The notes under the pieces were generated by a model. That model saw only the letters and a program-made list of their open reading frames with translations. It did not search any database and was not told the origin of the DNA. Both the position numbers and the translations under genes were made by a program. A stretch of DNA of 64,000 nt from the IMG/VR virus record IMGVR_UViG_3300020036_003824; one strand, written 5' to 3'. This document shows positions 1 to 64,000 of this stretch, piece after piece. Position 1 is the stretch's first letter; the number at the start of each line of letters is the position of its first letter. This stretch comes from an uncultured virus (IMG/VR IMGVR_UViG_3300020036_003824) (lineage: Duplodnaviria > Heunggongvirae > Uroviricota > Caudoviricetes).

Positions 1-121
1 CCGTTTTGATAATTATGCTCACAAATAGAACACGGTTTACCCTTATTGCCTTTGCAGCCGTTTCGCTGCCTGAATACCGGCTTTCCGATATGGTCGATGA
101 AAAATTGTAGGCGGGTCATTT
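1..121. repeat. Exact direct repeat of 62197-62317 (circular overlap / start of second genome copy)
   Basis: Base-by-base identity from ccgttttgataatt to gcgggtcattt; the copies diverge at base 122 versus 62318. Confidence 0.95.
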
Positions 122-427
122 TATCTGAATTGTTTCAATGGGCTTTTCATTCTCAATAAACAAGCCAACGTCTTTTTGGTCTGCGTACGCGCTCATTACG
201 GCGTAGTAAACATCCTGCGATCCTATCACAAATCCTATTTCGTCTCTGTGGAACCATCTTCCGCCTCCGTACACGCTGCCTTCCGGGCGGATAGAGGCAT
301 AAAAACCGCTACCCCTGCAATTTGAATCGTACCCGCCGGAAACAATCTTCCCCTTAATTATATTTGAGAATACATCTTCCGGCTTTGCCAGCCTTGCAAT
401 ATAGTCGTTCAAAACAAATATAGTCAT
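116..427 (-). CDS. Hypothetical protein, allele-specific (absent from second copy)
   Basis: 103-aa ORF with ATGA overlaps to both neighbours. Confidence 0.7.
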   Translation of the reverse strand: MTIFVLNDYIARLAKPEDVFSNIIKGKIVSGGYDSNCRGSGFYASIRPEGSVYGGGRWFHRDEIGFVIGSQDVYYAVMSAYADQKDVGLFIENEKPIETIQIK

Positions 428-672
428 CTTGCTTTTATTTTATCTCTCAAAACCGCCGCCAGTTCGTAATCTTCTTTTTCTATTGCCCGGCGTAGTTGAG
501 ATCGTAAAGAATTGTCAGGCTTTTCAAAAGCGCAGCCGATGGTGAATGAGATAGCGCCCATGATTTGCAGCCACATTGCAAGACGCTCCATTTCCTCTCT
601 TTCTCTTTGTATCCGCTTTCTTTTGCGGCGAAGAAAAAAGAGTTTGATTTTGCGGTATAGATTCATTCCCAA
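424..672 (-). CDS. Small protein with hydrophobic segment and C-terminal UVR (UvrB/C) motif
   Basis: LRSQLRRAIEKEDYELAAVLRDKIK motif; conserved in copy 62389-62637. Confidence 0.75.
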   Translation of the reverse strand: MGMNLYRKIKLFFLRRKRKRIQREREEMERLAMWLQIMGAISFTIGCAFEKPDNSLRSQLRRAIEKEDYELAAVLRDKIKAR

Positions 673-890
673 AAGCCTTGTTTAATAAATTTTCCGTTTT
701 CGTCAAAAAATACGTCCGAATGAAAAGGCGTGTAACCATCAAAGTCGCTATTTTCTTCGTCCGGTTCTGCCCACATGGTAATAACTATTTCTGCATTTGG
801 ATAGCGGCGAATATCATCCTGGATTTCTTTTGGCTTCAATTCTATGCCAAAAGATTTATAAAGGTCGATAAATTTTTGTAGGTCTGTCAT
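663..890 (-). CDS. Hypothetical protein
   Basis: 75-aa ORF conserved with few substitutions at 62628-62855. Confidence 0.75.
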   Translation of the reverse strand: MTDLQKFIDLYKSFGIELKPKEIQDDIRRYPNAEIVITMWAEPDEENSDFDGYTPFHSDVFFDENGKFIKQGFWE

Positions 891-1372
891 TCGTTCGGAA
901 AGTTAAGGTTTGCAAATTCGCCAAATAACTCTTTGGCCTTTTGATCGTATGCGCGGGCGGCATCTTCGGGCGTGTCGTATGTACCGATGTAAAGCCTTTC
1001 CCCATTAGCCATTAATTTTGACTGCCATCTTCCGTTAGGGGTTCTGTATGCGCCTTTAAGGCCGTGTGCATTTCCCTTTCGGGGCTTTCTATTCATAAGG
1101 TTTTGAGCCTGACTGCAAAGCCTTAAATTTTCGCGTCTGTTATCGAGTTGATCGCCGTTGATGTGGTCAACTTTTATATTCCTATCCGTAACCCCCATTA
1201 TTTGCCTGTGCAAATATATATTGCCGTTCTTTCCGCATTCAGTAGGCTTATACCTCTTTATGTATATTCCGTGCCTCCGAACATCTACAAACCATTTGTA
1301 CTTCATCAACTCTTCAAAATCACAATCATCAACGATTGCAAAATAGCCTTTCGTTAAAGGTATCAATTTCAT
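887..1372 (-). CDS. HNH endonuclease with C-terminal AP2 DNA-binding domain
   Basis: MKLIPLTKGYFAIVDD start, VDHINGDQLDNRRENLR HNH motif, YIGTYDTPEDAARAYD AP2 motif; start moved to ATG at 1372. Confidence 0.9.
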   Translation of the reverse strand: MKLIPLTKGYFAIVDDCDFEELMKYKWFVDVRRHGIYIKRYKPTECGKNGNIYLHRQIMGVTDRNIKVDHINGDQLDNRRENLRLCSQAQNLMNRKPRKGNAHGLKGAYRTPNGRWQSKLMANGERLYIGTYDTPEDAARAYDQKAKELFGEFANLNFPNE

Positions 1373-1383
1373 AAAAAACGAAA

Positions 1384-1460
1384 GAGCCGGAAACGCAAAG
1401 CATGGATAAGATGCTAAGCAAAACCGGCTCAATTTATCTTTAACCACCTTATCCGTGGCT
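1384..1460 (-). ncRNA. Putative cis-regulatory leader RNA: two hairpins with complementary 7-nt loops
   Basis: Loops GGATAAG (1404-1410) and CTTATCC (1448-1454); same structure with different sequence at 63348-63424. Confidence 0.7.
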
Positions 1461-1483
1461 TGTCGTTTGACTTTCAAAAGATA

Positions 1484-2836
1484 CTACTTTATTTTCAAAG
1501 GCCGCTTAAAATTTGCATTTTTAGTTGAAGGGTTTTTGACTGCTATGCCAACTGCTTTTGAAGCGTGCGCAGTTAAGTGCGCTTTGAGTGCTGATACTGC
1601 CGGTTTGGGCTTAAATCCTGTAGCCTGACTTGAATAAATGCCGCTTGTTTCAAATTGCCCGCCGTCGGCAGCGCCTAAATCGTCGTGGATATTGAAAATA
1701 AAGACCGCATCAACGCCGTATTCTTTGTACTTCTGGATTGTTTCAATTAGCGCGTCCGATTGCGCCTGTTCATCGCTTTTCCCGTTCCTTCCTACAATGT
1801 GCATTTGAGACGGGGCTTTTGTGTCGTACCCGCATTCTCCTATCCAAAGCGGCAAACCTTTACTTTTGAAGATTTGTACCATCTCTTTTGCACTCACAAA
1901 GTTTTTGTCTTCCGATGGTGGGCAACCTCCGCTATTTTCCCAATCCTGTGGGAATTGCTTTTCTTTTTGCTTTCTATTTGAGTAGTGATGAAGTTGGGCA
2001 ATTTTGCAGGGCCATTTTTTGTCCTTACGGTTTTTTGTAAACCACTTGTCCATTAACTCGACACATTCAAAATCAAAATCTTCCAATCCTGGCATTACTA
2101 CTATCATATTCGGGTCGGCTGTCAGAATCCCAACGCCCGGCCCCATTGTACCCTCGTGACCGTCGTAACACGCTGACATCATGGCTGCAAGCGTTTCAGG
2201 CTCTATGTAGGCTTCCGTTCCTTTTAGCCAAAACTTTCGTTCGTTCCAAACCTCCATGTATTTCAACAGATTCAGGCCTGATTTTTTTTCTGTCAAATCT
2301 CCGTTCCACCTGCTTTCGGGGTCTGTTTGCAAAACAGAATCAGGATATTTCACAGAGCCGTACCGGGCGGCTATCTGGAAAAGGTAAGAGGCATAATCTT
2401 TAAAAGATTTTGGGTCGTCTCTTTTTGCCCCGGCTGGAATAGGCGCAAAATCGTTATTGCCGTCTGTCCTTCCGGTGTTCCGGTACCACTCCGGGGTTTG
2501 ATGGTTTGTCCAAAGGACATTTTTGCCCGCTGCTTTGGCTTTCTGCAAAAAGTCATCCATGCCCCATGCTTCGGGCGTTCCGGCTTGGTATAGCGGCTGG
2601 ATATGCAAACCTTTCGGCCTCCACCCCCAGCCGCTTGCAAAATAGCATCGAATCCACCCCAAACGGGCATTTGTCCATAGTTGGATAGGTGACCATGGAA
2701 AGCCGTTTGCGCCTATTTTAAATCCGGTAGATGGGGGCGGAGTACCCGGATCGCCTGGATTGGCCGGGGGCGTAGTATCACCGACCTCAATTTCAAAAGA
2801 CTGGGCCGGAATATTTACTTTTATTTTATTTGTCAT
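1484..2836 (-). CDS. Clan GH-A (GH5/GH39-like TIM barrel) glycoside hydrolase-like protein
   Basis: EVWNE acid/base and LWIGECGY nucleophile motifs; Pro-rich N-terminal linker. Confidence 0.7.
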   Translation of the reverse strand: MTNKIKVNIPAQSFEIEVGDTTPPANPGDPGTPPPSTGFKIGANGFPWSPIQLWTNARLGWIRCYFASGWGWRPKGLHIQPLYQAGTPEAWGMDDFLQKAKAAGKNVLWTNHQTPEWYRNTGRTDGNNDFAPIPAGAKRDDPKSFKDYASYLFQIAARYGSVKYPDSVLQTDPESRWNGDLTEKKSGLNLLKYMEVWNERKFWLKGTEAYIEPETLAAMMSACYDGHEGTMGPGVGILTADPNMIVVMPGLEDFDFECVELMDKWFTKNRKDKKWPCKIAQLHHYSNRKQKEKQFPQDWENSGGCPPSEDKNFVSAKEMVQIFKSKGLPLWIGECGYDTKAPSQMHIVGRNGKSDEQAQSDALIETIQKYKEYGVDAVFIFNIHDDLGAADGGQFETSGIYSSQATGFKPKPAVSALKAHLTAHASKAVGIAVKNPSTKNANFKRPLKIK

Positions 2837-3053
2837 GTTTTTACGATTGATTCACAGTTGCACCCCTGCTCTGTATCGTTCGTAAAATCAATTTAAGCAA
2901 AAAGAAAGATCACATCTCGCTTTCCCATCCGATAGACTGCACCAACCATTTCCAAGGCACATCTTGAATGTATGTCTTGGTATTTTTGGTCAATCAAATA
3001 TCACAAAGTTATTAGGATGTTTGTTCCTGACGCGAAGGTGTATTCGTTGGCTT

Positions 3054-3791
3054 TTAATATCTCTCTTCATGCTGATTTATTTTTACCCGTAACTGATTCT
3101 CATTAACTGGTTCGGTTTCAATCCCGATCTGCAAAAGCAGAAATGCGAGGTCTTCAGCGGTTTTCGTGTGGAAAAAGAAAGTGTGCAAGTTTTCGGGCAG
3201 CCAGTGTTCCAGTGTATTGCCGTAGACCTTCCCGGCTCCGATCCAATCGGCTACCATTTCAACCAGGTAGATGCGCGGAATATCGAAGGCGCGTATTTCT
3301 CCTGATCGCTGCGAAGACAGCCAATATTCCGGATGGTGTTCATTGTGGTTTTTGTGGTGCAGCCATGCTCGCTCCATGCGGACATCCAGTTTTTCATACT
3401 TCTTTTTGAAGTCGTGAAAAGCGTATCCGAATGTTTCGTTCGCGGAGAACTTTGAGATGTCATGCAGCCATAGATTGTCCTGCCAAACTTCCATATTTTC
3501 ACGCACGAACGGCATAAACCATTCGCTCTTTGCCATTTCCATACCGGCCATGTAGACGGCGGTTTTATGGGGTAAAACGACTGATTGCAGGTATTGGTGT
3601 ACTGTCCAGTATTTCAGGTCGTCGCTGTATTCAAAGTCTTCAACTACAAACCTGCCGAATAATACTTCCGCAAACTCTTCCGGGTCGCCGAAAGAGACAG
3701 ACTTACAGAACGGCGCGAACAACTGATCCGTCCAAGCCTTTCTACACTCATGATTATTCCTGTAAAGATTTTTATTCATGGCATAAGTCAT
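3054..3791 (-). CDS. DUF5662-like HD-related protein
   Basis: WLHDISKFS...AWLHHKNHNEHHPEYW...EMVADW motifs. Confidence 0.75.
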   Translation of the reverse strand: MTYAMNKNLYRNNHECRKAWTDQLFAPFCKSVSFGDPEEFAEVLFGRFVVEDFEYSDDLKYWTVHQYLQSVVLPHKTAVYMAGMEMAKSEWFMPFVRENMEVWQDNLWLHDISKFSANETFGYAFHDFKKKYEKLDVRMERAWLHHKNHNEHHPEYWLSSQRSGEIRAFDIPRIYLVEMVADWIGAGKVYGNTLEHWLPENLHTFFFHTKTAEDLAFLLLQIGIETEPVNENQLRVKINQHEERY

Positions 3792-3994
3792 TCAAATTCA
3801 ACATCCGTATCTCTTAATCGGTTCACCAATCCCTGCAAGCGCTGGCGTCCGTTTTGGTGCAGCCAATTGGCGCGGTCGAGGGCTTCGTATTTCCCGGCGC
3901 GCGGGGAAAGTTTTGTTTTGTCAAGCACTTCCTGAATAGTATCGATAGCCTTTTGACGCAGGCGCTCTGCTCTTTCGTCGTTTAAATCGTCCAT
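3788..3994 (-). CDS. Hypothetical protein
   Basis: 68-aa ORF, ATGA-coupled to the downstream gene. Confidence 0.6.
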   Translation of the reverse strand: MDDLNDERAERLRQKAIDTIQEVLDKTKLSPRAGKYEALDRANWLHQNGRQRLQGLVNRLRDTDVEFE

Positions 3995-4039
3995 AATTTA
4001 TGTAAATTAAATGAATTTATAAAAAAAATACGCCCTCCA

Positions 4040-4573
4040 TCATTTCAAAATGGCCAAAATTAGAAGCAAGGCTAAATAAAACATAAGCCATAACCGGAAG
4101 TAAGTGCCGGCCAAAATAAGAAACGATTCAAAAATTATGTTTGGCTCTCTTTGATTGACATATGCGATATCGTTAATGATGTTTTTTGGGACGGAATCTT
4201 CAATCTGTAACTCGATCATTGATCTCTTTAATCCTCCGTTTTGCCATTGGTACCTATTGAATGAATCTGTAATATCTTTCCCAATTCGGGATAGATTTTC
4301 TTTTACTTGCCATTCTTCCGGTGTATAGGCGCCTGCTATTTGAGAATTTCCATATTTTGCCTCATACTCAATCAGCATACCCCTTCTTTTAAAATAATCA
4401 GTTTCAGCATTATATTTTAAAAGAAAATCCAATTCGTTTTCAGATTTCTCATCAGATGCTTTTAAAATGTACTTGTTTTCTGCATTTCCGGTCTTGTATT
4501 TTGGGTTTTTAGCCCGGATAGACCTTCTCCTACTTACCATTATTTCAATGTACTCTTGCTCTTGTTCTTGCAT
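4040..4573 (-). CDS. Hypothetical protein with C-terminal transmembrane segment
   Basis: AT-rich ORF with hydrophobic C-terminus. Confidence 0.65.
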   Translation of the reverse strand: MQEQEQEYIEIMVSRRRSIRAKNPKYKTGNAENKYILKASDEKSENELDFLLKYNAETDYFKRRGMLIEYEAKYGNSQIAGAYTPEEWQVKENLSRIGKDITDSFNRYQWQNGGLKRSMIELQIEDSVPKNIINDIAYVNQREPNIIFESFLILAGTYFRLWLMFYLALLLILAILK

Positions 4574-4660
4574 TTCATGTAGTTTAAAGATTTAAAAAAA
4601 GGCGATTCACTTTCCAGCAAGCCGCCTTTATTAAACACAATGCAAAACTATTAAAAGTCT

Positions 4661-5047
4661 TTATTCGGGATTGGGCGTTGCTGCCTCAATCAGCGTGTCA
4701 ACGGTCTGGTTTACTTGGCGCGTCCACGCCTGAAGGTCGATAGCCTGGTTGAACATGCTTTCGATGATTTCCTGATTTTCGCCGCCGATGATCTCTGCCA
4801 GCGCTTCTTTCACATCCGCAGCCGTCTGTTCATCCATGTCAGGCAGCGCCTGCGTGTAAAGTCCTGCCAGTTTGATGACGCCGGTTGCGACGTTTTTCGC
4901 TTCGTCGTCCGTCAATCCTTCAATTTGCAGCGAAGTCTTGTACAGTTCGCCGTATTTCACGAAAGCGCCTTCCAGCGGGCCTTCCAGTTCCGGGCGGGTG
5001 AATTTGATCTGCTTAATGAGTAGTTCGGCAATTGCTTCGTTGAGCAT
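4661..5047 (-). CDS. Hypothetical acidic helical protein
   Basis: 128-aa ORF with upstream TATATTTG -7 box (~5088-5095) and downstream terminator-like hairpin. Confidence 0.7.
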   Translation of the reverse strand: MLNEAIAELLIKQIKFTRPELEGPLEGAFVKYGELYKTSLQIEGLTDDEAKNVATGVIKLAGLYTQALPDMDEQTAADVKEALAEIIGGENQEIIESMFNQAIDLQAWTRQVNQTVDTLIEAATPNPE

Positions 5048-5134
5048 GGGTAAATCTGTTTTGGTGTGTAAAATTGTGATTTGAACACAAATATACGAAG
5101 ATTGGCGCTTTTATTTTGAGCGGTTTAACTCCCG

Positions 5135-6100
5135 TTAGTTTGACTGCCCGCTTTGAACTTCCGGTATTGACGCTTCCAGTCCCCATTTTGTAACTACCAG
5201 GTAGCCGCCGGGGACAGGCTGCAATACAATCGGATCATCCATGTAAAAGTCGAACATGGCCGGTGCCATGCTGAGCGAACTTTTGAAGCGCAGCCGGTAA
5301 TCATCCTTTGTTTCCACCGATGATTTATATGCTTCAAACATTGTTCCCGGTGCTACTATGCACCGGCTTACACTTTTATTCAGGTCAATCCTTTTAAGTG
5401 GCAGCAGGTCATCTTCAGTGAGCCGCATTTGAACGCTTGTAATCAGGCGCATGTTGATCTGCTCAAAAGACACGTACAGGCGCGAACCGTAGTTGTGTGG
5501 GTAAATCTTCATGCAAAAAACCATCCACTCGCTGCCATCCCGATCTACCATGGCGTATAAATCCATGTAGAATCCTTCGCTATCTTTTCCAGGTACCAAA
5601 ACGAAACCTTCGCCTATCGGGATAACACTGTCCGCTTTGAACATGCCGCCAAAACGTGCCGATATTTCAAATACCAACGGGCCGTTTCCGTACGGCGCGT
5701 GTACGTTCATAGATGCTCTTTGGAATAGTTTTTCGTGAAGAAAGCGCCAAACATCCAAACCGTGAACAAGCCCGTCCGTATTTTTCAGTTTAAAAGCGTC
5801 GATTTCGCGTTGATTCTTTGCCGGTATGTTGCCGGTAAAGAGGATTGACGGTCCTACAACCAGGTTGTATTTCTTGCAGATTTGCTCTACCTGCTTTTCT
5901 GTTACAAAATTGTTTTGCGGGTATTTGAGGCGCCAATATTCCACGTTCCTTTTGAATGCGGAAACGCCCATGCCCATAGGGATAAATTCTGTCTGACTGG
6001 CAAGTGTGTCCGGCCCGTCATCGGCATCACCAATCATTTCAAGTATCTCTACCTCAAATGATTGGTGGATTCTGGCAATTACTTCCTGCTCTGCTGTCAT
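5135..6100 (-). CDS. Hypothetical phage protein
   Basis: 321-aa ORF with C-terminal DPIVLQPVPGGYLVVTKWG segment. Confidence 0.75.
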   Translation of the reverse strand: MTAEQEVIARIHQSFEVEILEMIGDADDGPDTLASQTEFIPMGMGVSAFKRNVEYWRLKYPQNNFVTEKQVEQICKKYNLVVGPSILFTGNIPAKNQREIDAFKLKNTDGLVHGLDVWRFLHEKLFQRASMNVHAPYGNGPLVFEISARFGGMFKADSVIPIGEGFVLVPGKDSEGFYMDLYAMVDRDGSEWMVFCMKIYPHNYGSRLYVSFEQINMRLITSVQMRLTEDDLLPLKRIDLNKSVSRCIVAPGTMFEAYKSSVETKDDYRLRFKSSLSMAPAMFDFYMDDPIVLQPVPGGYLVVTKWGLEASIPEVQSGQSN

Positions 6101-6414
6101 TGCTTTTTCGGTTTGAGCGCCCGCGCCTGTTCCAGAATATCCGTCAGGGTGCGTTTATCTTCGATAATGGCAGCCAACTGCCGGCGACGTTGCAAAAGTT
6201 GCTCTATAAGCGTAATTTCATCCTGCACGACCTGTTGATCCTGCCATTTCTGTTTCAGGGCAGTAGAAATGATTGCAGTGTCCAGCGGGACGGGCCTGTT
6301 TCTGCCTTGTGTGATCCGGTAGGCTCCGAGGCTGTCGCGGGTGACAATGTTTTGAGCAGCGCAGGCGGCAGAAATGGCGATGGTGAAAATCAGAATCAAT
6401 TTAAGTTTAATCAT
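6097..6414 (-). CDS. Signal-peptide-bearing coiled-coil protein
   Basis: MIKLKLILIFTIAISAACAA|Q. Confidence 0.65.
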   Translation of the reverse strand: MIKLKLILIFTIAISAACAAQNIVTRDSLGAYRITQGRNRPVPLDTAIISTALKQKWQDQQVVQDEITLIEQLLQRRRQLAAIIEDKRTLTDILEQARALKPKKQ

Positions 6415-6436
6415 GTGTTGTTGGTGTTGGTGAAAA

Positions 6437-7045
6437 TTATTTAGTGTTTCTGAATGAGTGCTTCAAATCAAAGCCGTGCGCAGAAATTTTTTCTTTATCT
6501 GTTTGATTGTTGACTACTGCGGGTTGGCTTATGAAAAAATCGTTTATCTGCATCCATGCGACTTCCGGCTCTATGGCTTTTGCAAATGAAAAGTCAGCAA
6601 GGCGCGGGTTTTTTACTATCGGGTAAATCCGCCCATCCGGACTGTTGTCTACCAACATCACGGGGCAGTTGTGCTCAATGTTCAACGTCGTGCTTTTCCC
6701 GTGTAGTTCAGGCTCGCAGTGCCGGTAGTCTACTTCATCGCTCCAGTGTATAGTGCTTTTTGAGAGATCGGTCAGCACGTCTTTGTAATCGCTGATAAAA
6801 TACACCTTGTCTTTCCAGAATGTGTAAGCATAGATAGTTCCGCAAAATGCAATCAGTTGAAAAGCAAATCGCCTGCGTGTATCAGGCTGCGAAAAAGAGG
6901 GCTTGTAAAGACCTGATTTTATCCAGCCGCCTTTTAGGCTGAAGTCTTGCATTTGGCATACGCGTTCATACGTTACAAGCGGGTCAATGCTAAATTTTGC
7001 AACTTGGTGATCGTAATAGTCTTTGAAATTAGATATGATCTTCAT
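6437..7045 (-). CDS. Hypothetical phage protein
   Basis: 202-aa ORF, IISNFKDYYD...AHGFDLKHSFR. Confidence 0.75.
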   Translation of the reverse strand: MKIISNFKDYYDHQVAKFSIDPLVTYERVCQMQDFSLKGGWIKSGLYKPSFSQPDTRRRFAFQLIAFCGTIYAYTFWKDKVYFISDYKDVLTDLSKSTIHWSDEVDYRHCEPELHGKSTTLNIEHNCPVMLVDNSPDGRIYPIVKNPRLADFSFAKAIEPEVAWMQINDFFISQPAVVNNQTDKEKISAHGFDLKHSFRNTK

Positions 7046-7048
7046 GGC

Positions 7049-7348
7049 TTAAAAAATACGGGTAATGATTCTTTCCCAGATGTATCGGATTGTTTCAAGC
7101 ATCCTTTCCCAATATGTGTCTGTTGTCCACCCGTTGACCGAATCAACCGTCCATGCAAAGAAGTGCAGGGCAAATAGCAGGATAAAAGTAATGATGGTCA
7201 GCGTCAACCACATAGGCGAACCGCTTTCATCTTCCGTTTCGTATTCATGCCCGCAGTGGCGGCATACCAAAGCGGTATCTTCTTCTTTATGGCAGGCCGG
7301 GCAGGTGTCGGGTTCGGATGGGGGTTGAATCAGGAAAATAGGAAACAT
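7049..7348 (-). CDS. Zinc-ribbon membrane protein
   Basis: CPAC...CRHC followed by a transmembrane helix. Confidence 0.7.
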   Translation of the reverse strand: MFPIFLIQPPSEPDTCPACHKEEDTALVCRHCGHEYETEDESGSPMWLTLTIITFILLFALHFFAWTVDSVNGWTTDTYWERMLETIRYIWERIITRIF

Positions 7349-7360
7349 AGGTCGTTTTAT

Positions 7361-7780
7361 TTAGCGTTTTCTTCCTTTGGTGTACTGGTTGTTGTGAGGC
7401 GAATAGAGCCTTGTGTGATCTGATTTTGACAGACATTCAAGATTTGAAATCACATTGTTCGACTTATTGTTATCAATGTGATGAATATCAAAGTTTTCGG
7501 GAATTTTACCGACTTCTTTTTCCCAAACATATCTGTGCATTAGGGTTCTATCGTCGGTGGTAAGGGCGTAATATCCGGTATCCCGGAGTGTGAATTTCTT
7601 GTCATCATAAATTTGATACGATCTAAAATTTGGCCCTCGAAGTTGAAATTTTCTTTTTTTAAATGCCTTAAAAACACATTGCCTTGTTACTCCAATTGAA
7701 GCGGCAATTTGAGCAAGTGACATTCCAGATAAGTAATCTGAATACGCAAGATCATATTCTGTATTTCGGCTTCTTCCCAT
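7361..7780 (-). CDS. HTH plus HNH endonuclease
   Basis: N-terminal MSLAQIAASIGVTRQ HTH; MHRYVW...IHHIDNNKSNNVISNLECL HNH. Confidence 0.9.
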   Translation of the reverse strand: MGRSRNTEYDLAYSDYLSGMSLAQIAASIGVTRQCVFKAFKKRKFQLRGPNFRSYQIYDDKKFTLRDTGYYALTTDDRTLMHRYVWEKEVGKIPENFDIHHIDNNKSNNVISNLECLSKSDHTRLYSPHNNQYTKGRKR

Positions 7781-7797
7781 GTGGCAAAAATAGAAAA

Positions 7798-7977
7798 TTA
7801 GGCTGGCATTAGCAAACCTTTCGGTTTTCCATAATGGTATTTTTCTGCTATTTCGGTAGCCTGTGCTGAAATATTTTTAGTCGCCTGATCTGCCCGTTGT
7901 TCGAGCGCCTTCAAAGTAAGATACTTAAAAAAGTCTTCCTCTGATGCCAGAAGGCAAATTCTGATAATTTCTTTCAT
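7798..7977 (-). CDS. Hypothetical protein
   Basis: ORF, likely start MKEII. Confidence 0.45.
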   Translation of the reverse strand: MKEIIRICLLASEEDFFKYLTLKALEQRADQATKNISAQATEIAEKYHYGKPKGLLMPA

Positions 7978-8134
7978 GCTATCATTGAAGTTTAAAGTGC
8001 TTTGAAAAAAACCATGCACACCCGGCCCAAACAATTGAAATACTTTGCCAATGGGCGCATTTCTTTCGCTTTTCGGAATCGGCGTTTATTCTCACCTCGC
8101 AGACTTATCCGCCCGGGTGCGCATGGGGTTTGGG

Positions 8135-8749
8135 TTATCTACGTTTTCTGGCCCATGGGCGTTCAAATCCTATTTCTGCCAGCCTGCGAAGGCGGGCCTT
8201 TATCACTTTCACTTCCGGCTGCTTTTCATCCGATGCGCAGGCGCATATCGCCTCATCAAACTTCACCTCACTGCTGTATCTTTCCAGTACATCGTAAACG
8301 TCGCCGTGTCCTGCAATGTGGATATATGCGTTGTCGTCTACATTTTGCAGGTAGCACACGCACACGTCGTTTTGTGGCCGTCCCAGGTAATCGTATGACC
8401 AGGTGCGGTCGTTTCTAAAATGCTGCGTGTAGGTGCGGAAATGCCAGGTGCCGTCGGGAAACTTCGCAGCGTAGTAATAATGCTGCACACGGTTAGTGGC
8501 AAAGTGCCGGTTTTCAGTATCGCTTGCAAAATCGTTCACCGTCCAAACCGGCTGCCAGCGCGGTAAATCGCAGTCGAATACAGATTCGACTTTCGCCGGG
8601 ATGAGGTGGCCGGAATTTTTCAGGTATTCAAATTCTGCCAGCGAGCATTCGCGGCGAAAGGCGCCATGGTTGGCGAAAAAGGCAAACCCGTTTTGGTAGC
8701 GGAGAAGTACGGCAAGTACGCCGGAATGAGTGAGAAATACGTTTTGCAT
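8135..8749 (-). CDS. Hypothetical early protein
   Basis: ORF downstream of the operator-promoter at 8809; start moved to MQNVF. Confidence 0.65.
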   Translation of the reverse strand: MQNVFLTHSGVLAVLLRYQNGFAFFANHGAFRRECSLAEFEYLKNSGHLIPAKVESVFDCDLPRWQPVWTVNDFASDTENRHFATNRVQHYYYAAKFPDGTWHFRTYTQHFRNDRTWSYDYLGRPQNDVCVCYLQNVDDNAYIHIAGHGDVYDVLERYSSEVKFDEAICACASDEKQPEVKVIKARLRRLAEIGFERPWARKRR

Positions 8750-8808
8750 TGTAGTAAAATTGAACTTTTGCCTACTCTTTAGATTTTCGGCATCCTCTGC
8801 TTTTAATT

Positions 8809-8845
8809 GCGTTACAAACGCAACGCTTGTCATTCAGACCGCAAA
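8809..8845 (-). promoter_or_regulatory. Bacteroidota-type promoter with overlapping palindromic operator (degenerate)
   Basis: GCGTTACAAACGCAACGC; TTTG -33 box 19 nt upstream of the -7 box. Confidence 0.6.
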
Positions 8846-8912
8846 ATATTTTTTGCTCTTTTTCAAAAAAAAACCGGGCGCGCACATTTGCAGGCCCGGC
8901 AGGTCACGGCTT

Positions 8913-9323
8913 TCAAAATGACCTTCCCATTGTAATTTCATGCAGCGACGGCCATTTTTCAGGCTTTTGAAATTCGCCGTCCTTAATCAGTCCGGCCAGA
9001 TACAGCAGTATGTCTCCATGGCAAATGCTTTCGGTTGAGCACCAACAACACACGTCACGGCCTGCGAGGGGCAAAAGCCAGCGTGTAAACGCGCCGATGT
9101 CCTCATCTGCCATATCCATGCAGTATTCGTAAAAAAGCGCTACTGCCAGGATGTTGTTTTCAACGTATACCGACTTTCTGTTTTCACGTTCGTACCTCGT
9201 TTCAGACCAATACCACTCCCCGATTTTTGCAGGGTTGCCCCAACTGCTTGGCCTGCCGACATAAATGCAGCCTTCGGGTATTCCGGGAACGGCCCGGCGC
9301 GTTCTTTGCATCCGCTTTGGCAT
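8913..9323 (-). CDS. DUF4326-family protein
   Basis: YVGRPSSWGNP...LAGRDVCCWC...CHGDIL motifs. Confidence 0.85.
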   Translation of the reverse strand: MPKRMQRTRRAVPGIPEGCIYVGRPSSWGNPAKIGEWYWSETRYERENRKSVYVENNILAVALFYEYCMDMADEDIGAFTRWLLPLAGRDVCCWCSTESICHGDILLYLAGLIKDGEFQKPEKWPSLHEITMGRSF

Positions 9324-9329
9324 ATCGCT

Positions 9330-9572
9330 TCAATTTTGCACTGTGAATCTGAAAATTAAATACGCTACACCGGCGCTCACAAGTGCGGCCAGATAGACCT
9401 GAACGGCTACTTGCATGATGCGGACAAGCAAGACGGTCATGTGCGTCGCGTATGGTTGGTATGGCCGGCCTCTCAATTTGTTGAGCAGAATTGCGAGGTA
9501 GTAGGTCAGTATGATAACCGCCAAAACGGGCGTACTAATCAGTTTTAGGAGGAAAGTAAAGATTCGTTTCAT
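9330..9572 (-). CDS. Small membrane protein
   Basis: Two hydrophobic helices. Confidence 0.6.
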   Translation of the reverse strand: MKRIFTFLLKLISTPVLAVIILTYYLAILLNKLRGRPYQPYATHMTVLLVRIMQVAVQVYLAALVSAGVAYLIFRFTVQN

Positions 9573-10384
9573 GCTGTTTTTCGACTTACAAATGGAGGGA
9601 ATTGGCGGATCATCATGTCCGGCGGAATTGGGCGCACCTTGTCGATCTGCTTGAAAAAGTACGGTACGCCAGCATCGGCGCAGGATTTAGCCATTGAGGC
9701 CGCCCATGCCAGTTGGAAGGGGCGTTTACCGTGGCCGCTTTCGCCGCCCTGTATGATCCATGCAAAGCCATCCAGGTCTTCCGGCGTGGCCTGTATCGGG
9801 CCGATCTGCGGTTCGATGGATAAAAACAGGCGACCTTTTACTTTTTTCAAGTGAGGGACAAGCGTATCGAATGTGCTTTGATTGGAAACGGATGTTCCGA
9901 ACATCACATTCGGCGGCGGGTTTTCAAGCCAACTGTCCGGGATAAATTTATTTATGTTGCTGGGCCGCTTTGTCAAAAGCAGGAAATCCAGATCAGGGCA
10001 GGCCGGGATTATTTCGTTGAAAAAGCGGTCACGCAGCGCGCCTGTCCAAATGCTCATTTCATTTCCCTTGTGATCGATCATCGGCATGGACTTTTCAAAT
10101 ATATCCATCATACTGCCGACAAAAACGCGGTGCTTTTCACCGGCTGCCGCTGCATGTGCCTGCCAGGTGAGGAAGTTTGACCAAACAGATTTAACGGCCT
10201 TTCTGGATTTATCTATACCCCATACGTCATTTCCCCAGCGATGCGACAATGATTCCGCATAGCAGTTGTCGCATCCTTCATGGACTTTCGTACAGCCGAT
10301 CCACAGGTTGCCCGTGTGGCCGCTTGCCAGTGTTCCGTCGGCACGGACGGATCCTGTCCATTCAATTTTTGTGTCTTGTCCCAT
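9569..10384 (-). CDS. DUF5131 / phage Gp37Gp68 family protein
   Basis: TKIEWT, GCTKVHEGCDNCYAE, LLLTKRP, FLSIEP, WIIQGGESG, PYFFKQ. Confidence 0.92.
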   Translation of the reverse strand: MGQDTKIEWTGSVRADGTLASGHTGNLWIGCTKVHEGCDNCYAESLSHRWGNDVWGIDKSRKAVKSVWSNFLTWQAHAAAAGEKHRVFVGSMMDIFEKSMPMIDHKGNEMSIWTGALRDRFFNEIIPACPDLDFLLLTKRPSNINKFIPDSWLENPPPNVMFGTSVSNQSTFDTLVPHLKKVKGRLFLSIEPQIGPIQATPEDLDGFAWIIQGGESGHGKRPFQLAWAASMAKSCADAGVPYFFKQIDKVRPIPPDMMIRQFPPFVSRKTA

Positions 10385-10459
10385 TTTTAGGATATTTTAC
10401 AGAAAACGGCCTGAACCATAAAAGCGCAGGCCGTTTTTTAATTTTCAGGATTTTACTGT

Positions 10460-10785
10460 TTAGTCTTTCTTTTCTTCATCGGAAAAGATATGATCCATAA
10501 ACTGACGCACGTTGTACCGCTTCAATGCTTCGATCATCACGTCTTCGATGGATGGTGTATCTCGCATCCATCCTTCAAATACTTTTGCCAGGTCTTGCCC
10601 CGACATTTTGATCTCTATGCAGGCGCCTTCGCCGCGAACAACCGCACGCATCCATCCTTTCGGTTGTCCGTACTCTTCAATCTCTTCAGGTGAAAAAATA
10701 GGCTTTTCAAAGCCCGACACGTCTTTCAGTTCTTCATACTGACTGTTTTCGGTTTCAGGGGGGGGCTTACTTTCTTGGTAGGCAT
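10460..10785 (-). CDS. Hypothetical protein interrupted by a C8 homopolymer frameshift
   Basis: ATG at 10785 is out of frame with 10460-10720 by one base at the G8 run 10758-10765. Confidence 0.55.
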
Positions 10786-10812
10786 AAGTTTTAGTTTAAA
10801 AATGTGAATTAA

Positions 10813-10849
10813 GAGTTACAAATTTAACGGCTATCAGATCAAAGGCAAA
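10813..10849 (-). promoter_or_regulatory. Promoter with overlapping operator (degenerate)
   Basis: GAGTTACAAATTTAACGG; TAAATTTG -7 box and TTTG -33 box at 19-nt spacing. Confidence 0.65.
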
Positions 10850-10855
10850 ATAATT

Positions 10856-11176
10856 TCATACTTTTTTTCTGGCCGTATCCGTTTGTGCTATGCTGACTGA
10901 TCCGCTATTCGGCCCTGTCGTGTAAGACTGGATGCCGGGGTAAACAATCCTGTCCGCTTTGATTAGTCCCGCTTGCAGGCATTGATTGAAAACGCCGTCT
11001 GATAAATCGGGCGTCAATCCGTAGTGTTCACGCGCCTTTCGCTTGAAAGTGTATTCGATGAACAGTTCGCCCTCGTGAAGCATAAGGCTTGGTCTGACCT
11101 GCGGCCCTTCTTTTTTCACCGGAGCCTTTTTCGCTTTTGCCATTGTATCACAGTTTGTAGACAAGCATGGAAGCAT
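10856..11176 (-). CDS. Hypothetical protein
   Basis: ORF, likely start MAKAKK. Confidence 0.6.
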   Translation of the reverse strand: MLPCLSTNCDTMAKAKKAPVKKEGPQVRPSLMLHEGELFIEYTFKRKAREHYGLTPDLSDGVFNQCLQAGLIKADRIVYPGIQSYTTGPNSGSVSIAQTDTARKKV

Positions 11177-11606
11177 CCCGCTTTTCAGGGTTTGTGCGGC
11201 CTTTCCATCCTGTCATTTTTTTGAATCTGTCGGCATCCTTTTTCCAGTTGTTCGGAGACATCGGCTTTGTTACCCGGTAGGGTATTTCCATGTATTCCAG
11301 AACCTCGATTATATCCATGCCGCGTTGATGGCTGCGGCCTGTGTTTTCGCCAGCCTCTGCTGCGTATGCCAGCGGGTTACGGACTTTTACACTTTTGGGC
11401 ACATAGTTCAGGTGCCGGTTTCCTTTATTCAGCCAACCAGCCTCTACTACCACAAGCGCGATCTGATCCCGCAGTTCGTGCAGCCGGCGCATCATATCTA
11501 CCAGGTTGAGCGCTTCGATAGATTCAAATTTCTGCTGCGGTTTATTCCAGACAGAAAATCCGTTTTCGTCAACGTCGGGGTCGATGCCTATGTATAAATG
11601 TTTCAT
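11148..11606 (-). CDS. RuvC-like Holliday junction resolvase
   Basis: YIGIDPD, VVVE and C-terminal RDA acidic catalytic pattern; adjacent to helicase. Confidence 0.75.
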   Translation of the reverse strand: MKHLYIGIDPDVDENGFSVWNKPQQKFESIEALNLVDMMRRLHELRDQIALVVVEAGWLNKGNRHLNYVPKSVKVRNPLAYAAEAGENTGRSHQRGMDIIEVLEYMEIPYRVTKPMSPNNWKKDADRFKKMTGWKGRTNPEKRDASMLVYKL

Positions 11607-11622
11607 CACTTTGTTTTTACGG

Positions 11623-12981
11623 TTAAAATTCAGGTTCACTCCTATTTCCCTGGTTCACAAAATCAGGAAAGTCGTTTGGAAGTTCCGGCACATCGTAAAA
11701 ACCTAAAATGTGGTTAAATCTGCACTCCGAAGCATCCCGGCCCGTTTCCCGGCCTTTGGCAATGAAATTATCCGCATAGCCTTTTTCGTATGGCGTACCG
11801 TCTTCGCGGCTCATTACCTGCACATATTCGGGCCGGTATGGCAGGATGATTGTCGTCGCGTCCTGCGTAAAGTTTTTCGCGTCGGCTATGTCGTACATCC
11901 CGGCGCGTTTATCAGGCCTGTTCATTACTTCCTGCTTTACCTGTGCAAGTACCATGATCGGAATATTCAGTTCCAGTGAAAGCGCCCGAAAACCTGCGGA
12001 TATGCGGGCAAGTATTTCATGTCGAGCACCACGTATAGATGGAATGTCCATCAATTGCGCATAATCCACTACTGCCAGTTGTATGCCCCGTTCATACCTT
12101 TCTTCCCGAATACACCCGGCAACATCCGAAAAAGAGTTTCCGGGGTTTATCGACCTGATTGGCAGTGATTTAATCATCTCCCAATCGGCCCGTATTTTTT
12201 CCAGTTCATCGGGCCTGTAATGCGAAAAGTCGCGTCTGAAAGCCTGCCCCGAATACATTTGCCATAGGCGCTTTTGAACGTTCTTTGGCGAATTTTCAAG
12301 GTTGATGTACGTCGATGGTATTCCACTGAGTGCGCAATAAAGGATCTGGTTCAGCGCGTGGTACGACTTTCCGCCGCCGGAAAGCATCGCAAGTATGATG
12401 TAGTCGGACGGCTCGTAATACGGAATTTTGTTGCGCATCGACTTTAAAAACGGCTTCACCGGATAGTCGAAGGAAAGACCTTCGATAGCCGCAAAAAGTT
12501 CAGATTCAAATTCAGGCTTTCCATCCGACGCTTTTACAAAAGCGCTTATACCCCTTTCACGCCGCATTGATTCTGCCCGGTTCAGCATTTCCATGGCAGA
12601 ATGCCCATCCAAAAGCCAGTTGACCTGGTGCAGCATGATCTGCGTTTCAGAATAGCGACCGTACGCATCGTAAAAGTACGTGTATGCGGTAACTACATCC
12701 ATTTCGGCGTGCTCCATGGCGTAGCCGTGAAAAACACCGATCTCACCGGGGCTTAGACTTGTGGCGATGGTAGCCGCGCTGTATGCCCCGTTCCGTTCAA
12801 ACTGCGATGCGCATTCCAGGATGATGTCATGCCACTGCTTATTTGCCGGGTCGAGCATTTCGGGCCGAATCCTATCCTGAATACGGTGGAAGTTGAACGG
12901 TTCGCCAAGCATTCGTTTGGCAAGTAATTCGACCGCCGTTGTGTACTGCTGAAAAAGCGTTTGCGTTGCGTCTGGATTCAT
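11623..12981 (-). CDS. DnaB-like replicative helicase
   Basis: Walker A SGGGKS, INLEN, VVDYAQL, LAQV, QDAT, IAKGRETG motifs. Confidence 0.9.
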   Translation of the reverse strand: MNPDATQTLFQQYTTAVELLAKRMLGEPFNFHRIQDRIRPEMLDPANKQWHDIILECASQFERNGAYSAATIATSLSPGEIGVFHGYAMEHAEMDVVTAYTYFYDAYGRYSETQIMLHQVNWLLDGHSAMEMLNRAESMRRERGISAFVKASDGKPEFESELFAAIEGLSFDYPVKPFLKSMRNKIPYYEPSDYIILAMLSGGGKSYHALNQILYCALSGIPSTYINLENSPKNVQKRLWQMYSGQAFRRDFSHYRPDELEKIRADWEMIKSLPIRSINPGNSFSDVAGCIREERYERGIQLAVVDYAQLMDIPSIRGARHEILARISAGFRALSLELNIPIMVLAQVKQEVMNRPDKRAGMYDIADAKNFTQDATTIILPYRPEYVQVMSREDGTPYEKGYADNFIAKGRETGRDASECRFNHILGFYDVPELPNDFPDFVNQGNRSEPEF

Positions 12982-13286
12982 ACCGTCATTTCTTCGAGGT
13001 GCTCAACTGCTGCTGCGTTCGTTGTTTCGGTGTCGGTATCTTCAAATTCCATGTCGGTCGCGTCTTGGACGGGGGCGAATCCGCTATGGTGAAAGTAGTT
13101 TATGTAAATTCCAGCGTTGTGCTTTTCAAAGCATACGTCTTCATCCTGAACATCATCAACTGTCAAAACATCGCCTTTTTTGGGGGCGGAATATTTGTCA
13201 GGATGTTTGCAGAATGACCTTTTCCATGAATCTGCAATACAAACCACGCGGTCACCGGGTTTAAACGGATTTAAAGTGCTGCTCAT
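12978..13286 (-). CDS. Hypothetical protein
   Basis: FKPGDRVVCI N-terminus; coupled in the operon. Confidence 0.65.
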   Translation of the reverse strand: MSSTLNPFKPGDRVVCIADSWKRSFCKHPDKYSAPKKGDVLTVDDVQDEDVCFEKHNAGIYINYFHHSGFAPVQDATDMEFEDTDTETTNAAAVEHLEEMTV

Positions 13287-13660
13287 AAACCTTTATTTTT
13301 TAGATATTTTAAGACTTTGTTTTTTGCTTGGTCAGTCAGGCCGGTGCGGAAGTCGCCAATGATACTGGCGATGTATTCCAGTTCGGCCTGCGATCTTTCC
13401 AGTTCTATTTTCCAGGCTCTTTGCTGCTGATACCTGACTGTTGTCAAATATGCCATTGCCTTTCGGAACTGCGCATGGAATTTCGGGTCGTACATCTGCA
13501 TCATTTTTGGCGAAGCATCCAAAAAGGCTTGCGATACTTCCGGCATCATGGTCAGGCGTTCGATGTCCTGCTTTGAAAGTTCGGAGCCTGACACGTCATA
13601 CTGAAAGTTGTCGGTATGATCTCGCAGGGCTTCGAGTTTGAAAACCCATACGGCGCTCAT
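13283..13660 (-). CDS. Hypothetical protein
   Basis: 125-aa ORF coupled between replication gene and helicase. Confidence 0.7.
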   Translation of the reverse strand: MSAVWVFKLEALRDHTDNFQYDVSGSELSKQDIERLTMMPEVSQAFLDASPKMMQMYDPKFHAQFRKAMAYLTTVRYQQQRAWKIELERSQAELEYIASIIGDFRTGLTDQAKNKVLKYLKNKGL

Positions 13661-14601
13661 TTTCGGATTACAAGCCCGGCCATTTCAGACATAGGTTGCG
13701 CATAGGGTTTTGGGAATGGAGCCGGGGCATTTGGTTTTTCCAGCGGGAAAAATCCCTTCCATCCGTTCGCCCGGCTTTCAGCGGCTATTTCTGCTGCTAT
13801 TTCAGCATTACCGCCCGAAAAGGTGTATAATTTTCGGATGATACGCGCCGCGCTGTCGGCAGCATCGTATTCAAACTTGAATTTCTTCTTTTTGTATTCC
13901 AGCCACTTCGGCCAGGTTTCGTTTTTCAGTATTTCGGCAAAGAACACCTGCTCTTTGCCGGAAAGCAGCCGCGCAACGTCCTTATCATCGAAAGCCTTTT
14001 CTTTTTTAGGGGAGCGGGGGGCGGCGGAACTGGGGGTGAGGGGTGTTTTTTCTTTTTCTTCTACGGTGCTGTTTCCACTTTGGGCGGAAGCGGGCGCAAA
14101 ATCCGAAAACTCGTTTTCGTTTTCTTTTTTTATAGAATTGGTTATATGATTATTGGTATTATAGTGCCTCGGATTTCCATCCGGTCTTTGTTCGGATTTA
14201 AATCCGGTCATATCCGGATGGAAATCCGGTCTTACGTCGGTTTGTTCGGATTGAAATCCGGTCTTGCGCTTGAATTTCAGCAGGTCGTAATTCCTTCCCC
14301 ATGAAAACCACACCTCCCGGATTCTCTTATTTTCCTCATAAAGGTTTATCAATCCTACCTGGTTGAGTTTTTTAAACCGTCTGTAAACCGAATCCTTGTT
14401 CTTAAGGCCGCAAAGCGGCATTTCGTCAATTACTTTTTCGTACGGAACATTGAAGAATATGCTTCCATCCACTACCCTTTTTTTACAGGCCGGTGAATTG
14501 GTGTAATCCGAAAGCATGTCAAAGATGGCGGCATCCACCAAATCCATATCAAGACCGGATTCGATGATGGCGACCTGGTTGATAGTTACAGTAAATTTCA
14601 T
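13657..14601 (-). CDS. Replication initiator (lambda O-like organisation)
   Basis: N-terminal wHTH-like region, central iterons, C-terminal SRANGWKGFF; upstream of DnaB. Confidence 0.8.
   Translation of the reverse strand: MKFTVTINQVAIIESGLDMDLVDAAIFDMLSDYTNSPACKKRVVDGSIFFNVPYEKVIDEMPLCGLKNKDSVYRRFKKLNQVGLINLYEENKRIREVWFSWGRNYDLLKFKRKTGFQSEQTDVRPDFHPDMTGFKSEQRPDGNPRHYNTNNHITNSIKKENENEFSDFAPASAQSGNSTVEEKEKTPLTPSSAAPRSPKKEKAFDDKDVARLLSGKEQVFFAEILKNETWPKWLEYKKKKFKFEYDAADSAARIIRKLYTFSGGNAEIAAEIAAESRANGWKGFFPLEKPNAPAPFPKPYAQPMSEMAGLVIRK
14121..14263. promoter_or_regulatory. Putative replication origin: four CGGAT-N4-ATCCGGTC iterons plus AT-rich tract
   Basis: Iterons at 14170, 14193, 14215 and 14247 inside the initiator gene, next to AT-rich 14121-14165. 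Confidence 0.8.
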
Positions 14602-14619
14602 GTGCTGAACCAAATAAAA

Positions 14620-14755
14620 ATGCCCTAACATTTGGTCGGGCGGCAGAGGGTAGTTTGCCTACAAGCGAGGACAATAAACTCGCTTACCCGCCCAAATGAA
14701 GGGCATCTTCTTAAAAATTTCTTTATTGTCCTTACGTCGGCTACCACCCCGACGG
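14620..14755 (-). ncRNA. c4/CI-like antisense RNA with upstream complementary target sites
   Basis: Multi-stem junction; loop GGACAATAAA (14669-14678) complementary to TTTATTGTCC (14722-14731); second loop GGTAG complementary to CTACC (14741-14745). Confidence 0.65.
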
Positions 14756-14821
14756 CCCCTTAAGGCAAGGCAAAGATAAAGCCTGTTTACATAAAATGCA
14801 AGCAGGCTCTATCCTGTATTT

Positions 14822-15586
14822 TTACTCTCCTTCATTTTGATCCGGAGCCGGAACAATTTCATCGTCAATCAAACGGTATTTTACGCCGGGCATGTAGTTC
14901 ACCCCGTCTACGAGCGCCATTTTTCGCTTCCACTCATACCCTTTTTCGCTGGACCATTCTTGCCAGCGGAACATGAGCAGCGCGCCGTAGCCGCCCGTGA
15001 CGGTCGCGCGGTAGCCGCCCGTGACGGTCGCGCGGTCGCCGCCCGTGACGGTCGCGCCGTCGCCGCCCGTGACGGTCGCGCGGTCGCCGCCCGTGACGGT
15101 CGCGCCGTCGCCGCCCGTGACGGTCGCGCGGTCGCCGCCCGTGACGGTCGCGCCGTCGCCGCCCGTGACGGTCGCGCGGTTGCCGCCGCTAACAGTTGAG
15201 AACATGATAGGAGTTCCACCCGGCGCAAAATTTTGCAAAATTTTAACGGAAGTTTCGCGGTCGCCCAGATACAGAATTTCACAGGTCGGGAATTTTACCT
15301 TGTCTTCCAGGTCGATGATTGTTGACTCTTCAACCGAAAGAATAAGCCATTTTGCATCATCGTCTTTTACGCGAAGATTGCTGTCGCCCACACCCCATTT
15401 CCAGCCGTGCAGACCATTTCCGCATTCGCGGACCGCTCTCCAGTCTGGAGCCGACACGGTGCCGGATTCAGGCCACTTAAATCCGCCGCTTACATGATTC
15501 CTCGCAGCAACCATGTCGGCTGGAAGAGATTTGAGTACAAGTACGTGACCGTCTTCCGGTTTGTAGAGATCGAAATTGATGTCCAT
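14822..15586 (-). CDS. Phage protein with CGNGLH N-terminal domain and GGDRATVT/GGDGATVT octapeptide repeats
   Basis: RECGNGLHGW motif; about eight 8-aa repeats. Confidence 0.8.
   Translation of the reverse strand: MDINFDLYKPEDGHVLVLKSLPADMVAARNHVSGGFKWPESGTVSAPDWRAVRECGNGLHGWKWGVGDSNLRVKDDDAKWLILSVEESTIIDLEDKVKFPTCEILYLGDRETSVKILQNFAPGGTPIMFSTVSGGNRATVTGGDGATVTGGDRATVTGGDGATVTGGDRATVTGGDGATVTGGDRATVTGGYRATVTGGYGALLMFRWQEWSSEKGYEWKRKMALVDGVNYMPGVKYRLIDDEIVPAPDQNEGE
14990..15181. repeat. 24-bp tandem repeat, about 8 copies, in-frame coding
   Basis: gccgcccgtgacggtcgcgc(g/c)gt(c/a) units. Confidence 0.95.
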
Positions 15587-15633
15587 GTTGAAATATAAAT
15601 TTTTGAGTTTAAAAATGCGTTTTTCAGTAGTGC

Positions 15634-16431
15634 TCAGTGCATGTTTGCGTTAATCCACTTTTTTACGTCTGGTAGTACGCGCATAAAATTGGCGCGCCAA
15701 AAAATGTTCTTTTCAAATTGAGCATCAGCGCTAACTTCCGCCCATTTAATGCGCTGTTCATCGCTGAAAATAGCCGCTTGCAAGCGTTGGTCGATCAGCG
15801 CAACGGTGTTTTCCCAGCGCTCTTTTGTGGGTGTTTCCTGCGCCAAGTCCCATGCTTCTTTCCAGCCTGTTTCCATTTGCCGGGTCGTTACTATTTCGCG
15901 GATGAAGGTCAGGAAGTCGCTTTTATATTTCAGCAGTTGACCGACAAATTCCCGGCGTACTTTGGTCTGATACGCTTCCGTATTTCCGGTGTACTGCGAT
16001 TTTCCGAAGTCTTCAAAGTCGCTTATAAGATCAGGCAGGCCGATGTGTTTATCGAAAGTTTTTACGGCAACCTGTATTTCGTCAAGCGGCCAATTCTGAT
16101 CCTCGTTCATTTGTTCGAGTGACTTGAAAATCTTGTTGAATAGTGCCAGTTCATTGCCGGGCGTGTCCTGCTGAATTATGAAGTTCATGTAGACATAATT
16201 CACATTGTTCACCACAACTACCGGCAACTTTCCGGCAATTTCGAGTGCGGCGTAGTTGATCTGCGCCTGTATACGAATCCATTCGCGATTCTCGATAAGC
16301 CCCATGTTGTACTGCTTTCTTCCCTGGTTCCATCGGGCTTGAAGCAGGATCGTATCCGGGTAAAACTTTGCGAGATGGGATAAAGCCTCTTCCGTTTGGC
16401 CGGTCGCAATTAGATGCTTAATGTTAGTCAT
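15634..16431 (-). CDS. Protein with N-terminal effector-associated domain (EAD11-like) and helical C-terminus
   Basis: IKHLIATGQTEEAL...ILLQARWNQGRKQYNMGLI...WIRIQAQINYAALEI pattern. Confidence 0.7.
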   Translation of the reverse strand: MTNIKHLIATGQTEEALSHLAKFYPDTILLQARWNQGRKQYNMGLIENREWIRIQAQINYAALEIAGKLPVVVVNNVNYVYMNFIIQQDTPGNELALFNKIFKSLEQMNEDQNWPLDEIQVAVKTFDKHIGLPDLISDFEDFGKSQYTGNTEAYQTKVRREFVGQLLKYKSDFLTFIREIVTTRQMETGWKEAWDLAQETPTKERWENTVALIDQRLQAAIFSDEQRIKWAEVSADAQFEKNIFWRANFMRVLPDVKKWINANMH

Positions 16432-16476
16432 AATGATAAGGAGATGTTGGTGATAAGTTGTTGTTTGCTCTGTTTG

Positions 16477-16513
16477 GCGTTACAAAATTAACGCTTGTTT
16501 TTGATACCGCAAC
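16477..16513 (-). promoter_or_regulatory. Promoter with overlapping palindromic operator
   Basis: GCGTTACAAAATTAACGC containing the TAATTTTG -7 box. Confidence 0.8.
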
Positions 16514-16594
16514 TATTTTTCAATATTTTTTTCAAAAAAAAGGAGCGAGCCAAAAAGCCCGCCCCGGTGTCAAACCAAAAAAACAACAATTTCG

Positions 16595-16819
16595 TCACTC
16601 ATTCAGGTGGTAAAACACCTCCCGTCGATAGCGGCCAGGCGCAAACTTTTCAAACATCCTGTCAAGCCTCAGCGCCCCGGCCTTCCCGTTTTTTGCAGCA
16701 TTGCGCGCCTTATATATACACTGCTTTTCGTATCGGCTTACCGACTTCCATTCCGGCTGTGTTTTCATCCAAGATAAGAAGTCTTCGAGTGCTTCCGCCT
16801 GTGTTAGTTTTTTATTCAT
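16595..16819 (-). CDS. Small basic protein, divergently transcribed from the + strand island
   Basis: MNKKLTQAEALEDF start; TACATTTG -7 box just upstream. Confidence 0.6.
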   Translation of the reverse strand: MNKKLTQAEALEDFLSWMKTQPEWKSVSRYEKQCIYKARNAAKNGKAGALRLDRMFEKFAPGRYRREVFYHLNE

Positions 16820-16823
16820 GCGG

Positions 16824-16892
16824 CAAATGTATATTGTATGAAAAATATTTGCAAACTTTTTTTGTATGTCAAATTTTTGTATCATACATTTG
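16824..16892. promoter_or_regulatory. Back-to-back divergent promoters
   Basis: CAAATGTA (- strand TACATTTG) at 16824-16831 and TACATTTG on + at 16885-16892. Confidence 0.65.
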
Positions 16893-16914
16893 CCGGACAA
16901 AAGGACAAAGGACA

Positions 16915-17580
16915 ATGCAATACTTAGGACAAACAATCGCTGAAATATGCGAAGCGACCGGACAGAAAACGGATACCGTGCAAAAGCGCTTCCGGCGAAA
17001 AATGCCCGGAAGGACATTCAGTCAGGACATGCGACCGGATGCGGTGGAGTTGGAAATCCTGTTTCCTACGGACAGAAAAAGACGCAGCGCGCCTATGCTT
17101 CCCGTCTATTCGCCTTCGCCCGTGGTGAAAAGAAGGCAGCCCGTTTCTACGCCGAATCCCTCTGAAAAGGGCGCGGATAGCAAATCGAAAGAGCAGGTGA
17201 GCCTCAGCGATGATTTTGCATTTTGGCTTAAGTGCATCATTTACGGGCATAGCGCACTTGTTGCATGGGATTTGTGGGCGCTGTACAAAGAGCCTGGAAT
17301 CATTGCGGCGCTCATTGCGGTTATGTTCAAACATGCTGCCGTAAAACTCGCACAAAGCGGTTTGAATAGAAGCAGCCTGAATGCCCTTATCGCCTGCTTT
17401 GTGATCGACGCACTGTGCGGATGGATTCACTACCTGGCCTTCCGCTTGAGCATCGACCGGCTGGAAAGCCTTTCAGAAAACGTGGCACTCTGGACTTCCG
17501 CCGTATTGGCAGGTTTTGTAGTGTCTGCCTCTTTTTATTCACTTTTCCTCATAAGGGATGCAAAACCGGATCCGGCATAA
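16915..17580 (+). CDS. N-terminal HTH-like domain fused to about four transmembrane helices
   Basis: TIAEICEATGQKTDTVQKRFRR, Pro/Ser linker, hydrophobic C-terminal half; start moved to ATG 16915. Confidence 0.7.
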   Translation: MQYLGQTIAEICEATGQKTDTVQKRFRRKMPGRTFSQDMRPDAVELEILFPTDRKRRSAPMLPVYSPSPVVKRRQPVSTPNPSEKGADSKSKEQVSLSDDFAFWLKCIIYGHSALVAWDLWALYKEPGIIAALIAVMFKHAAVKLAQSGLNRSSLNALIACFVIDALCGWIHYLAFRLSIDRLESLSENVALWTSAVLAGFVVSASFYSLFLIRDAKPDPA

Positions 17581-17930
17581 TGGAAAGAATCACAATCAGA
17601 CGGAAGGGTAGTGGTAGTGCAGCAGTTTTAGGCAGCACTGCACCGGCTTTGATGGGCGTAAAGGGGCGCGCTTCTGATAGTGGTATGCAGTGGGGCGATT
17701 GGAGCGTTAAGCCGCCGCCGGACGGCCTGACAAAGGAAGAGATGGAAGCGCTGCGCGCAAAGCACAACACGCCAACTCCGAACACCATACGCGCCCTTGA
17801 CGTGAAAGCGCTGATACTGGAGGGTATGAAATGCGGGCAAATATCCCGCACCCTTCGGGCCAAATACGGGGAAAGAATGATACGTGCAGACCACGCTGCC
17901 CTCTCCCCTATCGTGCGCGGCAAAAAATAG
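17580..17930 (+). CDS. Small protein with C-terminal HTH-like region
   Basis: TAATG coupling; VKALILEGMKCGQISRTL...GERMIRAD. Confidence 0.6.
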   Translation: MERITIRRKGSGSAAVLGSTAPALMGVKGRASDSGMQWGDWSVKPPPDGLTKEEMEALRAKHNTPTPNTIRALDVKALILEGMKCGQISRTLRAKYGERMIRADHAALSPIVRGKK

Positions 17931-17995
17931 AGTGAAAAGCGGTGCAATTTTTCTTTTGCACCGATAAACGATTAAAAATCAATAATCTATACAAT

Positions 17996-19702
17996 ATGAA
18001 GCAAGGTAAAAAAGTGCAGTTTTTTTATGAGTTGCACCGCAACCCGCCCGGTTTGGTAGGTCGGTTCCCCGATGGAACTACCTACCGCAGTCTTTTGGAT
18101 GGACGTACATATTGGCTGCTCAATGGCCAGTATGAAGTGCCGGTTCCGGGCTGCCCGTTTCCGGGGCAACTCTTCGCGGCGAACGTTTTCGCATTTCTTT
18201 TCAAAAACAGGCGTATGGTAATCAACTCCATGTTTTTTATCGCCGCCCTGGTCGTTATGCAGTTCTTTATCTGGCAGTTGCCGGGCGATGCGCTAGATGA
18301 AGCGAAGTTGAGTTTCATTTCGCTGATCTCGTTCGCCCTCAACGGCGTACTGCTGCTTGCGGGGTGCATACTGACGTTAACGCTGCTAATCTGGAATTTC
18401 GGCAAGGGCGTTACTTTTCCTTCGAAAGAGGATGAAGCGGTTTTGTCTCTCACAGACGGACAAATAAGCATATCGCCTGACGTGCTTGTAATGTCCGGTT
18501 CTGAAAATGAAAATCCGTCTGACATGGCGGACAGGATCGAACTTGCGCGGGCTGTGCAGAAAAACGGACAGTGGATCGTTATCCTTACTTTTCGCCACAA
18601 AGACGGACTGATTATTTTTACGTCGGACAATTCGGATGACGTGGAATTTGACGGCTACCGCTTCCAGCGCACCGACTGGGGCGAAGCACACCAAGCCGCA
18701 AACTGCAAGCATTACCCCTCTGAAACGTGGGCGCAATACACGGCTTATTGCCGGAAGTTTGCAGCCGATTTTTCGGAGTGGAGCGCGGAGGAAAAGCCGC
18801 GCCATATCGACCCGGTAACAGCGCTCACTCAGCGCCTCCGGGCTGCTGCTGTAAAGATGATCGTTCTACTGCTGATCTGCGTTTCGGGTGCGCTGTCTGC
18901 CCAAAAAAGCGCACAGGTATCGAACTACTTGGGGCAGTACAGGTACGACAACGTAAAGCCCGCCGGTGAAGTGAAATTCATCTTCGAAAAGGTGATTTTG
19001 AAACGCGGCGGCAAGGGAGATAAGACCTACAAGCAACTCCTGCGTGATGGCATTTCCTATACCGACGCGGATAATGCTGGCAGGCTTGTCGGCATTACCG
19101 TATCCGGTCAGGTGATCGAAGCGGAATCTGCCGGCGCGGTGGTTATGCCCAAAAAGCAAGGCCGCATGGTTTCCAGTATTGCAACCAGTGAAACACGGCC
19201 TATACCGGATGCGCTTTCAATTCCTGACAGCGTGGCCATGGAGCAAAAGTTAGAAGGCGTGAAAACGCAGGTGGATAAATGGAGGTCGGAAGTATGGAAA
19301 TCTATCCGTCCGGTGTGGGCCTTTGTGATGTGGTTTTTTACATCGATACTTGCACCAGTGCTCGTTTTGCTGGGCGGTTGGATGCGCTACATCGCAAAGA
19401 GCGCTGCGGGCGAGGGCGCCGTCAATTCATGGGGCGGTTCCATCTTCGGGCCTTTCATGGTATGGGTACATCAAAATTTCAGCGCGTCCCTTATGGTCAT
19501 CGTGTGGACGGCTGCGACAATCCTGCTTTTCGATTCATTCCTTTGGCTTGTATGGTGGGGTTTCAGTCTATGGTCTATAATCCCGGTTTGGCTTTTGGAA
19601 CTGTGGATTGCACAGGCGCTTACCAACTGGATTGTGCCGAATGTACGCGTTATCTCAAATGGGAATCAGGCGGCAAACCGATTTCCCCAAATTGGCGGGT
19701 AA
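17996..19702 (+). CDS. Large multi-pass membrane protein
   Basis: Several TM clusters plus an internal signal-peptide-like segment MIVLLLICVSGALSA|Q at 18857. Confidence 0.75.
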   Translation: MKQGKKVQFFYELHRNPPGLVGRFPDGTTYRSLLDGRTYWLLNGQYEVPVPGCPFPGQLFAANVFAFLFKNRRMVINSMFFIAALVVMQFFIWQLPGDALDEAKLSFISLISFALNGVLLLAGCILTLTLLIWNFGKGVTFPSKEDEAVLSLTDGQISISPDVLVMSGSENENPSDMADRIELARAVQKNGQWIVILTFRHKDGLIIFTSDNSDDVEFDGYRFQRTDWGEAHQAANCKHYPSETWAQYTAYCRKFAADFSEWSAEEKPRHIDPVTALTQRLRAAAVKMIVLLLICVSGALSAQKSAQVSNYLGQYRYDNVKPAGEVKFIFEKVILKRGGKGDKTYKQLLRDGISYTDADNAGRLVGITVSGQVIEAESAGAVVMPKKQGRMVSSIATSETRPIPDALSIPDSVAMEQKLEGVKTQVDKWRSEVWKSIRPVWAFVMWFFTSILAPVLVLLGGWMRYIAKSAAGEGAVNSWGGSIFGPFMVWVHQNFSASLMVIVWTAATILLFDSFLWLVWWGFSLWSIIPVWLLELWIAQALTNWIVPNVRVISNGNQAANRFPQIGG

Positions 19703-19735
19703 ACCTTTTTTTAAACAACACAAAATCCATACAAG

Positions 19736-19966
19736 ATGTACATACTTACCATTTACAATGACGGGAAAAGGTATTACTCCGCTCCGCTGCAAGAAATGCC
19801 GCCCACTACCGATGAAACAACTATCTCATCACCGGAGATTCAAACAAATGCCACTGTTTACGATGATGGTAACAGGATTGATTCCATCGTACAAAAGGTC
19901 ACGGAACAGGAGTTCGGCATGTATGTCAAAAGCCCCGGAACGTTCACAACAGAAAGAATATTTTAA
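19736..19966 (+). CDS. Hypothetical protein
   Basis: 76-aa ORF with A-rich leader. Confidence 0.55.
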   Translation: MYILTIYNDGKRYYSAPLQEMPPTTDETTISSPEIQTNATVYDDGNRIDSIVQKVTEQEFGMYVKSPGTFTTERIF

Positions 19967-19975
19967 ACCGAAAAA

Positions 19976-20443
19976 ATGAAACTACGCCTTAAATCCGTAT
20001 ACGTCATGTGGTCGCTCGACTTTCCATGGCGGGCGAAGATCGGCATTTCGCACGATCCAAAAATCAGGCGTAACAGCATACAGACAAGTATCCGGCAAGT
20101 GTTGCGGCGGGATGTGGATGTCAATATACTCATCCAAATCCCGCTGCTTCACGCCCGGATGATCGAAGGGGGGCTGCATAATGCCCTTCGGCGACTGGAA
20201 TGCAAAAGCATGACCGGAAGCGGGTACACAGAATGGTTTTGGTTTTTCAACCCCGTTACCTTCATCTTCGCCTGGCTGTTTTTTTACGCCTACGGTTTTG
20301 AAAATCATTCGGGATGGTGCGCGTTCTTTTTGCTTGCGCCTGTCCCGCTGGATTTCGTTATATTCGCATTGATCCTGGCGCTGGTTCAGTACGCTTTTGT
20401 GGGCGCTGTTCTGTACGGGATTGCATGGTTTTTCCTCACCTAA
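19976..20443 (+). CDS. GIY-YIG (T5orf172/MUG113-like) domain fused to C-terminal TM helices
   Basis: VYVM...KIGISHDPKIR...IEGGLH...GYTEWF followed by hydrophobic helices. Confidence 0.75.
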   Translation: MKLRLKSVYVMWSLDFPWRAKIGISHDPKIRRNSIQTSIRQVLRRDVDVNILIQIPLLHARMIEGGLHNALRRLECKSMTGSGYTEWFWFFNPVTFIFAWLFFYAYGFENHSGWCAFFLLAPVPLDFVIFALILALVQYAFVGAVLYGIAWFFLT

Positions 20444-20711
20444 ACTTTCAATAAAAAAAGCACATCGGAAACAAATTACGCGCCGCTCGAACGAAGGCAG
20501 GATTTACGCAGACAAAGGCTGCCGAATTGATAGGAATCAACCGCGCAACGGTGGTAAATATTGAAAACTGGCGCCAACGGCTGGCTTGACGACGTAGCCG
20601 CCGTTTAGCCTTGCGGGTTGGGTTCGGCGGCTATGTGCGGCAAGCCTTTGTTATCAGATTTTTATTTATCTCTTTGATTTTCAAAGATTTGCGTTTCGCC
20701 TCAAAAACAAT

Positions 20712-20776
20712 TTGATTATTTGTCAAAAATAATTGCCAAAAAACTTGACAAATAGTCAATCTTGCCTTATCTTTGT
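20712..20776 (+). promoter_or_regulatory. Cassette-internal promoter with paired TTGAY-N5-GTCAA operators
   Basis: TTGATTATTTGTCAA (20712-20726), TTGACAAATAGTCAA (20745-20759), TATCTTTG -7 box at 20768. Confidence 0.65.
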
Positions 20777-20829
20777 ATCATCAAACAGCAAGGCAATAAC
20801 GCAAGGCTGAAAATTTAAAATCTGGAACG

Positions 20830-21063
20830 ATGGAATTGTCATCAAACTTGAAAGGAAAATCTCAAAATGAGATAATTGAAATGGCGCAAAATATTGCTGC
20901 TGAAACTTTCATAAAAAACGGCAACAAGGCTGTTTCATTCACTGACAACAATGAACTTCGGTGCCTTGTTGGTGGCCGGTATCAGTCTTACAAAGAGTTG
21001 TCTAAATTGGTTATTTCGATTTACAACGAAACACAATGCTCTTTAATATTGAACAATCTATGA
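20830..21063 (+). CDS. Cassette-borne hypothetical protein
   Basis: 77-aa AT-rich ORF after the promoter, ATGA-coupled to the HTH gene. Confidence 0.7.
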   Translation: MELSSNLKGKSQNEIIEMAQNIAAETFIKNGNKAVSFTDNNELRCLVGGRYQSYKELSKLVISIYNETQCSLILNNL

Positions 21064-21245
21064 CCAATACCGAACTGAAACATAAATTTGAAGTCACGGG
21101 CAAGTCGGCCCGTGACTTTATCAGGTGGGCGCATGAAAAAGGCGTGAAAGTTCACGATGCTACTATTTCGCGGCACCTCGCGGGAACGCAGGGAATTACA
21201 CAGGCTTGGGAACTTGCTTATTTGTGGTTTTTTTCTGGTTTCTGA
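21060..21245 (+). CDS. Cassette-borne small HTH-like protein
   Basis: SARDFIRWAHEKGVKVHDATISRHLAG; stop codon lies within TCTGATAAC of the second hairpin. Confidence 0.7.
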   Translation: MTNTELKHKFEVTGKSARDFIRWAHEKGVKVHDATISRHLAGTQGITQAWELAYLWFFSGF

Positions 21246-21422
21246 TAACTGATGCACTGCCGACGTAGCCGCGCTTAGTCGGTCTATGAAAGGCAGTGCA
21301 GGGTTATGCCAACACCTTTTAATTTTCAACAAAAAATTAACCATCGTAAACCTGCTTTCGTTTTCGCTGCTCTACGATATAGAGCCAAAAAAATTGCTTC
21401 CAAAACTGAAAGACTTTAAAAA

Positions 21423-22358
21423 ATGAAATCACTATCTGACCTGCTTCAAATCCTGCTTTCCCTTCCCGGATGGGTTGGATACGTGGCCTGTTTCATAATG
21501 GTAGCGTTTTTTTTACAGGCCGTCCGGATCCTGCGTTTCGCATGGTCCGGGCTGGCCTTTTTGCTTTCCTTCCTCCGAAATGTAGCCGTGAAGCCTTCGC
21601 CCGGCTGGATTCTATGGGTGGCCTTATTGGCGATCCCGCTGTGGGCATTTCGGCAAAGCACATCGGACGGCCTGCAATGGGTTGAGCAGCGGTATCTGAA
21701 CCCGCTTTTTTTTACGCCGGATACTTCCAATCACATGCTGGCGATTTATGAAATGGAAATGGCGCTGTACTGCGATCCTTATGAATGCGAGATCATCCGC
21801 ACTCGAACACGGCAGATTGCTGAAAAGGTAGGAAGTACGCCGCTGGGCATTTATGAGGTCGCTTTTTCTGAATGCGGCATGAATCCTTTTATCGTTCGAA
21901 CGGATGGTGTTGCCGCCGGCTGGATACAGTTCACACGCGCCGGACTGATCGGCACGGGCTTCACGCTGGAACAGGTCAAAGAAGCCTGCCGACAGCGCAA
22001 TACGGCGCTCATCATGGATTTGACAGAGGCTTACCTGGTGAATAAAAGCAAGGGCAAGCCGATGCCCAGATCGTGCGACGTTTACACCTGCGTATTTGCC
22101 CCCGGATACCTTGGCTTTGGTGACGACCAAACGCTTTACGGCATATCGGACGGCGCTGCGTACTACCTGAATGCCGGATTAGATGGCTACTATTTGCAGC
22201 AGGTAGGCGATCAGCAGATCATCATGCACTCCCGAAAGGCTGCCGATGGGCGCATCACGATCAACGATCTGGCGCTGGCGCTGGCAGCCAAAAAAGCGGC
22301 ACTGGCAAAGAAGTACAAAAAAGGCCCGACACTCGAAAGCATCGGGCCTGAATTTTAA
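21423..22358 (+). CDS. Membrane-anchored lysozyme-like / lytic transglycosylase
   Basis: N-terminal TM helices; FSECGMNP catalytic Glu, AAGWIQF, DVYTCVFAPGY, NAGLD. Confidence 0.7.
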   Translation: MKSLSDLLQILLSLPGWVGYVACFIMVAFFLQAVRILRFAWSGLAFLLSFLRNVAVKPSPGWILWVALLAIPLWAFRQSTSDGLQWVEQRYLNPLFFTPDTSNHMLAIYEMEMALYCDPYECEIIRTRTRQIAEKVGSTPLGIYEVAFSECGMNPFIVRTDGVAAGWIQFTRAGLIGTGFTLEQVKEACRQRNTALIMDLTEAYLVNKSKGKPMPRSCDVYTCVFAPGYLGFGDDQTLYGISDGAAYYLNAGLDGYYLQQVGDQQIIMHSRKAADGRITINDLALALAAKKAALAKKYKKGPTLESIGPEF

Positions 22359-22361
22359 ATT

Positions 22362-22460
22362 ATGCACGCCCGTCTCGAATCATAGTTCGAACCAGTGTTT
22401 ATCCTCACTTCATGGATTCTGCGACAGTTGCTTGTCCGTTCTTTCCATACGGGCGCGCAT
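22362..22460 (-). ncRNA. Putative four-way-junction structured RNA
   Basis: 12-bp closing stem with one G.U pair on the - strand plus three internal hairpins. Confidence 0.4.
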
Positions 22461-22462
22461 GA

Positions 22463-22909
22463 CTACGGCTGCGTCATCCCCCCGGCCATTTCCAGCCTCT
22501 TTTCCTGTTTCAGATTCGATACATGCTGCTGCATGGATTGCAGTACATCCTTTGCGCTTTCATACAGGAAATGAGCGGCCTTGTATTCCGCGTCTGCCTG
22601 CTGTTCTTTTTGCAGTTCCATTTCCACGAATACAAGCGCCGCTGCCCCGGCTGCCGTTCCGCTCTCACCTGTTTTTATGAGCCGGTTCTTTTCCTTTTCG
22701 AATGTCGATCGCCGAACAAATTCGGTTCGGTTCTTTTCCTTGTAGTACGATCCAACTTCACCGGCGTACATAAAAATCAGCGTTGCCAGGCGGCGTACAC
22801 CTTTTTGCAGGCGCTCGATGTCATTGAAGTCTTCTTTGACTTTGTAGTAAAAATCAACAATATCGACAATCTGATCCAGTACGCTTTTTTCGTTCTCTTT
22901 GTGTTCCAT
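22463..22909 (-). CDS. Hypothetical coiled-coil protein
   Basis: 148-aa helical ORF. Confidence 0.7.
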   Translation of the reverse strand: MEHKENEKSVLDQIVDIVDFYYKVKEDFNDIERLQKGVRRLATLIFMYAGEVGSYYKEKNRTEFVRRSTFEKEKNRLIKTGESGTAAGAAALVFVEMELQKEQQADAEYKAAHFLYESAKDVLQSMQQHVSNLKQEKRLEMAGGMTQP

Positions 22910-23094
22910 CGCATTACAGTCTTAAGTATGAGCAATAAGGGCAGGCGTACGTTTGAAGGCCGATACAAATCCAGCCGTCAACGCACTGAGCGCAGTTTAT
23001 TTTGGTGGTGTTGAACGTAAAATGTTTATGTTTCATCTTTGATATTATGAAAGCGGGCAGCCTATTTGACTGCCCGCATAGGTGATTGGATAGG

Positions 23095-23898
23095 TTAGAA
23101 CGGCAGCGGGTCAGAATCTTCCGACAGTTCCGGTTCCTGCCTTGGCGGCGGTGCCGACTGCGGCGACGTGTAGCCCGGCATCGTGTTTGCCGCATCCGAC
23201 GGGAGTATATTGGTGTTTGTGCTTCCGCTGGCATGTGACGAAACAGGGTCTTTTTGCAGACGCGGGATGACAAGCGCCTGTACCTGCTGCCAGAGCCACG
23301 CGGCCACCGGGCTAAAGTCATACTCTACCTTTCCTTTCCACTCCCGCGTGTCAGCAGGCGGGATGCCTTCAAGGCGCGGATTAGCGTGCATGGTTGCCGT
23401 TTCGGTTTTGGTTGCCGATAGTTTGGTATCTACGCCGCACATGGCAGAAAGGCCGATGCTCCACTTTCCAGTGTGCTGATCTTTCATCGCGTATGGAGAA
23501 AGGCGAAGTGTGAGCGCAGGGTCGAAGCGAGGATCGAGCAGGCGCTTCATGATGTCCATGGAGTAGCGACCGTCAAAATCTCCGGTTTCAATCAGGTAAT
23601 CATCCGCACCGTCCTGCATGTCCAGTATAAGCCAGTCTACCGGCTTGTTTTCGATGGTTTTGGTTTCTACGCGAATCCCGGTCAGTTTTCCTCCGATAGC
23701 GCGGTACAGTTCATAATGCCGGTCGGTGCCGTCTTTGGCCCGGCGCGTTTCAAACTTCCGCTTTCCGGCATTTTGCGGTAGTTCACGAATCCATTCGAAA
23801 AAGTGGGGGACGCCTTCTTTATTTACCATCCCATTTTCGCGGCTGATCGAAAATTTGCGCCCGGAAGCGCCGCCGCCTGTGTCAGTGTAGGTTGCCAT
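23095..23898 (-). CDS. Putative single-stranded DNA-binding protein
   Basis: Pro-rich linker and acidic C-terminal tail DSDPLPF; adjacent to exonuclease. Confidence 0.65.
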   Translation of the reverse strand: MATYTDTGGGASGRKFSISRENGMVNKEGVPHFFEWIRELPQNAGKRKFETRRAKDGTDRHYELYRAIGGKLTGIRVETKTIENKPVDWLILDMQDGADDYLIETGDFDGRYSMDIMKRLLDPRFDPALTLRLSPYAMKDQHTGKWSIGLSAMCGVDTKLSATKTETATMHANPRLEGIPPADTREWKGKVEYDFSPVAAWLWQQVQALVIPRLQKDPVSSHASGSTNTNILPSDAANTMPGYTSPQSAPPPRQEPELSEDSDPLPF

Positions 23899-23940
23899 TG
23901 TTGTTGAAAAAATTTAAAATGTTGAAGTGTAGTTTAAAAA

Positions 23941-24990
23941 TTAGTTTTCACGATAAAGCGCGTCGAAATTCGCCGCTTCATTTTCCGCCTGTTCTCTTTC
24001 GTAATCCTCCATTTTTCTGCGTGTATATTCATCATACCCCATTACGCGCATGGCATCTGCCGGGTTTGCGCCATATGGTGTTTCCCCTAAAAATACCGTA
24101 AATTCCTTTTCCGGCATAGTCAGCACCCGGCGAAGGGTGCCGATGGTCACGAACAAATTAAACTGATCGTCAAGCCGTTTATCGGCTATCTCGGCAGTCT
24201 GATTTTTGATCTTGTAGTTCGGCGTAGTTCTCCAATCCGTCGGTGCGAGGTTGTATACCTGTTCAACTGTGAGGTGAGAGCCGAACACATTTTGAAACAT
24301 GGCGCGCTCTCCGCATAGTTGCAGGATGTGGCTTTCAAAAAAGCCCTTTTTTCCGCTTTTCAAATTGATAATTGCGTAGTGTCGGCCTCTTTTTCCCGGC
24401 TCTGTCTTTTCCGTGTACTTCTTATCGTTCATTTCAACTACCAGATCGATCAGCGTTGCCACCCCGCTATCCAGCCAGACGGGCAGTTCCACGGCCAAAA
24501 CCTTTACTTCGTAATCATACAGGAATTGCAGCATCGAAGCAAAGTCTTTAGTCAATTCTTGGTGTGCCGCACTGATCGTATCGGGCTGCATACCCATGCC
24601 AGACAGGTAACTAAATGCCCATGCGTCAAACTCTGCCCAGTTCACCTTCCGGTTCCTGCAAAAGTCTGCCACGGCTACGTGTAGCGCCGTTCCGTAGTCA
24701 GCGGTTGCCTGCACAAACTCTTCCACCTTTTCCACACTTCCCATGTCGGCTGTGAGTTTTTCCCGCCAGTTCTGCAAAAAGCGATTGGCCGGCATTACAG
24801 CATCCAAAAAGGTGGTCAAGCTTTTGTAGGTGTTTCCATTTTCCCGGCGGTAATGCCGCCCGGCTCCGATCTCTACGCGGTAGATTTTTTCACCACGCAG
24901 CGTAAAGGCATTTTGGAATCCCTCTTCTATGTAGAGCGGTTGCAGTGGTTCAATTGGCTGTTTCATTCTGATCGCTTGAATTGTCATCAA
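23941..24990 (-). CDS. PD-(D/E)xK exonuclease-like protein
   Basis: YKSLTT, ADYGTALH, AVE...ATLIDLV...INLKSG...LQL motifs. Confidence 0.75.
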   Translation of the reverse strand: MMTIQAIRMKQPIEPLQPLYIEEGFQNAFTLRGEKIYRVEIGAGRHYRRENGNTYKSLTTFLDAVMPANRFLQNWREKLTADMGSVEKVEEFVQATADYGTALHVAVADFCRNRKVNWAEFDAWAFSYLSGMGMQPDTISAAHQELTKDFASMLQFLYDYEVKVLAVELPVWLDSGVATLIDLVVEMNDKKYTEKTEPGKRGRHYAIINLKSGKKGFFESHILQLCGERAMFQNVFGSHLTVEQVYNLAPTDWRTTPNYKIKNQTAEIADKRLDDQFNLFVTIGTLRRVLTMPEKEFTVFLGETPYGANPADAMRVMGYDEYTRRKMEDYEREQAENEAANFDALYREN

Positions 24991-25393
24991 TCGCCAGTTC
25001 CATCAACCGAACGGCGACGGAAATCAGGCTTATTTCGTTTCCTGTTGTGATCTTAAACTCTCCGTTTTTGGCCCGTTCCTTCAAAGAACGGATCGAATCG
25101 TCTGTTAAGATAGGGAATTTTATCCGGGAAGCGACCGCTCCTCGCGGCTTTTTTACCTCCGAAAATTCTACTTTTTCACCCGCTTCTACTTTTGCAAGGC
25201 CCAAAAGTACCAGGTGCAGGTAGATGTCGGGAAGCGATGGAACGTTGCTGCGACCTACGCCCGCCCCGTCCATATCTTCCCGGAATGCTTCCTGCATTTC
25301 CTTGGCATGTTTGCGCACATGGCCGGGGATTTGATGCGCCCGCATCACCGAATTTTCGGCTGTCAGGTGCTTTTGTTTTAAATCTTCATTCAT
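24950..25393 (-). CDS. Hypothetical protein
   Basis: 147-aa ORF in operon. Confidence 0.6.
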   Translation of the reverse strand: MNEDLKQKHLTAENSVMRAHQIPGHVRKHAKEMQEAFREDMDGAGVGRSNVPSLPDIYLHLVLLGLAKVEAGEKVEFSEVKKPRGAVASRIKFPILTDDSIRSLKERAKNGEFKITTGNEISLISVAVRLMELAIDDNSSDQNETAN

Positions 25394-25701
25394 CGTACTT
25401 GTTCGTAAATTTTGGTTATGAATTGGCCGGTTTGTCGGAATACACCTTCCGCATCTTCCGGCCTTGCTTGCGTTATGATGTCACGCCATGCCGCTACCCT
25501 GTTGAGTACGTCGGGTAGAGTAGTGGCGCCCGTTCCTTTCTGTCTCCACATTTCCAGCACTTCGAGCGCATCCTGCTTTGTTGCCGGTATGCCGTAATAC
25601 TGGCAGCACTTGAATGCCAGAAAGCGAAGATCGGCCATACTGTTTCGCAGTTTGGCGCGCTCGTTTTTAAAGTGCCTGAAAGCGGAGGTTTCGTAATTCA
25701 T
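25390..25701 (-). CDS. Hypothetical protein
   Basis: 103-aa coupled ORF. Confidence 0.65.
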   Translation of the reverse strand: MNYETSAFRHFKNERAKLRNSMADLRFLAFKCCQYYGIPATKQDALEVLEMWRQKGTGATTLPDVLNRVAAWRDIITQARPEDAEGVFRQTGQFITKIYEQVR

Positions 25702-26060
25702 TACAGTACAAGTTTACCTGCCAGTTCTGCCATATCCTTTTCCCGTTTTGTTCCGGCATACGCAACGTCACGCGCTTTGGAACGAAACAGGGCAAGCAGA
25801 AAATGCGATTCGCGGTTGAATCCGCTTTCCGTCGGAACGGGAAGTTTTTCCCAGTGATCGGAGCCGCCGAAAGGCGTGTACACCCTCGCTTCAATCGAAG
25901 TTATTTGCACGTCTTCGCTTTCATCTTCAGCGACATTTGCGGTCACTGAAAATTCGGCTGTCAGGCCAAAGTCCGGATGCAGCGTGTCGAGGTCTTGTTT
26001 GCAGTTGAATGATACTTGCATGATAGGTAGTTTAAAAATGCCAAACCACTTCCCCGGCAT
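25701..26060 (-). CDS. Hypothetical protein
   Basis: Coupled ORF. Confidence 0.6.
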   Translation of the reverse strand: MPGKWFGIFKLPIMQVSFNCKQDLDTLHPDFGLTAEFSVTANVAEDESEDVQITSIEARVYTPFGGSDHWEKLPVPTESGFNRESHFLLALFRSKARDVAYAGTKREKDMAELAGKLVL

Positions 26061-26377
26061 TAAGCCAGGGAAATGATCTTATCTGTGAAAGTGGAAATGA
26101 TGACGTTCGTTTCGCCGGTGGCGTACTTTACCAGATCGGCAAAGATGATCTGATTTGCAACTGCCTTGCTTTCGCCGCCGCGTGGAGCCTGAAACTTTGT
26201 CCACTCTCTCGATACGACGCGGGTAGTGAGGCTGTTGTCTTTTTTGCGGAAGGTTACAACCTGAATGTTTGTAGTCGCTGAAAGTTTCCATGCCGTACGC
26301 ATCGCATCGGAGCGAGTGGTGGAGGATGCTTTCATGATCTGAGCGGCGAGGATGTTTACTTTGCTGATACGTTTCAT
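26060..26377 (-). CDS. DUF2693 / SH3-like (WYL_2-type) protein
   Basis: SDAMRTAWK...VTFRKKDNSLTTR pattern. Confidence 0.6.
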   Translation of the reverse strand: MKRISKVNILAAQIMKASSTTRSDAMRTAWKLSATTNIQVVTFRKKDNSLTTRVVSREWTKFQAPRGGESKAVANQIIFADLVKYATGETNVIISTFTDKIISLA

Positions 26378-26396
26378 TGTTGCTTTGCTTTTTATG

Positions 26397-26433
26397 ACGT
26401 TACAAAATTAACGCTTACCAATGAAATAACAAA
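26397..26433 (-). promoter_or_regulatory. Promoter with overlapping palindromic operator
   Basis: ACGTTACAAAATTAACGC; TTTG -33 box at 19-nt spacing. Confidence 0.8.
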
Positions 26434-26538
26434 ATGAACGTGTGTTTATTTTGCAAAAAAAATGCGGGCCGACATTGCTGCCGACCCGCGATCCCCAAAA
26501 AACCAAATGAAAACATTTTTAAACTGTGACAAAGATAA

Positions 26539-29091
26539 TCAGGAAAGCGCATCAAACAAAGTCGGGATGTTCATCTTCAAATCATTCTGCTTCAAATAAA
26601 AGCATCCGTCCCTCCAATAATCCGCGTTCAGTTCCGTACCCATGCCGAACCTGTCCATTTTGGCGGCTGTAAGCGGCACTGTGGCAATACCTCCGAAAGG
26701 ATCGAATACAACATCGCCGGGGTTGGAAAATCTTTCAATGCAGCGCTCTACAAGGTCAATCTGCAATGGGCATACGTGCTGCTCTTTCTTTTGCAGCGCC
26801 TGCGACATGTTGAGGGTGCGCATCCGGATAATATCATCCCATATCCATTCTTTATGCGCCTCCGTAATTGGCGGCGTCATAAGCGCGAATTTCTTTGGCA
26901 GTTTCCCTTTTTCACTGAGCGCATCGGCCAGGGCTACGTGCTCTTTATAGTCGTAACCGTGCTTTTGGCAGAATTTCGCATACTCTTTTTTGATGCGACC
27001 TAAACCTGTTTCGCTGCTGGCCATCTTTACCAGGCTTTCAATGTCCAGGTATCGATTGCCGGAACTTCTCCACGTTGCATCCGCGTCGATTTGCCATTTG
27101 CCCAGTGTAACGTCGTATAGTGGGCGCCCTTCGCTGTCGTGACCTACCACGGTCTTTTTTACAGGATCATCGGCGTAGGCTTTTCCGGTATTGGTCTGCG
27201 GTTTGCGGAAACAAAGCACAAATTCCGGTGAACCGAATCCCATCTTCGTTCCATCCTTTCCCATTTCTCCATATGTGAGCCTGTACGTCTGATTGTTTTC
27301 CGCAACCACGTCCGTCGGAACAACTGCCATACCCATGTATTCAAACCCGTGCTGCATGAAAGCGAACAAGGTTTTTGCATGGAAGGGATTGACGGTTGAA
27401 AAACCGAGGCCGGTCGTAGAACCATAGAAAATCCGGTCTTTGACGTGGATACACGCAATCCTGCCGGGCTGTAATACCTTCAGCAGATTTGGTATCAGGT
27501 AGTCCATCTGAGCAAAGAAGTGGTTGTCGTCATCCGTATGCCCAAAGTCGAGATATGACGGCGTGTATTCGTAATGGTTGGAAAACGGGATGGAAGTAAC
27601 AACAAGACCGACGCTGTTTTCCGCCATTGTTTCAGTCTCGAAAACGCAGTCGTTGTTGATGTACTTCCAGTTCTTACCCGTCATTTCCTGCCGTGTGATA
27701 ACGGAAGAGCGTTGCAGCGCCGCGATCATGTTCAACTGATTCAGGCCATGTTCGGATACGACCGCGCGCATATTTTGTTGCAGTTCATCATGCTGCGCCC
27801 ACTTTTTGCGCAGTTCCTGAACAATAGAACGCTCTATTTCAGTGTAGATAATATGCACCTCAACTGATTCGGGCTGCAAAAAACGGTAGGTTCTGTGAAT
27901 CGACTGGATAAAGTCGTTGAAGTCGTAATTGATGCCCAAAAAGATGTTTTGGTAGCAAAATCGCTGAAAGTTGCAGCCTGATCCGGATAATTCCGGCTTC
28001 GTGTTGAGCATCTTTATTTTTCCCTCGCTGAAATCCATTACCCTGTTTTCTCGCTCTTCCAAATCCAACTGCCCGTACACGCTCAAAGATTCGGGGAATG
28101 CCTTTTCAATCGCCGCGCGTTCTCCCTCCAGGTGGTGCCACATCAACCAGTTGTTATCAGCGCCGTACTGCGAAACAATATCTTTGGCTTTTGCAAGGCG
28201 CTCTGTGATAGTTTCCCGCTTCTCTTTTGCCCCGGCAATAATGCCCATCGCTTCGTGCTGCAAAAGAAAGCGCTGACCGCTGTCGTCTGCTTTATCCCAT
28301 GCTTTTGTGTGGTCTGCCGGGATTTCATGCCAGAATACTTTTAACTCCGGCAGGTCGTAGCCTTCGTCTGAGTATCCAAGGTCGGACGGCTTGTAGATCA
28401 TTACCGCCCAACTGCACACCCAAAGCCAAAATTCCCGCTCTTTGTGCGGGTGAATTTTCAGGTTTCCGGCCTTTTGGCTGTCCCGTTTAAAGAACCGTGT
28501 AAGTGCCTGACCACGATCCATCACACCAAGGAAGTGCGCATAGTTGATGAGTTCCAAAAATCTGTTTGGCGAAGGAGTTGCCGTGTAGACGAACTTGTAT
28601 TTGATCTTCGTGAACACGGTCATAAATACTTCGAACGTATCCGATCCGGTAGAGCGAAGGGTAGACGCTTCATCCAAAGAAACGACGGTGAAATAGTTCG
28701 GGTCGATATCGCCGCTGCGGATGCGCTCGTAATTGGTAATGATGTAATCGCTTTGGCAGGCTTCGACTTCCTCCATGGTTTTGCAGTACACGATGTCAAC
28801 GCCCATCGCCGGGCCGTCCTTTTTCGTAAATTCCTGCCGTACGCCAAGCGGCGCAATAAACAGCGCCTTTCCACCTTCACGCCGGATGATTTGCCGGTTG
28901 GTTTCAATGTTGATGCGCGTTTTACCAAGGCCGAATGAGGCGAATACAGCCCTTGCCCCCCCCTTTATATTCCAGAGGATGATGTCTTTTTGGTGTGGGA
29001 ACAAAAACGGGTCGAGATCATCCGCGCCGATGTCGAAGCCGTTGAAGGGCGCCTTCACGACTTTGTTGCTGATAAGTTCCGTATAACTCAT
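26539..29091 (-). CDS. SNF2-like helicase fused to N4/N6 DNA methyltransferase
   Basis: FGLGKT, LDEAS, TATPSPN, QSIHRTYRF; then VTSIPF, HVCPLQ, VFDPFGGIAT. Confidence 0.9.
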   Translation of the reverse strand: MSYTELISNKVVKAPFNGFDIGADDLDPFLFPHQKDIILWNIKGGARAVFASFGLGKTRINIETNRQIIRREGGKALFIAPLGVRQEFTKKDGPAMGVDIVYCKTMEEVEACQSDYIITNYERIRSGDIDPNYFTVVSLDEASTLRSTGSDTFEVFMTVFTKIKYKFVYTATPSPNRFLELINYAHFLGVMDRGQALTRFFKRDSQKAGNLKIHPHKEREFWLWVCSWAVMIYKPSDLGYSDEGYDLPELKVFWHEIPADHTKAWDKADDSGQRFLLQHEAMGIIAGAKEKRETITERLAKAKDIVSQYGADNNWLMWHHLEGERAAIEKAFPESLSVYGQLDLEERENRVMDFSEGKIKMLNTKPELSGSGCNFQRFCYQNIFLGINYDFNDFIQSIHRTYRFLQPESVEVHIIYTEIERSIVQELRKKWAQHDELQQNMRAVVSEHGLNQLNMIAALQRSSVITRQEMTGKNWKYINNDCVFETETMAENSVGLVVTSIPFSNHYEYTPSYLDFGHTDDDNHFFAQMDYLIPNLLKVLQPGRIACIHVKDRIFYGSTTGLGFSTVNPFHAKTLFAFMQHGFEYMGMAVVPTDVVAENNQTYRLTYGEMGKDGTKMGFGSPEFVLCFRKPQTNTGKAYADDPVKKTVVGHDSEGRPLYDVTLGKWQIDADATWRSSGNRYLDIESLVKMASSETGLGRIKKEYAKFCQKHGYDYKEHVALADALSEKGKLPKKFALMTPPITEAHKEWIWDDIIRMRTLNMSQALQKKEQHVCPLQIDLVERCIERFSNPGDVVFDPFGGIATVPLTAAKMDRFGMGTELNADYWRDGCFYLKQNDLKMNIPTLFDALS

Positions 29092-29158
29092 ATTGAAATA
29101 CTGCTAAAATTAGGTGTGTAAAAAAGGATAAGGGGCGCATACGGCCCTTACTTTGATT

Positions 29159-29386
29159 TTAACCGTTAAGATCGTCTTTGTCCACGATGTCCCAGCATTT
29201 GCCAGTAGTTGCAAAATAATCACTGCCTTGGATGACGCCGCCGCCATTTTCCTTTGCATCTTTGAAAGCCTGCTGCCGGAATTGTTCAGTCACTTTTTCA
29301 ATCGTGCTTTCTTTTTGTGACTGTCCGACAACCTGAACGGAGCCTTCTGTTTTGTCGGTAACGACGAATACTTTTAGTTTTGACAT
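29159..29386 (-). CDS. Hypothetical early protein
   Basis: ORF between the operator-promoter and a terminator hairpin. Confidence 0.7.
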   Translation of the reverse strand: MSKLKVFVVTDKTEGSVQVVGQSQKESTIEKVTEQFRQQAFKDAKENGGGVIQGSDYFATTGKCWDIVDKDDLNG

Positions 29387-29425
29387 TGTAGAGAAAATTT
29401 AGGTTAAAAGTTGCTTGCTTGTTTT

Positions 29426-29463
29426 AGCGTTACAAAATTAACGCTCGTTTATGACACTGCAAA
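29426..29463 (-). promoter_or_regulatory. Promoter with perfect palindromic operator
   Basis: AGCGTTA-CAAAAT-TAACGCT; TTTG -33 box at 19-nt spacing. Confidence 0.8.
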
Positions 29464-29511
29464 GAAAAATGTGATTTTTTTATACTGGCCCGTAAGAATC
29501 GAATCAGTGTA

Positions 29512-29754
29512 TCAATCTTTTGCATCTTTCAGGCTGTTGGTTGCTTCCAAAAATCTGGCATAATCAATCCGCTCTTTATCAATCATCATATTCAGGTAGT
29601 TGTTTCGATTTCCGGTTGCGTTCAAAAAGTCGATATTTTCCCGGCTTATACTGAGCGATACGGTAAGCCGCTTTTTTTTAGGATCGACCTTTGGGCGCCC
29701 TGTCTGGTTGGCGCGTTTCCCGCCGCGCCGGTCGGGCTTTTTTTCTTTTTCCAT
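29512..29754 (-). CDS. Small ribbon-helix-helix-like DNA-binding protein
   Basis: RRGGKRANQTGRP followed by TVSLSISRENIDFL. Confidence 0.7.
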   Translation of the reverse strand: MEKEKKPDRRGGKRANQTGRPKVDPKKKRLTVSLSISRENIDFLNATGNRNNYLNMMIDKERIDYARFLEATNSLKDAKD

Positions 29755-29766
29755 GGATTTATATAG

Positions 29767-30093
29767 TTAGTCATTATAAAGCAAATCAACCAAAAGTTCA
29801 GGCTCTCGTTTTACTAGCTCACGATAGCATTTTTGGCAAAAATCGTCTCTGAAACATGCATCTCCAAAATGGTGCATAGACTTTCCATGTAGATTAAATT
29901 CAATCCGTGGAGGCACTCCATGTTCTTTCATGTAGTTGTCTTGTGAAAGCCTGAAATTAGTCGGCGTCCTATGTTGATATTTTCTGGAATGCCCACAAAA
30001 ACACTTTTCCCAATTTGGTGTATCTACACTTCCAATATGTATTTTTCCACCCCCTTGGCTTTGATCGTTTCCATGTATAAAATACTTTTCCAT
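29767..30093 (-). CDS. Cys/His-rich hypothetical protein
   Basis: IH...CFCGH...CQKC. Confidence 0.65.
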   Translation of the reverse strand: MEKYFIHGNDQSQGGGKIHIGSVDTPNWEKCFCGHSRKYQHRTPTNFRLSQDNYMKEHGVPPRIEFNLHGKSMHHFGDACFRDDFCQKCYRELVKREPELLVDLLYND

Positions 30094-30099
30094 AAGTAG

Positions 30100-30423
30100 T
30101 TACTTTGTTGCGCTTGCCAAAACCCAGCCTTCGGTGGTTGAAATATTGTAGTATTGCGTACCCCATACGGCTTCGCATGACGGGTTGAGTTCTTTAAAAC
30201 TTTCTTCGCTGGAATAAAGCCTGCGATTGGATGAATTTTCAGATGTATCCTTATGCCACCAAGCTCGAAAGAAAACCGCGTCATCTTGTACCTCAACACC
30301 TTCATATCCTTGCCCTATCAAAGAGGCAGCGGTGATTTTTGCCGCCTGCATTTGGGTTAAAGCAATAACTACGCCCTGGAATCCATCGGTAAGACTGTTT
30401 TGGAAGATAAAAAAAGTTTGCAT
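30100..30423 (-). CDS. Hypothetical protein
   Basis: ORF downstream of the TACATTTG promoter at ~30477. Confidence 0.6.
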   Translation of the reverse strand: MQTFFIFQNSLTDGFQGVVIALTQMQAAKITAASLIGQGYEGVEVQDDAVFFRAWWHKDTSENSSNRRLYSSEESFKELNPSCEAVWGTQYYNISTTEGWVLASATK

Positions 30424-30596
30424 TGCATTATGTTTTTTCGTTCGGCTCCGCAATATTGCTGCGCCGTTTGTATGGACAAATGTACATACCTTTTTGATTT
30501 ATGCAACTATAAAAGCAAAATTATTTTTTGCATAAAAAAACCCGACGCTCATTTGCGCCGGGTCGGTTTCCCGTATATAATCTCATGAAAAGTTTG

Positions 30597-30668
30597 TGGC
30601 GAGAGCCGGAATCGAACCGGCGGCTCTGGGTTATGAGCCCAGCGAATTAGCCCCTTTTCCATCTCGCG
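30597..30668 (-). tRNA. tRNA-Met(CAT), initiator (fMet)-type
   Basis: CTGGG-CTCATAA-CCCAG anticodon arm with three G:C pairs; GCCGG-TTCGATT-CCGGC T arm; C1 mismatch; A11:U24; no encoded CCA. Confidence 0.85.
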
Positions 30669-30676
30669 CCACAAAT

Positions 30677-31171
30677 TTACAAAAGCGGTTTGACAATTAA
30701 AAATCCTTTTTCGGGGTAAATTGCTTCGATTATCCTGCGACAGTCTCCATGTACCCATCCGGGCGTCGAATTGAGGTCTTCGATGGTAGTCAGGCCGATA
30801 GCCCGGAACCTCGCTTCGTTTTCCAGAATAGCCGCTAAAATCTGCTCAGTTGTGTATGCGGGCGAAGAAACGTCCAAAGCGCTGGCAAAGTAGTGCATCG
30901 ACAGTTCACCGCCTCCTGCGGGCTTGTAGGAGCGCGGACGGGTACCTCTGCCGACGTAGTAACCCTTGCCCGGCTTTTTGTAGTGCCAGGTATTGATAAT
31001 TACCGGCGCTTGCAGGACTTCACGCAGCAGCATGGCGTAGTTGACCTGAAAATCGGAAATGTAATAAAGGCAGCGCTCCATGCCGACCGATGTAATGATC
31101 GACGGATGCACGAACTCTTCCCGCTTGAATTTAAAAGCGGGGTCTTTGAATAATTTGCCGATGTCCAGCAT
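30677..31171 (-). CDS. Endolysin, peptidase M15-like
   Basis: RGTR, SMHYFASALD, WVHGD zinc-peptidase motifs. Confidence 0.8.
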   Translation of the reverse strand: MLDIGKLFKDPAFKFKREEFVHPSIITSVGMERCLYYISDFQVNYAMLLREVLQAPVIINTWHYKKPGKGYYVGRGTRPRSYKPAGGGELSMHYFASALDVSSPAYTTEQILAAILENEARFRAIGLTTIEDLNSTPGWVHGDCRRIIEAIYPEKGFLIVKPLL

Positions 31172-31177
31172 GGCGTT

Positions 31178-32695
31178 TTATTTTGGGTTGTCTAAAAATA
31201 ATCCGCTATCGGTGCCGATCCTGACTACCTGCACCTCAACTTTTCGTTCGGATTTCAGGAGCATGGTTAAAAACCTCGCTGTCCAGTAAAGCCCGTCGTT
31301 TTCATCCTGACCGGGCAGGAGTTGCAGGCCACGGTTTGTAAAAAACCATGATACGGCATCTTTCAGGATTTTTTCAGAATACGATGCCGGTGCGGTCGAT
31401 TTAAAGGCCACTGTGAGCGTAGTTATCTTTAACGGCTTGTATGCGGCTGCCTGCATCTTCGTTTTACTGAACTGCGCTGTTTTAGCCTTACCTGCTGCGC
31501 TTGTGTTGCCCCATACGATAGTGTAATCATCCGGCAGATCAAATGTGAGCGTTCGAAGCGGAACGACCGGCACAGTATCCTTCGGAGGATCGACGGGTGG
31601 CGGTGGAGGTGGTGGTGTTCCACCCATACCAGCCGGGCTTTTGGTCAGGATATTTCGGATGTATTCAATGCCATAGCCGGTATCATTGTCTTTCCCCGTG
31701 GGCGGAAGGTCGGTGGCAACCCATACCATGTAGGCTTTGAGTTTGTCACAATTCGACAACTGCGGACCCCAACGACTGCGGGCAATAAATACGGCGCTGG
31801 CCATGAAAGGCGATGCCATGGACGTACCGGACAGAACCGCATAGGTGTTGTCTTTCCAGGTGGAATTGATTGCAGCGCCGGGCATACCGGCAAGCACTTC
31901 CGGCCCCCGGCTGGAATAACTGGAAATAGTCAGGTTACTATTCAGCGAAGCCGTACCCATGCCGTAGGGCGAATTTCCGGGGTATTGAACGCCCGGCTGC
32001 CCGGTGTTACCTGCTGCGAATACGAACGCAACGCCGGCGGCGTACGATTTTTTAAGCGCGTTTTCAACTTCCGTCACCTTTGCAGTACCGCCGCCGAAAC
32101 TGCCGTTATAAACGACGAATCTACCGCTGCTGATTGCTGCCTGATCGGATGCGTATTCACCAGCGTAGGCATTTGCGCACCAACTGAAATTACCCGCACC
32201 TCCAGCGGACAAAACCTGCACCGGCTTCCACTGCACCAACCCCTTTTGAACGAGTGGCCAAAGCAGGCCGATGTCTTTACCGACACAGATACCGGCTACG
32301 TGGGTACCGTGGCCGTTGCCGTCGGTAAGCCCCGCATCGGTGGTATAGTTTGCCCCCGCCAGTTGTGCCGTCTGAAGGTCGATGTGGTTTTGCTTACTTC
32401 CCGTATCGGTAATTTTCAGGATGCCCGCGTACTTGCACGAATCCTTCATAAGTTTCACCACGTCTGCGGGTAGCAGCAGTTGTACCCCCCAGTTTGTGGC
32501 CGCTGCTGCTGAAAAGTTTTGCACACGTTCCGGGATGCGCTCGATAGGCGGGATTACAAAGTCGAAGGTGTCGAGTTGCGCCTCCGCGATCAGCGTCTGT
32601 TTTTCAAGCGCTTTTTTATAAGGGCTTTTGAAGACCTGCGCATCCGAGGTGTACACGGCACACAGGGCAATAAAAAGAAAAAGTACCTTTTTCAT
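31178..32695 (-). CDS. Secreted S8 (subtilisin-like) serine protease
   Basis: Signal peptide MKKVLFLFIALCAVYTSDA|Q; catalytic ITDTG, HGTHVAG, GTSMASP; AAGN oxyanion motif. Confidence 0.92.
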   Translation of the reverse strand: MKKVLFLFIALCAVYTSDAQVFKSPYKKALEKQTLIAEAQLDTFDFVIPPIERIPERVQNFSAAAATNWGVQLLLPADVVKLMKDSCKYAGILKITDTGSKQNHIDLQTAQLAGANYTTDAGLTDGNGHGTHVAGICVGKDIGLLWPLVQKGLVQWKPVQVLSAGGAGNFSWCANAYAGEYASDQAAISSGRFVVYNGSFGGGTAKVTEVENALKKSYAAGVAFVFAAGNTGQPGVQYPGNSPYGMGTASLNSNLTISSYSSRGPEVLAGMPGAAINSTWKDNTYAVLSGTSMASPFMASAVFIARSRWGPQLSNCDKLKAYMVWVATDLPPTGKDNDTGYGIEYIRNILTKSPAGMGGTPPPPPPPVDPPKDTVPVVPLRTLTFDLPDDYTIVWGNTSAAGKAKTAQFSKTKMQAAAYKPLKITTLTVAFKSTAPASYSEKILKDAVSWFFTNRGLQLLPGQDENDGLYWTARFLTMLLKSERKVEVQVVRIGTDSGLFLDNPK

Positions 32696-32784
32696 CTTTT
32701 GATAAAGTGGTTGTGAAAAATGGAAAAAACGGACGGCCATACAAAAGCATGAACCGCCCGTAAGTGCTCAAAACGATGAAACGG

Positions 32785-33180
32785 TCACTTCTTGAAAAAC
32801 GTGTAGAACACGATGGAAATCAAAGTGAGCGCTCCCGTGATGACCTGCGCCCAGTTGCCTGCGAAAAGCGCCTCCGTCAATCCTTTAAGCGCCGGCAGCA
32901 GTTCGGAGAATTTCGGAGAGATGCCGACCAGTACCGCGCCCAGGTAAGACCAGTTATTCGGGTCTGCAATCCATGTTTTTCCGGGTGTGAATTTCGCGTT
33001 CACAATGAACGATCGAACCGCCGCGAATGCGCCGATTGCCGCCATGACGGCTGCTACGATCATGCCTGCCGTCGTATCCGACATGCCGCCGAAAAAGGAG
33101 GCGATCAGCAGGATCAGTTGGTAATAAATGTTGGTACCCGTCCACGGGCTTTGAGTGGGTGTTGCTAATTTAGTGCTCAT
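32785..33180 (-). CDS. Holin-like multi-TM protein
   Basis: Hydrophobic helices in the lysis region; start moved to MSTKL. Confidence 0.55.
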   Translation of the reverse strand: MSTKLATPTQSPWTGTNIYYQLILLIASFFGGMSDTTAGMIVAAVMAAIGAFAAVRSFIVNAKFTPGKTWIADPNNWSYLGAVLVGISPKFSELLPALKGLTEALFAGNWAQVITGALTLISIVFYTFFKK

Positions 33181-33182
33181 CG

Positions 33183-33485
33183 TTATTGAATTATGAAAAT
33201 TAGAGAATCTTGCGGGTGTGGATTCGGATCGACCAGCCGGATCCTGCGCACGGGAGCCTTTCGCTTTGCCACGCTTGCCGAATCCAGTAGCGAATCCATG
33301 CAGTGTGCCGTGCTGAAAAGGGATGTGAGCTGCGCCCGTATTTCGGTGCTGTTTGCTTCGATGCGTGTCCACTGATCGCCGTGCTGCTCTGCATGGTGAA
33401 TCTTGTCGTGTGCCGCGCTGTTGCATTTTATGCCTGTCAGCATGGACACGGCTACGAAGATGGAAAGTATTTTAATCATCCTCAT
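33183..33485 (-). CDS. Putative lipoprotein (o-spanin candidate)
   Basis: Hydrophobic N-terminus ending in Cys; downstream of the TM coiled-coil gene. Confidence 0.4.
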   Translation of the reverse strand: MRMIKILSIFVAVSMLTGIKCNSAAHDKIHHAEQHGDQWTRIEANSTEIRAQLTSLFSTAHCMDSLLDSASVAKRKAPVRRIRLVDPNPHPQDSLIFIIQ

Positions 33486-33769
33486 TTGCTTTGTTTTTTA
33501 AGTTGCTCGTATTTGGTTTGCAGTTCCTCATATTTGCTTTTCAGGTTTTGAATGTCGATCATTGCTCCGATCTGTGTTCTGTAAACGGCTTCCAATCTGT
33601 CGGAACATGCGCGCTCGATTTGTGCATTTGTTTCCGCGCATCTTTGGCGTTTATCTTCCGCTGTTGTCCACTGTGCTGCCAAAAAACCACATGCCGAAAC
33701 AAGTATCATCACAAACCATGCAAGGGGGTTATTTCGGAGTTTTGGCGGTATCCATCCTGTGCTCTCCAT
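33482..33769 (-). CDS. TM plus coiled-coil protein (i-spanin or holin candidate)
   Basis: One TM helix followed by a coiled coil. Confidence 0.5.
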   Translation of the reverse strand: MESTGWIPPKLRNNPLAWFVMILVSACGFLAAQWTTAEDKRQRCAETNAQIERACSDRLEAVYRTQIGAMIDIQNLKSKYEELQTKYEQLKKQSK

Positions 33770-33787
33770 ATAAGCGTCGTATGATTT

Positions 33788-34045
33788 TTATTTTGAAAAA
33801 AGTTCTCTTGCAGCCACGAAGAGCAGTAGTAAAAGTGCTAAAAGTCCGGCAATGATGCCGCAAAGCGCGTACGCAGGCCCGAATGAATACCCGACGGTAA
33901 TTGCGATTGCCCATGCGGTTGTAAACATTGCCGCCTTCCAAAATGGGGACATATCTACCCACCATTCAAGGATGCGCCCCCATGATGCGACGGCGAAAGC
34001 GACAATGGCAGAAAATAGAACGGCGGTAATCGCTTTTTGATTCAT
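33788..34045 (-). CDS. Small three-TM membrane protein
   Basis: Hydrophobicity pattern. Confidence 0.6.
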   Translation of the reverse strand: MNQKAITAVLFSAIVAFAVASWGRILEWWVDMSPFWKAAMFTTAWAIAITVGYSFGPAYALCGIIAGLLALLLLLFVAARELFSK

Positions 34046-34623
34046 CGGAGTAGTTGGTAAGTCGTTGAAGCGAATGCGCTCGTTATCAATCCCGAAATTA
34101 CACCATCTAAAAGCCTGTATTTCAACGGCTGCTTAGAATAGCCCAGGACGAACGCGCCGGAAACCCAAAGGGTAGAACTCGCCGTGTGTGAGAAATGCCA
34201 GTAGTCACGTACGCTGTTCCAAATTTCGGGCTTGTGGGCTTGGTTTTCCGGGTCGCGGTTGAAGTACTGGCGTTTCCACTGCTCACTACCAAAAAACGAA
34301 AGCGGTGCTGCGTTGAATCTCCGCTCAAAAACGTTCGGTTGGGCGTGGTACGACTCCCTGCCGCCATGCAGGATTCCGGCCACGGCGTAGCCTATCCACA
34401 CGGCGCGTTTGCCCTGCCCACGAAAGCGGTACGTTGAAAAGTCGTACCATGCGAGGGGTTGCGCTGATGGGTATAAGCGAAGGGCTGCGCGGTCGCTGTC
34501 GGAGAGCGTGGGCGTGGTGGTGTTGATTCCGAAGCAGCCGGTCTTTTGTGCGTTGAGTGACAGGCAGGCGAGCAGGAGAAGCAGGACGCAAATCGTTTGT
34601 AGGAACGGGCTTTGGTTTTCCAT
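34042..34623 (-). CDS. Signal-peptide-bearing membrane protein
   Basis: LLLLLACLSLNA|Q; later hydrophobic helices. Confidence 0.65.
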   Translation of the reverse strand: MENQSPFLQTICVLLLLLACLSLNAQKTGCFGINTTTPTLSDSDRAALRLYPSAQPLAWYDFSTYRFRGQGKRAVWIGYAVAGILHGGRESYHAQPNVFERRFNAAPLSFFGSEQWKRQYFNRDPENQAHKPEIWNSVRDYWHFSHTASSTLWVSGAFVLGYSKQPLKYRLLDGVISGLITSAFASTTYQLLR

Positions 34624-34624
34624 A

Positions 34625-36172
34625 TCAATACAGCGCGTTTACGGTTCCGCCCGGATCTTTGTAGGCCAGCTTGGAAAGGGTTGTGGAGTAAAAAATGGTG
34701 TTGTTGGGGGCGGCTGCGTTGGTGTAGGAGACCGGGGTTTGCTTGAGCGCATTTACGTTTCGGGTAGATGTGAGCGAATTGTCGTTCGTTTCGATTTCCG
34801 GGTAGTAGTCGGCGTATTCAATTCCTATTGGTGTTCCGCGCATATCTGAAAACCTAACCGTATTAGCCGCCGCATCAAAAGACAAAGCGGCCAAATCATT
34901 CATATTAAATGAAATTGAAGACTGGTTATCGCCTGCCTTAAATAGCAAATTAGATTCAAGCGCTGTAAATGACCCATCCGAAGGAGATAGGGCCATAGTC
35001 AATGAACTACCCCGGTCATCGTAAACAGACATGTTTATAATCCCCTCTTGTATAATCTCAACATTTGCGCCGCTACCACCTCCATTATCAGTGAAAATAA
35101 AAAACGGGGCTTGCCCTAAAAATTGCACACCATCACCTGAAATCCCCGCCACTGTCCCACCCGGTATCGTTCCGCTTCCGCCGCCATCCACAAAACCCGT
35201 CCCCAGCGCATCGCTCGCACCGCCCCCCGGCAGCGTCACCGTACCACCCCCGCCACTCAACGTCAAATCACTACCCGAAATGGACAGTATTTGCGTCACA
35301 TTCGGGGCGCTGTTAGTAATGGTTTTTGCGCTTCCGGAGCCGGTAATATTGATACCCGCGCCCGCTACGAGGCTTTGCAGGGGCGCTACGTCCGTAACCG
35401 GCAGCGTGAGCGTGCCGCCAGGATCCGTGAGGCGCACATTCCCGCCGCTCACCGAAAGCGAAGTATTCAGTTCGTTGGTTGTGGAAAGGTCGCCGGTATT
35501 TGAAATTGCACCTGTTCCTGAATTGATCGAAATGCCAGTTCCGGCGTTGTAAACGCCCGATCTGAATTGCGAAAGAGGCACGGAAATTGTTCCGCCAGCG
35601 TCGTCTATTTTCAGGCTTCCGGCGTCGACATATACCGACGTATTTAATTCGTTAGTTGCCGATTGATCGGCCGCCGTCAACGTGAAATTCGGGTAAGTTC
35701 CGGAAGGTGTGATTCCCACGCCGGAAATAGTCACCGTTTGATCGGGTGCAGTGTTAGAAATCACCCCGGAAGAAATGCCTATCCCCGTTCCGGCCGTGTA
35801 CGCCGGGTAGCAGTTCAGGCAAACCCATTGCGACCCCGTGTACTGATATAATTCAGGTCCACGGCCGTTTTGAAGGACAGTACAGGAATTAACAGCAAAC
35901 ACGCTTTGCCGTGCGGTCGGTGTGTAACCGGGGGCGGCGCATCCGGAAATTTGGTCGAAACCCTTCGGGTACTTGATCCACGCCGAAACGGGCGAAGGGT
36001 TCCAGTTCCACAGATCGTTTGTCGTAATATTTAGGTAAATCCGGGTGCCTGAGCCGGATGGGGTATGCGTGGGCGGCGTGTCCCCGTACGAAACCGGCCA
36101 TGTGCCAAGCGGCTGCGCGGCCGCGAAAAGAGGAAGGAGGGAAAGAAGAAGTATTTTAAAAATCAATTTCAT
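34625..36172 (-). CDS. Fibre/adhesin-like Gly/Thr-rich protein with signal peptide
   Basis: MKLIFKILLLSLLPLFAAA|Q; AGTGISI and DQTV...GTYPNFT repeats. Confidence 0.75.
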   Translation of the reverse strand: MKLIFKILLLSLLPLFAAAQPLGTWPVSYGDTPPTHTPSGSGTRIYLNITTNDLWNWNPSPVSAWIKYPKGFDQISGCAAPGYTPTARQSVFAVNSCTVLQNGRGPELYQYTGSQWVCLNCYPAYTAGTGIGISSGVISNTAPDQTVTISGVGITPSGTYPNFTLTAADQSATNELNTSVYVDAGSLKIDDAGGTISVPLSQFRSGVYNAGTGISINSGTGAISNTGDLSTTNELNTSLSVSGGNVRLTDPGGTLTLPVTDVAPLQSLVAGAGINITGSGSAKTITNSAPNVTQILSISGSDLTLSGGGGTVTLPGGGASDALGTGFVDGGGSGTIPGGTVAGISGDGVQFLGQAPFFIFTDNGGGSGANVEIIQEGIINMSVYDDRGSSLTMALSPSDGSFTALESNLLFKAGDNQSSISFNMNDLAALSFDAAANTVRFSDMRGTPIGIEYADYYPEIETNDNSLTSTRNVNALKQTPVSYTNAAAPNNTIFYSTTLSKLAYKDPGGTVNALY

Positions 36173-36417
36173 GCGGGTGTTCTTTTTAGTGAGTTCGGAA
36201 ATTCAGTATCGGTGCCGGAGGAAATCCAGTAAAGTTTGTTCGGCCCTAAAGCGGTAAAGGCGTCGGCCTCGTTCGCGTATTCTGGCAAGGCAAGCAAAAA
36301 GGTATCTATGTTTGTCGCGCCCTGAATGACAACGCCCTGCACCTTGCGTTCAAACTTTGGTTTCCCAATCTGGCAGGTCAGGTGGTTGCCTTTTATTTTT
36401 ACTGCGATGTCTCCCAT
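36169..36417 (-). CDS. Hypothetical tail-region protein
   Basis: Coupled ORF. Confidence 0.6.
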   Translation of the reverse strand: MGDIAVKIKGNHLTCQIGKPKFERKVQGVVIQGATNIDTFLLALPEYANEADAFTALGPNKLYWISSGTDTEFPNSLKRTPA

Positions 36418-36764
36418 AAAAGCGAATTTTTGGCAGTGAAATGATGGGAGAATATGACGCGAACAATCCCGCCGTCATCGGTGGTAACAAATTCGTGCTC
36501 CACCTTTCCAGTTTCCAGATCGGTCAGATCATCGGGCGGGACATTTACAACGAACTGACTGTCCAGCCTTTCTATTTGGCTGTCCGGCGTTTCGAATTGC
36601 AGCACCGTATCGCCTTGTTTCAGGATGTACTTTCCTGACCAGTCTGCGAGTGATTCGACAGGCTCGTATGCGCTCGTTTCTTCATTCCATATCAGAATGT
36701 CAACGACGAAGGCGATGGATTCGCCCAGGCGGTAGTCAATGCTGAAATCGCAGTCGCACGTCAT
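36399..36764 (-). CDS. Ig-like / baseplate-upper-type small tail-region protein
   Basis: Beta-rich 121-aa ORF between the fibre genes. Confidence 0.5.
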   Translation of the reverse strand: MTCDCDFSIDYRLGESIAFVVDILIWNEETSAYEPVESLADWSGKYILKQGDTVLQFETPDSQIERLDSQFVVNVPPDDLTDLETGKVEHEFVTTDDGGIVRVIFSHHFTAKNSLLWETSQ

Positions 36765-37132
36765 TGCTTTTTGGGTTTTGTGGCCGCTTTTTTGGGGGCC
36801 GGTTTCTTTTTTGGAGCGGGTTGTTTCGCGGGTTTTGCTGATCTGTCACCTCCCATGATTGACATGCCGCCTACAATATCTTCGAATTGCGCCTGCATAT
36901 CATTCAGGATTAGCAGTTCGTTTTCCAAGGCGCTTATTTGCCGCTCAATTTCAGACCTTCGTGCCGTGATAAATGCCGTGTCCTGAATCTCTTCGACCGA
37001 AACAATAGAACGTTTGTAGTTCAGTTTCCCGCCGTCGGTAGATACGATACTGTCAAGCGCGTAAACGAGCGTTTGCGCCTGCATGGATGCGGACAAGGCC
37101 AGAAAAAACAGCAATAGAATATTCTTTTTCAT
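36761..37132 (-). CDS. Signal-peptide-bearing coiled-coil protein with Lys/Pro-rich tail
   Basis: MKKNILLLFFLALSASMQA|Q. Confidence 0.7.
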   Translation of the reverse strand: MKKNILLLFFLALSASMQAQTLVYALDSIVSTDGGKLNYKRSIVSVEEIQDTAFITARRSEIERQISALENELLILNDMQAQFEDIVGGMSIMGGDRSAKPAKQPAPKKKPAPKKAATKPKKQ

Positions 37133-39777
37133 TGTGCTACCGAGTAGTTGAATTGATAAGTTGTTGAGGCCGTAAGCGCTGCCCTTGCCCGCACTGTGAA
37201 TCCGTTTTGCGTTTCAGAGGCAACCCGCCATTTTGCCATCTCGTTCGCTGCTTCGTCGTTTTTTGGAGTTAGGATCACATTTGTAGCGGTACCCGAAAAA
37301 GGGTTGCTGTAAGTGACGGTTATCAGCGTTCCGGTAGAAAGGCCCGTGCTACCTGTTGTCACCTCTATCGACCCATGCACATCGTTACTGCCAGCGCCCG
37401 CTACAATTCCCGCCGTTGCTCCCGATCCTGCCGCTACGCCTACGGTTGCAGTTGGAGTGCTTACACCCGTCAGGCGATACCAGTAGTTTTTATTCGGGTC
37501 GTAAAATTCAAGTCCCGAAAACGTGCTATTGTGGCGAATCTGCGGAATAGCCGCCGCCGAACGCTGCGCAATCGTACCGGATGGGATGCCTACGGCGTCG
37601 GTGCCTGTCACATGCAGCGTAACAAGTGCGGCACCCTGGTTAATGCCGACCTTGTTTGCGGTTGTGGCAGAAATGGCGGGGGTAACGGCTCCAACGTCAG
37701 CGTTTGCAGAAAGTTTCCACGGCTCACCTGATACGCTATTATCTATCTTAGATGCCCAATTAGTTGTCCCTGTTGTCATTAAAACGCCAGGGTCCCCGGA
37801 TGCCGCTGCATTTACCGAAAGGGTTAGCAGTGCACCACCTGTTCCCGTTGTTGCTGTATTGCTAAGAAGCCCTTCAACGTTGCCGTTTAGCATATTGATA
37901 ACCCCTGAAAGGATAGTCGCATTTGCGCCCGAACCCGAACCAGTTGCCCCATAAAATGTAGAGTTCAATAAGCCGCTACCACCCGCAACCAACATGCCCT
38001 GCGAGGAAAGCAGGCCGTTGATAGTGAGCGCCGATGCAGTTGACTGCGTAGCGCCTATGCTGATAGCCCCTGCATTGTCAAACCACATCCGATCAGTGTT
38101 ATTGGTTTCCACAACGACATCGAAGTTATCATTCGAGCCGATGCGTTTTGCTGCTGTGATGGTGTTACCATCAAGCAACCAGCCTGCCGTCGCAGGTGAT
38201 GAGTTTGTAACAGTTATAGTGCCGCCAGATTGGCCGATTGTTATGCCCGTACCCGCTGCGATAACAGCCTCACCGCCGCCTGCACCGCCTGCCGTGGACA
38301 GGGTAATTTTGCCGGAAGTGGTACCCGTAACGGTCAGGCTTTGCGCTTCATTTGTCACGCTGCCGTCAACCTCAGTGCCGGTAATGGTAAAGTTAGGGTA
38401 AGTGCCGGTCACTGCGTTGATGCCCGCACCTGTGATACTGACCGTTTGATCGGGCGCGCTGTTTGCCAGAGTAATAACGTTGCCCGTTTCGCTGATCGTA
38501 AGACCGCTGCCTGCCGTTATGGTTACGCCGGTAGAGCCTGACGTGTTACTGTTGATGATAGAGGTCGTGCCGCTACCTGCACCGACTGTGAGCGAACCCT
38601 CGTTGCTGATACTTCCGTCTACTTCCGTTCCCGTGATCGTAATGGTTGAGCCTGCGGTGCCGACCGTGTTGATGCCAGCGCCCGCAATCGTCATCGAACC
38701 GCCGGAATTGGAAAGGGTTGTCGTGTTTGATGCTACCGATATGGTTTGTAGTTCGTTTGTAGTGGAACCGTCTACCTCCGTGGATGTGATTGTAAAATTA
38801 GGGTAGGTGCCTGTGACGTTCGTAATGCCTGCCCCGGTCAACGATACGGTCTGATCGGGTGCGGTATTGGTCAGTGTGATAACGTTGCCGGATTCAGATA
38901 TGGAAAGGCCCGTGGATGCACTCAGCGTTACGCCGGTGGAGCCGGAAGTATTGGAGTTGATGATAGAAGTGGTAGAAGTGCCAGCGCCTACGGTTAGCGA
39001 TCCTTCATTACTTACGTTTCCGTCAACCTCTGTACCCGTGATTGTGAAGTTCGGATAGGTACCTGTTACGCTGTTGATGCCAGCGCCGGTAAGCGAAACG
39101 GTCACGTCCGGCAGGGTGTTGGTTATTGTCATGTTTGACGTACTGCCAGAAAGCGAAATTCCGGTTCCAGCCGTGTGCGTCACATCTGTACCCGTGGAAC
39201 TGTTCAGGGTAAGCGGCGAAGAGGTGCCGGTGTATGTCAGATTCGTCGGTGGGCCTGACAGCAGTTCCCAACTGTCACCATCCCAGTAATATACCAGATA
39301 ATCATCGCTATCCTGCCATAGGGAAGTCGTGTAGACAGCGGCGCCATTACCTACGCCTGCCGAAACGTTGGAGGGCGAACTACTCTGGAATGATTGTTTG
39401 AATGGAACCCATGCAGTTTGGGTTTTATCGTACCTGTGCAGGGTATTTGCCGCGTTCAACCAAAATGCCGTGCGGTTGTCGATGGTTGCAGCGCCGCTTG
39501 TCAGGGTTGGAAGGGGAGGGAGCGTAGAAGAAAAGGTGCCTTTTGCGTACCATACCGCATCTTCATAACTCCAATCGTAGCGCATACCAGTATTCAGGTC
39601 GTGCCACAAAATAGCGTTCGTATCGCGGGAAATGCGCCATGCCGGTTCATGCGTTGGCAGGCCTGGGCGAACCCAGACTATACCTCTACGGGTACTCTGG
39701 TACCCCAGTTCGATCCGATCCTGCGAGAAAGCAGAAAAGGCGGTAAGGAAAAGTATGATTGAAAAAAGGTATTTCAT
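37129..39777 (-). CDS. Long fibre-like Gly/Ser/Thr-rich repeat protein with signal peptide
   Basis: MKYLFSIILFLTAFSAFS|Q; repeated PDxTVSxTGAGI..VTGTYPNFTITxTEVDGxxxNE modules. Confidence 0.8.
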   Translation of the reverse strand: MKYLFSIILFLTAFSAFSQDRIELGYQSTRRGIVWVRPGLPTHEPAWRISRDTNAILWHDLNTGMRYDWSYEDAVWYAKGTFSSTLPPLPTLTSGAATIDNRTAFWLNAANTLHRYDKTQTAWVPFKQSFQSSSPSNVSAGVGNGAAVYTTSLWQDSDDYLVYYWDGDSWELLSGPPTNLTYTGTSSPLTLNSSTGTDVTHTAGTGISLSGSTSNMTITNTLPDVTVSLTGAGINSVTGTYPNFTITGTEVDGNVSNEGSLTVGAGTSTTSIINSNTSGSTGVTLSASTGLSISESGNVITLTNTAPDQTVSLTGAGITNVTGTYPNFTITSTEVDGSTTNELQTISVASNTTTLSNSGGSMTIAGAGINTVGTAGSTITITGTEVDGSISNEGSLTVGAGSGTTSIINSNTSGSTGVTITAGSGLTISETGNVITLANSAPDQTVSITGAGINAVTGTYPNFTITGTEVDGSVTNEAQSLTVTGTTSGKITLSTAGGAGGGEAVIAAGTGITIGQSGGTITVTNSSPATAGWLLDGNTITAAKRIGSNDNFDVVVETNNTDRMWFDNAGAISIGATQSTASALTINGLLSSQGMLVAGGSGLLNSTFYGATGSGSGANATILSGVINMLNGNVEGLLSNTATTGTGGALLTLSVNAAASGDPGVLMTTGTTNWASKIDNSVSGEPWKLSANADVGAVTPAISATTANKVGINQGAALVTLHVTGTDAVGIPSGTIAQRSAAAIPQIRHNSTFSGLEFYDPNKNYWYRLTGVSTPTATVGVAAGSGATAGIVAGAGSNDVHGSIEVTTGSTGLSTGTLITVTYSNPFSGTATNVILTPKNDEAANEMAKWRVASETQNGFTVRARAALTASTTYQFNYSVAQ

Positions 39778-39915
39778 CGCTTTAGCACCCCTGCTTTCTG
39801 CGATTACGGTACAAATATATGCTTTTCAAAGAAAAAAGCCCCGAAACTTTTAACAGTAACGAGGCCGGGTATAGAACGCAAAGCAAGGGTTTCTTTATTC
39901 CTTTCTCTGGAATTG

Positions 39916-40470
39916 TTAACTCAAAAAATTGTCCGTCACAAGCGGGAACGTTCCTTTGAAGGAAAGTGTCAACTGCAATTTCATCAGTTCGTCGGGGCTT
40001 TCCGGGATGATCGGGTCGGAGATCAGCGTCATAAGGATGCCGTCATTTCCGCCAAAAAGGCGCTCTTCCGTTCCGATCCACGCGGCATACTGTTGGCCAC
40101 CGACTGGCAGGGCATTGTTGAATGCCATGTTGACGTCGGAAGTATCTTCGACGTTGAAAGTAAATGTGTATTTCGGCGTGGTGAATACCGAACGGCGGCG
40201 GCTTACCGCGATTTCGTTCCGTTCAGGCGCTTGCAGGCCACCGATGCCGAAAAGGGTACGGATAGGTGCAAGGGTGCCGATAGTCGGAAGTGCGGTAGTG
40301 TTGCTCAGTCGACCTGCCCACTCTTCCGGGTCTTCCCAGTTTGTCAGGCTGTCGCCGTACCGCGTGATGTACAGTTGGTTCAGTTCGCCAAAAAAGGCGT
40401 TGATGTCGCACAGGTCGGAACTGGTTTGGGGCAGTACCGTGGAACAGATTTGAAGCAGTAGAGGGTGCAT
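39916..40470 (-). CDS. Putative major tail tube protein
   Basis: 184-aa beta-rich acidic protein with N-terminal Cys pair, own terminator, in tail region. Confidence 0.6.
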   Translation of the reverse strand: MHPLLLQICSTVLPQTSSDLCDINAFFGELNQLYITRYGDSLTNWEDPEEWAGRLSNTTALPTIGTLAPIRTLFGIGGLQAPERNEIAVSRRRSVFTTPKYTFTFNVEDTSDVNMAFNNALPVGGQQYAAWIGTEERLFGGNDGILMTLISDPIIPESPDELMKLQLTLSFKGTFPLVTDNFLS

Positions 40471-40590
40471 AGCCGACGTATTTATGCTGCAAAAATCCGT
40501 TACCGCGCCCGCGTGGGCAAAGACAAACAGTCATTATGTTTTTTACAAGTAAAGCGCTTGGGCCATTTAATAAACTGCATGCAACTTTTT

Positions 40591-40636
40591 TTCTTCCATT
40601 TCTTCCATTTCTTCCATTTCTTCCATTTCTTCCATT
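40591..40636. repeat. 9-bp tandem repeat (TTCTTCCAT)x5
   Basis: Seen directly in intergenic DNA. Confidence 0.95.
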
Positions 40637-40716
40637 CGGTAAACCTTGCCGCTTGGTAAAATATCAGTTGGAGCGCCTTGTATTCTATTCTTTGAAGCCT
40701 GTTGAATAAACCACAA

Positions 40717-40770
40717 ACGACGTACGCAAACGCAAAGTCATATATAGGGGTTTGCGTTTGCGTACGTCGT
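40717..40770. repeat. Perfect 20-bp inverted repeat with 14-nt spacer
   Basis: ACGACGTACGCAAACGCAAA-GTCATATATAGGGG-TTTGCGTTTGCGTACGTCGT. Confidence 0.95.
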
Positions 40771-40834
40771 AAAAAGCCGAAATATTATTCCCGATCACAT
40801 TGCTCAAGAAATGGAAGATAAGGCCAATATGCAT

Positions 40835-40870
40835 AAAAAAGCCCGCTTTCCACATGGAAGGAAAGCGGGC
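40835..40870 (-). terminator. Intrinsic terminator after the tail operon
   Basis: GCCCGCTTTCC stem followed by a T6 tract on the - strand. Confidence 0.8.
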
Positions 40871-40906
40871 GAGGGACACCTAATCTAACTTATAACCGCT
40901 GCAAAT

Positions 40907-41866
40907 CTAACAGCAATTTTCAAAGGCCGTGTAATCCCGCGTGAAAAATATTTCTATCAGTGCCAGGCAGTCGCCCATTTCGCCCGGCCACGATATTTCT
41001 ACCGTCACATCCTTTACCGCCCCTGAAACGCCGTATTGATCGGTAATGACGACGCCGAACGGGTTTGCGGTGAAAAGCGGAATGAGGCTGCAAAAGTCTG
41101 CTACCGTTTCAGGCGCGTAAAATGCTATTCGCCAGCGCTTTTTTACGGTCGCAAAGAGTAGTTTTTCCTGTTTCTTCCCATCGGTCGCCACCGACTTGTC
41201 CGTCAGGTAGGAAGGCTGCGAAGTCGGATGGTAGATGAAAAGTTTTTGAGCGGCCAAAACGGTGGGCGGGATGTCGCCAACTGCGCAGTTATTCACGCAC
41301 TCGATGCGGATGCGGGATTGGCACTCGCTGTCGGGTATTTCTGAAAATTCCGGGAAGTCCTCTATCTGTATCAGTTCGGAATACAGGCGCTTGGTATCTG
41401 CAAATTCCAGAATCAGGTAATACAGCCCGCCGGGTTTTACCCATGCGCCGTAGGTAGTTGTCACCGGACCGGCATCCGTCATTACGGTGATCGATCCTGA
41501 CGGGCTTATGTCCAGTTGCCCCGGATGTTCGATGTAGTGCTTTCCGTCGTAGTCGAATGTGCCGAGTGTCAGCAGGTCGGTAATTTCAGCAGCGCCCACG
41601 GGTGAAGCGCCGTCGTATTCCGTCGCATCCTTTTCTGCCAGGTAGATGACCGTCGGCGTATCCGTCGTTGGCCGCTCCACGATGAAGGGCAGCATCCGGG
41701 CAAAGCGGCATTGAAGGGCAATGTATCGCGGCTCGACATTGCAGTAGTTCATCCTGAATGTCTGTTTGGCAGCCGCTACCGCCCAATCATCCTCCCCGGT
41801 AAGTCCTGTTGTGGGCGCCGATCCCCAAAAAGGAAATGCGGTGGGCAAATTCTGTGGTGTATTCAT
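40907..41866 (-). CDS. Tail tip / minor tail protein
   Basis: Position after tape measure; 319 aa. Confidence 0.6.
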   Translation of the reverse strand: MNTPQNLPTAFPFWGSAPTTGLTGEDDWAVAAAKQTFRMNYCNVEPRYIALQCRFARMLPFIVERPTTDTPTVIYLAEKDATEYDGASPVGAAEITDLLTLGTFDYDGKHYIEHPGQLDISPSGSITVMTDAGPVTTTYGAWVKPGGLYYLILEFADTKRLYSELIQIEDFPEFSEIPDSECQSRIRIECVNNCAVGDIPPTVLAAQKLFIYHPTSQPSYLTDKSVATDGKKQEKLLFATVKKRWRIAFYAPETVADFCSLIPLFTANPFGVVITDQYGVSGAVKDVTVEISWPGEMGDCLALIEIFFTRDYTAFENCC

Positions 41867-41871
41867 GGGTT

Positions 41872-43518
41872 TTAGTATTTCGCTGTGATTTCAAGTTCCG
41901 ACGTTTCCAAATTCAGGTCTGCGTTGTCAATTTCGCCGTTGCCCAGTGAGGTAATGATGTAATCATCGGGCCGGAAGGTGTCGGTGCAGCATTTTTTGAC
42001 TTTGAAAGCCGGCTGCTTGCGCGTTTTTCGGATAGAATCAGGTTCTACCTCTTCTCCATTGATTTTTCCGATACCTGCCATGTCGAAAGTGTGGTAGTTG
42101 GCATGTAGTTCGGTGAATGAAAGCGGGCGGTTATCCTGAATGACGCGGTAAACCCCTTCTACCTGCTCTGTTGCCATCATAAACCAGCCTGCATCGCCTA
42201 CCGATTCGGCATTGTCCGCATCGGTGGCAAAAACCAGGTCTGTGTAAAACACCGTGCAGCGCGCATCCACTTCACCCTCTCCGCAGTAGATTTCAATCGG
42301 AAGCCCTTTGAAATAGTCGCTGCACTGTTCATCCCGAAAGTAAAAGCGCGTCAGGCGCGGGCTGTTTGAATTGTCGCGTTGCAACTCCCGCGTGTAGTAT
42401 TCGTTCGTGTAGTCGTTGCCTTCCTGCGCTTCGTAAAAAGATATGTGTTCCAGCCTCAAATTAACGTCGTCCGAAATGCTGGGCCGCACTTTGAACATGA
42501 CCCATAGATCATCCAATACCTCTTTGATTTTGATAACCCAAACCGGCTTTGTGCTTTTGTTGGTAGCGTCAAAGCGTTTGATGTCGGACTTTTGAAAGAG
42601 CACAAGGTTTTGCAGGTACAAAAGCGCCGCCTGGTATGCGCGGTTGTCGGGCGCATCGCCTTGCGGGTTGATGTTGAAAAAGTCTGACTGCACCTGAAGG
42701 CCGCATCCGGATTGATCTAAAAGGTACTGCATTACGTCGCTGAACATGCGCCCGTATTGGTACGTTGCTGCCAGGTGCGAATCAGTCGGGCATTTCCAGT
42801 ACAGCGGTGTTCCGGGGCATGATCCATCGAACAAATACCAATCGGAAACAAGATCGGGCGGAACGGGGGTGCCGCCTTCGCAGGTGCCTTCCTTTACGAG
42901 CCGGTGATAGAAAAATGTGCAGGTGTGTATGATCGGCTGCGGCGTGTCTACCACCTCATCAAAGCAGTAATCAGGTACGGTCGGCGGGATTGCCTGCTCA
43001 CACGGTATGTTGTAGTCTGCTTGAAATTCAAATGTGCTGTACTGATCTGTGTACGGCTTTACCTCGATCTGTTCAGGTATATCGTAGATGTTGATGACTT
43101 CCGTCCATTTCTTTTTTATGCACTCGATACCCCAATCGGCGAATGAAAATTCGGAGACTTTTGGCTTTACGATGACGTACTTTTCGTCTCTGTTGATGCG
43201 CCATTCAGTCGTCGTAAATTCGCCCACCCAAAACTCCGACCATGCGCCATTGCAATACAGATCGACACTGATCTGGAAGCGGTAACAGCCGTTGTCCATG
43301 ATGAGAAAAGATGCCCACGGGTTTTCTGGTTCATCTACATCCCATTCATTTTTCGGTAGCGCATTGCAACTGATCTGGACTTCATTCTTTATCGAAAACC
43401 GATAGTTTTTGAAGTCCGGATCCGGCTTGTAATTCATAAGCGCATCCCAACCCACTTTGATTACAGCGTCAGGCAGCCCGTAATCATCGCACTGCATTCT
43501 AACCCTTATTTCCGCCAT
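41872..43518 (-). CDS. Cys-rich tail tip / hub protein
   Basis: Immediately follows tape measure; 548 aa. Confidence 0.6.
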   Translation of the reverse strand: MAEIRVRMQCDDYGLPDAVIKVGWDALMNYKPDPDFKNYRFSIKNEVQISCNALPKNEWDVDEPENPWASFLIMDNGCYRFQISVDLYCNGAWSEFWVGEFTTTEWRINRDEKYVIVKPKVSEFSFADWGIECIKKKWTEVINIYDIPEQIEVKPYTDQYSTFEFQADYNIPCEQAIPPTVPDYCFDEVVDTPQPIIHTCTFFYHRLVKEGTCEGGTPVPPDLVSDWYLFDGSCPGTPLYWKCPTDSHLAATYQYGRMFSDVMQYLLDQSGCGLQVQSDFFNINPQGDAPDNRAYQAALLYLQNLVLFQKSDIKRFDATNKSTKPVWVIKIKEVLDDLWVMFKVRPSISDDVNLRLEHISFYEAQEGNDYTNEYYTRELQRDNSNSPRLTRFYFRDEQCSDYFKGLPIEIYCGEGEVDARCTVFYTDLVFATDADNAESVGDAGWFMMATEQVEGVYRVIQDNRPLSFTELHANYHTFDMAGIGKINGEEVEPDSIRKTRKQPAFKVKKCCTDTFRPDDYIITSLGNGEIDNADLNLETSELEITAKY

Positions 43519-46369
43519 AATTTGGATAGTGAGTAGTTACGTTTCCTTTTCGTTTGATCTTTCCATCCGGTGACCAATCCTCTTTTCTTGCCTGCTCAAT
43601 CATAATTTCGAGCATTCGCTCCATCAAAAAGATTGAACGGGAGTTATCGCGGCTTTCCCCGCTTGCGCCGGCCATATCGCTACTCGCGCTCAGGCGCTTG
43701 GTAATGGCCGAATGATCCATGTCGGGCGTTTCCATGCCGGATAGTTGGAAGGCGTGTCGTGCAAGCGCCCGGCGGTCGCCACGGTTCGCAGCGTCCAACA
43801 GATCGAAGTATTCCGCTACGCGCTCTTTACGCACAACCGAAAAGCGCTTTTTACTGCCGTCCTGTCCGACTTGCATAAGTTCGCCCTTTTCAATCTCGAT
43901 CAGGTTGCCCCCGTCGCTGTGTGATCTGCCATTGACAAATCCGTTATCTTCGATAAAGCCGCTACCGCCTTCGCGGAACTTTGTCGCCGCTGCGAAGGAT
44001 GCGCGTACGCGGCTTATGGTGGACAGCATGGTTGCGATAGCGGCAATGGCCAGCGCTACGCCCACAAACGGAACGGGTGCGCTGGAGGCGAAGAACTCTG
44101 CCGCCGCCGTGGCGATGGAACTGGCCTGCGTAGCCGCGTCAATCAGCGCCCGCTGCCGGGCTGCCTTCCGCTGCTGCTCAATCGCATCCGCCTGCGCTTT
44201 TTTAGAATCTTCCAGATCTGCCCGGCGGGCTGCTACGTTATTCGCAAACCCCTGCTTTTGCAGTTCCAGTTCCGCATTGAGCGCATCCTCCGCTTTTGCT
44301 ACGTTTTCATCCGCTACGCGCCGCGCCTCCGCAGCCGCTTCGATACGCGCCTGTGTAATTTGGTCGATTGCTTCCTTTACTGCCGATACGGCCTGTTTTA
44401 GCGCCTCATCTTCCTGCCCGCCGGATTTGAACCCAAGCAGTTCGATCAGCGATTTTGGCCCGGCATCTTTGCCGCCCTTCTCACCAAGGCCCGCTTGAAT
44501 CTGCCCGATTTCCGTCTGGATATTTTCAATCCGCTTTCTAAGTGTGGCTTTTTCGGTTTCGGAAAGGTTTGTTCCAAATTCGAGCGTGCGCTTCAACTCT
44601 TCCGACTGCATCTTCAGTTGGAATATTTCCCGCTCTTTTGCAATACGGGCCTCGAAAACCTTAATTTCTTCCTGTGTGCGTTTTTTTGAGAAAAAGGCGC
44701 GTCGTTGTTGCAGTTCGCTTTCTTTGAAAAGCGCCTGGTTTAGGGCTATTTCATCGGCGCGGGCCTCCGAATCTTCCTTTCGTTGATCGGCAGCGAATTT
44801 TTTAAGTTCTTCAGTCGCCTTTAAGCCCTGTTTCCTGATCTTTTCGCCCTGCAAAAGTTGCTCTCTGAAAGCGTCAGCATCCGCCTTTACTCTTTCAAGG
44901 GCATATTTGACCTTTATTCCGATGACGTTATCCTGAAACTGCCTTTCAGCGTCAATGCTGGATATGTGGTACTTGCGCAGTTCTTTAGCCAGCGCCGAAA
45001 ACCTTGCCGTTTCCTGCGCTATCTCCTTCGCCTCTCCATCCTTCATCGCTTCGATGCGGAGTTGCTGAATCTTCTTTTGTTCCGCTTCCAGTTCCTTCGC
45101 ACTTTTCACGTTCAATTCCTTCCGCTTGTCGGCTGCCTCTTTTTCAAGCCGCAGTTCTTCATCCGTTTTTTTCTTTATGAATAGGATGTTCTTCTCAAAT
45201 GTCCCGGCATTGAAAGTTACCTCCGCAGCCTTGTCTGCCAGTTTCTGCGTAAGCCGGTCGTTGGCCGTTCCTGTTATGTTGTCGATGAAAAAGCCGATCT
45301 GAAGAGCGGCGCCCTTCAAAAAGTTGGTGATAAAGTCACCGACGCTTTTCAGGATGGGCGAAAGTTTGTTTACAAGCCCGTTGTAAAGATTCGGCAGCGT
45401 CGTTGCTTGCTCTGCTGCGAGTTTGGAAAACTGTGAACCCTCTTTGGACAGGTTGAAAAAAGCAAGTTGCAGTTCCTCGAAACTGATCTTGCCCTCGCTT
45501 GCCAGTTTCTTTATCGCTCCCTCGCTCACGCCCAACTGTTTTGCAAACTGTCCGATAATCGGAATGCCCGCTTCTACAAGTTGGTTAATGTCTTCCGCGT
45601 AGAGCGTTCCGGCGGTGCGCGCCTTGCCGTAAATCGTTGCCAGTTCGTTGAAATCCTTACCCGTCGCTCTGGAGATCAGCGCAATGCGATTGAGCACATC
45701 GGGTAGTTTATCGGCATTTTCGCCGAAAGCAAGCAGGCTTTGCCCGGCCTGAAATACTGCTTCCGGGTCGAGGATGTTTTTGTTTGCAACCGTGGTCAGC
45801 GAGTTTACAAGTTTTGCCGCCTTGTCCGCATCTCCGGTGAAAGCGTTGAACGACTTTTGCGCTTTGTCGAACTGATTGGACAGGTCGACGGCTGATTTGG
45901 TCAATTCAACGACCTGATCGACAATTGCAAGTATCAGCGTAGCCTTTGTAATGGCGCCGAACGCCTCGCCCACCACCTGCGCCGCCAGGCTGCCTTCCTT
46001 GCCGATCTTTTTTAGATTCACTCCGACAGCATCGCCGGTCTGTTCCAGTTTTTTAAGACCTACCTCCGCGTTTTTCAGTTCTTTTGTATAAACCGTGATT
46101 GCGCGCGGGTCGTATGCCGTTTTCAGCGCCGTTCGAAGCGTATCGGCTGCACCTTTAAGTTTGGTGTATTCGGTTTTTAGTTTGTTGATGTCGTCCAACT
46201 GCTTGACCGCGCCGTCGCCTTCGGGGACAAAGGATTTTGAAGCCTTACTGGCAGCCTTGTTGATATCGACATACCCCTGCTCTATCTGTTGCAGACGCTT
46301 GTCCATCACATCCAGTTTGGACGTAACGTCGCTAATGTCAAGGGTAAGTTTCGATGATTCGTCTGCCAT
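43499..46369 (-). CDS. Tape measure protein
   Basis: 956-aa Ala/Lys/Glu-rich helical protein with GTLYAEDINQLVEAGIPI core. Confidence 0.92.
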   Translation of the reverse strand: MADESSKLTLDISDVTSKLDVMDKRLQQIEQGYVDINKAASKASKSFVPEGDGAVKQLDDINKLKTEYTKLKGAADTLRTALKTAYDPRAITVYTKELKNAEVGLKKLEQTGDAVGVNLKKIGKEGSLAAQVVGEAFGAITKATLILAIVDQVVELTKSAVDLSNQFDKAQKSFNAFTGDADKAAKLVNSLTTVANKNILDPEAVFQAGQSLLAFGENADKLPDVLNRIALISRATGKDFNELATIYGKARTAGTLYAEDINQLVEAGIPIIGQFAKQLGVSEGAIKKLASEGKISFEELQLAFFNLSKEGSQFSKLAAEQATTLPNLYNGLVNKLSPILKSVGDFITNFLKGAALQIGFFIDNITGTANDRLTQKLADKAAEVTFNAGTFEKNILFIKKKTDEELRLEKEAADKRKELNVKSAKELEAEQKKIQQLRIEAMKDGEAKEIAQETARFSALAKELRKYHISSIDAERQFQDNVIGIKVKYALERVKADADAFREQLLQGEKIRKQGLKATEELKKFAADQRKEDSEARADEIALNQALFKESELQQRRAFFSKKRTQEEIKVFEARIAKEREIFQLKMQSEELKRTLEFGTNLSETEKATLRKRIENIQTEIGQIQAGLGEKGGKDAGPKSLIELLGFKSGGQEDEALKQAVSAVKEAIDQITQARIEAAAEARRVADENVAKAEDALNAELELQKQGFANNVAARRADLEDSKKAQADAIEQQRKAARQRALIDAATQASSIATAAAEFFASSAPVPFVGVALAIAAIATMLSTISRVRASFAAATKFREGGSGFIEDNGFVNGRSHSDGGNLIEIEKGELMQVGQDGSKKRFSVVRKERVAEYFDLLDAANRGDRRALARHAFQLSGMETPDMDHSAITKRLSASSDMAGASGESRDNSRSIFLMERMLEIMIEQARKEDWSPDGKIKRKGNVTTHYPNYGGNKG

Positions 46370-46375
46370 TTCTTT

Positions 46376-46567
46376 TTACTTCTTTGACTGAATTTTTGCC
46401 TGTTTCTTGTTCGCTTCGTTCTTTTCACTGACGGAAAGCACATGGAAAAAAGAAACGATGTCCATGCTGCCTACGCTTTTCCATTCAAGGCCCGGCTGCC
46501 GGTTCATAATGGCTATTTTCGCCGTTGTCCAGAACTTTTGAAGGTCGTTTACCTTCTCGATAATCAT
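46376..46567 (-). CDS. Tail assembly chaperone, second (gpT-like) ORF
   Basis: Short ORF immediately before tape measure. Confidence 0.45.
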   Translation of the reverse strand: MIIEKVNDLQKFWTTAKIAIMNRQPGLEWKSVGSMDIVSFFHVLSVSEKNEANKKQAKIQSKK

Positions 46568-46617
46568 CTTCGCAGGCTCTTCTTTCTTCTGTGGCCGCTG
46601 TGGTCTTTTTGACAGTT

Positions 46618-47136
46618 TTAGGCCGGCTCCTGCGTCATCTCGTTTTCTGACAGGTCGTTTTCTTGCGGAAAAATATCGGGGGAACTGCGCAAGAAGTTTG
46701 AAACGAATGCGCTCCTGCAAGAGTCGGCCAAGATAAAAAGGTCGGTCACTGAGTAGCCTTCCGTATTGAAGTCTTGCAGCCATGAAATTGCCTCCGCTTC
46801 GTTCCATTCCGACAGATCCGATCCTTCGGGCCGTACAAAGAGCGTCAGTGTGAGCAGCAGCGGGTGCGGCACCTTGTCGGCAATGCGTTCCAGTGCGGCG
46901 GTAGCATTGTAGGCGTGTACGCTTGCAGTAAACACGTCGTTTTTTTTCAGCGCGTTCACTACCTGGCCGATGGTTTTTACTGCCGAACCGGCGCTTGTAC
47001 CCGTTTCGATTTCCAGCCTAAATTCTTCCATACGCTGATAGCCGTCCACGGTCAGTTTGTCGTGTACGATGAAGCGCCGGCCATTCGCCATAAATTCCCG
47101 AGCGTTTTCCGGGATTGTTTTGATTTCAGTTGTCAT
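46618..47136 (-). CDS. Tail assembly chaperone (gpG-like)
   Basis: Position upstream of tape measure. Confidence 0.5.
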   Translation of the reverse strand: MTTEIKTIPENAREFMANGRRFIVHDKLTVDGYQRMEEFRLEIETGTSAGSAVKTIGQVVNALKKNDVFTASVHAYNATAALERIADKVPHPLLLTLTLFVRPEGSDLSEWNEAEAISWLQDFNTEGYSVTDLFILADSCRSAFVSNFLRSSPDIFPQENDLSENEMTQEPA

Positions 47137-47435
47137 GCTTTTATTGCTTCTACCCTTATTTTGTCAAAAAACATTGTGAAACATGCAAAAAGGATGATTT
47201 CAAACGGGTAAAAACCCAACATGAAAACCCCTGTCCATAGTCCGACCTGACCTGCGGTACAAAAACTGCAAAGGCCCATCGGCTTTGTGATCCATCCGTA
47301 CTGCCATTCAAAAGCCTTCTTTTCCAGCCACATCCGGTAGGCGCTCAAAATCATCCCGTCTGCCATGCACCATTCAAGCACAGCGACCAGCACGGCCAGC
47401 TGAAAAGAAAAAAACACCTCACTCGCTAACAGCAT
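47133..47435 (-). CDS. Membrane protein with CxxC (DUF1360-like)
   Basis: WITKPMGLCSFCTAGQ flanked by TM helices. Confidence 0.6.
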   Translation of the reverse strand: MLLASEVFFSFQLAVLVAVLEWCMADGMILSAYRMWLEKKAFEWQYGWITKPMGLCSFCTAGQVGLWTGVFMLGFYPFEIILFACFTMFFDKIRVEAIKA

Positions 47436-48025
47436 GATTGATCGACTTCTATTTCCGGAAGTGCGCAGCCTTTCATAAGGTATGCGCGCATTCGGAATAT
47501 GATTGCAAACGTCCGGTATGGCGGCATAAACAGCGCGTCATCCGGCTTGAAATTGTACAGCGACCATATGCGGCCAGAATCGGCGCTGATCGCTTCAAAG
47601 TTGATTTTAGGTTTCTTGAAAAATGGCATGTCCGTTTTCCGCACCCGGTCGATAATGTCCTGCATAAGCCGACCGCCTTTATCGACTTCGCCATGATAGT
47701 CCATCGCGTCTTCGTTGTACCACACAACCACACGAAACCTTACCGTGATGAGTTGGTAGCGGCTCGTGTTTTGCTCTACCGTAATGTCGCTGGGGAAGTC
47801 TGTGAACGCAATACCGGCGGCGGAAGCATCGGGCGAAAGGTTCATGATGTCGGAAGTCTTGCCCGTGTACACGCCGTCTTTGTCACGATACCCTTTGCAT
47901 CCGGGGTATTTCGTGCGATCGTTGCCGTTCAGCGTGTCGATCACCTCTGCCAGCCCGCCCGGACGTGTAATCATCGGAGCGGCTGCCAGTGAAGCCCGCA
48001 CTTTATTTCCTATGTATTCGAACAT
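47426..48025 (-). CDS. Tail terminator / completion protein
   Basis: Synteny after neck gene; start MFEYIG. Confidence 0.55.
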   Translation of the reverse strand: MFEYIGNKVRASLAAAPMITRPGGLAEVIDTLNGNDRTKYPGCKGYRDKDGVYTGKTSDIMNLSPDASAAGIAFTDFPSDITVEQNTSRYQLITVRFRVVVWYNEDAMDYHGEVDKGGRLMQDIIDRVRKTDMPFFKKPKINFEAISADSGRIWSLYNFKPDDALFMPPYRTFAIIFRMRAYLMKGCALPEIEVDQSCC

Positions 48026-48576
48026 TAGGTCATGTTTCGTTTGATGATTGCAGAAATGCGGTCGCTTACGCCCTTTGTGATTTGTTCCAGTTCGCCTGCG
48101 GAGTTCTTTGTCAATTCGCTTCCCTCGCGTTCCGAATGTGCTTTCAGCAGCAGGCTGGATCGTGCGTTTTTGCCGCCTATCTCGATCTCTACTACATCTT
48201 CGCCAATCGTGGTAATTTGCTTTACCCCGAATCCCTGCCACATTTCGCCGGTGAACTGAAAGTTTTTTACCGACGTACCAAGGCCGTTGAAGCGCCGAAA
48301 GTCGGAATAGGAAACCTCTTCACCCTGCTTCGCTGCTTTCCTGACTGCCGTTTCACCGCCGCCGTTTCTACTTTTTCCGAAGTAAAAGAATGCGGGTACC
48401 GGCTTGGTAGAATATGCGCTGAATCGCCCGCCGTCGGCACGCTCTCCGCGCTCAACTACGCGCTCTTCGATCAGCGCGGAAGCATCGGCCCCTACGCGGC
48501 TTGCCTCTTGCGGCAGGTTGGCGCGTATTTCCTTTATGGTCAGGGCAATGCCCTTTCGTAGTTCATCGACGTTCAT
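48025..48576 (-). CDS. Neck / virion morphogenesis protein
   Basis: IEERVVERGERADG...YS...NFQFTGEM pattern and synteny. Confidence 0.6.
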   Translation of the reverse strand: MNVDELRKGIALTIKEIRANLPQEASRVGADASALIEERVVERGERADGGRFSAYSTKPVPAFFYFGKSRNGGGETAVRKAAKQGEEVSYSDFRRFNGLGTSVKNFQFTGEMWQGFGVKQITTIGEDVVEIEIGGKNARSSLLLKAHSEREGSELTKNSAGELEQITKGVSDRISAIIKRNMT

Positions 48577-49946
48577 GTTCTTAAGCCGCTCATTTGAATT
48601 TTAGGCTTGCACATTACGCAGTCGTTCGAATCTTCGTTGATCGTGCTTACCAGGTACGTCATAACTTCCGCATATTCCGCTTCCCATACAGCCGCATCGC
48701 TGGCCTGCTGCTGCCCTTTGGCGATATTTGAGCGGCTTGGAGCGGATGATCTGTTCTTTGCGCCCACAAGTTCGGCTGCCCACCGGCGCTGAATAGCCGT
48801 GGCGACGGCCATGATTTCCGGCCCCTGACCTTCCAGCATTTTGCAGTATCCTTTTGTCAGATCGCAGCCCACTTCTATTTCCAGTGCAAGGCCGTTCATG
48901 TATTCGCTTACCGTATCGGGTGCATCGGCAAAGTCTTCCAGCGTGTCGGTCACGTACCCGCCTGTAATGATGTAGTTATTCCACGAAAGCGGCCCGCGAT
49001 AGTCGTGCGGCCATGGGTTCAGCGTGCCGTACCTGTTCACGTAAGTAATTGGCGTAATTCCGCTTTTATTGCAGGGTGCGCAATATGTTTTGTTGAGCCG
49101 TGGGCGGTTTGTCACATCATACCTGAACATCAAAAAGTAGTCCTGACAGGTATTGAAGTCGTCGAGCATTGGCAGTGTAATGCCGATGTCGTTCACGCAC
49201 TTTCTACCGCCGCCGATGGTCCTGATTTTAAGTTCAGGCGTAACGACCGTGCCGTTTTTGTCAAAAAGCCATGCCGAAATAACACCCGTTTTTTCGAAGT
49301 ATGAAGCGATGCGCCGGATGCGCAGGTACCCGGATTTAATCGGGTTGGTGCGGATGCGGATGCCCGCATATCCGTATGTCGTACCCAGGTAGGCCGTGCT
49401 TTGCTCCGTGCCAACGTAGCCGGAAAACTTCGGGTACCGTTCCAGAGATGTTTTTTTGACCGCCGTATTCATGGAGGCGATGACCTCTTTGATAACGTAG
49501 GTGCGCTTTTGCATCACCATTTCCCATACGTCGGCGTCACAAGTGGCAAGGCCCGCCACCTCTTCGATCGGAAGGATGTCGGATAGGTAAAGACCGGATG
49601 TGGAGGTATCGTAAGCAGGAATAATGGCGGCGGCGGAAACGTAGGCGTAATACCACAGTTGATAGTAAGCGCCCGGCAGCGGGTCGGTGATGGTCAGGAT
49701 TTTTCCGCTTCTTGAAAGCCGGCTGTCGTCTACACGCTCCCCGTTTTCGTATAGTTCTGCCAGCGCTTCGCCTGCGGGCAATTTGTATTGCGCTGTAAAT
49801 ACGAGCGTATCATCCGGATCCGCATCCGAGTGGAAGACTTCGTAATACCACCTTTGGACGGTATCCTTTCCATCCGGACGGTCCTGATCGCAGTCGCAAC
49901 CCCCTGTATTTGTAATACCGACCAAAGTTTCAAAGCAATTTTCCAT
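48573..49946 (-). CDS. Head-tail adaptor-like structural protein
   Basis: Synteny after capsid; Cys-rich. Confidence 0.55.
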   Translation of the reverse strand: MENCFETLVGITNTGGCDCDQDRPDGKDTVQRWYYEVFHSDADPDDTLVFTAQYKLPAGEALAELYENGERVDDSRLSRSGKILTITDPLPGAYYQLWYYAYVSAAAIIPAYDTSTSGLYLSDILPIEEVAGLATCDADVWEMVMQKRTYVIKEVIASMNTAVKKTSLERYPKFSGYVGTEQSTAYLGTTYGYAGIRIRTNPIKSGYLRIRRIASYFEKTGVISAWLFDKNGTVVTPELKIRTIGGGRKCVNDIGITLPMLDDFNTCQDYFLMFRYDVTNRPRLNKTYCAPCNKSGITPITYVNRYGTLNPWPHDYRGPLSWNNYIITGGYVTDTLEDFADAPDTVSEYMNGLALEIEVGCDLTKGYCKMLEGQGPEIMAVATAIQRRWAAELVGAKNRSSAPSRSNIAKGQQQASDAAVWEAEYAEVMTYLVSTINEDSNDCVMCKPKIQMSGLRT

Positions 49947-50042
49947 ACCCTTTTTTGTAATCCGATTGATAAAAAAAACGGCGCGAACAACCAAGGCCCG
50001 CGCCGTTACCTTTCCGCGTAAAAAAGAATTTTGTTCAACCTA

Positions 50043-50600
50043 TCAGGTCTTTTTCTTCAACACCAGGCGAAGCACGTACGAAGTGGACTGCGTACCCGTG
50101 CCGTCAACGACGAATCGGTAGTTGATTCCGTAGGCATGGGGAATATACAGGGCTTCCGTCGTCGCGGTCGTTGCTGCCGTAGCGGCTGCGGAGTTGGCGC
50201 TGTTGAGCGTTGCAGACCATCCGGCAGTAGGCGGCGTTGTCGTTCCAGTGTAGGCGTACGTCGTCTCTTCGACCTTTACCGCAATATTCGCCGTGCCGGA
50301 CAGACTGGTACGGATCACGTTCAGCGATGCCTGAAAGTCGCTCAGTAGCGGGCGAAGGCGCGAAGGCAGGTACAGGGTATCGTTGGCGGCGTTGGTGATG
50401 GTGTCCTTCGTGAAGGTCACTTCATAAAAGGTGCCGGACGGGGCAAAATACATCTGCCCGCCGTCGAACTTTTCCACCATCATTTCTTCCGGCTTGTCCA
50501 CCGGCGTTTCCGTCTTGAATCCGCTGAAGATCGCAAGCGCCAGAACGGCAACGAAAGCCAGCGGGGAAAGGAGTTTGAGTTTATTGAAATCGAGTTTCAT
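50043..50600 (-). CDS. Capsid-adjacent beta-rich protein with N-terminal signal/TM segment
   Basis: KLKLLSPLAFVAVLALAIFSGF N-terminus; directly after major capsid. Confidence 0.7.
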   Translation of the reverse strand: MKLDFNKLKLLSPLAFVAVLALAIFSGFKTETPVDKPEEMMVEKFDGGQMYFAPSGTFYEVTFTKDTITNAANDTLYLPSRLRPLLSDFQASLNVIRTSLSGTANIAVKVEETTYAYTGTTTPPTAGWSATLNSANSAAATAATTATTEALYIPHAYGINYRFVVDGTGTQSTSYVLRLVLKKKT

Positions 50601-50614
50601 ATCGTTGTTATTTA

Positions 50615-50654
50615 AAGCGGAAGCGCCAATTTTTTATACCAGCGCTTCCGCTTT
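50615..50654. terminator. Terminator-like hairpin after the capsid gene
   Basis: AAGCGGAAGCG...CGCTTCCGCTTTT. Confidence 0.6.
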
Positions 50655-50697
50655 TGTTTTATGAATGAGTTACCGCCACTTTTCATGGCGCCACTGT

Positions 50698-51720
50698 TTA
50701 GATGCCTGCCACTTTTTCAAATGCCAGGATGCCGGTCACGTCCGTGTCACATCCCAGCGGGTTGAGTTCAAACGAGCCGTAAGCCTTCATTTTGATGGAA
50801 AGTACGAAGTCGTCGGAAACGCAGTCTTCGATCTCGTGTACATCGTAGTAGATGCCGGGCAGGTTTTTGGAAGCGACTTTGTAGACGCGGTGGTTGCCGG
50901 CCATTTGCTTCGGAACGCTGTCCCAGAAGTTACCGGATACGAAAGCGGCGGCGCTGGCATTGACCATGTAGGTCTTATTGCCCACACCTGCGTTATTCAT
51001 ACCAATCGGATCGCTTACTGCCCACTGCATCGAATTGAACAGGTTGTTGTCGCCTTTCCCGTCCGCGTTGGCGGCATTCTGTTGGGCGATAAAGCGCTGA
51101 ATCCAGAAGTTTTGACCGTCAAGCATGTACGGGTTGGTGAACTGCGAAAGGTTGGCTGCCAGTTGCAGTTCGCCCATAAGGGCAGGGCCGTACGCATTCC
51201 AGTCGGCTGCGGAAATCTCCCAGTCACCGCCGTTGTCGGAACCTACCGGCAGGCTGTATTGGTGTTCGCCCTTGTTCGCTTCCAAAAATGCGATGTACTG
51301 ACTGTTCAGGTACTCATCGAGTGCCTTCATTTTCAGCATCATCTGGAAAGCGATGGTTTCTTCCAGGCTGTACGGCGCGGTGCGCTGACGCTTGTACCCT
51401 TCTTTGAACCCGGCCTCACGCAAGCAGGTGAGCGCTACGTCCTGACTGTTGTCGGTCGCTTCACCTGTGGCTACAACGCACTCGTCAGAGCAGGATGTGG
51501 TGTCATTGGTGCAGGATTCCAGCCAGTAGATAGTCGTCGTCAGTTGCTTGGCGTTTTTGCCGCTGCCGGTAATGTTGTTCGGTACTGTGATCGTCTGCCG
51601 TTGCAGTTGCGTACGCAGAGCCTCTACGTGTGCAACGAATTGGCTGTTTCGGATCGGATCTTGCCATGCCCGGTCAATGGCGATTTGGAGTTTCGGGAGA
51701 GATACATTAAACGCTGCCAT
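50698..51720 (-). CDS. Major capsid protein
   Basis: 340 aa, strongly biased codon usage, follows scaffold and precedes terminator. Confidence 0.8.
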   Translation of the reverse strand: MAAFNVSLPKLQIAIDRAWQDPIRNSQFVAHVEALRTQLQRQTITVPNNITGSGKNAKQLTTTIYWLESCTNDTTSCSDECVVATGEATDNSQDVALTCLREAGFKEGYKRQRTAPYSLEETIAFQMMLKMKALDEYLNSQYIAFLEANKGEHQYSLPVGSDNGGDWEISAADWNAYGPALMGELQLAANLSQFTNPYMLDGQNFWIQRFIAQQNAANADGKGDNNLFNSMQWAVSDPIGMNNAGVGNKTYMVNASAAAFVSGNFWDSVPKQMAGNHRVYKVASKNLPGIYYDVHEIEDCVSDDFVLSIKMKAYGSFELNPLGCDTDVTGILAFEKVAGI

Positions 51721-51759
51721 TAGGTAGTGTTAGTTTACTTGTTTGAAGTTCGCGGCTGT

Positions 51760-52659
51760 TTACCCCTGCTGCTGTGCTTCATAAGCCGATGCCAGTTCCT
51801 CTTTCTTTTTCGGATCGGACTCGGCGTTGTACCGTCTCATAAAATCTTCATCATCTTTGAAGGTGATGGTGATTGTTTGACGGCCATTTTCGTTCCCGGC
51901 TTGTCCGGTCGCTTCTTGTTTTTTGAAGTCGAAGTAGAGGTTTCCGGTTCCAGACACCAAATCTTCCAGGAACATCGCGTGTCCATGCTGGTTGTTGATG
52001 CGCTGTCCGTTTTGCAGCGGAAGGATGCGACCGTCTTCGGTTTTCTGCCATTCGTAATCCCTGAATTTCGCAACAAAGTCGTCAACGAGACGCTGCGCTT
52101 TGGCCTGATCTTCGGGAAGGACCGGGTTCATACCCATGAACTTTTCCCGGATTACTTTTGACATATCACCCCATACCTGCTGACGCTGAAACTGCGTTTG
52201 GACTTCCTGCACTTTGGCAGCGTATTCCTGCTCTTTAGCCTCCAGCGCTTCGCGCATCTGGCGTTCCAGCGAAAGGTATTCGTCCGTCTTTTTTACCTGA
52301 TTGGGGTCGTACGAACTGGACTGTTGCTGTGCCGCTTTGACAGCGCTCAGTAGTTCGTCCCCTTTCAGTTTCTTGTCAGGATCGACGGCAGGGTAGGCTT
52401 CACGCAGACGCTTTTCCCATGTGCCGTGTACTTCCGCTTCCGTTTTCTTTACGGCCTTGTTATAAACCTCGGTCGTATCTACGGGCTTTGCGAGTTTTGC
52501 CACTCTGTCCGCATCCAGCCGTAGCAGGGCATCGAGGGCATCCTCTTTCAGTTCAGTTGTAAAAGAACCGTCATCGGACTTTTTGAAGAGGGTTTCCGCG
52601 ACCTCGTTTTCAGGCAGATTGTATGCTTTCTGCAAGAAGCCATTCAGAATATCTGACAT
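51760..52659 (-). CDS. Capsid scaffolding protein
   Basis: Charged coiled-coil protein immediately before capsid. Confidence 0.75.
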   Translation of the reverse strand: MSDILNGFLQKAYNLPENEVAETLFKKSDDGSFTTELKEDALDALLRLDADRVAKLAKPVDTTEVYNKAVKKTEAEVHGTWEKRLREAYPAVDPDKKLKGDELLSAVKAAQQQSSSYDPNQVKKTDEYLSLERQMREALEAKEQEYAAKVQEVQTQFQRQQVWGDMSKVIREKFMGMNPVLPEDQAKAQRLVDDFVAKFRDYEWQKTEDGRILPLQNGQRINNQHGHAMFLEDLVSGTGNLYFDFKKQEATGQAGNENGRQTITITFKDDEDFMRRYNAESDPKKKEELASAYEAQQQG

Positions 52660-52677
52660 TTCAACTCGTTTTGATTG

Positions 52678-52950
52678 TTAATCTTGGTTTACATCGCCTG
52701 CTGGTGGACTGGCGGGCGGTGTGGCTGCCGGTGCCTTTTCTTTGGCGGGCGCCTTTTCTTTGGCCCCGGCTTTTTCGATGTTCTTTTTCAGGGCGTTAGG
52801 CAGATCGGCTACCTCTTTGCCCTCTTCGCGTACCTCTTCGTATCCGTATTTGCCGTCCGGCCACAGATCGTAGGTAACACGGTTGACCTTGCGGAATCTG
52901 CCGTCACGGACAAGGTGAACCAGGTCGCGTTTGTTTTTTCCTTTTTCCAT
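52678..52950 (-). CDS. Small Lys/Ala/Pro-rich protein
   Basis: ORF MEKGK... Confidence 0.6.
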   Translation of the reverse strand: MEKGKNKRDLVHLVRDGRFRKVNRVTYDLWPDGKYGYEEVREEGKEVADLPNALKKNIEKAGAKEKAPAKEKAPAATPPASPPAGDVNQD

Positions 52951-53100
52951 TGTGAGGGTAAATAAAAAAGCGTAGGTCAGTGCCGGTCGTGACACTGCCT
53001 ACGCTTTTAAGTTATGTATTTTTGTTTACTACGTTCACGGTTCGCACCCCTGCTCTGCCGTGATCCTAAACCCTGTTTTGTTTGTCTTTTGTTTCGCCCC

Positions 53101-53334
53101 TTAGTTTGCCGTCGGTTCCGTTTCCTCTTTTCCTTTACCTGCCGTTTTGCCGGTAGTTACCGGGCGCTCTTTTTCGGTTTTTTGCGTGATGTCATCTTCG
53201 TGACGGTCAACAATTAACCAGTTTTGGGAAGTCCGGCGAAGGTCTTCGTACTGCTCAACAGTTACGGCGCGTTCATGCTTCGTGATGTTGTGGCGAATCG
53301 TAAAGGATTTGTAAGTTTTAGCCTGTTTAGCCAT
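53101..53334 (-). CDS. Hypothetical protein
   Basis: 77-aa ORF. Confidence 0.6.
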   Translation of the reverse strand: MAKQAKTYKSFTIRHNITKHERAVTVEQYEDLRRTSQNWLIVDRHEDDITQKTEKERPVTTGKTAGKGKEETEPTAN

Positions 53335-53346
53335 GATGGAAAAGTG

Positions 53347-53610
53347 TTAAATGCCTTCGTTAATAAGATCGGCGGTCATTCTGAAAACTTCGCGGTACAT
53401 CGCCTCGTCGCATTCTATCTCGTCGGGTATGTTGTAGCGCTTTTTAAACTGAATGATCGTTTCCCTCCAGTCTTCGTTCGGATGTTCATCCCGTCTCGAT
53501 GTTGCGTATCCATGCAGCAGCATGTAAATCGGAGAACGGCGCAAAAACGCCGTAATGCCCAACATCTTATCGGGAGCCGCCCGTTGCCTTGTTTTTACTT
53601 CCCTTTGCAA
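53347..53610 (-). CDS. Hypothetical protein
   Basis: 87-aa ORF; TAACTTTG -7 box overlaps its 5' end. Confidence 0.55.
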   Translation of the reverse strand: MQREVKTRQRAAPDKMLGITAFLRRSPIYMLLHGYATSRRDEHPNEDWRETIIQFKKRYNIPDEIECDEAMYREVFRMTADLINEGI

Positions 53611-53646
53611 AGTTATATACTTTTTCGGTTAAACAAATAAATAGCC

Positions 53647-54105
53647 TCAAAAAGCATCGAATTCGCCCTCGTATGCAGCGCCCGGCACACGCCACGCCTC
53701 CAAAATGGTGATGATGGTCGTACCGTAGTCGGTAGAGTATGCTTCGCAGGGTAGTTTCTTGCCATTCTGGTACAGGCGGAACTTCGTACACATCGAAGCG
53801 GGCAGCCTTCCTTCATTGATGTCCGAAAAGTCAAGTTCGGATATGGTATCATCCGTTTCATTCGGGAAATACTTCCTGAATGTCACTTCCAGATTGCCCA
53901 GCGGCGGCGCTGATTGCCCTTGCCCATTGTTTCCGGATGCGTAAGGGTATAAAGTCCACCGGCTTTTCGGCCACGCATCGCAGTCACGCGAAATCTCAAC
54001 CCACCCGTTGCCCGGATCGGATGCCTGCAACAGGTCGAATGTGCCGCACTCCCAATTTCGGAGTATGGCAGTCCCGCCGATGATCTTTGATGCGATTACG
54101 CCCAT
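53647..54105 (-). CDS. Hypothetical structural-region protein
   Basis: Start moved to MGVIAS. Confidence 0.6.
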   Translation of the reverse strand: MGVIASKIIGGTAILRNWECGTFDLLQASDPGNGWVEISRDCDAWPKSRWTLYPYASGNNGQGQSAPPLGNLEVTFRKYFPNETDDTISELDFSDINEGRLPASMCTKFRLYQNGKKLPCEAYSTDYGTTIITILEAWRVPGAAYEGEFDAF

Positions 54106-54113
54106 CTCTTTTT

Positions 54114-54521
54114 TTAGTTGAGGCCCAAAATGCCGCCGCCCATTGGGCGCTCTATCAGTAACATTGAGGTGCTTGTAATTTTTACGTCGTACCTGACCTT
54201 CCCGTCGATGCGCTCCATCTTGCGTGTGGTATTGGTGAATTTCACGCCGGGCATGTGCGGCGGTTCGTAAGACTGCTGCATAACGCCCGTCTCTACCCAT
54301 CCGACGCCGAACTGCTGTTCCATATCCTCTACAACGCCTGCCAGGTAGCGCGCAAAATCAGTCATCATGTCGATTTTTATCTGCGTACGCTTGGCGCTCT
54401 TGCCCTTGACGTAGTACATATCTTCGTTGTACTCTTCGATGGATGCTTCCAGTTTAGAAATCTTCCTTTCTATTCCTGAAATGATCTTCAGCGCTTTTTC
54501 CTGCTCTTGTGTCATGTCCAT
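54114..54521 (-). CDS. Hypothetical protein
   Basis: 135-aa ORF with N-terminal coiled coil. Confidence 0.65.
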   Translation of the reverse strand: MDMTQEQEKALKIISGIERKISKLEASIEEYNEDMYYVKGKSAKRTQIKIDMMTDFARYLAGVVEDMEQQFGVGWVETGVMQQSYEPPHMPGVKFTNTTRKMERIDGKVRYDVKITSTSMLLIERPMGGGILGLN

Positions 54522-54530
54522 TGCTTTTGG

Positions 54531-55490
54531 TTATTGATTTGCGTTGATTACTCCATAACTCTGCCGTATCTGCTCTACCTTTTTCGGGTCTAACTGCATT
54601 GCCAGTTCCTCGGTGATGTAGCGTATGCGGTGTCGGCAGTTCCACCTTCCACGGTCTATACGCGGCGTGTACGGGATACCGGAAGTTTTGCCCGGCAGAT
54701 CAGGATCGCCCGGCCATTCCGTATCCGCTTCAATTACAGCAAACACCTTGCCCGCTTTTTTGATGCAGAAAGGCCGGCTGTCGTGAATGATGCCGCCAAC
54801 GTAGATAAAGTACGGCAGTTCCAAATTCTCCCGGAACTGCTCATTTTTTATTTCTGCTACCTTGTTGAACAGATCGTACGCATAGCCCGATGCTTTGTTG
54901 TTGAAGTTGGCGTTGATCGCTCCGGGCTGTCCTGCATGTCCGCGTATAAAGTCCTTTACCGTCGCGTTCAACTCCTTCAATGTGCCGCCCGATTGCAGTT
55001 CCTGCAAAAATAGCATTTTCGCCTGCTGCCGGACGGATGGTATTTTGGATATGTCGGAAATCATACCGCCCTTTATCATGTTGCCTCGCGCATCTATGCC
55101 AAGCGCGGCCCGCAGTAGTTCGTTCGACGTGGCGATATCGTTGATGATCTTTTCCGCTGCAAAGTCTTTGTAGCACATGCCCGTCATGTCGGCAATGGCA
55201 AGTAAGTCTTGCACAAAGCCCCGCATAAGCGGATTCATTACCTCCATTTGCCAGGCGTCGAATACCTCGTCTATCCTGTACAGTAGCAGGTAGTTGGGTA
55301 TCGAATTGACAAGGGCGCCGTTCGAAAACTCCAAATCGGAAAACACATTGTCTATCAGGCGCAAAAACAGGTCGCGTTCCGCTCTGGATACCGATCCCGA
55401 CAGCGATGACTGCCGACGCTCGATAGCATCTGCAATTTCCTGTGCGTCTTTCGACAGCCTTGCGAGTAGTTGGGCAGCGGATTCGGCCAT
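54531..55490 (-). CDS. Head morphogenesis / minor capsid protein (Mu F / SPP1 gp7-like)
   Basis: YVGG...DSRPFC...GRWNCRH motif after portal. Confidence 0.85.
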   Translation of the reverse strand: MAESAAQLLARLSKDAQEIADAIERRQSSLSGSVSRAERDLFLRLIDNVFSDLEFSNGALVNSIPNYLLLYRIDEVFDAWQMEVMNPLMRGFVQDLLAIADMTGMCYKDFAAEKIINDIATSNELLRAALGIDARGNMIKGGMISDISKIPSVRQQAKMLFLQELQSGGTLKELNATVKDFIRGHAGQPGAINANFNNKASGYAYDLFNKVAEIKNEQFRENLELPYFIYVGGIIHDSRPFCIKKAGKVFAVIEADTEWPGDPDLPGKTSGIPYTPRIDRGRWNCRHRIRYITEELAMQLDPKKVEQIRQSYGVINANQ

Positions 55491-55645
55491 TATGCCTGTT
55501 TTTTCTTCTTTTTACGTTTTTTCTTCGCCTCTTCGGCTGTGCTAAGTGCAATGGCGACGGCCTGCTTTTGCGGCTTGCCTTTCTTCATTTCGTGCTTTAT
55601 ATTCTCCGAAATGGTTTTCTTTGAAAATCCCTTTTTGAGTGGCAT
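55490..55645 (-). CDS. Small basic phage protein (not in ORF track)
   Basis: [51 protein letters not shown], between portal and minor capsid. Confidence 0.8.
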
Positions 55646-55656
55646 GGATGGGTGTT

Positions 55657-57492
55657 TTATTGTTGCTGATTCTGGTTGAGCGCGGGTGCATTTCCTGCGA
55701 GTTGCTGTTTTATCAGCAGTACCTGCGCGTCGATCAGTTTCTTTTGGTCTATACGCGGCATGTCGTAGAAGTTGGGGTTCTCCGAAAGTATCACCTCCAT
55801 GATGTCGGACTTATTCAGGAAAAACAACTTCTTATCTTCCGGCACAAGCGCATTGTTCAGGGCGACAATGATCTGCGCTTCCGTCATGCCCCGGAACGGA
55901 TTGTGCTGATCGTCGATTTGCGCGCGTCTGAGCGCTTCGGGATCATCTTGCAGCATGACTTCCATGATTCGCAGTTGCAGGATCGCACAGGCGTCCGTGC
56001 TTGCCCCTGCCGTTCGTGCGGCGGTCAGTTCGTCGAACAGGTCGTATACCGTCTCAAAACGCAGATTGGATGGAATGATCGGCTTTGCCATGCCGCCGGC
56101 TACTTTGACAGCGGAAGCGATTGCGCGTGACAGTTCAGAGCATACGGAAGAAATGTGATTGGAATAGGGCCAAAGCGCATCATTCACGCCCTGTTCCGCC
56201 CGGCTGTGAAAACGCGCCGTCTGCGCCACTTCGCTTTTCGTGGTCAGTTCCGAATTGTAAACTGCCAGGTTGGCTTTTTCTATCCACTTATCCCAAAGAG
56301 TGATGAGCAGCGCGGCGGCTTCCGGCGGGAAGTGTATGTATGCCAGCATTCCCGACAGTTCAACTATCAGTTCTTCCTTCGAATCCGGCATATCCACCGT
56401 AATTTCTTCCTGCACCGACGTAGGCCGGTTTTTCCTGCCCGTACCGCCGCATACCTTGCAGGCTGTGCCGTCGGATCGTTCCCCTCCGATACAGTCTTTT
56501 GCCCCGCATTTATCCGCAAACCGGATCGGGATAGGACTTGCAACGAGCGCAGCCGTCAGATCGACCTCACTGTTTGTTTTCAGCAGTTTCTTTGCGAAGG
56601 GAAGGGCAGCATGAAAGATGGAAAGTTTTGTCGCCCCGTCGTCGATCGGATTGTCGATGTACCCCGTACGCACGGCAGGTGTTTTGGCGTACCCGTGCGG
56701 GATTGGGATGACAGCCTCGTAAATCCGGTTGTCGATCTGTACCAGGTACCCGTTTTGGATAGTAACATTCAGCGGGAACATCTCGTTTTTGCCGGGCGCG
56801 TTCCGCATGGAGATGTACGTCTGTGCCAGCCGTGGCGGCAACTCTTGCAGCACAACCGTTTGCAGCGGGCGGTACATGGTCAGGCGCTCCAGTTTGTAGC
56901 GTGTCCCGTCTTCATCCTGCTCAACGATTTGACGGCAACACAGGTACAGCAGTTCGGATTGTTTGTACTGGAAATCGACTGCCATTTCTGCCGTCACCTC
57001 GAAAGGGTAAGGCTTCGCGTTGTTTTTATTGTTGTCGAAGTCTTTCCACTCCACGACTGAAAAGCAGTTCGGGTCGTAGATATTCCAGTAGCGCACCCGC
57101 TCAAAGCAGTACGGGAAAAGCCCCTTCGTGCCGAATGCGGAAAGAACGTTGCGGTTAAATTCGTTTGCCCGCTTTCCATCTTCGTCACCATCGACGACGA
57201 CATACTGCTTCCAGTTGGAGCGCTCGATCTTTGCGACCGGCTTTTCCAGCATCATGCCAAGCGCACTTTGCACTTCCGCCGTTATTTCTTTGCGCTGTAA
57301 AAAGAGTTCGTCGGATTCGCGGCGGGTAAATATGCGCATGTACTTGTCCAGGTTCACCCCGCCAAAGTATGCTTTCAGTTCGGCCCCGTACTCAACCGTC
57401 CATGCGTATCCGGGATGGTAGGACGTGGCGCCGTACCTGGCGATGTTGAAAAGGTGGTTGAGCGCTTCGTTATTCGTCATTATGGCTGCCAT
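55657..57492 (-). CDS. Portal protein with zinc-finger-like insertion
   Basis: 611 aa directly after TerL; internal CGAKDC...CKVCGGTG. Confidence 0.8.
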
Positions 57493-58888
57493 TGCTGCTT
57501 AATAGTTTCTCAAACCGTTTGTATTGCGATTTGAGTATGTAGGTTACCAAATACCGCAGAGCGTCCGACGTATGGCCGTAACGCTCGAATGATACCCCGC
57601 CTTCCGTTACCCTTTGTTTCAGCACCCCGCCATTTGCGTCCTGTTTGATGTAAAGCAAATCCTGTATGAGATGATAGCAGTCCCGGTCGATAATCAGTTC
57701 AACGCCCGGCACACGCCCTTCGAAGATTGCGCACAAAAATAACACACTTTTACGGACTTCCGGGTTTTGCGCCTGAATCCGTAAAGAATTGCTATCCGCT
57801 TTTGTCCATAATGCCGCTTTTGCGATCTGGTAATCCGATCTTGCCGCCCTCGTATCGCGTTTATTGCCCGAAGCATCGCCGTAAATGTACACTTTGTCGA
57901 TCTTATCTGCCCAATCGATCAGGAAGTCTTCACAAAGCGCCTGTGTTGTAGAGCGCGGGTTTTTCAGGCAGTATTCCTTCAGTATGCGTATTTGCAGCGT
58001 TCCGTCTTCCTTATACCTGCACTGGCAAACAAGCAGTGTGATGTATGGAACTACGTTTTGGTCAAAAGACAGGTGCAGCACAGGTACCGATGGATCGAAG
58101 AGCAGTGAGGCCGTATGTTTACCCTGGTCGAACGAATAGAACGCTTCGTTACCCGTACGCGCTACCGCATCATAATCGCCGTCAAGCAGGCGCTGACGTT
58201 CAAGCAGTGGCAACTTTTCCAGTTGCTTGCGGTATGCCTTTCTAAATTCAGGATCCGGATTGTCTGAAAGCAGCGATCGGATAACCATTTGGTAATCCTT
58301 CAGAGAAACGATGTTGCCTTTTTCGTCTTTGATGTATCGCTTTCGTGTCCATCCGGGGTCAGGGTTTCCGGTAAGCAGCAGTTTTGGCGCATTGAAAGGT
58401 ACCTGCCCCAGTTTGTAGCGGATACGGCTTGAAATGATGTCAATGATATGCTCTTCCACTTCCGGCGATTCATCCACCGCCGCGTCGGTCAATTCCAGCG
58501 AGCCGAAGTTATGCGAATTGGGATTCGATGGTTGATAGGAAAGGGCTTTTAGCAGCGTCTCGCTGCCGTTGCTCCAAAATATCTCATTCTCACCTCCCTT
58601 CCTCCATGTAACGCCCATTTGGTTGTATTTCCATACCGCTTCCCATCTTTCCTGAAAGGTCTTCCACGTGGTCGTCATCAGGTCGGTGAACTGCTTACGC
58701 CCGATCAGGCCGCGTGTGCCGGGATACATCAAACGTCGGTAGATATGCCAGTCGCAGAGAAGGCGGGATTTGCCACCTCCAGCCGCACCGCCGTAGAACA
58801 ACTCTTCTATCGACGGGTCGTTTTCCAGATATTCCCATGCCAGACTTTGCTTATAGGAAAGGTCTACGTTCAGTATGTTAGCGCCCAT
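57470..58888 (-). CDS. terL: Terminase large subunit
   Basis: YGGAAGGGKS, AAVDE, LTGNP, LSFD, YGDASG, HTSDALRY. Confidence 0.95.
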   Translation of the reverse strand: MGANILNVDLSYKQSLAWEYLENDPSIEELFYGGAAGGGKSRLLCDWHIYRRLMYPGTRGLIGRKQFTDLMTTTWKTFQERWEAVWKYNQMGVTWRKGGENEIFWSNGSETLLKALSYQPSNPNSHNFGSLELTDAAVDESPEVEEHIIDIISSRIRYKLGQVPFNAPKLLLTGNPDPGWTRKRYIKDEKGNIVSLKDYQMVIRSLLSDNPDPEFRKAYRKQLEKLPLLERQRLLDGDYDAVARTGNEAFYSFDQGKHTASLLFDPSVPVLHLSFDQNVVPYITLLVCQCRYKEDGTLQIRILKEYCLKNPRSTTQALCEDFLIDWADKIDKVYIYGDASGNKRDTRAARSDYQIAKAALWTKADSNSLRIQAQNPEVRKSVLFLCAIFEGRVPGVELIIDRDCYHLIQDLLYIKQDANGGVLKQRVTEGGVSFERYGHTSDALRYLVTYILKSQYKRFEKLLSSNGSHNDE

Positions 58889-59308
58889 TTATTCCTCTTG
58901 TGGGGGCTGTGACTGCAAACGAACGGTTATAATGGTAGGGATTAAGGCTTCGCCGTCTTTGCCCGTATGCTCGTTAACCTGTTTTGGTTTTCCGTGCGCC
59001 CTGTTCAACTGCTTGTCGATGAAGTCGCCTATCTCTTTGTCTGTGGCAGTTACTAACCTTCGGGATATTCTTTGCACATAGATAGGCTGCTTTGCGTCCT
59101 CTGCCAATTGCTTTACCCGGTCTTTATTAAGGTTCAAAAGAAGGGAGATAACGTCCGATATTTGGCCGTTTGTCACACCCTCGTAACCTTCCTCTTTTAG
59201 TTGGGCGATAAGTGAGGACACGAGTTTTTTAGGGCGGCCAGGGCTTAATTGGTCGCCTTTTTCAAACCTGTTTAGTTTCCCGCCGTGAGGCTGCTCTACC
59301 TTTTCCAC
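58889..59308 (-). CDS. terS: Terminase small subunit
   Basis: FEKGDQLSPGRPK and RAHGKPKQVNEHTGKDG; directly upstream of TerL. Confidence 0.8.
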   Translation of the reverse strand: MEKVEQPHGGKLNRFEKGDQLSPGRPKKLVSSLIAQLKEEGYEGVTNGQISDVISLLLNLNKDRVKQLAEDAKQPIYVQRISRRLVTATDKEIGDFIDKQLNRAHGKPKQVNEHTGKDGEALIPTIITVRLQSQPPQEE

Positions 59309-59313
59309 CTTAT

Positions 59314-60369
59314 TTATGCCTTATTTATTTTGATTAACCATTGAATCCAAATTTGATGCGCTATTTGCGCAGTCATTACTGGGGGAACGGACATGCCGAT
59401 TAAGTAACGAGCATGTAACCCTTTAAAATTATAATCTATTGGATAGCTACCACACAAACAACATTCTTTATCATTTATTTGACGTGGCAATTCATACAGC
59501 ATAAAACTACCACCTTGACTATTGATTGTAGGGCAAACTTCATCAGAATGTAAAATTGGATTAGTAAAGCCAGATAATCGGCTTTCTAATCTCATAACAG
59601 TATCTCCGTTTGATTTGTCTGATTTTATTCTATTTTTCCATAAATACAATTGCCTTTCCGTTAAATCTGAAACGTTGTTTTTTTCAATTATTTCAGAAAA
59701 CAAAATCGCTTCTTCGTTAAACGCCAATTCCAACTTCGGCAACAAAAACTCCTTTTTATGCCCAATAAAAAACACTCTTTCTCTTTTTTGCGGCACGCCC
59801 ATTGATGCAGCATTAAGACAAAACACCTGCACCCTATATCCCGCCTCGGTCATCCGTGCTACAATCTGCTTTGAATAGTATTTTGCGTTGCCTTGTATTA
59901 TTCCCTTCACATTTTCCAGCAAACAAACTTTAGGCCGTAGTTTTTTAATAGTTTCAATGTAGACAAAAACCAGGTCATCCAAAGTTTGTTTTGCCTGACC
60001 TTCACGGAAAACCTTTTCTTTGCCCCATGCGCTTTCCCGGCTTCCTGCCATTGAGAACGTAGAACACGGCGGCGAACCGTCTAAAATGTCAAGATTGTAA
60101 AGTTCCTCGGGTAAATTTTCGCGCTCGTTAAATTTCCGTATATCTTCAACAAACAAGTGTTTAGGCTTATGGTTGCCCTGATATACATCCGCCACCTTTG
60201 GGTCAATTTCAACACCCCCAAAATGCGTAAACCCGGCCAATTTGTAGCCCATTGTAGAACCGCCCCCACAAATAAAAGTACCAAACACTTTGCAGCCGTT
60301 TGGTTCAATTCCTTTTGCCGGATAACCGTCCGACAAGTTCCATTTATACGGAAATTTGTGTTCCTGCAT
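59314..60369 (-). CDS. C5 cytosine DNA methyltransferase
   Basis: FICGGG, GSPPCSTFS, ENVKG, QKRERVF, IGMSVPP. Confidence 0.95.
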   Translation of the reverse strand: MQEHKFPYKWNLSDGYPAKGIEPNGCKVFGTFICGGGSTMGYKLAGFTHFGGVEIDPKVADVYQGNHKPKHLFVEDIRKFNERENLPEELYNLDILDGSPPCSTFSMAGSRESAWGKEKVFREGQAKQTLDDLVFVYIETIKKLRPKVCLLENVKGIIQGNAKYYSKQIVARMTEAGYRVQVFCLNAASMGVPQKRERVFFIGHKKEFLLPKLELAFNEEAILFSEIIEKNNVSDLTERQLYLWKNRIKSDKSNGDTVMRLESRLSGFTNPILHSDEVCPTINSQGGSFMLYELPRQINDKECCLCGSYPIDYNFKGLHARYLIGMSVPPVMTAQIAHQIWIQWLIKINKA

Positions 60370-60901
60370 TTTCCAGTAGTTTTAACAGGGCATCTTCCGG
60401 CGTATCTGCAATTTCAGATAATGCGGCTTTTATTTCAAAAAACTGTGAAGGTTGAAATTTAAAAGTAAGTGTCATTTCATCCTCCATTTCATCGGTATCA
60501 ATCTCTTTGTTTTTGTCTGAAAAATCCTGATCTCCAAATACCGGCAAATCCACGCCCCATTCCTGCAACTCTTCCGCGTCCCATTCATTCGCCAGCGCGT
60601 CCATATCAAAATCTCCAAAACCAACATTATCAACGACGATAAACCGGCGTTGCTGATCTTCCGTTAACTCACTTGCTCGAATGATCGTTACCTCTTTCAT
60701 CCCGGCTTCTATGCAAGCCCTTAAACGCATATTGCCGCCAAGAACCTCTAACTGGTCATTGACGACAATAGGCCGTATTTCGAGCATTTGCGGAAAGTCC
60801 TTTACTGACTGCACAAGTTTATGAAACTTATCATCCCGGATCGTTCGCGGGTTTGCCGGATTTGGCTTTAGTTTCTTTATGTTTATCGTTTCCGTGTTCA
60901 T
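60344..60901 (-). CDS. ParB-like N-terminal domain protein
   Basis: LKPNPANPR...RPIVVN...LGGNMRLRAC. Confidence 0.85.
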   Translation of the reverse strand: MNTETINIKKLKPNPANPRTIRDDKFHKLVQSVKDFPQMLEIRPIVVNDQLEVLGGNMRLRACIEAGMKEVTIIRASELTEDQQRRFIVVDNVGFGDFDMDALANEWDAEELQEWGVDLPVFGDQDFSDKNKEIDTDEMEDEMTLTFKFQPSQFFEIKAALSEIADTPEDALLKLLENAGTQISV

Positions 60902-61152
60902 TTGTTTGGGTATTTAGGCATATAGGCCCAAAATTCAATATCTTGTGTGTCTATCGGTAAAGCGTCATCAGAATAAAAGCGCTTTGCGTGTGTTTCAAAT
61001 TTGGCAGATACAACTATTCCCCGGAATCCAATAAGAACATCAACTAAGTCCAGTGCTGCATCCAATGTGCTTTGCGCTTCCGGCAACATCCATTCCGGTT
61101 TGTTCCATGTGAGCGGAACCGTTCTTTGCATTAATTCGGCTGTGTCGTTCAT
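60898..61152 (-). CDS. Hypothetical protein
   Basis: Coupled ORF ending WAYMPKYP. Confidence 0.6.
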   Translation of the reverse strand: MNDTAELMQRTVPLTWNKPEWMLPEAQSTLDAALDLVDVLIGFRGIVVSAKFETHAKRFYSDDALPIDTQDIEFWAYMPKYPNK

Positions 61153-61520
61153 AATTTTACCGGGTTACCCAAAAGTGATTTTTTGACATTTTTCAAAGTT
61201 CTTATCATCACGTCAACGGATTCGACTTTATCGAATTTGAGGCAAACTTTTATGCCTTCGATGTCGTCTGTGGTTTCTCCGGGGCCTATAGGCTTCTTTG
61301 TCCCTATCGGGGTTTGTGTTTGTTGCCCCAAATAGATAAGATTGTACGTTTCCTCATCTGGCATTTTTGACAACGTTATACCGATGTCTCCATAGCCAAA
61401 CTCAACTACCTCGACTTGGTGGATTCCGATTTGTATTCTTTCTATTGGCATAATTTCCGTTTTTACTTCACAAAGATACACTATTTCAGTCTTTTGATAG
61501 GGTTTTGATATTGAACGCAA
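61149..61520 (-). CDS. Hypothetical protein
   Basis: ORF, start uncertain. Confidence 0.55.
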   Translation of the reverse strand: MRSISKPYQKTEIVYLCEVKTEIMPIERIQIGIHQVEVVEFGYGDIGITLSKMPDEETYNLIYLGQQTQTPIGTKKPIGPGETTDDIEGIKVCLKFDKVESVDVMIRTLKNVKKSLLGNPVKL

Positions 61521-61736
61521 ATAACGCGCCGAAAAAGAGGATGAGTTAGAGGGTCATACATGAATAAGATCAAGTAGTCCAACGCCTTTCCGCGACCTTA
61601 ATCTTTCCTCTGAATCGTAATACCATATTTCAGAAACGCCCATATTGTAAGATAGCCCCTGAAAGGTATAAACTTCCTGACTATCAAAAAACCTAAACCT
61701 TTGACCTGTACTAAATGCTTGTGCTGACATATTCGT

Positions 61737-62006
61737 TTATTTTATTGGCTCAACCGTTGGCCCTTCATTTTCGGGATGCGACCATTCGAAATTCCCGGCT
61801 CTGACTTTCTGCGAGGTTAGCGCGTTCCACGCTTCGGAAGCGTCGCACCATTCGGTAACAGATTCTTTTTGGATGTTAAGAATTTCTGGCCTGCCTAAAT
61901 CGGTGTAAAGGAACACTACTAAATGCTTTTTTACTACGCCTTGCCTTAGCGCGCCGGTTCCCGGGTGCTTAAAAATGATCTGTTGCCCTTCCCTTAATTT
62001 TGCCAT
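61737..62006 (-). CDS. Hypothetical protein
   Basis: 89-aa ORF. Confidence 0.6.
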   Translation of the reverse strand: MAKLREGQQIIFKHPGTGALRQGVVKKHLVVFLYTDLGRPEILNIQKESVTEWCDASEAWNALTSQKVRAGNFEWSHPENEGPTVEPIK

Positions 62007-62054
62007 AGTTGTAAGGTTTGTTCGATTTGATAAATTGTGAGATTCGCCCGGTTT

Positions 62055-62315
62055 TTAGGCCGTTTCGTTGGTCTTATGATGGGAAATGATATTTTCACTG
62101 TCGTTCCTTTCTTCGATGGTGCCATAGTATCTTATGTTTGTTTCGGCCTCTATGCTGGCAAGTGATGAGGCGTGTAATTCATCCGCAACTATCAGGCCGT
62201 TTTGATAATTATGCTCACAAATAGAACACGGTTTACCCTTATTGCCTTTGCAGCCGTTTCGCTGCCTGAATACCGGCTTTCCGATATGGTCGATGAAAAA
62301 TTGTAGGCGGGTCAT
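62055..62315 (-). CDS. Hypothetical Cys-containing protein (its 5' part is also at 1-119)
   Basis: 86-aa ORF. Confidence 0.65.
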   Translation of the reverse strand: MTRLQFFIDHIGKPVFRQRNGCKGNKGKPCSICEHNYQNGLIVADELHASSLASIEAETNIRYYGTIEERNDSENIISHHKTNETA

Positions 62316-62392
62316 TTGCGGTGTGAAATTATTGCGCCGACCAATCCAAATGTATACACAAAGACAAGTATCACAATTAGTATTTTTATCAT
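62312..62392 (-). CDS. 26-aa transmembrane peptide (allele-specific)
   Basis: MIKILIVILVFVYTFGLVGAIISHRK with ATGA overlaps at both ends. Confidence 0.6.
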   Translation of the reverse strand: MIKILIVILVFVYTFGLVGAIISHRK

Positions 62393-62637
62393 CCTGCTTT
62401 TATTTTATCCCTCAATACCGCCGCCCGTTCGTAATCTTCCGATTCGATTGCCCGGCGTAGTTGAGACTGTAAAGAATTGTCAGGCTTTTCAAAAGCGCAG
62501 CCGATGGTGAATGATATTGCGCCCATTATTTGCAGCCACATTGCCAGGCGTTCCATTTCCTCCCTTTCTTTTTGTAGCCGCTTTCTTTTGTGGCGAAGGA
62601 AAAAGAGTTTGATTTTTCGGTATAGGTTCATTCCCAA
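62389..62637 (-). CDS. UVR-motif protein, second allele
   Basis: Homolog of 424-672. Confidence 0.75.
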   Translation of the reverse strand: MGMNLYRKIKLFFLRHKRKRLQKEREEMERLAMWLQIMGAISFTIGCAFEKPDNSLQSQLRRAIESEDYERAAVLRDKIKAG

Positions 62638-62855
62638 AATCCTTGTTTAATAAATTTTCCGTTTGCATCAAAAATCACGTCCGAACGAAAAGGCGTGTAG
62701 CCATCAAAGTCGCTATTTTCTTCGTCCGGTTCGGCCCACATGGTAATAACTATTTTTGCATTTGGATAGCGGCGAATATCATCCTGGATTTCTTTTGGCT
62801 TCAATTCTATGCCAAAGGACTTATAAAGATCAATAAATTTTTGTAGGTCTGTCAT
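62628..62855 (-). CDS. Hypothetical protein, second allele
   Basis: Homolog of 663-890. Confidence 0.75.
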   Translation of the reverse strand: MTDLQKFIDLYKSFGIELKPKEIQDDIRRYPNAKIVITMWAEPDEENSDFDGYTPFRSDVIFDANGKFIKQGFWE

Positions 62856-63337
62856 TCTCCTGGAAAGTTAAGGTTTGCAAATTCGCCAAATAACTCTTTG
62901 GCCTTTTGATCGTAAGCGCGGGCGGCCTGTTCGGGGGTGTTGTATGTGCCTATGTAAAGCCTTATCCCGTTAGCCATTAATTTTGACTGCCATCTTCCAG
63001 CAGGCGTTCTGTATGCGCCTTTAAGGCCATGTACATTTTCTTTACGGGGCTTTCTATTCATAAGGTTTTGAGCCTGGCTACAAAGCCTTAAATTTTCGCG
63101 TCTGTTATCGAGTTGATTTCCGTTAATGTGGTCAACTTTTATATTTATATCCGTAACCCCCATTATTTGCCTGTGCAAATATATATTGCCGTTCTTTCCG
63201 AATTCAGTGGGCTTGTACCTCTTTATGTATATTCCATGTCTCCGAACGTCTACAAACCACCTGTACTTCATCAACTCTTCAAAATCGCAGTCATCAACTA
63301 AAGCGAAATAACCCTTTGTAAGTGGTACCTGTTTCAT
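62852..63337 (-). CDS. HNH-AP2 endonuclease, second allele
   Basis: Homolog of 887-1372, same length. Confidence 0.9.
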   Translation of the reverse strand: MKQVPLTKGYFALVDDCDFEELMKYRWFVDVRRHGIYIKRYKPTEFGKNGNIYLHRQIMGVTDINIKVDHINGNQLDNRRENLRLCSQAQNLMNRKPRKENVHGLKGAYRTPAGRWQSKLMANGIRLYIGTYNTPEQAARAYDQKAKELFGEFANLNFPGE

Positions 63338-63347
63338 AAAAAAGAAA

Positions 63348-63424
63348 GCGCCATACAAAAAACGATATGTATCAGATACCGAAAATGTATAGCGCAATTT
63401 GTCTTTGCCGATCTGATACATCGG
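63348..63424 (-). ncRNA. Kissing-loop leader RNA, second allele
   Basis: Loops GTATCAG (63369-63375) and CTGATAC (63413-63419). Confidence 0.7.
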
Positions 63425-63448
63425 TTGCCGTTTGGCTTTCCAAAGATA

Positions 63449-64000
63449 CTATTTCTTTTTCAAACTTTCAACATAATTTTTAACCGCATACCAAGACGGT
63501 TTTTCGCTCCATCCGCTTTCTTTGTTTCTCAAAACCCCACTACTTTGCCACAAACCGCCATTACTTCCGGGTTCGTCGGCTGCCATGAAAACGTAGCACC
63601 TCGTTACCCCGGCTTTGAAATATTCTTTGTAGGTTTCTACGATCAATTTGCCTTGCGCTTCTTCATCGGTCATTCCCGGCAGGGTTATGTGCATCCAAGA
63701 CGGCCCGCGTGAATCAGCGCCAAATTCTGTTAACCATGTTTCTAAACCTAAACTTTTGCCCCATGCCACAACTTCATAAACGGTTGGGAAGTCTTTATCT
63801 TCACTTGGTAGGCAAGCGCTTGAGTTTTTCCACGTCGGCGGGTGAACGCCTTTCAGATTGAATTTGCTGGAATAATGGTGAATTGACAATGCATCTGACT
63901 GGAAAGGTAAACCCAATTGATCGAATTTGGCCTTCATTGCTTTCAGGTAGGGCAACTCAAAATTAGTAGTCCCGCCCATTATTACCTTTATATTCGGGTC
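63449..64000 (-). CDS. GH-A-like glycoside hydrolase, diverged second allele (5' end outside window)
   Basis: IHHYS...CLPSEDKDF...TWLTEFGAD aligns with the C-terminal half of 1484-2836. Confidence 0.7.
   Translation of the reverse strand, partial: DPNIKVIMGGTTNFELPYLKAMKAKFDQLGLPFQSDALSIHHYSSKFNLKGVHPPTWKNSSACLPSEDKDFPTVYEVVAWGKSLGLETWLTEFGADSRGPSWMHITLPGMTDEEAQGKLIVETYKEYFKAGVTRCYVFMAADEPGSNGGLWQSSGVLRNKESGWSEKPSWYAVKNYVESLKKK

Follow-up and report, generated by a model that had tools for sequence, protein, structure and literature searches.

A phage protein with an EAD11 domain close to the TIR-linked adaptors of Saprospiraceae: a candidate mimic of host adaptors

In filamentous and multicellular bacteria, the EAD adaptors are predicted to link sensors with suicide enzymes. 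To our knowledge, homotypic binding of one EAD to another is a computational prediction even for the host proteins, and we know of no test of it. In EAD-coupled conflict systems, the effectors are described as having a variable C-terminal domain behind an N-terminal EAD (PMC7159879, PMC8195603), and the FGS sensor domains of the hosts have been predicted to bind invader proteins (PMC8195603). The described proteins closest to the one studied here are the EAD11-TIR effectors of Saprospiraceae and Lewinellaceae (Kaur, Burroughs, Iyer and Aravind; PMC7159879, PMC8195603). The N-terminal domain of the phage protein belongs to the same family, is likewise small, all-helical and terminal, and is approximately 75% identical to its host counterparts, within which it is nested. 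Unlike them, however, the protein is phage-encoded, contains the lone EAD11 of its genome and carries a helical C-terminal domain (CTD) instead of an enzyme.

Viral copies of homotypic adaptors are already known. Acinetobacter phage 133 encodes a CARD-only protein that inhibits a bacterial gasdermin system dependent on CARD, and poxvirus pyrin-only proteins are given as decoys of homotypic adaptors (bioRxiv 10.1101/2023.05.28.542683). As presented in that source, the phage 133 protein (141 aa) consists of the adaptor only, was identified through its predicted structure and was experimentally tested; it shares with the protein studied here that a phage copies a host homotypic adaptor, that the effector is absent and that interference with adaptor-mediated assembly is proposed. 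The EAD11-CTD protein, in contrast, belongs to another adaptor family, shows high identity to the adaptor of one host effector, has an extra conserved domain of 170 residues and is known here from sequence alone. The pyrin-only and CARD-only decoys of animal viruses and cells likewise employ a homotypic adaptor in a dominant-negative way against effector oligomerisation, but they are eukaryotic death-fold domains, for which we found no sequence relation or demonstrated fold relation to EAD11. Further decoys of this animal type are vFLIP and ICEBERG/COP. Phage counter-defences against TIR/NAD immunity include the Tad1/Tad2 and Acb2 sponges, DSAD1 and pathways that rebuild NAD, with which the EAD11-CTD protein would share a likely target, NAD-directed abortive infection; as they are described, these act by binding signals or the effector itself, or by restoring NAD, and none of these descriptions includes the copying of a host adaptor domain.

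The EAD11 domain and its host relatives

The window analysed here is a 64,000-nt stretch of DNA and, by its gene content, is phage throughout: 23 of its 73 ORFs matched PHROGs, including those for terminase, tape measure, endolysin, DnaB and a replication initiator, and no integrase or lysogeny gene was recognised among the 73 in that search. The nearest virus record (59 kb, 100% complete according to CheckV) codes for an identical EAD11-CTD protein, with 0 nt differences, and holds a single EAD11 match. The phage gene is therefore not part of a self-contained EAD-coupled conflict system and could act only in trans.

The preliminary description had read the first ~65 aa of the product as EAD11-like and proposed an HMM search with EAD profiles. 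This search identified Pfam PF19964 at residues 3–69 (46.3 bits, E 4.3e-12, profile positions 5–79 of 80), above the curated EAD11 cut-off of 26 bits. In the AlphaFold2 model of the 265-aa protein (mean pLDDT 79.6), the domain forms four N-terminal helices (residues 4–65), followed by the linker and by a CTD whose helices span residues 94–263 (Table 1). As modelled, EAD11 is here a small, helical, terminal and non-catalytic domain fused to a second domain. Besides EAD11, the protein did not match any family in Pfam, PHROGs (one non-significant match, E 0.19) or PADLOC (no match), and a tblastn search of 50,697 GenBank phage records and the related-loci search of viral contigs for alignment A1 returned nothing.

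Table 1. Coordinates of the features discussed, numbered from the first position of the window.
Feature	Position	Strand	Basis
EAD11-CTD protein gene, 265 aa, ATG start, stop codon included	15634..16431	(-)	ORF list
EAD11 adaptor domain, residues 3-69	16225..16425	(-)	Pfam PF19964 match and four modelled helices
Hydrophobic, beta-prone linker, residues 70-93 (VVVVNNVNYVYMNF...PGNE)	16153..16224	(-)	pLDDT <50 at residues 69-85
CTD, residues 94-265, all-helical, two four-helix-bundle-like halves	15637..16152	(-)	AlphaFold2 model
Downstream same-direction gene, DUF7666 / phrog_18079 protein with GGDxATVTGG repeats	14822..15586	(-)	
Bacteroidota-type promoter-like element: GTTG (16513-16510), 19-nt spacer, TAATTTTG (16490-16483)	16477..16513	(-)	
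18-bp palindrome GCGTTACAAAATTAACGC enclosing the second promoter box	16477-16494		
Terminator-like hairpin, 10 pairs (7 G-C) then T run	16565-16542	(-)	between upstream 74-codon ORF and promoter
74-codon ORF upstream of the hairpin	16595-16819	(-)	

The likeness of the phage domain to host adaptors is specific to one subfamily. It is identical at 50 of 68 positions (74%) to the EAD11 of the host EAD11-TIR protein P0018, and the best TIR-linked EAD11 from the Saprospiraceae/Lewinellaceae genomes reaches 74.6% identity; the remaining EAD11 paralogs taken from these genomes are 31–39% identical to it, and those of five candidate hosts at most 33.8%. In the tree, the phage EAD11 is nested within a TIR-linked clade made up of 16 TIR-type and six phage-type rows (support 98/97). 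Among 18 compared members of the phage protein family, EAD11 was 59–79% identical to the host TIR-linked type in 12, and 32–51% identical to the sampled TIR-linked type in five. Phage and host EAD11 sequences are 63–69% identical in nucleotides over five host genes (68–69% for the three closest), and third positions agree with the closest host gene in 22 of the 47 codons for the same residue. Comparison with the syntenic homolog in L057 gave a dN/dS of 0.12 for the whole gene, indicating purifying selection, with values of 0.08 for EAD11, 0.10 for the linker and 0.13 for the CTD. The nucleotide identities, the third positions and the dN/dS of EAD11 indicate that its likeness to the host domain was kept by selection and is not the remnant of a recent transfer.

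The phage EAD11s occupy several TIR-type subclades, the phage label needing 11 changes on the tree and the starred branches forcing at least two, and their monophyly was borderline rejected (AU p 0.043). Likewise, P0034 and P0037 are both 76.5% identical to the EAD11 of one host, and 63% and 52% identical, respectively, to that of the studied phage. In a pair of syntenic phages, divergence is higher in the EAD11 segment than in the remaining gene, synonymous sites included, with identical codons amounting to 25/50 in EAD11 versus 103/138 elsewhere (Fisher p 0.002). Together, these results hint at replacement of the EAD11 module.

Co-folding of a host TIR-type EAD11 (A7, residues 1–75) with the phage EAD11 (A4, residues 1–72) gave an ipSAE of 0.00 in two runs made without controls, a result that speaks neither for nor against contact. 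A weak search, with 19 candidates scored, found no protein of at least 465 aa with the EAD11 subtype of the phage protein. One 74-aa protein of the same subtype lies at a 1.7-kb contig and is probably truncated.

The C-terminal domain and the linker

A search with the CTD among 1.84 billion protein representatives yielded 18 matches, all of at most 298 aa: 12 have an EAD11 above the cut-off, one has it just under and five are fragments, EAD11 being present in every full-length match. The CTD profile matched none of 401 genomes of the host family, and recovered 3/3 virus records in the positive control. All ten family members whose source was traced are from Logan or ENA assemblies, with contigs no longer than 72 kb, and the CTD contexts are phage-like, comprising a 103-kb phage with terminal repeats and contigs with RecT/exonuclease, endolysin, or helicase and Rep protein genes. 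In none of these searches did the CTD turn up outside a phage context.

The CTD sequences of family members share a median identity of 34%, with residues W190, R216, F222 and W245 invariant and D255 nearly so. The linker is kept across the family despite its low pLDDT, P91 and N93 being nearly invariant. A conserved CTD of ~170 residues and a conserved linker always accompany EAD11, and the architecture is therefore not adaptor-only. Foldseek returned no matches against PDB and BFVD at E <= 0.001, and the protein atlas gave none that was usable. VIA-align against 48,161 chains reached at best a Z of 8.0, under the helical-bundle noise level stated for the tool, with generic four-helix bundles (talin R7R8, FAT, alpha-catenin, hemerythrin), the EAD11 part being barely probed in this comparison. 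Judging from sequence and model, the CTD appears to lack any enzyme-like or pore-like family, fold or motif, which agrees with the preliminary description of a helical fusion domain without a recognisable enzyme motif.

Long BLASTP extensions and the invariance of W190 and F222 in the mixed alignment A3 gave rise to the idea that the CTD could be a degenerate TIR. The extensions into the TIR region are gapped and weak, hhalign against the EAD11-TIR profile gave a probability of 1.4%, Pfam did not find a TIR, and the model is all-helical and not alpha/beta; we thus rejected this possibility. The extended profile matches of G128 and G150 (to positions 156 and 168) were also discarded as CTDs, because the CTD-only HMM did not match them.

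Gene context, promoter region and candidate hosts

The EAD11-CTD gene heads an operon with the genes for the DUF7666 protein, the replication initiator and DnaB. As no terminator was called between them, the EAD11-CTD and DUF7666 genes are probably co-transcribed. The EAD11-CTD gene is spread over differing phage backbones (59 kb, 103 kb and others), and the family contexts compared have no conserved neighbour, which fits an accessory gene.

The promoter-like element upstream of the gene is of the Bacteroidota type, whose consensus we take to be TTTG / TAnnTTTG. The palindrome that encloses its second box occurs four times in the window with at most one mismatch, versus 0.20 expected, and none of 100 shuffles reached four copies; when the four are aligned, conservation extends into their flanks. 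The motif is common to other DNA-metabolism operons of the window. The gene had been described as lying behind an operator-bearing promoter, and both a promoter-like element and a palindrome are indeed present, the role of the palindrome as operator being putative. Expression of the gene is presumably early, judging from its position alone; sequencing runs labelled RNA-Seq are probably DNA and yielded mere contig scraps. Further upstream, a repeat-rich stretch (16821–16902) belongs to the 74-codon ORF and not to the EAD11-CTD gene, and GCAAATGTAT, a motif taken from that stretch, shows no enrichment over the window (10 matches versus 5.7 expected).

The likeness of EAD11 and the type of promoter, and these only, point to Saprospiraceae/Lewinellaceae as the likely hosts. 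By gene content, the candidate hosts lean heavily on the EAD11 adaptor, with 29, 24, 16, 24 and 23 matches in the five genomes examined, versus none in 14 control genomes. Fusion partners of host EAD11 include TIR, SIR2, caspase and trypsin, the host TIR keeping the invariant motif SGWV..E. Two host loci, L007 and L009, contain an operon for SIR2-EAD11, nSTAND1-FGS and EAD11-TIR, and EAD11 was not detectable in their STAND-FGS proteins.

Proposed role and alternatives

Comparison and analogy lead us to propose, with about an even chance of being right, that the protein is a dominant-negative adaptor mimic that would block the assembly or recruitment of host EAD11-TIR, with an anti-defence role. 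The phage EAD11 would copy the docking domain that Saprospiraceae-type hosts attach to a TIR (NAD-cleaving) effector. The protein would be expressed from a promoter of its own, in front of the replication operon. Through EAD11-EAD11 contacts it would enter joint assemblies with host EAD11-TIR, or occupy the docking site of the latter, and the helical CTD, without enzyme-like features, would sit where TIR should be. Since the CTD replaces TIR, such assemblies would be unable to unite TIR domains, and NAD depletion and abortive infection would thereby be blunted. Anti-defence mimicry had been put forward in the preliminary description, and the comparative evidence fits it, but that proposal does not account for the conserved CTD. 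For a pure decoy the adaptor would be enough, so the conservation of the CTD and linker suggests that the protein does more than fill a site; moreover, effectors too have, as their standard architecture, an EAD joined to a second domain, which counts against the mimic reading. The hub at which a decoy would compete is putative as well, considering the STAND-FGS proteins of L007 and L009 and the outcome of the search for long proteins of the same subtype. The five family members whose EAD11 is unlike the sampled TIR-linked type also speak against the mimic reading. A tentative and rather unlikely elaboration, in line with the hints of module replacement in the sequences, is that of an address-tagged inhibitor: EAD11 would be a swappable "postcode" delivering a phage-invented inhibitory CTD, perhaps with the linker, onto host TIR/SIR2 NADase assemblies, and lineages would repeatedly replace EAD11 to track the host allele. 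If true, this would amount to a modular arms race over adaptor codes, which is not known to have been described for prokaryotic immunity.

It is unlikely that the protein is instead a plug-in effector, with a toxic or regulatory CTD of a kind that we did not recognise, docking via EAD11 on a host immune hub for the benefit of the phage, for instance to exclude competing phages or to take over the host. Such a role would agree with the described effector layout (PMC7159879, PMC8195603), with purifying selection on the CTD and linker, and with the four invariant CTD residues and the nearly invariant D255. However, nothing in the family, fold and motif comparisons points to an enzyme or a pore, the CTD was not found in the 401 host-family genomes despite the dozens of EAD11 effectors kept there, the gene is grouped with replication genes and, with no lysogeny genes recognised, there is no obvious lysogen in need of protection. 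This grouping, and a promoter motif common to other DNA-metabolism operons, would suit a non-immune role, in which EAD11 is an oligomerisation or interaction module of a replication or regulatory protein and its host likeness reflects common descent without current interaction; the five family members with an EAD11 unlike the sampled TIR-linked type also point in this direction. We nevertheless regard this as quite improbable, given the lack of a conserved neighbour, the retention of an EAD11 close to the host TIR-linked type in 12 of 18 members while the CTDs drifted, and the borderline rejection of phage-EAD11 monophyly. Finally, the host could sense the phage protein, the gene then being a liability, or the gene could be a counter-counter-defence element; phage anti-defence proteins have been described as triggers of other systems, and host FGS sensors are the predicted binders of invader proteins (PMC8195603). 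Purifying selection and the spread over phage backbones argue instead for a benefit to the phage, making this last alternative very improbable.

Being a phage copy of one adaptor subtype, the protein is a natural probe of EAD11 wiring: if it blocks an EAD11-TIR/SIR2/STAND-FGS system, EAD11 contacts would be needed for firing and the partners that meet would be identified. If the adaptor-mimic reading is true, the viral adaptor-only decoy strategy, as in CARD-only and pyrin-only proteins, would extend to a second bacterial adaptor class, and the CTD, with its constant attachment to EAD11, may be an inhibitory module of a new kind. Activated-sludge Saprospiraceae matter for wastewater treatment, where the interplay of phages and hosts is poorly known. 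The phage studied here has wastewater as its source.

Architecture and distribution of the EAD11-CTD protein

The product of the EAD11-CTD gene matches PF19964 (EAD11) at residues 3–69 (E 4.3e-12; 46.3 bits, against a curated Pfam cut-off of 26 bits) and no other Pfam family; the PHROGs search gave nothing significant and PADLOC returned 0 matches. In an AlphaFold2 model built from a 20-sequence alignment (mean pLDDT 79.6), the EAD11 forms four helices (residues 4–65) and is joined by a linker of pLDDT < 50 (residues 69–85) to an all-helical C-terminal domain (CTD, residues 94–263). The preliminary description had seen an EAD11 pattern in the first ~65 aa, fused to a helical domain with no recognisable enzyme motif, and had proposed a search with EAD profiles; the Pfam match and the three-part model bear this description out.

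An exhaustive phmmer search of 1.84 billion cluster representatives with residues 70–265 retrieved 18 proteins, none longer than 298 residues. Twelve have an N-terminal EAD11 above the Pfam cut-off and one just below it (25.5 bits), the other five being fragments of 75–194 residues; at phmmer depth, therefore, the CTD always stands behind an EAD11, with no other fusion. In the family alignment W190, R216, F222 and W245 are invariant and P91, N93, F102, M108 and D255, among others, nearly so, and no catalysis-linked motif was recognised. Foldseek found no match to the CTD protein in PDB and BFVD at E ≤ 0.001, and the best VIA-align Z over 48,161 chains (8.0) does not reach the noise level that the tool states for helical proteins, residues 188–265 and 90–187 each aligning to generic up-down four-helix bundles (e.g., talin R7R8, FAT domains, alpha-catenin and hemerythrin). 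A relationship of the CTD to TIR was ruled out (hhalign probability 1.4%).

Full-length relatives occur on three IMG/VR contigs (L020, L021 and L022), of which L022 lies within a 103-kb phage that has direct terminal repeats and is rated 100% complete, and L021 shares its contig with genes for a methyltransferase, a helicase and a replication initiator. Metagenome scans added a 12.7-kb contig with small same-strand ORFs, RecT and an exonuclease (L058), a locus where an endolysin adjoins the EAD11-CTD gene (L059), and a 3-kb piece syntenic with the window at 83% nucleotide identity (L057). Ten family representatives were found in Logan or ENA assemblies only, on contigs of 1.2–72 kb; EAD11-TIR proteins, by contrast, are encoded on contigs that reach 1.9 Mb. 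A CTD-only profile matched 3/3 virus records used as positive control and none of 401 sampled genomes belonging to the family of the candidate host G002. The full-length profile matched 36 of 401 genomes of the host order, always within the EAD11 part; two longer matches were ruled out as CTD by the CTD-only HMM, which among all fetched loci matched only viral ones. Hence, the CTD is found only in phage contexts among the genomes and contigs sampled.

Host EAD11-TIR proteins and possible exchange of the adaptor

Among 5.8 billion protein clusters, 26 matched the phage protein: six full-length or near-full-length relatives (P0001–P0006, 58–100% identity), a chimeric gene call (P0007), and 19 EAD11-TIR proteins that are alike over the first ~65 residues only (64–78% identity), those with a name all coming from Saprospiraceae or Lewinellaceae. 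The phage EAD11 shares 50 of 68 residues (74%) with that of the EAD11-TIR protein P0018. A pattern-seeded scan limited to one genome per species produced 18 loci from Saprospiraceae, Lewinellaceae, Chitinophagales and otherwise unassigned Bacteroidota MAGs, none matching the query past the EAD11 and a weak extension. Pfam identified EAD11 plus TIR_2 in 16 of these; of the remaining two, L019 is cut at the contig start and shows TIR only, and L018 is a 74-residue ORF outside the Pfam scan. The motif SGWV..E is invariant in the host TIR.

In two operons from Saprospiraceae MAGs (L007, 6210–12611; L009, 4551–9189), a SIR2_2-EAD11 gene comes first, one for an nSTAND1 NTPase fused to an FGE-sulfatase sensor domain (FGS) comes next, and EAD11-TIR is last; L007 additionally encodes AbiGi and another EAD11-TIR. 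The STAND-FGS proteins of both operons have no detectable EAD11. An FGS protein precedes the EAD11-TIR gene in L005 and L008, and at other loci this gene is solitary, next to a LytTR response regulator. Kaur et al. (PMC8195603) describe STAND-FGS sensors whose N-terminal EAD or effector is exchangeable.

The five candidate host genomes (G002–G006, MAGs of Saprospiraceae, Lewinellaceae or other Bacteroidota) contain 29, 24, 16, 24 and 23 EAD11 matches, a large paralog expansion, compared with 0 in 14 control genomes. The partners of 16 fetched paralogs were TIR, SIR2, caspase (twice), trypsin, HATPase_c_4, winged helix, DUF4384 and unassigned regions. The phage EAD11 is 74.6% identical to the best TIR-linked EAD11 and 33.8% to the nearest of the other paralogs sampled (those with SIR2, caspase, trypsin and further partners); the EAD11s of all 18 family members are 31–39% identical to their own best other paralog, and the median identity between TIR-type and other paralogs is 30.9%. 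In a maximum-likelihood tree of 68 EAD11 domains, which has few columns (78) and a bootstrap not fully settled, the query and five relatives nest within a clade (support 98/97) that comprises 16 rows of TIR type and 6 of phage type. Most other paralogs fall beyond a root split of weak support (55/61); two with very long branches, L042 and the second copy in L007, are on the near side of this split, yet outside the 98/97 clade. Together, pairwise identities and tree indicate that the phage adaptor is not a generic EAD11 but the version that hosts put on one effector. At the nucleotide level it is 63–69% identical to five host EAD11 genes (68–69% for the three closest) and comparison with L005, which is among the closest, shows agreement at the third position for only 22 of the 47 codons that specify the same residue. 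On sequence grounds, this likeness is old and held by selection.

Comparison of the phage gene with its syntenic homolog in L057 gave a dN/dS of 0.12 overall, and of 0.08, 0.10 and 0.13 for EAD11, linker and CTD; all three parts are therefore functional, including the "disordered" hydrophobic linker. Nucleotide identity with L057 drops to 72–73% in the EAD11, against 83–93% in the rest of the gene, and codons for conserved residues are identical in 25/50 cases in the EAD11 and 103/138 in the CTD (Fisher p 0.002); other identity dips nearby imply that mosaicism is general in that region. In 12 of the 18 family members compared, the EAD11 is 59–79% identical to some host TIR-linked EAD11, and in 11 of these 12 it is closer to that host domain than to the EAD11 of this phage; those of P0034 and P0037, for example, reach 76.5% identity with the L010 host protein, against 63% and 52% with P0001. 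The phage label requires 11 changes on the EAD11 tree, at least two forced by starred branches. Holding 13 phage EAD11s monophyletic cost 32.7 log-likelihood units, with a borderline AU p of 0.043 for a group named after the first tree was seen. These comparisons hint at repeated exchange, or tracking of host EAD11 alleles by phages.

A putative mimic of a host adaptor

TIR NADase effectors must be brought together to act. The EAD11 subtype of the phage protein was found in hosts only on EAD11-TIR effectors, and otherwise on phage proteins; a weak search found none in proteins of at least 465 aa. The best-supported reading, for which we see about an even chance, is that the phage protein is a dominant-negative adaptor mimic, a decoy or antagonist of host EAD11 systems. 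In the simplest model, EAD11-TIR would assemble with itself, or pair with SIR2-EAD11, by way of EAD11; the phage protein would enter these assemblies via its look-alike EAD11, and its linker and CTD would sit where the TIR domain would be, capping or diluting the assembly. The conservation of the CTD suggests a role beyond passive occupancy of the TIR site, perhaps blocking or binding of TIR or SIR2, or binding of what these produce. The decoy proposed in the preliminary description is thus plausible and consistent with the evidence, which supports it in part and leaves it evenly poised.

According to a preprint, a CARD-only protein of Acinetobacter phage 133 lowers gasdermin cleavage and defence, and its authors draw a parallel to poxvirus pyrin-only proteins (bioRxiv 10.1101/2023.05.28.542683). 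That protein is a tested precedent for the mimicry proposed here. No phage-encoded EAD appeared in the accessible portions of full-text literature on effector-associated domains and EAD11, the term "phage-encoded" being absent from PMC8195603; likewise, the portions available on phage decoys, adaptors and TIR counter-defence deal with sponges, direct binders and NAD-rebuilding pathways, with no EAD mimic. New here are a phage adaptor specific to the subtype of one host effector, the host operon context, a CTD found in phage contexts only, and the hints of module exchange.

Phage setting and promoter region

The window is phage DNA along its whole length: 23 of 73 ORFs scanned have PHROGs matches at E ≤ 1e-5, including, besides those in the table, helicases, HNH endonucleases and methyltransferases. 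PHROGs identified neither an integrase nor a repressor among the 73 ORFs. The closest record (G001) is a 59,091-bp virus, 100% complete by CheckV, whose EAD11-CTD gene shows 0 nucleotide differences. The window sequence occurs in wastewater and activated-sludge metagenomes of several studies, at least half of its sampled words being found in nine metagenome runs. Bases 1–121 repeat 62197–62317 exactly and 424–1388 match 62389–63352 at 90.7%, these repeated ends (1–1388 and 62197–63352) comprising an HNH endonuclease gene and flanks; since the window, at 64 kb, exceeds the 59 kb of the closest complete virus record, the two ends may run into each other around the genome or else hold diverged HNH paralogs.

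Features of the window around the EAD11-CTD gene and elsewhere
Feature	Coordinates	Strand	Remark
DnaB-like helicase	11623–12981		PHROGs
Replication initiator	13657–14631		PHROGs
DUF7666 / phrog_18079 protein	14822–15586	minus	adjoins EAD11-CTD gene
EAD11-CTD gene	15634–16431	minus	ATG-started ORF, 265 codons
TAATTTTG box	16490–16483	minus	
GTTG box	16513–16510	minus	
GCGTTACAAAATTAACGC motif copies	8809–8826, 16477–16494, 26397–26414, 29427–29444		≤ 1 mismatch
Terminator-like hairpin	16565–16542	minus	separates promoter from upstream 74-codon ORF
74-codon ORF	16595–16819	minus	upstream of EAD11-CTD promoter
586-aa protein	17942–19702	plus	no family match
tRNA-Met (CAT) gene	30596–30668	minus	adjoins endolysin gene
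Endolysin	30677–31171		PHROGs
Tape measure protein	43499–46369		PHROGs
Large terminase	57470–58888		PHROGs

The EAD11-CTD gene opens a leftward block that continues with the DUF7666 repeat gene and those for the replication initiator and DnaB. The DUF7666 protein has about nine tandem GGD(R/G)ATVTGG repeats, and short contigs of several metagenome runs accumulate over the repeat (ca. 15110–15190). A rightward block (16.9–22.3 kb) encodes proteins without family matches; the 586-aa protein has hydrophobic, membrane-like stretches.

The preliminary description had placed the gene directly behind an operator-bearing promoter; a promoter-like element with a palindrome is present in the roughly 80 bases ahead of the ORF. 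Upstream of its ATG, GTTG and TAATTTTG are separated by a 19-nt spacer, an arrangement that fits the Bacteroidota promoter pattern TTTG / TAnnTTTG, and the second box is contained in the palindrome GCGTTACAAAATTAACGC. With up to one mismatch, this 18-mer has four copies in the window versus 0.20 expected, a number reached in 0 of 100 shuffles. The flanks of the copies also align (TTTG box upstream, AAGCA downstream), a leftward DNA-metabolism gene or operon lies downstream of every copy (4/4), and a T-rich, terminator-like run precedes three of the four. The EAD11-CTD gene is thus served by a promoter of its own, belonging to a recurrent phage class; the motif likely marks one temporal class of phage promoters, with the palindrome possibly being a regulator site common to the four.

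Ahead of the 74-codon ORF, where leftward and rightward genes diverge, the segment 16821–16902 abounds in inverted and direct repeats. It includes a fully complementary 12-nt inverted repeat (CGGCAAATGTAT / ATACATTTGCCG, 51 nt apart) and a sigma-70-like TTGACA-17-AATATT, and is a candidate regulatory switch.

Follow-up and report, generated by a model that had tools for sequence, protein, structure and literature searches.

Integrons are regarded as bacterial devices that require an integrase of their own. Clusters of attC sites without an integrase are already published from phages, the relevant parts of the paper by Qi et al. (2023) describing 17 CALINs in phages, the recombination by IntI1 of 5 out of 6 phage attC sites tested, and the occurrence of attC clusters lacking an integrase in virulent phages (PMC9892861). 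In the Bacteroidetes, one complete integron is given in the portion of the IntegronFinder 2.0 paper drawn on here (PMC9024848). A different system, the PeSL motifs of T4-type phages, consists of conserved intergenic stem-loops on either side of small variable genes in plastic regions, where they delimit gene gain and loss in the same way as the sites described below, and its shuffling has reportedly been attributed to homologous recombination between composite promoter-terminator repeats (PMC2839356, PMC4122927); from PeSL so described, the present family differs in having AAC/GTT feet, boxes that are complementary across a unit, and breakpoints at one triplet. The window analyzed in this work, a stretch of 64,000 nucleotides from an uncultured virus of the Caudoviricetes (IMG/VR record IMGVR_UViG_3300020036_003824), contains an XRE/HTH_3 gene interrupted by two imperfect hairpins and a two-gene cargo, and the interrupting segment is probably mobile DNA of an integron-like cassette system of phages with probable Bacteroidota hosts. 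The locus would represent a recent cassette insertion in a wastewater phage that has no recombinase; the intact XRE allele is still present in public protein data, and the locus varies, precisely at the feet of the hairpins, from wastewater to freshwater samples. It offers a testable case of how phages gain small accessory genes, of which enzyme is involved, and of cassette exchange between phages and Bacteroidota chromosomes.

The interruption is recognized by comparison with an intact XRE homologue (P0001), a protein of 74 residues that carries PF01381. The N-terminal fragment, at 20455..20577 on the + strand, corresponds to residues 4-44 of this protein, the left half being identical at 40 of 43 positions, and the C-terminal fragment (21337..21426, + strand) corresponds to residues 46-74 and the stop codon, with 29 identities in 31. 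Because this intact allele exists, the arrangement is interpreted as an insertion into the XRE gene, and at the level of sequence comparison the predicted split of the gene is proven by P0001. The region 20455-20586 matches positions 1-31 of the 55 in the Pfam HTH_3 model (E 2.7e-7), and the full domain is not present in a single reading frame, since the gene is split, lacks a start, and is out of frame. The in-frame TAA at 20452..20454 (+ strand) stands at the codon for residue 3 of P0001, which starts with MNI, and the XRE start has been lost; this agrees with the original prediction that the regulator has decayed. That prediction had also joined the two halves by removing one extra base, a reading that proved to be in the wrong frame. 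Across the break P0001 reads ...NIENGRQQLTIVNLL..., and the left half remains in its own frame (ENWRQ in the window); T20569 is a G-to-T substitution, the G being present in a 2,370-nt contig of run X14, and the frame error lies in the run of A residues at 21331-21336. The gene upstream (19976..20443, + strand) encodes 155 residues with a weak match to T5orf172 (GIY-YIG-like; PF10544, E 0.016) that is below the cut-off; its homologue in another record (G010) is 36% identical and matches T5orf172 at E 2.3e-5. The downstream protein of 311 residues has no relative in the viral contigs, and blastn of 19900-22000 against GenBank phages gave no match. Scans with P0001 for DNA of the intact allele recovered only relatives of 36-38% identity from metagenome contigs and only short HTH matches from viral contigs.

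The insert comprises 752-756 bp and is bounded, as had been predicted, by CAAC repeats 752 bp apart (20575-20578 and 21327-21330). The left CAAC (20575..20578, + strand) consists of the Q44 codon of the target and the next base and now forms the AAC 5' box of hairpin 1, so that this junction sits at the conserved triplet, in CGCCAAC on the + strand or GTTGGCG on the − strand; entry would be placed at this CAAC, the exact crossover base not being fixed from the P0001 protein alone. The right junction is not clean and is not a canonical site-specific junction. Here site 2 is followed by a 25-nt tail (21306..21330, + strand), which ends in the second CAAC and has no complementarity to the 3' box of site 2, and then by six A residues (21331..21336, + strand), a run that exceeds what the QQ of P0001 requires, beyond which the right XRE fragment is one base out of frame relative to the left. 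The idea of an integron-like cassette integrated at a secondary GTTGGCG site is upheld at the left junction and not at the right. With an alternative boundary at a 6-bp repeat, GCCAAC (20573-20578 and 21308-21313), the halves would join in frame; this boundary was rejected, P0001 having no counterpart of the 25-nt tail.

Assembled metagenome contigs provide further views of the locus. One contig, from run X14, carries the insert. In a contig of run X13 the XRE fragment is kept to 20580 and is followed by a different hairpin body; in a contig of run X2 the cargo is common up to 21249, where a different hairpin body again begins, and in another X2 contig hairpin 1 is joined to unrelated sequence without AAC. 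It should be noted that each of these breakpoints is represented by one assembled contig only. Among the assembled contigs of four runs, none joins across the insert to give the empty site, an absence that in assemblies proves nothing.

The two imperfect hairpins running from AAC to GTT fold as single-stranded DNA better than shuffled sequences, in keeping with their original description. Site 1 (20576..20652, + strand, 77 nt) has a folding energy of −25.7 kcal/mol (z −4.6), which none of 200 shuffles equals, and site 2 (21247..21305, + strand, 59 nt) one of −17.8 kcal/mol (z −2.8), which is equaled in 1 of 200 shuffles. When both strands are folded, as had been proposed, the hairpins hold up but the − strands, on which attC-like spacing had been read, fold worse than the + strands (−19.3 and −13.9 kcal/mol for hairpins 1 and 2, respectively). 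Site 2 is a canonical member of the family described below, and cores nearly identical to it are present in other array-bearing records (G002, G003/G004, and G006), whereas site 1 is a divergent member that has a longer inner stem and shows single unpaired bases. The motif reported to lie at the same offset in both, CGACGTAGCCGC, does begin at the same distance in each hairpin, 14 nt past the A of AAC, and the exact 10-mer ACGTAGCCGC has two copies in the 64 kb, each within a hairpin. The inner ends are, as stated originally, exact complements: the 3' box of site 1 is GTTATCAGA (20650..20658, + strand), and the 5' box of site 2 is TCTGATAAC (21241..21249, + strand), which includes the TGA stop of the second cargo gene. 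A covariance model (R1) built from 10 sites, with hairpin 2 included and hairpin 1 left out, finds only these two hairpins in the window, hairpin 1 with 27.8 bits (E 5e-5) and hairpin 2 with 74.5 bits, the latter by construction because it is a member of the training set. Rfam at gathering thresholds identifies nothing in the window beyond a tRNA and a DUF805b RNA.

The sites are a structured family standing in arrays. Members are about 67 nt long, with the consensus GCATAAC-stem-loop-stem-GTTATGC, and same-strand arrays located between small ORFs are present in 14 viral records besides the twin of the window (G001), for example with five sites in G002 and in G003/G004, six plus two in G008, and four in G019. 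In the first 10 sites aligned there are 18 base pairs, nine of which have compensatory changes. When the alignment is extended to 29 sites, 90.7% of cells pair as compared with 74.6% in shuffles, and the covariation score is 0.431 versus 0.160 (0 of 500 shuffles reach 0.431; slid controls score at most 0.131); changes on both sides are found for 10 of the 18 pairs, and the AAC/GTT pair is present in 28-29 of the 29 sites. The internal loops of the consensus are asymmetric (3 versus 2 nt and 2 versus 3 nt), with no conserved bulged G or T established. In all 11 sites folded, the + strand does at least as well as the − strand, and G·T pairs outnumber A·C pairs by 71 to 8 among 612 cells, although the alignment is model-fitted and one invariant G·T gives up to 34 of the 71. 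A coding-strand pairing that tolerates G·U fits an RNA role as well as single-stranded DNA. In 26 of 29 intervals between sites, the longest ORF is encoded by the same strand as the sites. That homologous hairpins should flank variable cargo elsewhere was part of the original expectation, and this is what the arrays show: similarity between them is confined to the sites, and the only cargo common to arrays is a 316-nt unit in G002 and G004, both ends of which are at a 5' AAC.

The boxes at the feet of the hairpins are related in a manner that is specific to the unit. Bases that follow the GTT of one site complement those that precede the AAC of the next over at least 6 nt in 14 of 23 neighboring pairs, and the complementarity beyond GTT/AAC averages 4.74 nt between neighbors; the two flanks of one site give 2.15 nt (n = 34), and flanks taken from different contigs give 2.16 nt (1,002 pairs). 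Boxes that depart from the consensus covary as well (e.g. ACACACA, CTATGCA, and ATCAGA). The box after each site thus complements the box that ends that unit, as would follow from passage of the units through a circle that closes the basal stem. The window has one self-consistent unit, composed of hairpin 1, cargo at 20659-21240, and the box TCTGATAA; the second, stub-like unit, hairpin 2 with its 25-nt tail, is not a self-consistent cassette because the tail fails to complement the 3' box of site 2. Five well-defined breakpoints (the left XRE junction, 21249 in the X2 contig, 20580 in the X13 contig, and the two ends of the 316-nt unit) coincide with the coding-strand 5' AAC, and none is at the equally conserved 3' GTT box. 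Three junctions are non-canonical, namely the right XRE junction, that in one X2 contig, and a site in G006, a hybrid whose two parts meet within the conserved core and not at AAC. Both the covariance model and the box-complementarity test can be reused for mapping the system.

We infer from this arrangement that folded single strands and a recombinase acting in trans are involved. On the coding strand a unit consists, in order, of the hairpin just after AAC, a 3' box led by GTT, a short leader with one to a few small ORFs, and a 5' box that ends in (T)AA and often supplies the stop codon of the ORF. The coding strand would fold as single-stranded DNA and a tyrosine recombinase would cut it within AA|C; this geometry would be that of the bottom strand of an integron attC site, except that the folding strand would carry the genes, giving a mirrored layout. 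In the window, a CAAC of the XRE gene would have served the hairpin as a secondary recombination partner, and the gene that was hit would have decayed afterwards by loss of its start, a change of Gly to Trp, and a slip of frame in the run of A residues. Because the phage has no such enzyme of its own, the recombinase would act in trans, coming from the host or from a co-infecting phage.

The searches for a recombinase are in accord with the original observation that the genome has no integrase: a six-frame search of the twin record (G001), which is complete, gives no match to PF00589 at E ≤ 0.1, and Pfam detects no tyrosine recombinase among 85 ORFs of the window. Nine other array-bearing records likewise have no match to PF00589, no recombinase common to the array-bearing phages was found, and, at E < 1e-6, G001 and G002, both complete genomes, have no protein in common. 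A covariance model search had been proposed as a way to find arrays together with a linked tyrosine recombinase, and it is the arrays, in the 14 viral records, that were recovered and not a common recombinase. An integrase is encoded 13 kb away from the array in G002, and another, cut by the end of the contig, adjoins the array in G008; the relatives of the latter are ordinary integrases of the Bacteroidota that have a SAM-like N-domain, and the fragment has no match among solved structures and weak scores with the XerC and IntI families that are far below the cut-offs. As a candidate for the linked enzyme the G008 fragment was rejected, since a search of the viral contigs returns only itself and neither the window nor any other array has a homologue. 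A complete integron, with IntI, attI, and Pc beside an array, was not found.

The folded single strand of the CTX phage is recombined by the XerC/D of its host. The proposed mechanism is similar in that a folded single-stranded hairpin would be the substrate of a host tyrosine recombinase and the mobile DNA would need no enzyme of its own, but the target is not dif and the units form arrays. The box CCGCATAA is presumably similar to the inner portion of a dif half-site, which we take as a lead only. A test based on host dif sites was abandoned, as a palindromic pattern derived from the box is about as frequent as its reversed control in five Bacteroidota genomes. Elements that exploit Xer, such as the CTX phage, are mentioned in the part of PMC3091885 used here. 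The broader proposal, that virulent and temperate Bacteroidota phages share an integron of mirror polarity without an integrase of its own, the sites of which mimic the substrate of a ubiquitous host Xer-type tyrosine recombinase, is tentative and somewhat doubtful. If it were true, phages bearing the sites could capture, swap, and mis-insert cassettes while infecting a cell, and these could also reach bacterial defence islands.

Several of these observations could also be accommodated if the hairpins were intercistronic RNA elements, conserved between small phage genes and with a role in processing, stabilization, or coupling of translation, and if genes were shuffled, this insertion included, by homologous or microhomology-driven exchange at the short sequences they have in common, as has been proposed for PeSL motifs. 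The coding strand folds better and accepts pairs of the G·U type, and the sites stand exactly between a stop codon and the leader of the next gene, the stop of the longest ORF being within the next 5' box (as its TAA) in 17 of 29 intervals. The right XRE junction and the G006 hybrid resemble microhomology or homologous events, and no dedicated enzyme is encoded in cis. However, homologous exchange leaves unexplained the complementarity of boxes of the same unit, including that of non-consensus boxes, and the fact that the 5' AAC accounts for all five breakpoints and the 3' GTT box for none; in addition, the hairpins are without a run of T after them. An RNA element of this kind is considered unlikely to account for the locus.

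A relationship to ordinary attC sites (CALINs), derived from a bacterial integron and moved by the classical IntI of the host, is suggested by the hairpins of similar length, with an invariant AAC as 5' foot and GTT as 3' foot and with variable stems of conserved structure, by the presence of one site per small cassette in arrays of one direction with complementary ends across the cargo, and by exchange inside the conserved triplet (G|TT of the top strand being equivalent to AA|C of the folded bottom strand). The published CALINs include some from virulent phages without an integrase and sites that IntI1 recombines, as the parts of that paper cited above describe (PMC9892861). The usual integron layout, however, is an ORF followed by attC, with the ORF on the top strand of attC, whereas in the phage arrays the hairpin heads the unit and the genes are on the folding strand; also, consistent extrahelical bases were not established here, and IntI, attI, and Pc are absent. 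The model R1 gives nothing significant in the published Polaribacter phage P12002L, the intergenic regions of which do contain AAC...GTT hairpins on the coding strand, and blastn of a three-site array against GenBank phages gave no match. A pattern scan of one genome per species (185,579 species) yielded 35 loci and no convincing site, and 1 of 121 sampled Bacteroidota genomes has a site. In that chromosome a TIR-EAD11 gene lies between one family site and a second, weak one; in favor of ordinary attC sites, its orientation to the family site is the classical one, and this pair of sites around a TIR defence gene bears on exchange between phages and chromosomes; the same genome encodes Xer-like recombinases and nothing above the IntI cut-off. 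Considering also the single complete integron given for the Bacteroidetes (PMC9024848, in the portion cited above), movement of ordinary attC sites by a classical IntI appears distinctly improbable.

That the insert is a non-autonomous element of the IS200/IS605 type, moved in trans by an HUH transposase and inserted 3' of CAAC, is very improbable: such elements are likewise characterized by two subterminal hairpins on the same strand, by insertion directly 3' of a short specific sequence (here CAAC, with CAAC also as the element end), and by the absence of classical inverted terminal repeats, but the present sites form long arrays (up to six) with one site per gene rather than pairs at the ends of an element, complementarity of boxes across a unit is foreign to that family, and no Y1 transposase or other HUH domain was detected in 229 ORFs (85 from the window and 144 from other contigs).

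The cargo of the segment consists of two genes. An inverted repeat at 20712..20759 (+ strand), with 15-nt arms that are 93% complementary, lies upstream of the cargo genes, and we infer from its operator-like form that it may function as an operator. It is followed by TATCTTTG (20768..20775, + strand), which fits what we take to be the Bacteroidota −7 promoter motif, TAnnTTTG. The first ORF (20830..21063, + strand) encodes 77 residues, with no firm family from Pfam, PHROGs, NCBIfam, or Atlas. The second (21060..21245, + strand), the ATG of which overlaps the stop of the first (ATGA), encodes 61 residues and has neither a Pfam nor an NCBIfam match. The cluster that it matches in Atlas (score 0.97) is 93% viral, and among named clusters those of HTH_3/XRE come closest, at 0.88-0.89, suggesting, as a lead only, that it is a small phage protein and possibly a helix-turn-helix regulator.

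The insert in the XRE gene is a real, recently mobile cassette, bounded by hairpins and belonging to an integron-like phage system. The original prediction held that this gene is split, and an intact homologue that spans both halves, P0001, bears this out. The left fragment (20455-20586) corresponds to positions 1-31 of the 55 in the HTH_3 profile, and a search with the right fragment gave one longer protein, P0001 (74 aa, on 4 contigs), which carries PF01381 and is an XRE regulator by name in one source. Both fragments match it (identity 40/43 for the left and 29/31 for the right), and the gene is therefore truly split, with the break located, in terms of P0001, between Q44/Q45 and L46. The proposal that the halves can be read through once an extra base is removed was partly correct, in that a one-base frame error exists, but it lies in the six-A run at 21331-21336, and the left half is already in its own frame. 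This run, at the right junction, is longer than is needed for the QQ of P0001, the intact allele. The decay of the gene is also evident in the in-frame stop TAA at 20452, at the codon equivalent to residue 3 of P0001 (start MNI), and T20569 is a substitution that gives Trp for Gly; a 2,370-nt contig from sequencing run X14, in which the insert is also present, has G at this position. At least three defects thus leave the XRE gene dead.

The features reported from the sequence alone were all found at their positions. The insert contains two imperfect hairpins on the + strand, HP1 (AAC 20576-20578 to GTT 20650-20652) and HP2 (AAC 21247-21249 to GTT 21303-21305), and CAAC is present at both flanks of the segment (20575 and 21327). 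CGACGTAGCCGC is located 14 nt past the A of AAC in HP1 and HP2 alike, and the 3' box of HP1, GTTATCAGA, exactly complements the 5' box of HP2, TCTGATAAC. When both strands were folded as single-stranded DNA, the + strands of HP1 and HP2 were more stable than shuffled sequences (z of −4.6 and −2.8, respectively) and the − strands folded less well than the + strands. The exact 10-mer core occurs twice in 64 kb, in HP1 and HP2 only, and a search of the window with R1, a covariance model built from 10 sites, identified just these two, HP2 with 74.5 bits as a member of the training set and HP1 with 27.8 bits (E 5e-5) from outside it. The second unit lacks self-consistency, since the HP2 3' box finds no complement in the 25-nt tail that follows HP2 (21306-21330). 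Rfam matches above the gathering score were a DUF805b RNA motif at 8769-8800 (− strand, 39.8 bits) and a tRNA at 30597-30668 (− strand, 56.2 bits).

Homologous hairpins flank variable cargo elsewhere: the covariance model located arrays in which the sites are alike and the cargo different, similarity between arrays being confined to the sites. When viral contigs were scanned for the shared core, 10 loci came up, five of them homologous hairpins (one truncated) and five chance-like. A first scan for a box-gap-box pattern gave 32 loci, and R1, applied to all except two that were already known (G003 and G004), scored five of the 30 strongly and two weakly; a second scan gave 17 loci, with sites in four of the nine new ones searched. 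In total, 14 viral records have sites, aside from the twin of the window phage. There are five sites in G003/G004 and five in G002, and G006 contains three AAC...GTT hairpins past a DnaB gene with a small ORF behind each. The consensus of a ten-site alignment is GCATAAC-TGN-stem-inner stem-loop-stem-NGG-GTTATGC, with compensatory changes in 9 of 18 pairs. The hairpin structure is strongly supported by a 29-site alignment, in which 90.7% of positions are paired versus 74.6% in shuffles, and covariation is 0.431 versus 0.160, a value reached by 0 of 500 shuffles (slid controls gave ≤0.131). One G006 hairpin (12275-12343, − strand; site A of the array) is a hybrid joined within the conserved CGACG core; its 5' half is identical to that of the third site of the array, its 3' half is of the window HP2 type, and the stems do not pair.

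Complementarity extends across the cargo. The bases downstream of GTT in one site and those upstream of AAC in the next are complementary over a mean of 4.74 nt in 23 neighbour pairs (6-7 nt in 14 of these), as compared with 2.15 nt for the two flanks of one site and 2.16 nt for 1,002 pairs from different contigs. Non-consensus boxes covary in the same manner (GTTACACACA with TGTGTGTAAC and GTTCTATGCA with TGCATAGAAC), and the window boxes GTTATCAGA and TCTGATAAC are a further such pair. Integron cassettes have the same cross-cargo complementarity, because it is the closure of the cassette into a circle that completes the site. The longest ORF is on the site strand in 26 of 29 inter-site intervals, and its stop is a TAA within the next box in 17 of the 29. 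The window cargo consists of two overlapping ORFs, together with an operator-like palindrome and a TATCTTTG motif, which we take to fit the Bacteroidota −7 box. ORF1 (77 aa) had no match in family searches; ORF2 (61 aa) falls in a viral cluster, and the named clusters closest to this one are of HTH regulators, so that its putative identity as such a regulator is a lead only.

Those breakpoints that are well defined fall, on the coding strand, at the 5' box AAC. G002 and G004 share a 316-nt unit of one site and a 70-aa ORF, the only cargo common to arrays; it is similar from its own AAC exactly to the following AAC, and from there on the hairpin bodies diverge. Among metagenomic contigs, each breakpoint being represented by one assembled contig, one from run X2 follows the window cargo up to 21249, where AAC ends in its C, and then has a different hairpin body, and one from run X13 follows the XRE left fragment up to 20580 and then has yet another; the XRE left junction is at the same AAC. 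These breakpoints give a unit that consists, in order, of hairpin, 3' box, ORF, and 5' box. On the opposite strand they match the G|TT crossover originally proposed, that of classical integrons, but in that reading the genes become antisense. The coding strand folds at least as well as its complement in all 11 sites compared, and G·T outnumber A·C pairs by 71 to 8 among 612 cells, a count from a model-fitted alignment in which one invariant G·T pair supplies much of the G·T total; this asymmetry agrees with the polarity based on breakpoints. At window position 20578, an X2 contig joins the HP1 body to unrelated upstream sequence ending in ...GTTATCATT, which lacks AAC and represents either a non-canonical junction or an assembly artefact. 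The expectation of relatives with an empty site was borne out at the protein level by P0001, but contigs from four runs included no empty site. Near the XRE locus there are several points at which contigs end or part from one another, which indicates a variable hotspot in the population. Much of 19500-22500 is present in 20 runs from 12 studies of wastewater, activated sludge, and freshwater.

From a screen of 10,705 phage genomes, Qi et al. (2023; PMC9892861) reported 17 attC clusters without an integrase, one of them in a virulent Polaribacter phage; IntI1 recombined five of the six phage attC sites tested. R1 detected no sites in that phage, P12002L, whose intergenic regions by methyltransferase genes contain AAC...GTT hairpins on the coding strand (29974-30077, 38016-38117, 38817-38949, and 39100-39252); these share the overall design, yet their sequences form an AT-rich family, which R1 does not score. 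One complete integron was reported in Bacteroidetes with IntegronFinder 2.0 (PMC9024848). No description of the mirrored layout or of the site family was found in literature outside subscription journals. The present system is a new variation on an already known kind; its mechanism is one that we infer.

The absence of an integrase from the phage genome was corroborated: a Pfam search of 85 window ORFs identified no recombinase of any class (matches included DnaB, methylases, three HNH_3 endonucleases, terminase, and tape-measure protein), and a six-frame search with PF00589 had no matches in the complete twin record G001 or nine other array-bearing records. The linked tyrosine recombinase that had been anticipated beside arrays failed to emerge as a common feature. 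The integrase of G002 is of the lysogeny type and 13 kb away from the array; G008 has a 5'-cut integrase adjoining one array. The relatives of this integrase number 170 and are of the ordinary Bacteroidota type, with a SAM-like N-domain; no homologue is present in the other phages compared. No protein is common to the complete genomes G001 and G002. The enzyme is therefore not encoded in cis; it would come in trans from the host or from a co-infecting phage. The site box may resemble a Xer half-site. Directly upstream of the broken XRE gene, a gene at 19976-20443 (+ strand) with a homologue in G010 has a weak match to T5orf172 (GIY-YIG-like); by analogy with the site-specific single-strand nucleases described in the GIY-YIG superfamily (2025; PMC11893778), its product is a possible candidate for a hairpin-cutting enzyme. 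Near both ends of the window (427-1477 and 62392-63421, − strand) are two similar pairs of a UvrB/C-motif ORF and an HNH_3-AP2 endonuclease, while the twin record, at 59,091 bp, is shorter than the 64-kb window. The two pairs may be paralogous homing-endonuclease modules or a sign of terminal redundancy.

Among 185,579 species, each represented by one genome, a scan for the pattern gave 35 loci and no convincing site. Application of R1 to 121 genomes from Bacteroidota, the phylum of a Geofilum genome, identified one site (48.9 bits). This strong site and a weak one (9860-9926 and 10979-11023 in G060:C63) flank a TIR-EAD11 gene, which shares its island (genes 899-11721) with type I restriction-modification and Pycsar genes. 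The TIR-EAD11 gene is on the strand opposite to the site model, which matches the classical integron orientation. The genome has Xer-like recombinases, none above the IntI cut-off. The EAD11 domain (effector-associated domain 11) of the site-flanked TIR protein is also present in a phage protein encoded at 15637-16431 (− strand, E 4e-12) of the window.
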